Assembly (NCBI GenBank): GCA_934121905.1
Contig: CAKOVI010000001.1
Coordinates: 24,847 to 88,846, forward strand
Source of the DNA: an uncultured Clostridia bacterium
GTDB lineage: Bacteria > Bacillota > Clostridia > TANB77 > CAG-508
Length of the DNA stretch: 64,000 nt
Reading direction: 5' to 3'
Positions 1 to 64,000 of the stretch are shown piece by piece (within the stretch, counting starts at the first letter, position 1; the number at the start of each line of letters is the position of its first letter). A model generated the notes under the pieces. The model saw only the letters and a list, made by a program, of their open reading frames with translations, was not told the DNA's origin and made no database searches. Position numbers and translations under genes: made by a program.

Positions 1-357
1 TAGAATTTCATAATGTCAGTTGGTTTAATTTTGGTAATATAAAAATGTCCGAAATATGGTATAAGTCTTGTTTCTAACATTCTACAATATCGTTTGTATG
101 TTGAAGGAGCAAGTTCTTTTGAGCCATAATCTCTTTTCCATATTTCAGTAAATTCAGAAAATTTAAGAGATTTACCATCAATTACGAAACCATTTTGTAC
201 TTCAGTAACAAATTTTGCTAGTTCAACTTCTGCATCTTTTTTAGTTCCATGTACTGTTTTTCTGTGTATCATAGGTTTTCCGTTTAGGTCAAATCCTTCT
301 GATACTGTTAGCCTGTAACTATTTTTTCCTCTTTTTTCTATACTCCCAGCCATTACT
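1..357 (-). CDS. int: Tyrosine-type site-specific integrase, N-terminal part (gene continues off the left edge)
   Basis: The reverse-complement translation is MAGSIEKRGKNSYRLTVSEGFDLNGKPMIHRKTVHGTKKDAEVELAKF..., which is a typical phage/ICE integrase N-terminal SAM-like domain. The start codon is at 355-357 with an RBS (ggaggtg) upstream on the minus strand. Confidence 0.8.
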
Positions 358-595
358 TATTTCACCTCCTTTCAAGTATGCCTATGGTGGGAGGAGTACG
401 TGTATAATTGTTAACAACATTATTATACAACAATAGTTAACAAATTGCAATAGATTTCAAAAATAAACTTAAAAAATTTATAAATGTAATAAAATGTAAA
501 AAATGTCGAAAATTTGAAAGCTAAAATCCTTTGAAAATACTGGATTATTTACAGAAAATATGATATAATACGACAAATATATAGGAGGAATTTAC

Positions 596-1141
596 ATGAA
601 TATAATAGAATCAGAGATAAGACAAATTTTTGCATCAATAGTATGGAACCATAAAATTCATGAAAAACATAGTGATATTAATTCTTTTTGGTTTAATGTT
701 TTAGAATTTTGCAAGATATTATCTTCAGCAATTACTACATCAGGATTATTAACTTGCTTTTTTATTGATGAAGTTGCTTTAAAGATAATTACCACTGTTT
801 TTTCAGCTATATCTCTATTTATAAATACTTTTTATAAAACATATAATTTAAAAGAATCAAGAGATAGTCATAAATTAAGCGCATTAGAATTTTTACAATT
901 AAAAAATGAAACCATTTGTGTATTATCAGATATAAAATTAAATAAGATAGAATTGGATGAAGCTACTAAGAAGAGAGATGAGATATTATTAAAATATCAT
1001 AATATATGCAAGAAAAGCTTATCTACATGTGATAGAGCTGTAAAAAAAGCATCAAATGCTTTAAAAATACAAAAAGATAATACATTTTCAGATGAAGAAA
1101 TAGATAGCTATTTACCTGTAGAGCTTAGAAAGGGAAAATAA
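596..1141 (+). CDS. SLATT-like 2-TM effector protein
   Basis: 181 aa with two hydrophobic helices (FWFNVLEFCKILSSAITTSGLLTCFF and ALKIITTVFSAISLFINTFY) followed by a helical tail. Its stop overlaps the start of the downstream nucleotidyltransferase (TAAATG), and an RBS (aggagg) lies upstream. Confidence 0.55.
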   Translation: MNIIESEIRQIFASIVWNHKIHEKHSDINSFWFNVLEFCKILSSAITTSGLLTCFFIDEVALKIITTVFSAISLFINTFYKTYNLKESRDSHKLSALEFLQLKNETICVLSDIKLNKIELDEATKKRDEILLKYHNICKKSLSTCDRAVKKASNALKIQKDNTFSDEEIDSYLPVELRKGK

Positions 1142-2440
1142 ATGATTAAAGATGATTTTTGTGATTTCTGTAACAACATAAAACTAGATAATTTTGAAGA
1201 TATGAAAACAACAGTAAAAGGCATTACAAAAAAACTAAATAAACATTATTATGACATAGATGATGACGAATCTAATATGTATATTGTAGGTTCAGTTGGT
1301 AGAACTACAGCAATAAAAAATACAAGTGATTTGGACATACTTTTTAATCTACCTAAGAGTGTTTATGATAGAATAAATGATAATGATGGAAATAAACAAT
1401 CTCAATTATTACAAGAAGTAAAAAATGTATTGAAAGAAAAATATCCTAATACAGACTTAAAAGGTGATGGACAAGTTGTAGTAATAAACTTTACAAAATA
1501 CACAGTAGAATTAGTTCCAGGATTTAAGCAAAATGATGATTCACTTAAATATCCAGATACAAATGATGGAGGAAGCTGGAAGATTACAAATCCAATTCCA
1601 GAAATAGACGAATGTAAGAAAAAAGATGATGACACAAATGGAAATTTTACAAATATATGTCATATGCTTAGATCATGGAAAAACAAAAAAGGATTTAAAT
1701 TTAAAGGCTTATTAATTGACACTTTGACTAATAATTTCCTTGAAAAGAAGAAGGAATATCAAAATTGTGGATATGAAAATTATTTAAATCTAGTTAAAGA
1801 TATTTTTGAGTTTTTAAAGAATGAAGATAAAGATAAGAGTTATTGGTTTGCAATAGGAAGTAATCAAAAAATATATAATGATGATGGAGGAAAATTCGTA
1901 AAAAAAGCCACAAAAGCTTATAACAAAATTAAAGATTTAAATGAGGATTCTAAAAATTTAAATAAAGAATTAAGGAATCTTTTGGGAAAAGAATTTCCTA
2001 AAGCACAAAATGAGGAAGAAGAAAAAGAACAATACGCTTATGATCATACAGAAGAATTTATTGAAGATGAATATCCTGTTGATGTAGTATTAAATTTAAA
2101 ATTGGATTGTATAGTAACACAAGATGGATTCCGCCCAGCTAGTTTAAGGGATATGATAACAAATCATGTGCTTCTAAAGAGGGATAAAAAATTAGAATTT
2201 TACATAGTAAATAAAGCAGAAATTATGAATTATGGTATAGATAAAATTCTTTGGAAAGTAAAAAACGAAGGAGATTTAGCTAAACAAAAAAACGATATTA
2301 GGGGACAAATTTTAGAAACAAATAGTTATACACATACTGAATATTCTAAATTTGATGGTGACCATTATGTTGAAGCATATATAATAAAAAATGATGTATG
2401 TATAGCTAAAGGAAAAATTGATGTTCCAATAAGGGTTTAA
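1142..2440 (+). CDS. SMODS/CD-NTase-like Pol-beta superfamily nucleotidyltransferase with a C-terminal domain of unknown function
   Basis: It carries the GS-x9-DxD motif (GSVGRTTAIKNTSDLDILF) and a downstream acidic residue (TVELVP), which is the classical minimal nucleotidyltransferase signature. It is translationally coupled to the SLATT gene. Confidence 0.7.
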   Translation: MIKDDFCDFCNNIKLDNFEDMKTTVKGITKKLNKHYYDIDDDESNMYIVGSVGRTTAIKNTSDLDILFNLPKSVYDRINDNDGNKQSQLLQEVKNVLKEKYPNTDLKGDGQVVVINFTKYTVELVPGFKQNDDSLKYPDTNDGGSWKITNPIPEIDECKKKDDDTNGNFTNICHMLRSWKNKKGFKFKGLLIDTLTNNFLEKKKEYQNCGYENYLNLVKDIFEFLKNEDKDKSYWFAIGSNQKIYNDDGGKFVKKATKAYNKIKDLNEDSKNLNKELRNLLGKEFPKAQNEEEEKEQYAYDHTEEFIEDEYPVDVVLNLKLDCIVTQDGFRPASLRDMITNHVLLKRDKKLEFYIVNKAEIMNYGIDKILWKVKNEGDLAKQKNDIRGQILETNSYTHTEYSKFDGDHYVEAYIIKNDVCIAKGKIDVPIRV

Positions 2441-2461
2441 AAGAAAGCGAGAAAATATAAG

Positions 2462-3364
2462 ATGAATTTTGAATTAAATTTAATAGAGAATTCATATGAT
2501 TATATTAAAGAAACATTATACTATTATAAAAAGATAGGATATGGTGAAAGCCATGATGAAGATAGAAATTCTATAGAAGAAAAAAGAAAGTGGAAAACAA
2601 CATTTATATTATTGGTTCAAGCAATTGAATTACTATTAAAAGAAGCTCTGTTTAGAATTAACGAAAGTTTGATTTATGAAAATATTGATGAGAAAATTAG
2701 CGATAAAGCAAAAACTATAACATATTCGAAATCGATAGCAAGATTGCAAAATTTAAAGCCAAAATTGTTTTCACAAAATGAAACTGATTTATTGATTACT
2801 TGTGGTAATATAAGAAATAATTTTATTCATTTTAAAGTAAATGCTAATTCGATTGAAATAAAAAGAAAATATTGTAAGTTATTTGAGCTTTATATAAAAT
2901 TACACTATAGAATTTTTCACCATAAATATCAAAATGAAGAATATAAATATGTTATTGAGAATATTTTACATAATGCAAAGGATTTTGAGGTTTTTAGAGG
3001 AATTGAGTTTACTAAAAAACAATTAAAACAGTTTAAAGAGGATATTGAGGAAAATCAATACTATTCGTATATACTTACAAAAGATAATAATGCATATAAG
3101 AGAATAAAATATGGAGATGAAGACAAATTTTATAATTATAAGTTCAATACGAATGATTCATATTATTCAATTGATTGCAAGTACTGTGGCGATTGTGGAG
3201 CTAAAAAAGGAGAAATTCATCTAGATGGATGTGACTGGGAAATGTGTCCTATATGTGGGCATCAATTAATATCATGTGATTGTGAATGGGGTGAATATAT
3301 TTCTGATGACTATTTACTTGAAAATGATATAAGAGATATTATAGATTATGAAATGATTATATAA
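2462..3364 (+). CDS. HEPN-like protein (RNNFIH = Rx4H motif) with a C-terminal Cys-rich zinc ribbon
   Basis: The motif GNIRNNFIHF is present. The C-terminus is CKYCGDCGAKKGEIHLDGCDWEMCPICGHQLISCDCEW. It starts 22 bp after the nucleotidyltransferase gene on the same strand. Confidence 0.45.
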   Translation: MNFELNLIENSYDYIKETLYYYKKIGYGESHDEDRNSIEEKRKWKTTFILLVQAIELLLKEALFRINESLIYENIDEKISDKAKTITYSKSIARLQNLKPKLFSQNETDLLITCGNIRNNFIHFKVNANSIEIKRKYCKLFELYIKLHYRIFHHKYQNEEYKYVIENILHNAKDFEVFRGIEFTKKQLKQFKEDIEENQYYSYILTKDNNAYKRIKYGDEDKFYNYKFNTNDSYYSIDCKYCGDCGAKKGEIHLDGCDWEMCPICGHQLISCDCEWGEYISDDYLLENDIRDIIDYEMII

Positions 3365-3390
3365 ATAAGGAAAAGCAATAAACTTTTCCT

Positions 3391-4440
3391 TTATTTGTTT
3401 TCTTCCAACCATTTATCAAATTCTTTATAAGTTTTCTTTTCAGATCTAATGGAATCCATAAATTCCTTAGCTTGCTTTTTCCAATTTTCATAATCAATCT
3501 TATAAACTTCTATATCAGGATTACGGTTTACTAGCATTGCTTTTTTTGCATAAATCTTACGATATTTACCATAAACAATCTCATTTTCTTGTTTAATTCT
3601 TTGAGCAATTTGGTTTCCGATATCTCTACAAGTTTGTTTTCCTTTGTATAAATTATTACAGTAATTAATGCGTGCATTATCTGTTATAAAGTATTTACCA
3701 CAATTCTTACATTTTTTTATAAGATATTTATTATTAAGTACAAATTGAAACAATGTAACATATAAAATTCCATAAATATTGTCATTACTAGAACTATAAT
3801 CTGGTTCAACATCATAATCTGGAGCAGACTTAAAGAATTTGATTAAATCTTTTTCTGTAGATCCTTTAATACCAGATATTGTTCTAAAAGAAAAGCCTTG
3901 TGGCATAGAAAAGTAGTTATTTATAAATCTATCTAGCTTTTTAGCATGAGAGTTATAATAAATATAAAATCTTATTTTAGAAGTAAAATCTTTAATTTCT
4001 TCAATATTATTAATGTTAAATATATAATCAACAAATTCTGATAATAGTTTTTGACCACGTTTTGAGTCATTTTTTATTTCTTCAAAATATTTTTTAAATA
4101 ATTTTTTTACTTTATTAAAAGAATAAAGTTTATTTACTTCAAATTTATTTATATCATCTTCACCAGTATATATGATGTATGAAGTAAAAAACTTAGTAAA
4201 CCACATAAAACAATCATCATAATTATCAAAATTACAATTTAAAAAGTTAATAAGTTCAGTACAAAGTGTCTGAGTGGTAGTTGTAGTATTAATAGTAAAA
4301 TAACCTGTATTAATGTTTTTTAGATTATAATATTTTGGCTTAGATGATTTTGTTTTTGCATATAAAAATGCTTTATGTGTAAGTGTTTCGTTCTTTGAAA
4401 CAAATATACTAATAGCTTCATCAATTTTTAATTTGTTCAT
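3391..4440 (-). CDS. Hypothetical protein with a Cys cluster (CKNCGKYF...C..LYKGKQTCRD)
   Basis: 349-aa ORF with an RBS (ggagg) upstream on the minus strand. I recognise no domain. Confidence 0.5.
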   Translation of the reverse strand: MNKLKIDEAISIFVSKNETLTHKAFLYAKTKSSKPKYYNLKNINTGYFTINTTTTTQTLCTELINFLNCNFDNYDDCFMWFTKFFTSYIIYTGEDDINKFEVNKLYSFNKVKKLFKKYFEEIKNDSKRGQKLLSEFVDYIFNINNIEEIKDFTSKIRFYIYYNSHAKKLDRFINNYFSMPQGFSFRTISGIKGSTEKDLIKFFKSAPDYDVEPDYSSSNDNIYGILYVTLFQFVLNNKYLIKKCKNCGKYFITDNARINYCNNLYKGKQTCRDIGNQIAQRIKQENEIVYGKYRKIYAKKAMLVNRNPDIEVYKIDYENWKKQAKEFMDSIRSEKKTYKEFDKWLEENK

Positions 4441-4589
4441 AATTCCTCCATTAACAGTTTACGAAATTCAATAAAGTTAACCTGCTATCAAAATACACTA
4501 AAAAGTATTTACAAAGTTAACTACAAACAATATAATACAATTGTTAACAAAAGTCAATATTAAATTACAAAAAAACAGGAGGTGATATT

Positions 4590-4787
4590 ATGGAACTACA
4601 AAAGATTCAAAGAACAACACTAACGATGAAAGAAGCAAGTGGGTATTTAGGAATTTCTTATTGGTTAATTAATCAACTAGTAAGAAGAAAGCAAATACCA
4701 TGTTCTAAAGTTGGTGGAAAATATTTATTTAGAGTACAAGCTTTAGATGAATATTTATCAAAAATGGAACAAGAATCAATTGATTAG
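4590..4787 (+). CDS. xis: Excisionase/MerR-like helix-turn-helix DNA-binding protein (Xis-like)
   Basis: 65 aa with the motif MKEASGYLGISYWLINQLVRRKQIPCSKVGGKYLF, typical of the excisionase-family HTH. An RBS (aggagg) lies upstream. Confidence 0.7.
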   Translation: MELQKIQRTTLTMKEASGYLGISYWLINQLVRRKQIPCSKVGGKYLFRVQALDEYLSKMEQESID

Positions 4788-4815
4788 ATTCAAAAGAAAG
4801 TGGGGAAAGGGGGAT

Positions 4816-5325
4816 ATGGCTAATTTACAATGGTTAAAATTATCTACGGATTTTTTTGATAATAACAAAATAAAATTGCTAGAAAGTGAAAAGGATGGGG
4901 ATACAATAATTAGAGTATGGATACAACTTTTAATAACAGCAATGAAATGTAATTATCAAGGCAGATTATCACTAACAGAAGATAAACCGATGACAGTTGA
5001 TGAATTTTCAAAGATTATGGGAAAGTCTAGGAAAAAAATCACAAAATGTTTGGAAAAATTTGAAGAATTAAAAATGATTATTATAGAAGATAATTTTTAT
5101 AAAATCAAAAACTGGTCTAAGTACCAAAGTGCTGATAAACTTGAAGAAATCAGACTACAAAATTGTTTAAGACAGCAAAAATATCGTGAAAAAATGAAAA
5201 GTGAAAAAGAAAAAAGTAACGTTACAGTAACGCAACGTAACACTAAAGAAGAGAAAAAGATTAGAAATAAAATAAAACAAGAAGGAGATGAGAATAGAAG
5301 TGGATTTAAAGAATTCAAATTATAA
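4816..5325 (+). CDS. Phage replisome organizer N-terminal domain protein
   Basis: MANLQWLKLSTDFFDNNKIKLLE... matches the phage_rep_org_N signature. The ATG at 4816 is preceded by gggaaaggggg. Confidence 0.7.
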   Translation: MANLQWLKLSTDFFDNNKIKLLESEKDGDTIIRVWIQLLITAMKCNYQGRLSLTEDKPMTVDEFSKIMGKSRKKITKCLEKFEELKMIIIEDNFYKIKNWSKYQSADKLEEIRLQNCLRQQKYREKMKSEKEKSNVTVTQRNTKEEKKIRNKIKQEGDENRSGFKEFKL

Positions 5326-6142
5326 AGTTATCAGCAATGAAGGTGTAAAATGTGGATTCTGTAGTAAAAATTTAAAACCAATTGGATTTGATTATTTATA
5401 TGTAAATTATGATAAAAGCATGATTGAATATGAAAGATGTAATTGTGAAAAAGCAGTTCAATTCTGGAAACAATTTGATTTAGAACAAGAAGAAAAACAA
5501 AGACAAGAAAAGTATAGAAAAATTATAAATAATATTTATAAAGATAACTATATGAAAAAGAGATTACAAAAGTGTAATTTTGAAAATCATGTTGATACAT
5601 ATGAAGATACATCTATTATAAATCAATTAATAAAATTTACAAATTTATGTATTAAATCCGAAATGAAAAATGGATTAATAATTTCTGGAAATATAGGCTA
5701 TGAAAAAACTTATTTAGCAGCTTGTATTGCTAATAAAATGATTGAACAAAACAAAATTGTATTAATGGAAAAAAGTAGCTCTATAATTGATAAAATTAAA
5801 GAATCGTTTAATAAAGATGGACTATCAGAAACGCAAATTATTGGACTATATTCTAATGTAGATATGTTAATTATTGATGATTTTGGTAGTGAAAATTTAA
5901 GCAAATGGGCTTTAGAAAAATTAAATAAAATTATTAGTAATAGATATGATAATGAATTACCAATTGTTATTACAACAAGATATAATAAAGAGCAATTAAT
6001 TGAACAATTATCTACTGAAGATGATACAGAAATTTCAGAAGAAATTGTTGAAGTTCTGAATGAAATGTGTTATGGAATTTCAATTGCAGAAGAAATAAAA
6101 GCAAAAGAAAAAGTTAGCATAAGCGACCAAACTATTTGCTAA
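5288..6142 (+). CDS. DnaC/IstB-like AAA+ helicase-loader ATPase
   Basis: Walker A-like SGNIGYEKTYLAAC and Walker B MLIIDDFG. It overlaps the end of the replisome-organizer gene. The exact start is uncertain (5288 ATG or 5300 GTG). Confidence 0.65.
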   Translation: MRIEVDLKNSNYKVISNEGVKCGFCSKNLKPIGFDYLYVNYDKSMIEYERCNCEKAVQFWKQFDLEQEEKQRQEKYRKIINNIYKDNYMKKRLQKCNFENHVDTYEDTSIINQLIKFTNLCIKSEMKNGLIISGNIGYEKTYLAACIANKMIEQNKIVLMEKSSSIIDKIKESFNKDGLSETQIIGLYSNVDMLIIDDFGSENLSKWALEKLNKIISNRYDNELPIVITTRYNKEQLIEQLSTEDDTEISEEIVEVLNEMCYGISIAEEIKAKEKVSISDQTIC

Positions 6143-6457
6143 CTCAATCTTAAAACCTAATAAAATTATAATATAAATTATAACAATTGTAAATATGAAA
6201 AGTTTGAATTTTTTGTTCAGACTTTTTCTAAAATTTAAACAAAAATTATGAAAAAATGAATAAAAAAATTCCCTCGGAGAGCCAAAAAGGGTTTTAGGGA
6301 TTTTTCCCTAAACAGCAAAAATGGTGTCAAAACACCACGCTGGCGAATATTAGGTACTAAAAAATACTACCTATATTCGAGCAAAATAAATTTTGCTTGT
6401 TATTAATGCTTTGTAAACTAGCATTAATAGATTTTTATAGTAAGGAAGTGATGAAAA

Positions 6458-7081
6458 GTGTACAGAGATTCAGAGCAAGCTTTAGAGAGTATTTTTGTAT
6501 CTTATAATAAAATTTTAAAGAGAATTAAATTGTTGGGTGTTACTACTAAATGTGGAAAAGAAATAACACATGGAGATTTAAGAAAAGCTGTAAATGTAAT
6601 GTTAAAAAAGCATCCAACTTGCAGATGGAGAAGTGAGAAAGTAAAAAGTAGAAAATATTTTATTTTAGATGAAGGATATGCATGGTTGTTACAAGTGTAT
6701 TTTAATAAAGAAAAATCATTAATTGATGCTGATGTAGAATTTTTTGAAGATAGAATAAAACAATATGAAGAATTATTAAAAATAGAGCATGAAGAAAATT
6801 GGTGGAATGAAGATATGGATATAAAACAACTATGTAAGTATTTTAATAGAAAAGAAATTACTATAAGAAAAGCTATTAATAAAATGTGTGATAGTGGATT
6901 AAGTGAATATAAATCTTATACTGATGAAAAAGTTGTTATATCGTGTAAAGGAGTGGAATGGATTTGTAAAAATGTATTTAAACAAAAGTATTTAGAACTA
7001 TTAGAAAAATACAAAATGGAATTGACAGAATTATATATTAAAGCCGGTTATCCATATGATCATTTTTTTCATAGGAATTAA
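6458..7081 (+). CDS. Hypothetical protein (GTG start) upstream of the type I R-M operon
   Basis: 207-aa ORF with no recognisable domain. Confidence 0.4.
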   Translation: MYRDSEQALESIFVSYNKILKRIKLLGVTTKCGKEITHGDLRKAVNVMLKKHPTCRWRSEKVKSRKYFILDEGYAWLLQVYFNKEKSLIDADVEFFEDRIKQYEELLKIEHEENWWNEDMDIKQLCKYFNRKEITIRKAINKMCDSGLSEYKSYTDEKVVISCKGVEWICKNVFKQKYLELLEKYKMELTELYIKAGYPYDHFFHRN

Positions 7082-7170
7082 TTGTAAATATTTAGAAGTA
7101 CCTGTTGAGAAATTTGTCATTTTATGATATAAAATATAATAGAATTATTGTAAATATTCGAGGTGCAAAA

Positions 7171-8673
7171 ATGAAAGAAGAAGAGTTAATAAAATTAGAA
7201 AAAAAATTATGGGAATCTGCTGATAAAATGAGAGGGGCAGTTCCTGTTTCAGATTATAAATTTATAATATTAGGATTAATATTTTTAAAATATATTTCTG
7301 ATGCATTTGAAGAGAAATATCAAATCTTAGTAAAAGATGGTTATGGACTTGAAGAGGATAGGGATAGTTATGAGGCAGATAATGTGTTTTATGTTCCAGC
7401 TAGGGCTAGATGGGAATATTTAAATGCTCATTCTAAGGATCCTCATATAGGACAAATAATTGATGATGCATTGGAAGAAATAGAAAGAGAAAATCCATCT
7501 TTAAAAGGTGTTTTAGTTAAGGAATTTAATAGCCCAAATTATAGAAATGTTAATTTAGGAGAGATAATTGATTTATTTACTAATATAAAAATTGGAAGTA
7601 AAGAAGCACAAGATAAAGATATCTTGGGAAGAATATATGAATATTTCTTAGGACAATTTGCATCTAACGAATTGCAAAAAGGTGGAGAGTTCTATACACC
7701 TGCTTGCTTAGTTAGAACAATGGTTGAGATTCTTGAACCATATCAAGGTAGAATTTATGACCCTGCATGTGGTTCAGGAGGAATGTTTGTACAAAGTATA
7801 AAATTCATTCACAGACACAATGGTAATGCAAGAAATTTAACTATATATGGACAAGAAAAAAATCCAACAACCTGGAAATTAGCAAAGATGAATCTAGCTA
7901 TTAGAGGAATAAATAATGATGGATTAGGAAAGTTTGCAGACGATACATTTCATAACGATTTACACAAAGATTTAAAAGCAGATTTTGTATTAGCAAACCC
8001 TCCATTCAATATTAGTGACTGGGGACAAGAAAAATTATTAGATGATCCTAGATGGAAATATGGAATACCACCAAAAGGAAATGCTAACTTTGCTTGGGTC
8101 GAGCATATGGTATCAAAATTATCTATGAATGGCAAAGCTGCAATAATACTTGCAAATGGTTCTTTATCAGCAGGGGGACAAGAAGAAGTAATCAGAAAAA
8201 ATTTAATAGAAGCAGATTTGGTTGATTGTATATTGTCAATGCCATCAAATTTATTCTATACAGTTACAATACCTTGTAGTATATGGATTTTAAATAGAAA
8301 CAAGAAACAAAAAGGAAAAACATTGTTTATAGATGCAAGAAATTTTGGAACAATGGTAACAAGAAAATTAAGAGAACTAAATGAAGACGATATATCTAAA
8401 ATTGTAGATACATATCATAATTTCCAAAACAATCAAAATTATGAAGATGTAGCAGGATACTGTAAAGTATCTACAATAAAAGAAATAGAAGAAAACAATT
8501 ATGTCCTTACACCAGGTAGATATGTAGGAACAGAAGAACAAGAAGACGATGGAATACCTTTTGAAGAAAAAATGAAAACAATAACAACTGAATTAAAAGC
8601 ACAATTTGAAGAGTCTCATAAGTTGGAAGAAAAAATTAAGAAGAACTTGGAGGCTATTGGGTATGGAATATAA
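7171..8673 (+). CDS. hsdM: Type I restriction-modification system methyltransferase subunit
   Basis: N6-adenine methyltransferase motif IV VLANPPFN, SAM-binding region DPACGSGGMF and an HsdM N-terminal domain. The ATG at 7171 follows the RBS gaggtg. Confidence 0.9.
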   Translation: MKEEELIKLEKKLWESADKMRGAVPVSDYKFIILGLIFLKYISDAFEEKYQILVKDGYGLEEDRDSYEADNVFYVPARARWEYLNAHSKDPHIGQIIDDALEEIERENPSLKGVLVKEFNSPNYRNVNLGEIIDLFTNIKIGSKEAQDKDILGRIYEYFLGQFASNELQKGGEFYTPACLVRTMVEILEPYQGRIYDPACGSGGMFVQSIKFIHRHNGNARNLTIYGQEKNPTTWKLAKMNLAIRGINNDGLGKFADDTFHNDLHKDLKADFVLANPPFNISDWGQEKLLDDPRWKYGIPPKGNANFAWVEHMVSKLSMNGKAAIILANGSLSAGGQEEVIRKNLIEADLVDCILSMPSNLFYTVTIPCSIWILNRNKKQKGKTLFIDARNFGTMVTRKLRELNEDDISKIVDTYHNFQNNQNYEDVAGYCKVSTIKEIEENNYVLTPGRYVGTEEQEDDGIPFEEKMKTITTELKAQFEESHKLEEKIKKNLEAIGYGI

Positions 8674-9844
8674 AAAATTAGAGGATATAATAGAATTTAA
8701 TCCAACTGAAACATTAAAAAAAGGAACTGTATCTAAAAAAATTCCAATGGACAAATTGGGCGTGTTTTCAAAATATATAAATTCTTTTGATATAGAAAAA
8801 TACAATGGAGGTATGAAATTTAGAAATGGAGATACCTTATTGGCAAGAATAACACCATGCTTGGAAAATGGAAAAACATCAAAAGTTACAATTTTAGATG
8901 AAGAAGAAGTTGGTTTTGGTTCTACAGAATATATTGTTATGAGAAGTAAAAAGAATATTTCAGATGAAGATTTTATTTTTTATCTTGCAATAAGTCCAAA
9001 ATTTAGAGAAATTGCAATTAAATCTATGACTGGAACATCAGGAAGACAGAGAGTACAATTAGATGTTGTAAAAAATACTGAAATGTTAATACCAAGCTAT
9101 GAAGAGCAGATTAAAATTGGTAAAGTTTTGTCTAGTATAGATAAAAGAATAGAGCTGAATAATCAGATAAATGATAATTTGTCAGAACAATTAAAGCAAA
9201 TATTTAATAATAAATTCTATGATAAAATCCAAAATAATGATTGCAGTGAATTTAAAGAATATATTTTATATGATGTATTAGATGTTATTGACAATAGAGG
9301 TAAAACACCTAAATTAGTTGAAGTTAGTAATTATCCTATTATTGATGTAAGAGCTATATCAGGAGAGAATAGAATTATAGACTATAAACAATGCCAAAAA
9401 TATGTGGATGATGAAGTTTATAATACGTTTTTTAGAAGTGGACATCCTAAAATAAATGATATTTTAATTTCAACAGTTGGTAGTCTTGCAGAAATGAAAA
9501 TATATATGGAAAACAAAGGTACTATAGCTCAGAATGTTGTAGCATTAAGAAGCAAATATGATTATCCTATGTATATATATCAATATTTAAAAGCAATAAA
9601 AAATGATTTAATTTCTTATAATATAGGAAGTGTACAGCCAAGTATTAAAGTAACACAATTTATGAAACATAATATATATATTCCTAAAGATAAAGAACTA
9701 TACGAATTTGAAAATATTGCAAAATTATATACCGATAAGATGTTTAATATTTCAAAGGAAAATGAAACATTAGAACAATTAAGAGATACACTATTACCAA
9801 AACTCATGAATGGAGAAATAGATCTAGATAAAATAGAAATATAA
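8663..9844 (+). CDS. hsdS: Type I restriction-modification system specificity subunit (two target-recognition domains)
   Basis: It overlaps the hsdM stop. Two repeated target-recognition halves are separated by conserved helical spacer motifs (IPSYEEQIKIGKVLSSID... and LRDTLLPKLMNGEI). Confidence 0.85.
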   Translation: MEYKKLEDIIEFNPTETLKKGTVSKKIPMDKLGVFSKYINSFDIEKYNGGMKFRNGDTLLARITPCLENGKTSKVTILDEEEVGFGSTEYIVMRSKKNISDEDFIFYLAISPKFREIAIKSMTGTSGRQRVQLDVVKNTEMLIPSYEEQIKIGKVLSSIDKRIELNNQINDNLSEQLKQIFNNKFYDKIQNNDCSEFKEYILYDVLDVIDNRGKTPKLVEVSNYPIIDVRAISGENRIIDYKQCQKYVDDEVYNTFFRSGHPKINDILISTVGSLAEMKIYMENKGTIAQNVVALRSKYDYPMYIYQYLKAIKNDLISYNIGSVQPSIKVTQFMKHNIYIPKDKELYEFENIAKLYTDKMFNISKENETLEQLRDTLLPKLMNGEIDLDKIEI

Positions 9845-9883
9845 TCATACAAATTATGATTTGCATAAAAAAGGAGGAATACT

Positions 9884-10258
9884 ATGAATTCAAATTATGA
9901 AAAGAAAAAACATCAACTTACTGGAGATATTTTATGGAAAATAAACGATATTGATTTAGCTATAACAGATGGTGGATCATCAATTGTAAAAGATTTTATA
10001 GATGAAAATAGATATGATGATTATACTTTATCTATATATGATGAAATAACTAAAAATACAATTGAAATTGATGCAAAAATAAATGAAATGCCTATAATTG
10101 TTTCAATGGTATATAAAGTAGAACATGCAACACCGATGACTTTTATAGGTGTAAATAAATTAACAAAGTCATATGTTGTTGGTATGAATTTGACAAAGGG
10201 GCATATAGAATTTGGAAGCTATAGGTATATAAATGGAAAACTAAACAAAGTTGAGTAA
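9884..10258 (+). CDS. Hypothetical small protein embedded between hsdS and hsdR
   Basis: 124-aa ORF with a strong RBS (aaaggagg). Confidence 0.5.
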   Translation: MNSNYEKKKHQLTGDILWKINDIDLAITDGGSSIVKDFIDENRYDDYTLSIYDEITKNTIEIDAKINEMPIIVSMVYKVEHATPMTFIGVNKLTKSYVVGMNLTKGHIEFGSYRYINGKLNKVE

Positions 10259-10280
10259 ACTATAATTTAGGGGGCAAATT

Positions 10281-13200
10281 ATGTTTGATGAAGAAACACT
10301 AGAAAATATAACAATGGAAATGCTACAAAATCTAGAATATGAATGTATAAATGGATATGAAATGGAACGTACAGACTTTTCTAAAGTATTGTTAGAAGAA
10401 GATCTCTTTGATGTAATTGAAAGAATGAATAAAGAAATTGAATTTGAACAGATACAAGAAGTTATAAAAACAATTAGAAATTTAGACAACAACAATACTA
10501 TATTAAACAACAAACAATTTACTAAATATTTACTAGAGGGAATTTCTGTACCGATTCAAGAAGATGGAGAAACCAAATATAAAACTATTAAAATAATAGA
10601 TTTTGAAAATATCCAAAATAATATATTTAAAGCAATTAACCAATATACAATTATTGAACATAGTGAAAAAAGACCAGACATAATTATATTTATAAATGGT
10701 ATGCCTTTAGTTGTTGTTGAATTAAAATCAACAGTAAGAGAAGATGTTAGGTTAATTGATGGATATAATCAATTAAAAGGATATCAAGAAGTACATATAC
10801 CATCACTATTCTATTATAACCAATTTATGATTTTAAGTGATGGAGTACAAGCAAGAGCAGGAACTATTACAAGTCCATGGAGTAGATTCTCAGAATGGAA
10901 AAAAGTAGAAGACACAGATGAAGTATTAGAGAATATGCCTACTCATAAAACATTATTTAATGGAATGCTTAGAAAAGATAGATTATTAGATATTATAAGT
11001 AATTTCATATTGTGGAGTGAAGATAGTAAAATCCTATCAGCATATCACCAATATTTTGGAGTTAAGAAAGCTATAACCAGTACAGAAAATGCAATAGATA
11101 ACAAAACGGGAAAAGCTGGATTACTTTGGCATACACAAGGAAGTGGAAAGAGCTTCTCAATGGTATTTTATACTGGTAATATGATAAAAGTATTAAATAA
11201 TCCAAGTATAGTGGTTGTAACAGATAGAAATGATTTAGACAATCAGTTATTTACAACATTCGCAAAATGCTCTGAATATTTAAAACAAGAACCAGTACAA
11301 ATTGAAAATAGACAAGATTTAAACGAAAAATTAGAAGGAAGAAAATCTGGTGGAATATTTTTTACTACATTACAGAAATTTGAAGAAGAAACAGGAGTAT
11401 TTAGCCAAAGAGATGATATTTTAGTTTTAGTAGATGAAGCTCATAGAAGCCATTATGGATTAGATGCAACAATAAAATTCGATAAAGCTAAAATGGAAGC
11501 ATATAAAAAATATGGAACAGCTAAGTATTTGCATGATGCTTTCCCAAATGCAACATATATTGGATTTACAGGAACGCCTGTTGAAACAAAGGACAGGTCA
11601 ACAACAAATGTATTTGGAAATATAATAGATACTTATGATATGACACAAGCAATTATGGATGGTGCAACGGTGCCAATTATGTATGAATCAAGAATGGCAA
11701 GAGTTGGACTAAATCAAAAGATATTAGATGAGATAGATGATTACTACAATATGCTTGAAACAGAAGAAGGTATTGATGACTATAAAATAGCAGAATCTAA
11801 AAAAGCAATGGCTACAATGAAACAAATAATAGAAGATCCAGATAGACTAGAAATGATAGTTAAAGATATTATAAAGCATTATGAGGAAATAGAAACAAGT
11901 GTGGCTAATAAAGCAATGGTTGTAGCATATTCAAGACAATCTGCATTTACAATGTATAACAAATTCTTAGAACTTAGACCAGAATGGAAAAACAAAGTCA
12001 ATATGATAATAACATCTAATAATAAAGATGATGAAGAAATGCAAAAAGCAATAGGTTCTAAGAAAGATAAAAAGCAATTAGAAGTAGATTTTAAAGATAT
12101 GGAGTCTAGCTTCAAAATTGCAATAGTTGTAGATATGTGGTTAACAGGATTTGATGTGCCTGGACTTGGAACAATGTATGTGGACAAACCTATGAAAGCT
12201 CATAATTTAATGCAAGCAATTGCAAGGGTAAACAGAGTTTATAAAGATAAAACTGGTGGTTTAATTGTTGATTACATAGGACTAAAAAGATGGTTGCTAG
12301 ATGCATTGAAAACATATACAAAGAGAGACCAAGGCAAGATTGTAGATAATAGTGAATTAGTAAAAGTTTTAAATGATAAAGTAGAACTAATAAGAGATTT
12401 ATTTAAAGGATTCTACTATGGACACTTTGCTACAACAACAGATAGTGATAAATACGAAATAATAATGGCAGGTGCAAACAGGATGCTAGAAACAGAAGAA
12501 AAGAAAAAAGCATTTATGAAATATAGTTATGATGTAAAAAGTTTGTATGCATTATGTACAGGAGCTTTATCACAAGAATTAAAAGATGAAATATTATTTT
12601 TCATAGCTGTAAGATCATTTATATCAAAATTAAGTGGAGATAAAATAGACGTTAAAGAGATAAATGATAATGTAGCAAAAATGTTAGAAAGAGCAATACA
12701 AGATGATGAAATGCTACAAATAGGTGAAGTACATAACAGCAATCAATTAGCGCTATTAAGTAATGAGATTTTAAATAAGTTAGCAAAAATGCAGAAGAAA
12801 AACATTGCAGTTGAGGTATTAAATAGAGCATTAAAAGAGTATGTAAATCAAATAGGGAGACAAAATGTTGTTATGATGGAAAAGTTCTCAACAAAGTTTC
12901 AAAAAATTGCAGCAACATATAATGAGAGGACAAGTGTAGAAGATATACAAAAAATAATTGAAGAATTAATAAACTTAAAAAATGAAATTGAAGAAGAATT
13001 AAAAGCAGGAAATGAATTTAATTTGTCATCAGAAGAAAAAGCATTCTTTGATGCGTTAGGTGATGATCCAGAAGTTAAAGAACTAATGAAAGATGAAATC
13101 CTAGTTCAAATAGCAAAAGAACTTGTAGAAACGGTTAATAGTAATATGACTATAGATTGGGATATTAGAAAAGATGCAAGAGCCAAAATGAGAATTGAAA

Positions 13201-13307
13201 TTAAGAAGCTTTTAATTAAATATAATTATCCACCTAACAAAAGTGAAAAAGCAGTTCAAACTGTTATAAGACAAGCTGAGTTAAAATGTAAAGAGATGAT
13301 AGGATAA
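10281..13307 (+). CDS. hsdR: Type I restriction enzyme R subunit (SF2 helicase/endonuclease)
   Basis: 1008 aa with Walker A LWHTQGSGKS, DEAH box VLVDEAHRS, helicase motif VI QAIARVNR and an N-terminal HsdR_N-type nuclease region. Confidence 0.9.
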   Translation: MFDEETLENITMEMLQNLEYECINGYEMERTDFSKVLLEEDLFDVIERMNKEIEFEQIQEVIKTIRNLDNNNTILNNKQFTKYLLEGISVPIQEDGETKYKTIKIIDFENIQNNIFKAINQYTIIEHSEKRPDIIIFINGMPLVVVELKSTVREDVRLIDGYNQLKGYQEVHIPSLFYYNQFMILSDGVQARAGTITSPWSRFSEWKKVEDTDEVLENMPTHKTLFNGMLRKDRLLDIISNFILWSEDSKILSAYHQYFGVKKAITSTENAIDNKTGKAGLLWHTQGSGKSFSMVFYTGNMIKVLNNPSIVVVTDRNDLDNQLFTTFAKCSEYLKQEPVQIENRQDLNEKLEGRKSGGIFFTTLQKFEEETGVFSQRDDILVLVDEAHRSHYGLDATIKFDKAKMEAYKKYGTAKYLHDAFPNATYIGFTGTPVETKDRSTTNVFGNIIDTYDMTQAIMDGATVPIMYESRMARVGLNQKILDEIDDYYNMLETEEGIDDYKIAESKKAMATMKQIIEDPDRLEMIVKDIIKHYEEIETSVANKAMVVAYSRQSAFTMYNKFLELRPEWKNKVNMIITSNNKDDEEMQKAIGSKKDKKQLEVDFKDMESSFKIAIVVDMWLTGFDVPGLGTMYVDKPMKAHNLMQAIARVNRVYKDKTGGLIVDYIGLKRWLLDALKTYTKRDQGKIVDNSELVKVLNDKVELIRDLFKGFYYGHFATTTDSDKYEIIMAGANRMLETEEKKKAFMKYSYDVKSLYALCTGALSQELKDEILFFIAVRSFISKLSGDKIDVKEINDNVAKMLERAIQDDEMLQIGEVHNSNQLALLSNEILNKLAKMQKKNIAVEVLNRALKEYVNQIGRQNVVMMEKFSTKFQKIAATYNERTSVEDIQKIIEELINLKNEIEEELKAGNEFNLSSEEKAFFDALGDDPEVKELMKDEILVQIAKELVETVNSNMTIDWDIRKDARAKMRIEIKKLLIKYNYPPNKSEKAVQTVIRQAELKCKEMIG

Positions 13308-14171
13308 ATGAATAATGAAATAAAGGATGTTTTTGAGGATATAAACAATATATTTATAAACAAATTACAAGAAGCTCGAGAAAAGACAAATGATTCTATA
13401 GAAATTGAATTATTCAATGATTGTATTGATACTTATAAACGTGCATATAGGCTAGTAGATAATAATAGATTATTGGATGGAATAGTTCTAACAAGGAATG
13501 CATTTGAATTAATGATGATGCTATTTGGAATTAGAATAGATGCAAATGTAAGAAAAGAATATTGTAAAGAAGATAGTTATGAGTGTTATCTTGAAAGAAG
13601 AAAGATAAATAAAAAAGCAAAGGATTATTTATCACAAAGTTATTTAAGAAAAATAATATTAAAAAAATATGAGAACATAGAAGAAGATTATAACAAAATA
13701 TATAATGTCTTATCTAAATTTGCTCATCCAACAATTCATAGGAATATGCTAAGATTTTTTGAAAGAGAAAAAACAGATGTCGCTTTATTATATCTTAATG
13801 TAATAATGGTTTTACCAATTTTATTTTTAGAAATACTTTATGAAGAAAATATAATAGTTGATGAAACTTTTCGAGATTTAGCAATATTTAAATATATTAT
13901 AGAAAAGCTTACTTTAATTTATTTTTACAATTATGTGGATAAAGATAAACTAAAAGAGGCAAATAAATATGCATTTTTAGATATTAATAAAGATTATTAT
14001 AATAAGATGGAAGATATAATAAAAAAAGAGCTCAAAGAAATTGAAAAAGAATCAATAGATAATCAAGAAAAATATAAACAAGCAATAGAAAAAGTTTTGT
14101 CAAAAGTTGAATATTATAATATTGCTAAAAAATTAAAAGATTTAAAGCTAATTAATGGAGAGAAAGAATGA
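13308..14171 (+). CDS. Hypothetical protein directly coupled to the hsdR stop (possible Abi-like accessory gene)
   Basis: 287 aa. Its start overlaps the hsdR stop (TAAATG). No confident domain. Confidence 0.45.
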   Translation: MNNEIKDVFEDINNIFINKLQEAREKTNDSIEIELFNDCIDTYKRAYRLVDNNRLLDGIVLTRNAFELMMMLFGIRIDANVRKEYCKEDSYECYLERRKINKKAKDYLSQSYLRKIILKKYENIEEDYNKIYNVLSKFAHPTIHRNMLRFFEREKTDVALLYLNVIMVLPILFLEILYEENIIVDETFRDLAIFKYIIEKLTLIYFYNYVDKDKLKEANKYAFLDINKDYYNKMEDIIKKELKEIEKESIDNQEKYKQAIEKVLSKVEYYNIAKKLKDLKLINGEKE

Positions 14172-14434
14172 AAATAAAATGTTTGAATTGTAATGAAATT
14201 ATTAAATCAAAATACAGACATGACTTGGTAAGCTGTAAATGTAATAATTGTTATATTGATGGTGGACAAGATTACTTACATTTTGGTGGAAATGATTTTA
14301 ATAAAATCTTAATTATTTTTGATGATGGTACAGAGATATTAGCAAGTGATAAAGAGGAATACAAAAACAAATATGATGAATGGGAAGATAATAGGATAAA
14401 GGAGTTAGCTAATAATGAAAGCATTAACAATTAA
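14168..14434 (+). CDS. Small zinc-ribbon protein
   Basis: 88 aa with CLNCN...CKCNNC Cys pairs. It overlaps the neighbouring genes by 4 nt on each side. Confidence 0.45.
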   Translation: MKIKCLNCNEIIKSKYRHDLVSCKCNNCYIDGGQDYLHFGGNDFNKILIIFDDGTEILASDKEEYKNKYDEWEDNRIKELANNESINN

Positions 14435-14798
14435 ACAGCCTTGGGCAACTTTAATAATGCAAGGTGATAAAAGATTTGAATTTAGAAGTTGGCAAACAAA
14501 ATATAGAGGAGATTTATTAATACATGCAGGAAAAGGTATAGATAAAGAAGCAATGAAAAGATTAGAAAAATATCTTCCAAAAGAATTACCATATGGAAAA
14601 ATTTTAGGGAAAGTAAAATTAGTAGATTGTATAAAGATGTCTCCAGAATTCAAAGAATTATTGTTAAAAGAAAATAGAGATATTTATACTAAAAGTTCTT
14701 TTCAAGAAAACTATGGATGGCAAGTGTCAGATGTTGAAGTATTTGAAAATCCAATAGATGTAAAAGGTCATTTAAGTTTATGGGAATATAACATGTAA
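14415..14798 (+). CDS. ASCH domain protein
   Basis: LTIKQPWATLI is the hallmark N-terminal ASCH motif. A terminator hairpin follows at 14808-14868. Confidence 0.7.
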   Translation: MKALTIKQPWATLIMQGDKRFEFRSWQTKYRGDLLIHAGKGIDKEAMKRLEKYLPKELPYGKILGKVKLVDCIKMSPEFKELLLKENRDIYTKSSFQENYGWQVSDVEVFENPIDVKGHLSLWEYNM

Positions 14799-14897
14799 AA
14801 AAATAAAAATATCAATAAAATTTGAGAAATTTTCTCGAAAATATTGATATTTTTTAAATTTTAGCATATAATATATAAAGTAAAGGAGGATTTTAAA

Positions 14898-16133
14898 ATG
14901 TTAATAAGATTTAGTTTTAAAAATTTCAAATCTTTTAAAAATGAAAATTGTTTAGATATGGAAGCAACATCACTAAAAGAACATGAATATAATGTTGCTA
15001 AAATTGATAATGGTGAATATTTAAAAGTATCTGCAATTTATGGCGCTAATGCTAGTGGAAAAACTAATGTGTTACAGGCTTTTGATTATATGAAAAAGAG
15101 AATATTAGTAAGTGATGACTCTAAAAAGAATTCTCCAATAGATGAAGAAAATGTATATAGCTTTATGATAAATAATGATCCAATTGCTTTAGAAGTAGAA
15201 ATATTAGCCAAAAACAATAAAATATATAAGTATGGTTTTGAAGTTTTAAAAGATACAATAATTTCAGAGTGGCTATTTGAAAAAAGAGTAAATAAATTTT
15301 ATTCTATTTTTGAAAGAGAGAATAATAATGTATCAATGAAACCTAATAAAATTTCAGATTTAGTAAATATAGATGAAAGAACATTATTCTTAAATATATA
15401 TAGCAAAATAGATAGAAATAACGAAGATTTTAGTAATGTATATGATTGGTTTGTAAACAGCACATATTTAGATTTAGGTAATCCTAATTTTGAAAGATTT
15501 ATTAATAATAGAGTTTCTTTAAAAATATTAAGTGATGAAAATTATAAAAAAGAATTATTAAAATTCATAAAAACTTTTGATTCTGGAATCGAAGGAATAA
15601 AAACCACGCCAGATTTAATTGAAGCTGTAAAAAGCAATAACGGAATAATAGACATTGAAGTTATTCATAAAGGAGAAAAAGGAGAAGTGAAAGCATTACC
15701 ATTTTATTTGGAATCTAATGGTACTAGAAAAATGTTCCATTTATTTGATTTCTTTATGGATGCATTAAAAAATGGTATGGTATTATTTGTAGATGAATTA
15801 GATGCAAAATTACATCCGCTATTAACAAGATATATTATTAATTTATTCCACAATAGTGATACAAATAAAGGTAATGGTCAGTTAATATATTCAACACATG
15901 ATACAGTAAATTTAAATAAAGAAACATTTAGAAGAGATGAAATTTGGTTTGCAGAAAAGGATAAAGATGGTATTTCAGAGATATATGCATTATCTGATTA
16001 TATACTAGAAGATGATAAGAATGCAGGTAAAAAAGTAAGAAACGATGCAACATACAATAAAGATTATTTAACTGGAAGATATGGTGCTATTCCAGTATTA
16101 GAAGAATTCGAAATAGATTATGAAAAAAAATAA
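14898..16133 (+). CDS. AAA_21/ABC-type ATPase of an AbiL-like (AbiLi) abortive-infection pair
   Basis: Walker A IYGANASGKTN, Walker B VLFVDELDAKLHP and the motif STHD. It overlaps the downstream RloB-like gene. Confidence 0.65.
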   Translation: MLIRFSFKNFKSFKNENCLDMEATSLKEHEYNVAKIDNGEYLKVSAIYGANASGKTNVLQAFDYMKKRILVSDDSKKNSPIDEENVYSFMINNDPIALEVEILAKNNKIYKYGFEVLKDTIISEWLFEKRVNKFYSIFERENNNVSMKPNKISDLVNIDERTLFLNIYSKIDRNNEDFSNVYDWFVNSTYLDLGNPNFERFINNRVSLKILSDENYKKELLKFIKTFDSGIEGIKTTPDLIEAVKSNNGIIDIEVIHKGEKGEVKALPFYLESNGTRKMFHLFDFFMDALKNGMVLFVDELDAKLHPLLTRYIINLFHNSDTNKGNGQLIYSTHDTVNLNKETFRRDEIWFAEKDKDGISEIYALSDYILEDDKNAGKKVRNDATYNKDYLTGRYGAIPVLEEFEIDYEKK

Positions 16134-16761
16134 TATTTCAAGGAAAGACAGATTAAAAAGTAAAAGGCAAGCACCAGCTAATTACTTGATTGTGTGTGAA
16201 GGAAAGAAAACAGAACCTAATTACTTTAATGGACTAAAAAGAAAAATCAATGAAAGGTATGGAAATAAGGTAGATGTTTTAATTCCGAATATTGATGTAA
16301 AAGGAACAGGAATGAATACTACATCTTTAGTAAAGTATACTCAAAAAACAGTTAACCATGCAAATAAGGTATATGGACAAGTCTGGGTAGTATTCGATAA
16401 AGATGATTATAACGATGAACAATTTGATTCTGCAATAAAAAACTGTGATTACAATGTTGCTTGGTCTAATCCAAACTTTGAACTTTGGTTATTAGCACAT
16501 TTTAAGAAAGTGAATAGATATATTTCAAAAGATGATGTTTTACAAGAACTTAGCAAAGAATTTCAGAAAAAAGGTTTAGGTGATTATACTAAAAACGATA
16601 CAAATATATTTGATAAGGTTACAAGTGAGGGAAAGCTACATACAGCAATAAAAAATTGTGAATATATGGAAAAATTAAATAAAGATGGACAAGCATCACA
16701 AAGAAATCCAATGACTAAAGTTTATAAAATAGTTGATGGATTAAAAGAGTATTTAGAATAA
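16120..16761 (+). CDS. RloB-like/TOPRIM protein (AbiLii-like partner)
   Basis: LIVCEGKKTEPNYF matches the RloB family N-terminus, and VVFDKDD supplies the TOPRIM acidic motif. It is coupled to the upstream ATPase. Confidence 0.65.
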   Translation: MKKNNISRKDRLKSKRQAPANYLIVCEGKKTEPNYFNGLKRKINERYGNKVDVLIPNIDVKGTGMNTTSLVKYTQKTVNHANKVYGQVWVVFDKDDYNDEQFDSAIKNCDYNVAWSNPNFELWLLAHFKKVNRYISKDDVLQELSKEFQKKGLGDYTKNDTNIFDKVTSEGKLHTAIKNCEYMEKLNKDGQASQRNPMTKVYKIVDGLKEYLE

Positions 16762-16900
16762 GGTTACAAATGAAAAGCAAAGTATGAAAGTAATTAAAAA
16801 TTACAGGATTATTTTGCTTTTTTGATAATAAATTACAAGTTTCGACAAAATTTTTGTAAATCCTATGATATATAAATATAAATATGAAAGGAGATATTAT

Positions 16901-18745
16901 ATGTGGTTAGATAATGCGAGCAAATTGGATATGCTGTTTTATGAACCTTATGCTGATTTAATAAAAGAGATAATTGAGGATGGCGAATATAATCCGCTTA
17001 CTATAGGAATTTTTGGTTTATGGGGAGCTGGAAAATCTACTTTATTAAATTTAATAAAAGATTCTATTAATAAAGATAATATAGAATGCATTGAAATAAA
17101 TGCATGGATGTTTGAAGGATACGAAGATGCTAAAACTGCTCTAATGGAATCATTGCTAAAAACAATGGAAAGTAATGAGAAAATTATAAAAAAGGCTGGA
17201 ACAGAAATAAAAGCACTTTTAAAAAGGGTAAACTGGTTAAAGTTAGGAACAAAAGCTATATCGTATGCAGCACCTTTAATTGCAAGTATTGGTATGGCAA
17301 ACCCAATTCCTCTTTTATTAAATGTTGCTAATGAGACTGTAAATGACAAAGAAAAGCTTTCTAAAGCCATAAGTAATGCAGCAGATGGAGTAGATAACAT
17401 AAGGGAAAATTACCTAAATGAAAAAGAAAAAAGTACTGTAGAAAATATAAGACAATTTAAAACAGAATTTGAATCTATGCTAAAAAAGACAGAAATTAAT
17501 AATTTGGTTGTACTAATAGATGATTTGGATAGATGCAATCCTGAGAGAATAATAGAGACATTAGAAGCTATAAAACTTTTTTTATCTGTTGAGAATACAA
17601 CATTTATAATTGCGGCAGATGAAAATGTTATTCAATATGCTATAAAGAAGAAATATCCTAAGACAAATGATAGTGAGCCTGATATTTCGAAGGAATATAT
17701 TGAAAAAATAATACAATTGCCAATATACATACCAGAGTTATCATCAAAAGATATAGAAAACTATTTATTATTACTTGTATGTCAAAAATACTTAACAAAA
17801 GAAAGTTTTAAAATTTTACTAGATGATATATACAATAGCAAAATTCTAATAAGAGAGAAAGAGATAACATTAAGTGAATTACATGGACTTATCAATAAAA
17901 TAGCAAATTTAAAGTATAAAAATGATTCAAAGTTTGAATTCGAAAAAGATATAGAAATTATAAATAAAATAAAAAGTATAATTTCGTATACATTAAAGGG
18001 TAATCCTAGACAAGCAAAGAGATTTTTAAATACATTTATAACAAAGAAAAAATTAGCTGAGAATTATTTTGGAGAAGATATTGATATAGAGATTCTTGCG
18101 AAATTATTAGTTTTACAAAAATTAGATATTAGGTTATTTAAACTTTTAAATGAATGGAATAAAAATTTTACAACTAAAAATGAAGAATTTGAAAATTTAT
18201 ATAAAGCATTTGAAAAAGATGATTTATCTGCGTACAAACTTTGGGATACAATACAAATAAAAAAATGGCTGAAATGCGAACCAATTGATTTAGCAAAAGA
18301 AAGATTAGATAAGTACTTTTACTTGACAAGAGAATTATTAGTTGAAAAGCCGAACGAAAACAATATTGATACAGAGACAAGAGAAATATTATCAGAAATT
18401 GGAAAATCAAAGGCTTATAACATAGACAATATAATAGATAAATTTAAAGAGTTAGAACCTAGTCAAATTAAAGAAGGATTTAATATATTATTACCGCAAA
18501 TAAAAGATGGAAAATTAGAAAATTTTATAGTAAAGACACTATTTGTAAAATTCCCTGAATATAGAAAATCTATTAGTGCTGAAATAAAAAATGGAGAATA
18601 TGCAATAGGTATAGCAGATATTCCATTATATAAAACAATGTATAATAATGATAAAGTAGAAATAAAAGCTTGCTTAGCAAATTTAAAAGCAAATGGTAGA
18701 ATATCAGAAAAATTATATGAAAAAATTGTAGAAGGAGATGAATAA
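16901..18745 (+). CDS. qatA: KAP-family P-loop NTPase, QatA
   Basis: GIFGLWGAGKSTLL is the KAP GxWGxGKS P-loop, and LIDDLDRCNPERI is the KAP Walker B/DRC motif. It is the first gene of the four-gene Qat arrangement. Confidence 0.8.
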   Translation: MWLDNASKLDMLFYEPYADLIKEIIEDGEYNPLTIGIFGLWGAGKSTLLNLIKDSINKDNIECIEINAWMFEGYEDAKTALMESLLKTMESNEKIIKKAGTEIKALLKRVNWLKLGTKAISYAAPLIASIGMANPIPLLLNVANETVNDKEKLSKAISNAADGVDNIRENYLNEKEKSTVENIRQFKTEFESMLKKTEINNLVVLIDDLDRCNPERIIETLEAIKLFLSVENTTFIIAADENVIQYAIKKKYPKTNDSEPDISKEYIEKIIQLPIYIPELSSKDIENYLLLLVCQKYLTKESFKILLDDIYNSKILIREKEITLSELHGLINKIANLKYKNDSKFEFEKDIEIINKIKSIISYTLKGNPRQAKRFLNTFITKKKLAENYFGEDIDIEILAKLLVLQKLDIRLFKLLNEWNKNFTTKNEEFENLYKAFEKDDLSAYKLWDTIQIKKWLKCEPIDLAKERLDKYFYLTRELLVEKPNENNIDTETREILSEIGKSKAYNIDNIIDKFKELEPSQIKEGFNILLPQIKDGKLENFIVKTLFVKFPEYRKSISAEIKNGEYAIGIADIPLYKTMYNNDKVEIKACLANLKANGRISEKLYEKIVEGDE

Positions 18746-18748
18746 AAA

Positions 18749-19432
18749 ATGGGAACATCTAAAGGATATATAATGCCAACAAAGAAAAATTGGACAGATG
18801 CAAAAAGAGCTGCAACGCAACTTTCCAAAAATGATAATTTAGATAATAGAATAAAGCTAGCAAATAAATATGCTACAGCAATGAAACAAGATTTAACTAC
18901 AAGTTCAGATAGAACAAGTACAGTAATAGGAAAAGTATTAGGATTAGGCCAAAGTTTAAAAAATCAAGGTATAGAAAAAACATTAAAAGATTTAGGCAAA
19001 GAGTATTTAATGGATAAGTCACCTGAGGAAATATTAGATATATTAATGGGAGAATATTCAGAATATGGTAACACAAAAGATAATTATTTAGCAAGTGATG
19101 CCTTAAGTATTGCATTAAAAGAATTAGAGATAAACACGATAGAAGATTTATCAAATATATCTATAGATACATTATTAAAAGAAATATTAATAAATTATGT
19201 AGATTTAAATTTTAAATTTAGATTTGAAGAACAAATCATTAAAAAATCTCCCACAACAGCAAATAAAATAGTAGAAGATATGAGCGGATATATAAAAAAC
19301 AAATTAAGAGAGGAATTAAATGTCGTAGATATGGAAAAAATTGATTTTAATAATTTAAATAATAATAAAATAATAGATGATAAAATTAAAGAAGCCTATG
19401 ATATATTTAAAGATTTATATGGAGAGGAGTAG
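18749..19432 (+). CDS. qatB: QatB (small protein of unknown function)
   Basis: 227 aa located between the KAP NTPase and QueC-like genes, as in QatABCD systems. Confidence 0.6.
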   Translation: MGTSKGYIMPTKKNWTDAKRAATQLSKNDNLDNRIKLANKYATAMKQDLTTSSDRTSTVIGKVLGLGQSLKNQGIEKTLKDLGKEYLMDKSPEEILDILMGEYSEYGNTKDNYLASDALSIALKELEINTIEDLSNISIDTLLKEILINYVDLNFKFRFEEQIIKKSPTTANKIVEDMSGYIKNKLREELNVVDMEKIDFNNLNNNKIIDDKIKEAYDIFKDLYGEE

Positions 19433-19436
19433 TAGT

Positions 19437-20819
19437 ATGAGAATATGGATAAATAAAAACAAAATACTAGAAGAACAAGATGAAAAATTTTATAATGCCT
19501 ATGAATTTTCAATAAAAAGAAATGAATACAGTACAATGTATACACATATGGATTATGTATGGAGACAATTTGGTATACAAAAGTTAGATTCCATATATGA
19601 AGATTTATTTATAGTAGGGATGTCTGTATTTAGCATAGATAAGAGAATTTCCAGAACTTTATTTGATGATAATTGGACAAGAAGCTTTGAAGTATCTATT
19701 CCAGTATTAGAATTAAATAAATGGAATAGTGTAAAAGATAAATTAAATGAGACATTAACGTTTTTAACTGGAGATATTTGGAACATAGAATTTAGAAAAA
19801 CTGAAGAAATTTACATGGAATGTAATAGTAGTTTGAATAGAAGAAACAGACTAAATAAATCTGATTATAATGCTGTATCGCTTTTTTCAGGAGGGTTAGA
19901 TTCATTTTGTGGAGCTATAGAATTAATGGAACAAGGTAATTCATTATGCTTGGTTGGACATAATGAATATCCAAAATTGCGTGTCAAACAGGAAGAATTG
20001 GCACAAGCAATTAATAATGAGTATCCATCGCAAAAGTGTAAATTTATAAGCTTTTCTGCAAATTCATATGCACCTGCTAATAAAGATGGAAAGATAGAAA
20101 AGAATGAAAATACATCGAGAGGTAGATCTTTTTTATTTTTATGTATGGCAATCACTATAGCTGGGATTATAGGAGATGAAGCTTTTGTATATATACCAGA
20201 AAATGGATTCATAGGATTAAATATCCCTTTAACTAATAGTAGAAAAGGGAGTTGTAGTACAAGAACAACGCATCCATATTTTATAGGTAATTTTAATGAA
20301 ATATTAGCGGGAATTGGAATAAAAAATAAAGTTACAAATATATTTGCTTATAAAAGTAAAAGAGAAATTGTTAATAATGTAAAAGATAATATTATATTTA
20401 AACAACATGCAAAAGATACTATATCTTGTTCACATCCATGTATAACCAGATATAACAAAAATGGCGATAAAGAATATCCTGTTAATTGTGGATATTGTTA
20501 TCCGTGTTTAATAAGAAAAAGCTCTCTTATTGATGCGAAAAATATTAGCGAACATTATACATATCCTATTATAGATTCAGACTTTTTAAGAAGTTTTGAA
20601 GGAAGAGATATTACAAATGATACTAGAGCTGTTTTTAGTAGTATATATAGATATAATAATATAGACGAAAAAGAACTTTCTAGATTAATTAAATGTTCAG
20701 GAAAGTTGATAAATAGTGATATTGAAAAATTCAAAAATGTATACAAAAAAACAATGAATGATTTAATTGAAATATTTTCAAAAGATCAAGAGATGAAAAA
20801 ATATATAGGAATGGAGTAA
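19437..20819 (+). CDS. qatC: QueC-like PP-loop ATPase, QatC
   Basis: SLFSGGLDSF is the SGGxDS PP-loop. C-terminal Cys cluster CGYCYPCLIRK. The ATG at 19437 follows the RBS ggagaggag. Confidence 0.8.
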   Translation: MRIWINKNKILEEQDEKFYNAYEFSIKRNEYSTMYTHMDYVWRQFGIQKLDSIYEDLFIVGMSVFSIDKRISRTLFDDNWTRSFEVSIPVLELNKWNSVKDKLNETLTFLTGDIWNIEFRKTEEIYMECNSSLNRRNRLNKSDYNAVSLFSGGLDSFCGAIELMEQGNSLCLVGHNEYPKLRVKQEELAQAINNEYPSQKCKFISFSANSYAPANKDGKIEKNENTSRGRSFLFLCMAITIAGIIGDEAFVYIPENGFIGLNIPLTNSRKGSCSTRTTHPYFIGNFNEILAGIGIKNKVTNIFAYKSKREIVNNVKDNIIFKQHAKDTISCSHPCITRYNKNGDKEYPVNCGYCYPCLIRKSSLIDAKNISEHYTYPIIDSDFLRSFEGRDITNDTRAVFSSIYRYNNIDEKELSRLIKCSGKLINSDIEKFKNVYKKTMNDLIEIFSKDQEMKKYIGME

Positions 20820-20820
20820 T

Positions 20821-30410: not shown

Positions 30411-32705
30411 GTGAAATTTACGGTATCAAATAGATTAAATCCATCTCTTTTAGGAGAAAGAAAAATAGATGAATATTCATTTAAAGATTCTACAGGAGAA
30501 AGTAATGATGGTATGAGAAGAAGTTTTACATATACTGTACATTGTAAGATATTTGGAAACATAACAAATGAAATGAAAAACGAAGATGGAACATATACGT
30601 ATGATTACATATCAAGAGCACAAAGCGAATATGGAGATACAATTAGAAATCCCAAAGAATCCAAAATGGATTTAAAAACAATGGTTGAGGAACTTATGTT
30701 TCAATATAATATTCATAATTTTTCAACAGAATTACAAGAAGAACCTAATGATATAAAAAATTATTATGTATCTATGAATACCACATTGATTCAAAAATTA
30801 AATAATGAACCATATTTTTCATATAGTTCAAATTTGTATGAAAAAAATAGAGTAGATTATATATCAGATGAAAATACACAAGTTTCAAATTATCAAAATA
30901 TAAAATCAGAATCAATAAATGAAGTTAATAAAAAATTAAATAATAAATTATCAAAAGAAGAATATATTTTATATTTGCTAGGAAACAAAATAGAAAAAAA
31001 TTTTATAATAAAAATGGGATTAGATGAAATCGGAGAAAATGAAACTTTAAGAGAATTTTTAAATAAAATATCATTGAAAAATATAGAATGTAAAAATTTA
31101 GAAGAAGCATTAGATCAAAAAATAATTTCTATACAAGATATAAAAGAAGTATTACCTAAATATAGTAATTTAAGTCCTATAAATATTTCAAATAATCTTT
31201 TAGAACAATTATTTAATGAAACGCCAGAATTAATACAATATTTTTATCAAAGAGAAATGCCGACAGACATATTAAGAAAATATAGTCCAAATTTTGATAT
31301 AAAAAAAGTAAATCCAAGTGATTTATTACCAAATGATTTAGATAATGTGCTTGAAAATGTTATTCAAACTTATTATATTTGTGGAATATATGGAGGTCCA
31401 TCTGAGGAAGAACTTAGAAAAGGATATATGGACTATCTAAAGACCTTTTATGATGATCCAGATGCTTTAAAAAAGATTATACCTGTTCTAAATACGGCAG
31501 AGTACTATTTTTTTAGAATTTTAGCAGAAAATTTTGTAAAAGATATATCACCAGAAGTACTTGGAGAAAATGAAATAAGAGATATACTATTAGATACAAA
31601 AAATATAGAATTATCACAAATATTAAAATACAAATTCGATTATGATAAAAAATCAGCAGAAAAGCTATTGGAATTATTAAGAAAGCAGACATCAAGAATA
31701 CACATGGATTATCTAAATGATACATTAAAGATAATTAAGGAAAATGGAATAAATAACGAAGAAATAGTTGAAGCACTAAGGATAAATGGATTTAATTTTT
31801 ATTTGGGTAGTGGAAATGATGGAAAAAAGGAAATACAAGAATTTAAAGAATTAGGAATACAAGGAATGACTTTAGATGATTTAAGAGATAGAATGTTAAA
31901 AAGTGAAGATTTTAATTATCTAATGTTAGTTGATGAAATTACTCCAGAGGAAATGACCAGAGAATACAACAATATATTAAACGAGTTGATGGAGAAAAAA
32001 AACATAAAAGGGGATAAAAAATATGAGGGGATTTTTGAAATAATGTGTGAATATCAAAATTCTTCTGAATTATTTTCAAGATTGACTCCAAATATAAAAG
32101 AACTAAGTAAAAAAATAATGATAGAAAATTTAGATGTAATTGAAAAACTTCAAAAAGCTCCTATCAATCGTTATAGTAAATTTTCTCAAGTTATGAATGT
32201 TATGTCAGAAGCCTTTAAAATTACAGAAGAGGATATGAAAAATATTTATATGAAATGTTTAAATAATGGTGTTTCTAAAGAAGATATAATTAATGAATTA
32301 AAACAGTATATCCCAGAAGCAGATAGAGAAGAATTTAAGAAAAAAATTGAAAATTCTAACATTTATCCAAATCCAAAATATTTTTGGTTAACAGATAAAA
32401 ATCTAAAAAAGATTGGAATAAAGAGAGGGGAAAATAGAAATACCATAAAGAGTAAAATTCAAGCAGATGGAAAATGTTTTTCAACTAAAATAAAAACAGA
32501 TATGGTTGGAGAAAGCAAAGATGGTAAAAAAGTTGTTGTAAATAATTTATCAAAATGGCTATTTGGAGTGCCAGGTGCAAGGGGAAATTTAACAATCACA
32601 AAGGCTGGAGATTATATTCAATTACCTGGAAATACTCCTGAAGAAGCAGTGAAACTTATTGAAAATATATTAGAGGAGAGAACAAAAGAAGGAGAAAGTA
32701 AATAA
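30411..32705 (+). CDS. Large hypothetical protein (~764 aa)
   Basis: Long ORF with a probable GTG start at 30411 after the RBS aggaggg. The ORF track gives 30387 as an alternative start. No recognisable domain. Confidence 0.5.
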   Translation: MKFTVSNRLNPSLLGERKIDEYSFKDSTGESNDGMRRSFTYTVHCKIFGNITNEMKNEDGTYTYDYISRAQSEYGDTIRNPKESKMDLKTMVEELMFQYNIHNFSTELQEEPNDIKNYYVSMNTTLIQKLNNEPYFSYSSNLYEKNRVDYISDENTQVSNYQNIKSESINEVNKKLNNKLSKEEYILYLLGNKIEKNFIIKMGLDEIGENETLREFLNKISLKNIECKNLEEALDQKIISIQDIKEVLPKYSNLSPINISNNLLEQLFNETPELIQYFYQREMPTDILRKYSPNFDIKKVNPSDLLPNDLDNVLENVIQTYYICGIYGGPSEEELRKGYMDYLKTFYDDPDALKKIIPVLNTAEYYFFRILAENFVKDISPEVLGENEIRDILLDTKNIELSQILKYKFDYDKKSAEKLLELLRKQTSRIHMDYLNDTLKIIKENGINNEEIVEALRINGFNFYLGSGNDGKKEIQEFKELGIQGMTLDDLRDRMLKSEDFNYLMLVDEITPEEMTREYNNILNELMEKKNIKGDKKYEGIFEIMCEYQNSSELFSRLTPNIKELSKKIMIENLDVIEKLQKAPINRYSKFSQVMNVMSEAFKITEEDMKNIYMKCLNNGVSKEDIINELKQYIPEADREEFKKKIENSNIYPNPKYFWLTDKNLKKIGIKRGENRNTIKSKIQADGKCFSTKIKTDMVGESKDGKKVVVNNLSKWLFGVPGARGNLTITKAGDYIQLPGNTPEEAVKLIENILEERTKEGESK

Positions 32706-32823
32706 AAAATATTACAAAAATATATCATTTGTGTAACAATCATGTAATATTTTGATTTTTAAAGACAATGAAATTTATTTATGATATAATTTTTTTACAA
32801 AATAGTAAAAAGGAGAGATGTGA

Positions 32824-33891
32824 ATGGAAGATGAATATGAAAAAATAAAAAGAGAAATTGAAATAAGTGGAAGAGCAGAACAGAAAAGATATATGGAAGA
32901 ATATACAGCAGGTTTATCAAATATAGAAGAAGATTTAAGAACTCCAGAAATATGTATGGAGGCGGTCAAAAAAAATGGTACAGCATTAAGTGCCGTTCCA
33001 GAAAATCTAATTACAAATGAAATGTGTATGGAGGCAGTTAAAAATAATGGCTTAGCATTACAATATGTGCCACTAATAACAAAAGATTTATGTGAAGAAG
33101 CAATAAAAAATACAGGAAGTGCATTACAATATGTACCTAAAGAATTAAGAACAGAAGAATTATGCTTAGAAGCTGTAAAAGATGATGGTTCTGTTTTATA
33201 CTGGGTTCCAAATAAAACACAAGAAATATGTGAAGAAGCAGTTAAAAGATATGGTAGTGCATTAAGATATGTTCCAAGTATGTTAAAAACAGAAAAAATG
33301 TGTGAAGAAGCAATTGAAAATCAAGCAAATGCAATAAAATGGGTTCCAGTTAGATGGAGAATACCAGAAATATGTATGAAAGTAGTTCAAAAAAATGGTC
33401 ATTACTTGAGGTATGCACCTTTTTCTGAACCTTTTGATAAAGGAACTGCAGGAGGACATACTGATGATACAATGGTAAAAAATTTAGGTATAGAAGAATT
33501 AACAAAACAAAGAAACATTGCAACAGAAAATTTAACAGATGAAGTCAAATTAGAAATATATACAAAAGCAGTTGAAAATAATGGACATGCATTAGAATTC
33601 ATTCAACCAGAATTTAGAACAGAAGAAATGTGTATGAAAGCGGTTAAAAATGTTGGAACAGCACTAAAATTTGTACCTAAGGTGTTAAGAACAGAAGAAA
33701 TGTGTATTGAAGCTGTAAAAAATAATGAAGGAGCAATGAAATCCGTTCCGAAAAAAATGAGAGAGACGATTAAGATAGAAGTAGATAAACACAAAAAAGA
33801 ACTAGTGGGAAAAATTCTTAATCAACAAGAGATAATAGCTAATCAACAAGTGGAAATAAACAAATTGAACAGTCAAAAAAAGGAGTTATAG
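32824..33891 (+). CDS. DUF4116 repeat protein (about 9 tandem ~30-aa repeats: T.E.C.EAVK.NG.AL.YVP)
   Basis: Repeats such as EICMEAVKKNGTALSAVPENLITNEMCMEAVKNNGLALQYVP... The repetition is also visible at the DNA level. C-terminal coiled coil. Confidence 0.65.
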   Translation: MEDEYEKIKREIEISGRAEQKRYMEEYTAGLSNIEEDLRTPEICMEAVKKNGTALSAVPENLITNEMCMEAVKNNGLALQYVPLITKDLCEEAIKNTGSALQYVPKELRTEELCLEAVKDDGSVLYWVPNKTQEICEEAVKRYGSALRYVPSMLKTEKMCEEAIENQANAIKWVPVRWRIPEICMKVVQKNGHYLRYAPFSEPFDKGTAGGHTDDTMVKNLGIEELTKQRNIATENLTDEVKLEIYTKAVENNGHALEFIQPEFRTEEMCMKAVKNVGTALKFVPKVLRTEEMCIEAVKNNEGAMKSVPKKMRETIKIEVDKHKKELVGKILNQQEIIANQQVEINKLNSQKKEL

Positions 33892-34227
33892 ATGAAAAAT
33901 AATGAAATGATAAAATATAAAGAAAGTTTTATATATAAAATTAAAAGTTTCTTTAAAAAAATTTTTGGAAGGCAAAAGTATAGTAATATACAAGAAGAAT
34001 TGGTTAATAAGGAAGAAAAGAAAAATAGTTTTATAGATACATTAAAAGTTGATGAAAAACTAGTTGATGCAGTAGTTGAAAGAAAAAAATTTTTAAAAGA
34101 AATTGAAGGAAATGAAAAAGCATTAAATATGTTGTCTATGGATAGATTAAAAAAACTAGAAGAATATTATGATAACATTATCGAACAAAATAATGCAAAA
34201 ATAAAAAAATTGAAAGATGTAGCATGA
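33892..34227 (+). CDS. Small coiled-coil protein
   Basis: 111 aa. Its start abuts the upstream stop. A terminator hairpin follows at 34233-34275. Confidence 0.4.
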   Translation: MKNNEMIKYKESFIYKIKSFFKKIFGRQKYSNIQEELVNKEEKKNSFIDTLKVDEKLVDAVVERKKFLKEIEGNEKALNMLSMDRLKKLEEYYDNIIEQNNAKIKKLKDVA

Positions 34228-34410
34228 AGAAATAAAAAGAGAAAAATCAGAATAACTTTTGATTTTTTCTCTTATTTTTTTATTATATAAAATTTTAAAA
34301 TTATATTGAAAAAAATATATTTATCGGTATAATTATACTAAAGAGTTATTTACTATATAATTACAATTAGAGTAAGGCATAGTTAATAAAACGAGAAAGG
34401 AAAATAAAAA

Positions 34411-36354
34411 ATGTTGCAAAATAATGATATAAAGGAAAAATTAAAATACAAAAATTTTGATGAAAGAGCACTAAATTACATTGTCAATGCTATAGAAGAG
34501 TTTGATTCTTTATTTGGGCAATATATAAGCAAAGAAAAAGTGGTAAATAGAGTAATAAATAATTTAGATTATTTTGAATTTGGACGAGATTTTGGACCTT
34601 CTGACGCATACCAAGAAGGAGCATTTTTGAAAGATGAAAAAAAAATACAAATATCAAAAAAATTAGATAATGATGAAGAAGTCATAAAAAGTGTAGTTTT
34701 TCATGAAATGTTTCATGTTATAACAACTGACCCAGAAAAATCAATAACAGGATTTTCAAAAACTATTATTACAGATGATTTTGAAGTAAAACAAATTGGT
34801 ACACATGGATTTACGGAAGGTTTTACTCAATATGCTACTAAAATAAGAGATGATAAATATTCATTAAAGAAAAGAGATGGTTTTACTTATCCAATATTGA
34901 CAGAACAATTTGAAAATATAGTTTTATTAATAGGTAAAAATAAATTTTTGGATATTGCTTTTAACAGACCTCAGGATTTTATTGAAGAAATTAGAGAAGA
35001 ATATGGAGATGGACTAGACTTTGAAGAGTTAGATTATTTATTTGATGCTTTTGATATTATATGGGATAACGAAATAAAAATTTTTTTACAAAATATAATT
35101 AATGATTTTTCAGATGAAAATTTTAATTCATTATATAGAGCAGAAGAATCAATTGAAATAAAATTTGCGAAAAATACTATTATAACAACATTGGAGAAAA
35201 TATTATTAGATAAACCAATTTCAACTATAGAAGAATTTAATGAAATGTATCAAACAATGAAAATATATATTAATCAATTAAGAGGCTTTGATATAAAAAT
35301 GTATGAATTATTGTATAATAAATTACAGGATTTACAAAATGGTAATGATGTAGTTAGTAAAAAAATTATAGAAAAAATTGATTCAGAGGATTTTAGAATA
35401 TTTGCAGGGCAAGAAAGTTATATTAATAGTATTAAAAAATTACCACTAAAAGAAAAACTAATAAAATTTTCAGAACCAGATACAAAAAAAGAATTATCTG
35501 ATTATGATTTTTTTGGGAGGGATAGGTATCAAATTACCCAACGTGCAAAATTAGCTAGTACAATTATTGAAACCGATTCAGAGATAGCAAATGGAGAACT
35601 ATTATATATTTTAATTAATGGATTTGCAAAAACTATATTGGAGAAAAATTGGAATTTAGATAAAATTGGTTTGGATTGTATTAGATTAGATTCATGGAGA
35701 ACTATATTTAATTTATATGAAACAAATATGGGAAAAAGAACATATTTAGGAACGTATGGATATAGCGGTAATGAAGAATATGAAGAATATACATTAAATG
35801 TTTCAGACGAAAAAAAGAAAAAAGTATTAGAGGAACATCCTGAATTTGATAATATGCTTTTACTAGAAGCACAAAATGGAGAATTTGTTGGATATGCAGG
35901 AAACGATAAATATATTGATGAATATGGTGAAACAGAAAGAGTAGAGCATTGTAAAAGCAAAGAAGAAAAAACAATAGAAAACTTAAAATCTAAATTGGAC
36001 AAATTTAGAAATTTAAAGGTAATGGAACAGGACGATATCGGAATTCCTCAGATTATACTTGATTCTGAATTGAAACAAGTAAAAGAAGAAATAGATAAAT
36101 TAAAGCAAATTGATGGAGAGAATAACACAATATTAGAAAGATTAGAACGATTATCAAGTAATACATCAATGCAAGACGTAAATGAAATTATTGAAGAAAT
36201 AACAACATCAAAATTAGGATTAGAAATATTGGATGTAGAAAAAGATTTTAGTAGATTAGACGATGTAGAAAAAATGATGAAAGAACATTTAAAAGAACAG
36301 GAGCAGGATTTAGGAAAAACAAATGAAAAAGATAATGGTGAAACACATAATTAA
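34411..36354 (+). CDS. Hypothetical protein with an HExxH zinc-metallopeptidase-like motif
   Basis: VVFHEMFHVITT is followed by GFTEGFTQYA, a possible third zinc ligand (Glu). 647 aa with an acidic coiled-coil C-terminus. Confidence 0.45.
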   Translation: MLQNNDIKEKLKYKNFDERALNYIVNAIEEFDSLFGQYISKEKVVNRVINNLDYFEFGRDFGPSDAYQEGAFLKDEKKIQISKKLDNDEEVIKSVVFHEMFHVITTDPEKSITGFSKTIITDDFEVKQIGTHGFTEGFTQYATKIRDDKYSLKKRDGFTYPILTEQFENIVLLIGKNKFLDIAFNRPQDFIEEIREEYGDGLDFEELDYLFDAFDIIWDNEIKIFLQNIINDFSDENFNSLYRAEESIEIKFAKNTIITTLEKILLDKPISTIEEFNEMYQTMKIYINQLRGFDIKMYELLYNKLQDLQNGNDVVSKKIIEKIDSEDFRIFAGQESYINSIKKLPLKEKLIKFSEPDTKKELSDYDFFGRDRYQITQRAKLASTIIETDSEIANGELLYILINGFAKTILEKNWNLDKIGLDCIRLDSWRTIFNLYETNMGKRTYLGTYGYSGNEEYEEYTLNVSDEKKKKVLEEHPEFDNMLLLEAQNGEFVGYAGNDKYIDEYGETERVEHCKSKEEKTIENLKSKLDKFRNLKVMEQDDIGIPQIILDSELKQVKEEIDKLKQIDGENNTILERLERLSSNTSMQDVNEIIEEITTSKLGLEILDVEKDFSRLDDVEKMMKEHLKEQEQDLGKTNEKDNGETHN

Positions 36355-36377
36355 AAAAAGAAAAGGAAGTGTGAAAA

Positions 36378-36818
36378 ATGGTAACTACTGAATATAAAAT
36401 TGCATATTCTGAAATATTAGAAATATTAAAACATATCTCCAAGAAAGAACAAGAAAAAGTTCCAAGTAATATGATTGAAATGTTTAAAGCAAATGCTAGT
36501 GAGAACAGTAATTTTGCATATAATCCTAAAAAAACTTTACAAGAACAAAATGTTTCTGAAATAGCTATATCAATAATTGCAATTTTATACAGAGACTATT
36601 GGGCTACAAAAGAACAAAAACAAAAAATATTAAATTATCAAAACAGAGAACGTGAAAAATATAAAGCGGAAAAATATGATGTAAATAATATATTTAAAAA
36701 GAAAAATGAAATTAAGCCTACAATTACAGTTGCTGAAGAATACCCTGTAGTAGTGAAAAAACAAAATTTTATACAAAGGATAATAGGTAAGATTAAGAAG
36801 TTAATTATAAATAATTAA
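36378..36818 (+). CDS. Hypothetical protein
   Basis: 146-aa ORF starting 24 bp after the HExxH gene. Confidence 0.4.
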   Translation: MVTTEYKIAYSEILEILKHISKKEQEKVPSNMIEMFKANASENSNFAYNPKKTLQEQNVSEIAISIIAILYRDYWATKEQKQKILNYQNREREKYKAEKYDVNNIFKKKNEIKPTITVAEEYPVVVKKQNFIQRIIGKIKKLIINN

Positions 36819-37072
36819 AGTGTTATGGATAGGATTTTTGAGGGGTATGATTTAGGAAAAGGAAAAGGCGGAATTGGGTTGCTAACTCGTGGCGAATTAT
36901 CTAGAATTGATTTAACTAGAAGTGCTTTTATTATGGCTTTGACTAGATATATTAATGGAGATAATTGCACAACGAAACGGTCAAAATTTGCACAACAAAT
37001 TACTCAAAAAATGCACAATACATATTGCAAAATTAAAAAAAATATGTTATTCTAAAAAAGAAGGTGAGTCAA

Positions 37073-38353
37073 ATGAAGTTAACTAAAAAAGGTTATATGA
37101 AGAGATTAATAGACGATACGATAGAAGAAAACCTAAATATTTTTGGAGCAATAAGTATTGAGGGACCAAAGTGGTGTGGAAAAACATGGACCGCTTTAAA
37201 TCATTCAAACAGTGTAACATACTTAAATAATACTGCTGACAATTTTAGAGAAAAACATTTAGCAGAAATGGATGTGAATTTAGTTTTGGATAAAGATGCT
37301 CCTGAGCTTATTGATGAATGGCAAGAAGTACCTGCTATATGGGATGCAGTAAGATTTAAGTGTGACCAAGATAATAAAAAAGGTAAATATATTTTAACAG
37401 GTTCAAGTGTTCCAGTAAGTGATAAAATACATCATTCAGGAGCAGGCAGAATATGTAAAATGAAAATGTATACCATGTCTTTGTACGAATCGGGAGATTC
37501 TATTGGAGAAGTATCTCTAAAGGATTTATTTGAAGACAATGTAAAAAACAAGTTGGTAGCCAAAGTAGAATTAAAAAGATTAGCAGAACTAATTGTCAGA
37601 GGTGGATGGCCGGAAACAATTTACATTAGCGTAAAAGGAGCAATGCGAATAGCTAGAAGCTATATTGAGGCAGTATTAGACAAAGATATTGTAGAAATAG
37701 ATGGTGTAAAAAGAGATAGACAAAAAATGGAAATGTTATTAAGGTCTCTAGCAAGGAATGAGAGTACAATTTCTGGAAATAATGTATTAATGAAAGACAT
37801 AGATGATAATATTACAGAAGAAGATGTAACTATAAGCAGAAATACTGTTACAGATTATTTGAATGTACTAAATAGACTTCATTTGATTGAAAATCAATTA
37901 CCATTTATGTATAAAATACGTTCAAGGCTAAATGTAGGGAAAAATCCTAAAAGGCATTTAGTGGACCCATCATTAGGGTGTGCAATTTTAAATATTACTC
38001 CAGAAAAATTAATGAATGATTTAGAGACAATGGGATTATATTTTGAAGCACTTTGTGAAAGAGATTTGAAAATTTATGCTGAAAGTATAGGAGCTAAATT
38101 ATATCATTATAGGGAAAATGATACTGGTATAGAAGTTGATGCTATTATAGAAATTGCCGATGGTGAATATGGGGCAATAGAAATAAAATTAGGTGCAAAT
38201 AAGGAAGAAGAGGCTGCAGAGAGTTTAAAAAGATTTTACGAATTAGCAGATGTTAAGCCAAAATTTATGTGTATAATTTGTGGTTTATATGATGCTGTTG
38301 TAAAAAGAACGGATGGAATTTATGTATTGCCGATTACTGCTTTAAAACCTTAA
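37073..38353 (+). CDS. AAA+ ATPase with a DUF4143 domain (COG1373 family)
   Basis: P-loop IEGPKWCGKTW with a DUF4143-like C-terminal region. The ATG at 37073 follows the RBS aaggtga. Confidence 0.65.
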   Translation: MKLTKKGYMKRLIDDTIEENLNIFGAISIEGPKWCGKTWTALNHSNSVTYLNNTADNFREKHLAEMDVNLVLDKDAPELIDEWQEVPAIWDAVRFKCDQDNKKGKYILTGSSVPVSDKIHHSGAGRICKMKMYTMSLYESGDSIGEVSLKDLFEDNVKNKLVAKVELKRLAELIVRGGWPETIYISVKGAMRIARSYIEAVLDKDIVEIDGVKRDRQKMEMLLRSLARNESTISGNNVLMKDIDDNITEEDVTISRNTVTDYLNVLNRLHLIENQLPFMYKIRSRLNVGKNPKRHLVDPSLGCAILNITPEKLMNDLETMGLYFEALCERDLKIYAESIGAKLYHYRENDTGIEVDAIIEIADGEYGAIEIKLGANKEEEAAESLKRFYELADVKPKFMCIICGLYDAVVKRTDGIYVLPITALKP

Positions 38354-38593
38354 ATGTATTTGTCGCTGCCCATTTGCAGAGTTATAAATGAGAGAGTGAA
38401 TAAAAATAAGGCTTACATTTTAATGATAAGCCTCTTTTATACTGTTATAAACAATATGTTAAAAAGGCTCGAAAATAGCTAAATAAATGCAATGCAACCA
38501 AAAGTAGCATAGATGTAAATAAAAGTTTATAGAAAAAATACCAAGAATTGTTTAAAATAAAAACAGAAAAATTAAACAAGGAGGAACAAAAAA

Positions 38594-39271
38594 ATGAAAT
38601 TTAATGAGAACCTAAAATATTTAAGAAAAGAAGCAAAATTAACTCAGGAACAGCTAGCTGAAAAATTAAATGTATCAAGACAAGCAGTTACAAAATGGGA
38701 AAGTGGGCAATCACTTCCAGACATTCAAAATTTAAAAGAAATGGCAGATATGTTTGAGGTTACAATGGATGCATTGGTAGGAGATATTGGAACTAAAAAA
38801 GAAAGTGTTATGAATAAAAAAATAAATGATATAGGATATTTTATTTTTGCGACTGTTGTTGTTATAGGAATATGTATAATATCAGTAATGGAATATATTA
38901 ACTCAGTTACAAATGATGAAAATAAAGTAATTATATCTTATATAATGTTAGGAATAGGAGCATTTGTATTTTTTGTATATATTTTAAAAAAATACTTACA
39001 GAATTCAAATGAACCAATCATAAATATGAAAGATACTATTGAAGGAAAAAAAGAAAGAAAAAAATATATAATAAATAGATATAAAACAATGATTTTTGCA
39101 GATATATTTTTTTCAATAATATTTGGTTTGCCAAATGCAATGAGTGGTTTGTCAGATTTTTTTGGAAACTTTATAGAAAATATTATTATGTTTCTTTTAA
39201 TAACAATATTTGTAGCAATAAAAAATTATGTGGATTTGGAGAAAAAAGTAAAAGAATTAAATAAAGAATAA
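38594..39271 (+). CDS. XRE-family HTH regulator fused to a membrane domain
   Basis: LRKEAKLTQEQLAEKLNVSRQAVTKWESGQSLPDIQNL, followed by 3-4 transmembrane helices. Confidence 0.75.
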   Translation: MKFNENLKYLRKEAKLTQEQLAEKLNVSRQAVTKWESGQSLPDIQNLKEMADMFEVTMDALVGDIGTKKESVMNKKINDIGYFIFATVVVIGICIISVMEYINSVTNDENKVIISYIMLGIGAFVFFVYILKKYLQNSNEPIINMKDTIEGKKERKKYIINRYKTMIFADIFFSIIFGLPNAMSGLSDFFGNFIENIIMFLLITIFVAIKNYVDLEKKVKELNKE

Positions 39272-39419
39272 ATAAAATAGGATAAATTTTACATTGAAAA
39301 GGATAGAAAAAATTTAAAGAATTTTAGTTTTTGGCCAATTTGTTTTTAAACACATAAATGTATAAAAAATCCCCAAACAGCAAACAATAACCACAAAAAG
39401 CAAAAAAGGGGAAAAATTT

Positions 39420-47532
<8,113 letters not shown>

Positions 47533-47534
47533 AT

Positions 47535-47594
47535 GACCCATTGGGACCGGTTCTTTTTGGGTAAATTGACCCATTGGGACCGGTTCTTTTTGGG
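47535..47594. repeat. Two direct copies of the 27-bp unit gacccattgggaccggttctttttggg separated by taaatt
   Basis: Seen directly in the sequence. It belongs to the same family as the inverted pair at 25716-25786. Confidence 0.8.
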
Positions 47595-47743
47595 ACAAAA
47601 ATTATTTTGAAGATATTTTCAAATAACCGAACAAAAAAGTCACAAATAACCGAAAAGACAATTAAATTTCTTAAACACGAAATAAAAACCAAAAAAATAA
47701 AAGTTATTTCTCGTTAGAGAAATAACTTGACAAAAAATTTAAT

Positions 47744-49120
47744 CTACCATATTGGCACATAAACCCCAAATATCAGAAAAAGAATAACAACATATAAAAT
47801 CAACATAGCAATTCCAGCAATAATTAACAACCCAAAATCTTTAACCTCAACATTGACAGTTTTCATTTTAGTACCAACTTTAACATCTATAATAGTATTT
47901 CCCTTAGATATACCAGTTACAACTCCATCATCATTTACACGGGCAATATCAGAATTTTGACAATTATAACTAATAACATCATCAAAAATACCTTCGTAAT
48001 TTTCAGGAACGGTTTTAATAGTTAAATCTATTTTTTTGCTTTTGTTAATAAACAAAACTAAATTATCATCTGAAATATCAAAATCATAATCTATTTTAAT
48101 TTTAGAATCCTCTATAGTATCATTGGTAATTTTAACTTCATCAGTAGAAATGACCTTAAAATTATCATTATCAATTGAAATTACAGAACTATTGCTAGTT
48201 CCAGCATTTAAGTTACCAATATTACCACCAATCAAATTAGTATTAACAGTATCTATCACGCCAGTAACTGTTGAATCCTCAGTTTCACCGCCAACATAAA
48301 ATTTATCAATAGAGCCAGAGCTAAGCTCAACATGAGCACTTTCGACAGTACCTCTATTTACAGATTGATACAAATAAATAGAACCACCATTAATTTTAAC
48401 AGTACAATTACCTGTATACCCATTAGAGCCTCCAGCAGTTACATAAGCTTTACTCATATCACCACCATTAATAGTAAGATTTGCAGTTCCTGTATAAGAA
48501 TAACCTTGGCCTCCACCAAAAAGAAGAGATTGGATAGCTCCGTCATTTACAATAGTATTTGCAGTATTTACACGGCATTTAGAATTGATAGCATCATCTT
48601 TAGTTCCAACAGAATAATTTTTGCCACTAATTTTACCAGTTGCAATTCCGCCACCTTGCATAGAAAAAATGTTGCCTCCATTTAATTCTATATTAGAGGT
48701 ATCAACCGTTGCATAAAAATATCCTCCTCCTACAATAGCATTTGTTACATTGCCACTATTTATAATTATTTTTGTATTAGAAACATAAGAAGAATTTTCT
48801 TCGGTAAAGCCAATTCCTCCACCTACAAGGTTTTGAACAGTTCCACCATTCATTACAATGCTAGATGAAGTAAAATTTCCTCCATTTCCACCGCCAAAAA
48901 TTGTCACACTATTTGGTACAATTTGACTTCCATTTTCCCAAGATACAACGGTTTTGCCATTTTCTTCTGATACTATAATAGGTGTTCCATTTGCATAAAT
49001 TGCACCTTGATTATTGTTGTAGGTTTCATCATATATAGGAAGAGAGGAAGCGTAAGATGCAGTAAAATTTAAAATTTCAAAAGAAAATATTAGTGTAAAT
49101 AAAAAAAATATTTTTTTCAT
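47744..49120 (-). CDS. Secreted/surface-anchored beta-helix-like repeat protein with a Big_2-like domain and a C-terminal TM anchor
   Basis: Signal peptide MKKIFFLFTLIFSFEILNFTASYA. Many NGG/VGGG repeats. Big_2-like segment SDIARVNDDGVVTGISKGNTIIDVKVG. Hydrophobic C-terminus. Confidence 0.6.
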   Translation of the reverse strand: MKKIFFLFTLIFSFEILNFTASYASSLPIYDETYNNNQGAIYANGTPIIVSEENGKTVVSWENGSQIVPNSVTIFGGGNGGNFTSSSIVMNGGTVQNLVGGGIGFTEENSSYVSNTKIIINSGNVTNAIVGGGYFYATVDTSNIELNGGNIFSMQGGGIATGKISGKNYSVGTKDDAINSKCRVNTANTIVNDGAIQSLLFGGGQGYSYTGTANLTINGGDMSKAYVTAGGSNGYTGNCTVKINGGSIYLYQSVNRGTVESAHVELSSGSIDKFYVGGETEDSTVTGVIDTVNTNLIGGNIGNLNAGTSNSSVISIDNDNFKVISTDEVKITNDTIEDSKIKIDYDFDISDDNLVLFINKSKKIDLTIKTVPENYEGIFDDVISYNCQNSDIARVNDDGVVTGISKGNTIIDVKVGTKMKTVNVEVKDFGLLIIAGIAMLILYVVILFLIFGVYVPIW

Positions 49121-49295
49121 TTAATTTTAGTCCTTTCTTAATAATTTTTGATAAGTGTATTATAATATTTTATGAGAAAATTCTGCAAGGTGTGATTTCT
49201 CTATAAATTGTATGAAATATTAATTTTAACTTGTGTGACAAATGTTTATTTGCTATAATGTAGAAAATCTAAAAGATAGGGAGAAAACATACGCA

Positions 49296-64000: not shown

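What the first reader, a model, noticed from the sequence alone, without database searches (positions are those of the whole stretch)
596..3364. SLATT - SMODS nucleotidyltransferase - HEPN/Zn-ribbon trio: a minimal CBASS-like signalling module with an unusual gene order and an extra C-terminal domain
The nucleotidyltransferase carries the classic GS...DxD motif (GSVGRTTAIKNTSDLDILF) and is translationally coupled (TAAATG) to an upstream 2-TM SLATT-like protein. A third gene follows 22 bp later. It has an Rx4H HEPN-like motif (RNNFIH) and a Cys4-type zinc ribbon.

The nucleotidyltransferase has a C-terminal extension of about 180 aa with no recognisable family. This could be a sensor or ligand-binding domain.

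SMODS+SLATT pairs were predicted computationally as conflict systems. A third HEPN/Zn-ribbon component and a membrane-effector-first gene order are not standard CBASS architectures.
Basis: partly seen in the sequence, partly recalled or inferred. Interest (0 to 1): 0.6.

Follow-up and report, generated by a model that had tools for sequence, protein, structure and literature searches.

The report
Ordinary CBASS beside separate HEPN gene
The first two genes are a common, already catalogued two-gene anti-phage alarm system (Type I CBASS), and the third is a separate, independently mobile, untested RNase-like defence-candidate gene that sits next to it in this family of mobile elements.

Summary
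The three ORFs and all quoted motifs are real. Gene 1 (596-1141) is a SLATT_4 two-transmembrane effector. Gene 2 (1142-2440) is a CD-NTase. Its "unrecognisable" C-terminal extension is the known AGS-C domain (Pfam 1.6e-38), and a full-length PADLOC CBASS cyclase model matches at 2.9e-161. The effector-first order is the norm for this subfamily: SLATT lies immediately upstream in 66 of 79 related loci. So genes 1-2 are a standard Type I CBASS.

The locus is two stacked defence modules at the integrase end of a roughly 21-kb defence island that also holds type I R-M, AbiL and QatABCD. Novelty is low. Only the gene-3 family is uncharacterised.

The parts
583..588 (+). Shine-Dalgarno sequence AGGAGG, 7 nt upstream of the SLATT start codon
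   Evidence: Read directly from the sequence. Promoter-like hexamers at 514-559 are no more frequent than in shuffled sequence.
596..1141 (+). CBASS effector: SLATT_4 two-transmembrane protein, 181 aa
   Evidence: Pfam SLATT_4 6.7e-40, covering the whole profile. PADLOC 2TM effector PDLC00696 6.4e-51. NCBIfam SLATT_4 1.4e-29. Two hydrophobic segments at aa 33-55 and 60-79.
1142..2440 (+). CD-NTase (CBASS cyclase), 432 aa. SMODS core is aa 3-161 (nt 1148-1624). The fused AGS-C domain is aa 302-431 (nt 2045-2434). Catalytic residues are G50 S51, D63 and D65, with E123 at the third acidic position.
   Evidence: Pfam SMODS 1.8e-39 and AGS_C 1.6e-38. PADLOC cyclase PDLC00796 2.9e-161 over aa 2-431. 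A profile alignment to CD-NTase structures 6p8u/6p82 (E 5e-9) aligns GS, DxD and E123 with their catalytic positions. These residues are invariant in 17 relatives.
2442..3389 (+). Gene-3 cassette: a 948-bp segment present here and absent from the sister element L108, where 53 bp holding a terminator hairpin take its place
   Evidence: blastn of the window against L108: homology stops at 2441 and resumes at 3390.
2462..3364 (+). Stand-alone HEPN protein, 300 aa, related to PADLOC PDC-S64. The HEPN domain is aa ~1-155 (nt 2462-2926), R118x4H123 is at nt 2813-2830, and the Cys7His cluster (aa 242-274) is at nt 3185-3283.
3367..3391 (.). Bidirectional intrinsic terminator shared by gene 3 and the convergent DUF6076 gene
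   Evidence: It is the only terminator-like site on either strand in 300-4700. There is none between the cyclase and gene 3.

Best explanation
The locus holds two separate defence modules placed end to end.

Module 1 (596-2440) is a canonical Type I CBASS. By inference from studied CBASS systems, the CD-NTase is kept inactive until infection, and its Ig-like AGS-C domain probably tunes which phage cue is sensed. It then makes a cyclic oligonucleotide whose identity is unknown here. That signal activates the translationally coupled SLATT_4 two-transmembrane effector, which damages the membrane and aborts the infection.

Module 2 (2462-3364) is an independently mobile single-gene module. It is a HEPN protein with an intact Rx4H site. 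By analogy with other Rx4-6H HEPN proteins it is most likely an RNase that acts as a dimer or higher oligomer, held inactive until a trigger is sensed. The sensor is most plausibly its C-terminal half, which carries two predicted zinc sites and has no match among solved structures.

In this lineage of integrative elements the HEPN cassette sits 21 nt behind the cyclase and is probably co-transcribed with it. This reflects stacking of defence genes in an island, not a functional requirement.

Shown here: domain identities, the HEPN fold, conservation of the motifs, gene order statistics, independent distribution of the two modules, and the indel boundaries. Inferred: all biochemical activities, the triggers and the anti-phage function.
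For: Module 1:
- Full-length matches to CBASS models.
- More than 3,200 homologues, and all 120 listed carry SMODS plus AGS_C.
- SLATT is immediately upstream in 66 of 79 relatives at 45-99% identity.
- The same two-gene layout is published as Type I CBASS on a lactococcal plasmid.
- AGS-C fusions occur in about 40% of Type I CBASS, and SLATT-effector operons gave phage defence experimentally.
- No Cap2/Cap3 or HORMA/TRIP13 genes are adjacent.

Independence of gene 3:
- Only L001-L004 of 24 genomic gene-3 loci carry CBASS.
- The neighbours of the other gene-3 homologues are unrelated to each other, for example Fic, MazG-like, a Schlafen-type helicase, KilA-N and a quinolinate phosphoribosyltransferase.
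- Cyclases at 88%, 83% and 76% identity lack gene 3.
- Gene-3 homologues at 86%, 76%, 75% and 74% identity lack CBASS.
- L108 has the same integrase-CBASS-DUF6076-HTH-replication backbone with a clean 948-bp versus 53-bp indel.
- Outside CBASS contexts, DNA homology is confined to the gene-3 ORF, which then has its own intergenic region and a strong Shine-Dalgarno sequence.

Gene 3 as a HEPN defence candidate:
- 32 of 32 members match PADLOC PDC-S64.
- It lies in an island with type I R-M, AbiL and QatABCD. Homologues sit beside an AAA_15/21 ATPase and a methylase.
- There is a precedent for a single-HEPN abortive-infection protein: HepS.
Against: - Gene 3 starts 21 nt after the cyclase, with no terminator between them and only a weak Shine-Dalgarno sequence. 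It is therefore probably co-transcribed with the CBASS genes here.
- The SLATT-cyclase-gene 3 arrangement persists down to 78% gene-3 identity and 85% cyclase identity (L114, L115), so the linkage is not a one-off.
- The C-terminal half of gene 3 has no known fold, so ligand binding cannot be excluded by comparison.
- No activity has been measured for any of the three proteins.
- The transmembrane segments rest on hydropathy and family models only.
- The CD-NTase clade and its product were not determined.
Confidence: 0.8

Rival explanations
1. The three genes form a true three-component CBASS variant. In this reading the HEPN protein is a second effector or a regulator, activated by the cyclic nucleotide through its C-terminal zinc domain, much as Csm6 and Csx1 HEPN RNases are activated by cyclic oligoadenylates.
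For: The genes are tightly spaced and probably co-transcribed. The trio recurs in relatives down to 78% gene-3 identity. The Csm6 HEPN domain is among the fold matches. The C-terminal domain has no assigned function.
Confidence: 0.06
2. Gene 3 and the upstream nucleotidyltransferase form an MNT-HEPN-like toxin-antitoxin pair, in which the pol-beta-fold enzyme neutralises the HEPN toxin by nucleotidylylation.
For: The best fold matches are HEPN toxins of HEPN/MNT systems (7ae2, 5yep, 8xdj). A pol-beta-superfamily nucleotidyltransferase lies directly upstream.
Against: The upstream enzyme is a full-length CD-NTase with its own SLATT partner. Most gene-3 homologues have no nucleotidyltransferase neighbour of any kind. 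No neighbour is conserved at all. At 300 aa with an added domain, gene 3 is more than twice the size of MNT-associated HEPN toxins (119-143 aa among the matches).
Confidence: 0.03
3. Gene 3 is not a defence gene. It is instead a mobile-element maintenance or RNA-processing factor, or a HEPN protein that has lost catalysis, carried along as cargo.
For: There are no experimental data. PDC-S64 is only a computational candidate. Some homologues lie next to housekeeping-type genes such as an ATPase subunit D and a quinolinate phosphoribosyltransferase.
Against: The Rx4H catalytic motif is invariant. The gene recurs in defence-rich contexts, both in this island and beside an AAA_15/21 ATPase with a methylase, Fic, and MazG-like with a Schlafen-type helicase. 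Patchy distribution among close relatives with variable neighbours is typical of defence genes.
Confidence: 0.1

Closest known systems
Type I CBASS with a CD-NTase-AGS-C fusion and a SLATT effector. Examples are lactococcal plasmid genes pUCCL631_167/168 (PMC11381338) and the EcCdnF04/F05-SLATT6 operons of Richmond-Buccola et al. (bioRxiv 10.1101/2023.05.21.541620).
   Same: Two genes: a SLATT-family two-transmembrane effector plus a CD-NTase fused to AGS-C. There are no Cap2/3 or HORMA/TRIP13 accessory genes. The lactococcal example has the same Pfam families (PF18186, PF18134), and its SLATT gene is numbered directly before the cyclase gene.
   Different: The sequences are diverged: no PDB relative by single-sequence search and only E 5e-9 by profile. 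The host is a 27% GC gut Clostridia bacterium. The third catalytic acidic residue is Glu (E123), invariant in the 17 relatives aligned. Clade and nucleotide product are undetermined. Here a HEPN gene is appended downstream.
PADLOC-DB candidate PDC-S64 and the DUF3644 (PF12358) HEPN-like family
   Same: All 32 tested family members match the PDC-S64 model (best E 6.4e-24) and 23 match PADLOC's DUF3644 model. No partner gene is conserved, so it behaves as a single-gene module.
   Different: The window protein matches only positions 2-224 of the 339-position PDC-S64 profile, so its Cys7His C-terminus is not shared with that model. In the wider superfamily (6,441 cluster representatives at E<=1e-3), many members share only the HEPN part. 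I found no paper that mentions PDC-S64.
HepS, the single-HEPN abortive-infection protein of prophage Gifsy-1 (PMC13043305)
   Different: Structural similarity is weak and no sequence relationship was detected. HepS (218 aa in the matched chain) has no Cys/His zinc cluster that I know of, although I did not check its sequence. Tail-tip sensing and tRNA anticodon cleavage are shown for HepS and are only an analogy here.
HEPN toxins of HEPN/MNT toxin-antitoxin systems (7ae2, 5yep) and Csm6/Csx1 HEPN RNases
   Different: There is no conserved MNT partner and no CARF domain. A C-terminal half of about 145 aa with no match among solved structures is present instead.

Membership tests
CBASS (Type I) | CD-NTase/SMODS nucleotidyltransferase with the GS...[DE]x[DE]...[DE] active site | tested here: met
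   Pfam SMODS 1.8e-39. PADLOC cyclase 2.9e-161. G50 S51, D63, D65 and E123 align with catalytic positions of 6p8u and are invariant in 17 relatives. NCBIfam CBASS_cyclase_a and _b score below their cut-offs (85 and 55 bits against 200), so this cyclase is not an equivalog of those two models.
CBASS (Type I) | An adjacent effector gene in the same operon | tested here: met
   SLATT_4 / PADLOC 2TM effector gene, whose stop codon abuts the cyclase start codon. This pairing is conserved in 70 of 79 related loci, 66 upstream and 4 downstream.
CBASS (Type I) | No Cap2/Cap3 (type II), HORMA/TRIP13 (type III) or type IV accessory genes | tested here: met
   The flanking genes are an integrase, the HEPN gene, DUF6076, HTH_17 and a replication organiser. 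None of them matches those accessory families.
CBASS (Type I) | Synthesis of a cyclic oligonucleotide that activates the effector, and protection against phage | not testable with these tools
   This needs LC-MS of reaction products and phage challenge experiments.
CD-NTase-AGS-C fusion subgroup | A C-terminal AGS-C (Ig-like) domain fused to the cyclase | tested here: met
   Pfam AGS_C 1.6e-38, aa 302-431, covering profile positions 2-129 of 129. The domain is present in all 120 listed homologues.
SLATT effectors | A two-transmembrane helical hairpin within a SLATT domain | tested here: met
   SLATT_4 profile covered at positions 2-165 of 165. Hydrophobic segments at aa 33-55 and 60-79. No dedicated transmembrane predictor was run.
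HEPN superfamily | Four-helix HEPN fold | tested here: met
HEPN superfamily | Conserved Rx4-6H motif | tested here: met
   R118 and H123 are invariant in 32 sequences down to 25% identity.
HEPN superfamily | RNase activity | not testable with these tools
   This needs an in vitro cleavage assay with wild-type and R118A/H123A protein.
PADLOC PDC-S64 candidate | Match to the PDC-S64 profile | tested here: inconclusive
   32 of 32 members match (best E 6.4e-24). The window protein covers only positions 2-224 of 339 at E 2.5e-14. It is a related branch with a different C-terminus.
   Gene 3 is present in 8 of 61 evaluable cyclase loci. CBASS is present in 6 of 34 gene-3 loci. There is a clean indel relative to L108.
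HEPN/MNT toxin-antitoxin | A conserved adjacent minimal nucleotidyltransferase antitoxin | tested here: not met
   No neighbour is conserved. No NTP_transf_2-type neighbour was found among 20 flanking proteins or in the called genes of 10 further loci.
Cyclic-nucleotide-gated HEPN effectors (Csm6/Csx1-like) | A CARF, SAVED or other nucleotide-sensor domain fused to HEPN | tested here: not met

The most novel reading that the evidence does not exclude
In this element lineage the HEPN/zinc-cluster protein has been recruited as a second output of the CBASS signal. Its C-terminal domain, which has no match among solved structures, would be a new type of cyclic-nucleotide or cyclase-state sensor. 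One CD-NTase would then drive both a membrane effector and an RNase. A milder version is more likely (about 0.4): the gene-3 family is a new single-protein HEPN abortive-infection system whose two-zinc domain senses a phage component directly.
Probability: 0.05. Interest if true: 0.6.

Novelty: new member of a known kind. Interest (0 to 1): 0.2.

Why it matters
The CBASS part adds nothing new. It is one more member of a very large, catalogued architecture, and near-identical copies are already in public gut metagenomes. The analysis is still useful as a caution: tight spacing and probable co-transcription in a defence island do not make a functional unit, and comparing sister elements separates the modules cleanly. 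The one item worth keeping is the gene-3 family. It is a HEPN protein with an invariant catalytic motif, fused to a confidently modelled domain with two predicted zinc sites and no structural counterpart. It is listed only as a computational candidate (PDC-S64-related). Testing it would add a single-gene HEPN defence system and possibly a new sensor domain.

Tried and rejected
- **Annotated records:** megablast of 400-4600 against plasmid and phage records found nothing.
- **Locus scan with the broad alignment:** the 32-sequence gene-3 alignment was too divergent for the genome scan, so I repeated it with 21 closer sequences.
- **Sequence search of solved structures:** the gene-3 profile gave only chance hits. 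The cyclase as a single sequence gave none, and its profile gave weak CD-NTase hits.
- **AFDB50 fold search:** the library was not available.
- **Literature:** a search for 'PDC-S64' found no paper. The Burroughs et al. 2015 paper that defined SMODS, SLATT and AGS-C, as I recall it, could not be fetched, so attribution to it rests on my own knowledge.
- **MNT-HEPN toxin-antitoxin reading:** considered because a pol-beta-fold enzyme lies upstream of a HEPN protein. Rejected because there is no conserved nucleotidyltransferase neighbour.
- **A conserved partner gene:** an upstream gene of about 250-315 aa seen in many gene-3 loci looked like a candidate. These proteins proved unrelated to each other.
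- **A recurrent different third gene after the cyclase:** 59 downstream ORFs fall into 35 clusters, and the largest non-gene-3 cluster has 6 members.
- **Promoters:** promoter-like hexamers are no more frequent than in shuffled sequence (41 against 38.7), so I make no promoter claim.
Full report
**Observation**

The stop codon of gene 1 abuts the start codon of gene 2 (GGA AAA TAA ATG). Gene 3 starts after a 21-nt spacer. The quoted motifs are present. The window is 27% GC. Near-identical copies occur in human-gut Clostridia metagenome-assembled genomes.

**Genes 1 and 2**

Gene 1 matches Pfam SLATT_4 over the whole profile (6.7e-40). It also matches PADLOC's CBASS '2TM effector' model (6.4e-51) and NCBIfam SLATT_4. 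It has two hydrophobic segments, aa 33-55 and 60-79, separated by four residues.

Gene 2 matches SMODS (aa 3-161, 1.8e-39). Its C-terminal part matches AGS_C (aa 302-431, 1.6e-38). A single PADLOC CBASS cyclase model covers aa 2-431 at 2.9e-161.

A profile of 17 relatives aligns to solved CD-NTases (6p8u and 6p82, E 5e-9). In that alignment G50-S51, D63-x-D65 and E123 fall on the catalytic positions, and all are invariant in the 17 relatives.

The family is very large. There are more than 3,200 hits, and all 120 listed carry SMODS plus AGS_C at about 414-446 aa. It also matches a phage protein family full length (phrog_17525, 9.7e-109).

The literature agrees:
- About 40% of Type I CBASS operons encode a CD-NTase-AGS-C fusion. 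The domain is described as Ig-like, and SLATT-effector operons gave defence in E. coli (bioRxiv 10.1101/2023.05.21.541620).
- A lactococcal plasmid carries a 190-aa SLATT (PF18186) gene numbered directly before a 408-aa NTase/AGS-C gene, listed as Type I CBASS (PMC11381338).

**Gene order**

I fetched 80 metagenomic loci around cyclase relatives at 45-99% identity. In the 79 that have a cyclase ORF:
- A SLATT ORF lies immediately upstream in 66. This is 64 scored automatically plus L041 and L065, where the ORF call shifted the cyclase start.
- SLATT is downstream in 4.
- It was not found in 9. In at least three of these (L057, L087, L102) the contig ends just upstream of the cyclase.

Effector-first is therefore the rule for this subfamily, not an oddity.

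**Is gene 3 part of the system?**

Starting from gene 3:
- Its family is small in the word-indexed search (69 proteins, none with an unmarked Pfam hit).
- A genome scan gave 24 loci. Only the four with gene-3 identity of 92% or more (L001-L004) carry SLATT and the cyclase. The other 20 do not, whether tested by tblastn or by profile HMMs.
- All-against-all BLAST of the neighbours found no conserved partner.
- Pfam on 20 immediate neighbours gave unrelated families. These include Fic/DOC, MazG-like, a Schlafen-type helicase, KilA-N, DUF5655, cytidine deaminase, quinolinate phosphoribosyltransferase, an ATPase subunit D and LysM.

Starting from the cyclase:
- A gene-3 profile hit follows the cyclase in 8 of the 61 loci with at least 950 bp of downstream sequence. 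All eight have cyclase identity of 87% or more.
- The ORFs downstream of the cyclase fall into 35 clusters, so no other third gene is general either.

In the intermediate range the two modules separate repeatedly:
- Cyclases at 88% (L105-107), 83% (L108) and 76% (L109) identity have SLATT_4 but no gene 3.
- Gene-3 homologues at 86% (L119), 76% (L006), 75% (L110-113) and 74% (L116-118) identity have no CBASS.
- Those at 89% (L115) and 78% (L114) do follow the cyclase.

L108 is the clearest case. It has the same backbone: integrase, SLATT_4, cyclase, DUF6076 on the opposite strand, HTH_17, Phage_rep_org_N and a DnaC-like gene. blastn shows homology to the window ending exactly at the cyclase stop codon (2441) and resuming at 3390. 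The 948 bp between these points in the window correspond to 53 bp holding a terminator hairpin in L108.

In non-CBASS contexts, DNA homology is confined to the gene-3 ORF. There the gene has its own intergenic region and a strong Shine-Dalgarno sequence.

In the window the only terminator-like site in 300-4700 is the bidirectional hairpin at 3367-3391, after gene 3. Gene 3 is therefore probably co-transcribed with the CBASS genes in this lineage.

**What gene 3 is**

- In an alignment of 32 homologues down to 25% identity, the following are invariant: Q53, E56, L57, L58, K60, R94, R118, H123, R214, and C242 C245 H253 C257 D258 E260 C262 P263 C265 C272 C274.
- The AlphaFold2 model is confident (pLDDT 92.2, pTM 0.84).
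- All 32 members match the PADLOC candidate PDC-S64 (best E 6.4e-24), and 23 match PADLOC's DUF3644 model. The window protein covers only positions 2-224 of the 339-position PDC-S64 profile.
- An exhaustive profile search found 6,441 cluster representatives at E<=1e-3 but only 98 at E<=1e-30. Many relatives share only the HEPN part.

**Context**

The genes lie at the integrase end of an integrative element (Phage_int_SAM_3 at 353..1, running off the window). The roughly 21 kb that follow form a defence island:
- type I R-M (7105-13307)
- AbiLi/AbiLii (14898-16761)
- QatABCD (16865-21540)

**Mechanism**

The best-supported reading is two stacked modules.

Module 1 works as a Type I CBASS. An infection cue, probably filtered by the AGS-C domain, activates the CD-NTase. 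Its cyclic oligonucleotide product activates the SLATT two-transmembrane effector, the membrane fails, and the infection aborts. Every step after domain identity is inferred from studied CBASS systems.

Module 2 is a stand-alone HEPN protein, most likely an RNase, whose C-terminal domain with two predicted zinc sites is the likely sensor or regulator. The single-protein HEPN system HepS senses a phage tail-tip protein and cleaves tRNA (PMC13043305). It is a functional precedent and not a relative. This part is inference.

**Rivals**

- A real three-component CBASS: 0.06.
- An MNT-HEPN-like toxin-antitoxin pair: 0.03.
- A non-defence role for gene 3: 0.1.

The reasons are given in the corresponding fields.

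**Verdict**

The CBASS pair is a routine member of a catalogued architecture. Gene 3 is a member of a catalogued but untested candidate family, with an unassigned C-terminal fold. Interest is 0.2.

Noticed in passing
window 14898-16761: An AbiL-type two-gene system. The 411-aa AAA_21 ATPase matches PADLOC AbiLi (5.8e-89), and the overlapping 213-aa gene matches AbiLii (1.9e-28).
   Followed up: partly
window 16865-21540: A complete QatABCD defence system. QatA is a KAP NTPase (4.6e-97), QatB is weak (2.3e-7), QatC scores 1.7e-99, and QatD is a TatD-type DNase (8.2e-57).
   Followed up: partly
window 7105-14171: A type I restriction-modification system: hsdM, hsdS and hsdR. An unassigned 124-aa ORF (9884-10258) lies between hsdS and hsdR, and a 287-aa ORF directly after hsdR (13308-14171) has a weak, sub-threshold DUF5677 match (4.8e-4).
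   Followed up: partly
window 3391-4440 (- strand): A DUF6076 protein (2e-12) with a Cys-rich C-terminal half is conserved next to the CBASS in the sister elements L001-L004 and L108. It belongs to the element backbone, and its function is unknown.
   Followed up: partly
window 56281-60733, around 59062: The PolC gene is split into two overlapping ORFs (941 and 549 aa). The reading frame changes after ...VGSRGSV, where the expected continuation [14 protein letters not shown] is in the +1 frame. This is consistent with one extra base (C at about 59062). It is either an assembly error or a frameshift in an essential gene.
   Followed up: partly
window 39420-47078: A 2,552-aa protein has a glucoamylase-like domain and C-terminal GH94 supersandwich and catalytic domains. 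The N-terminal ~1,150 aa have no Pfam match at E<=1e-5.
   Followed up: no
window 28269-29672, 30387-32705, 34411-36354, 47744-49120 (-), 49242-50174, 50556-52097: Six ORFs of 310-772 aa have no Pfam match at E<=1e-5.
   Followed up: no
window 22853-23827: A choloylglycine (bile salt) hydrolase family gene (9.9e-108), consistent with a gut-dwelling host. It lies about 1.3 kb beyond the last defence gene (QatD), so the right end of the defence island is probably between about 21.5 and 22.8 kb.
   Followed up: no
L110 5952-8708 (also L111-L113): A 75%-identical gene-3 homologue is followed by a 253-aa unknown protein and a 637-aa AAA_15/AAA_21 ATPase, then DUF1810 and a DNA methylase. This looks like another defence island, and the 253-aa plus ATPase pair may be a system in its own right.
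   Followed up: no
L108 10284-11299, L007 4774-7883 and L105 6512-8479: A Schlafen-group-3 helicase gene, preceded by a MazG-like gene in L108 and L007, recurs near both CBASS relatives and gene-3 relatives in different elements. It may be a recurrent defence cargo of the same element family.
   Followed up: no
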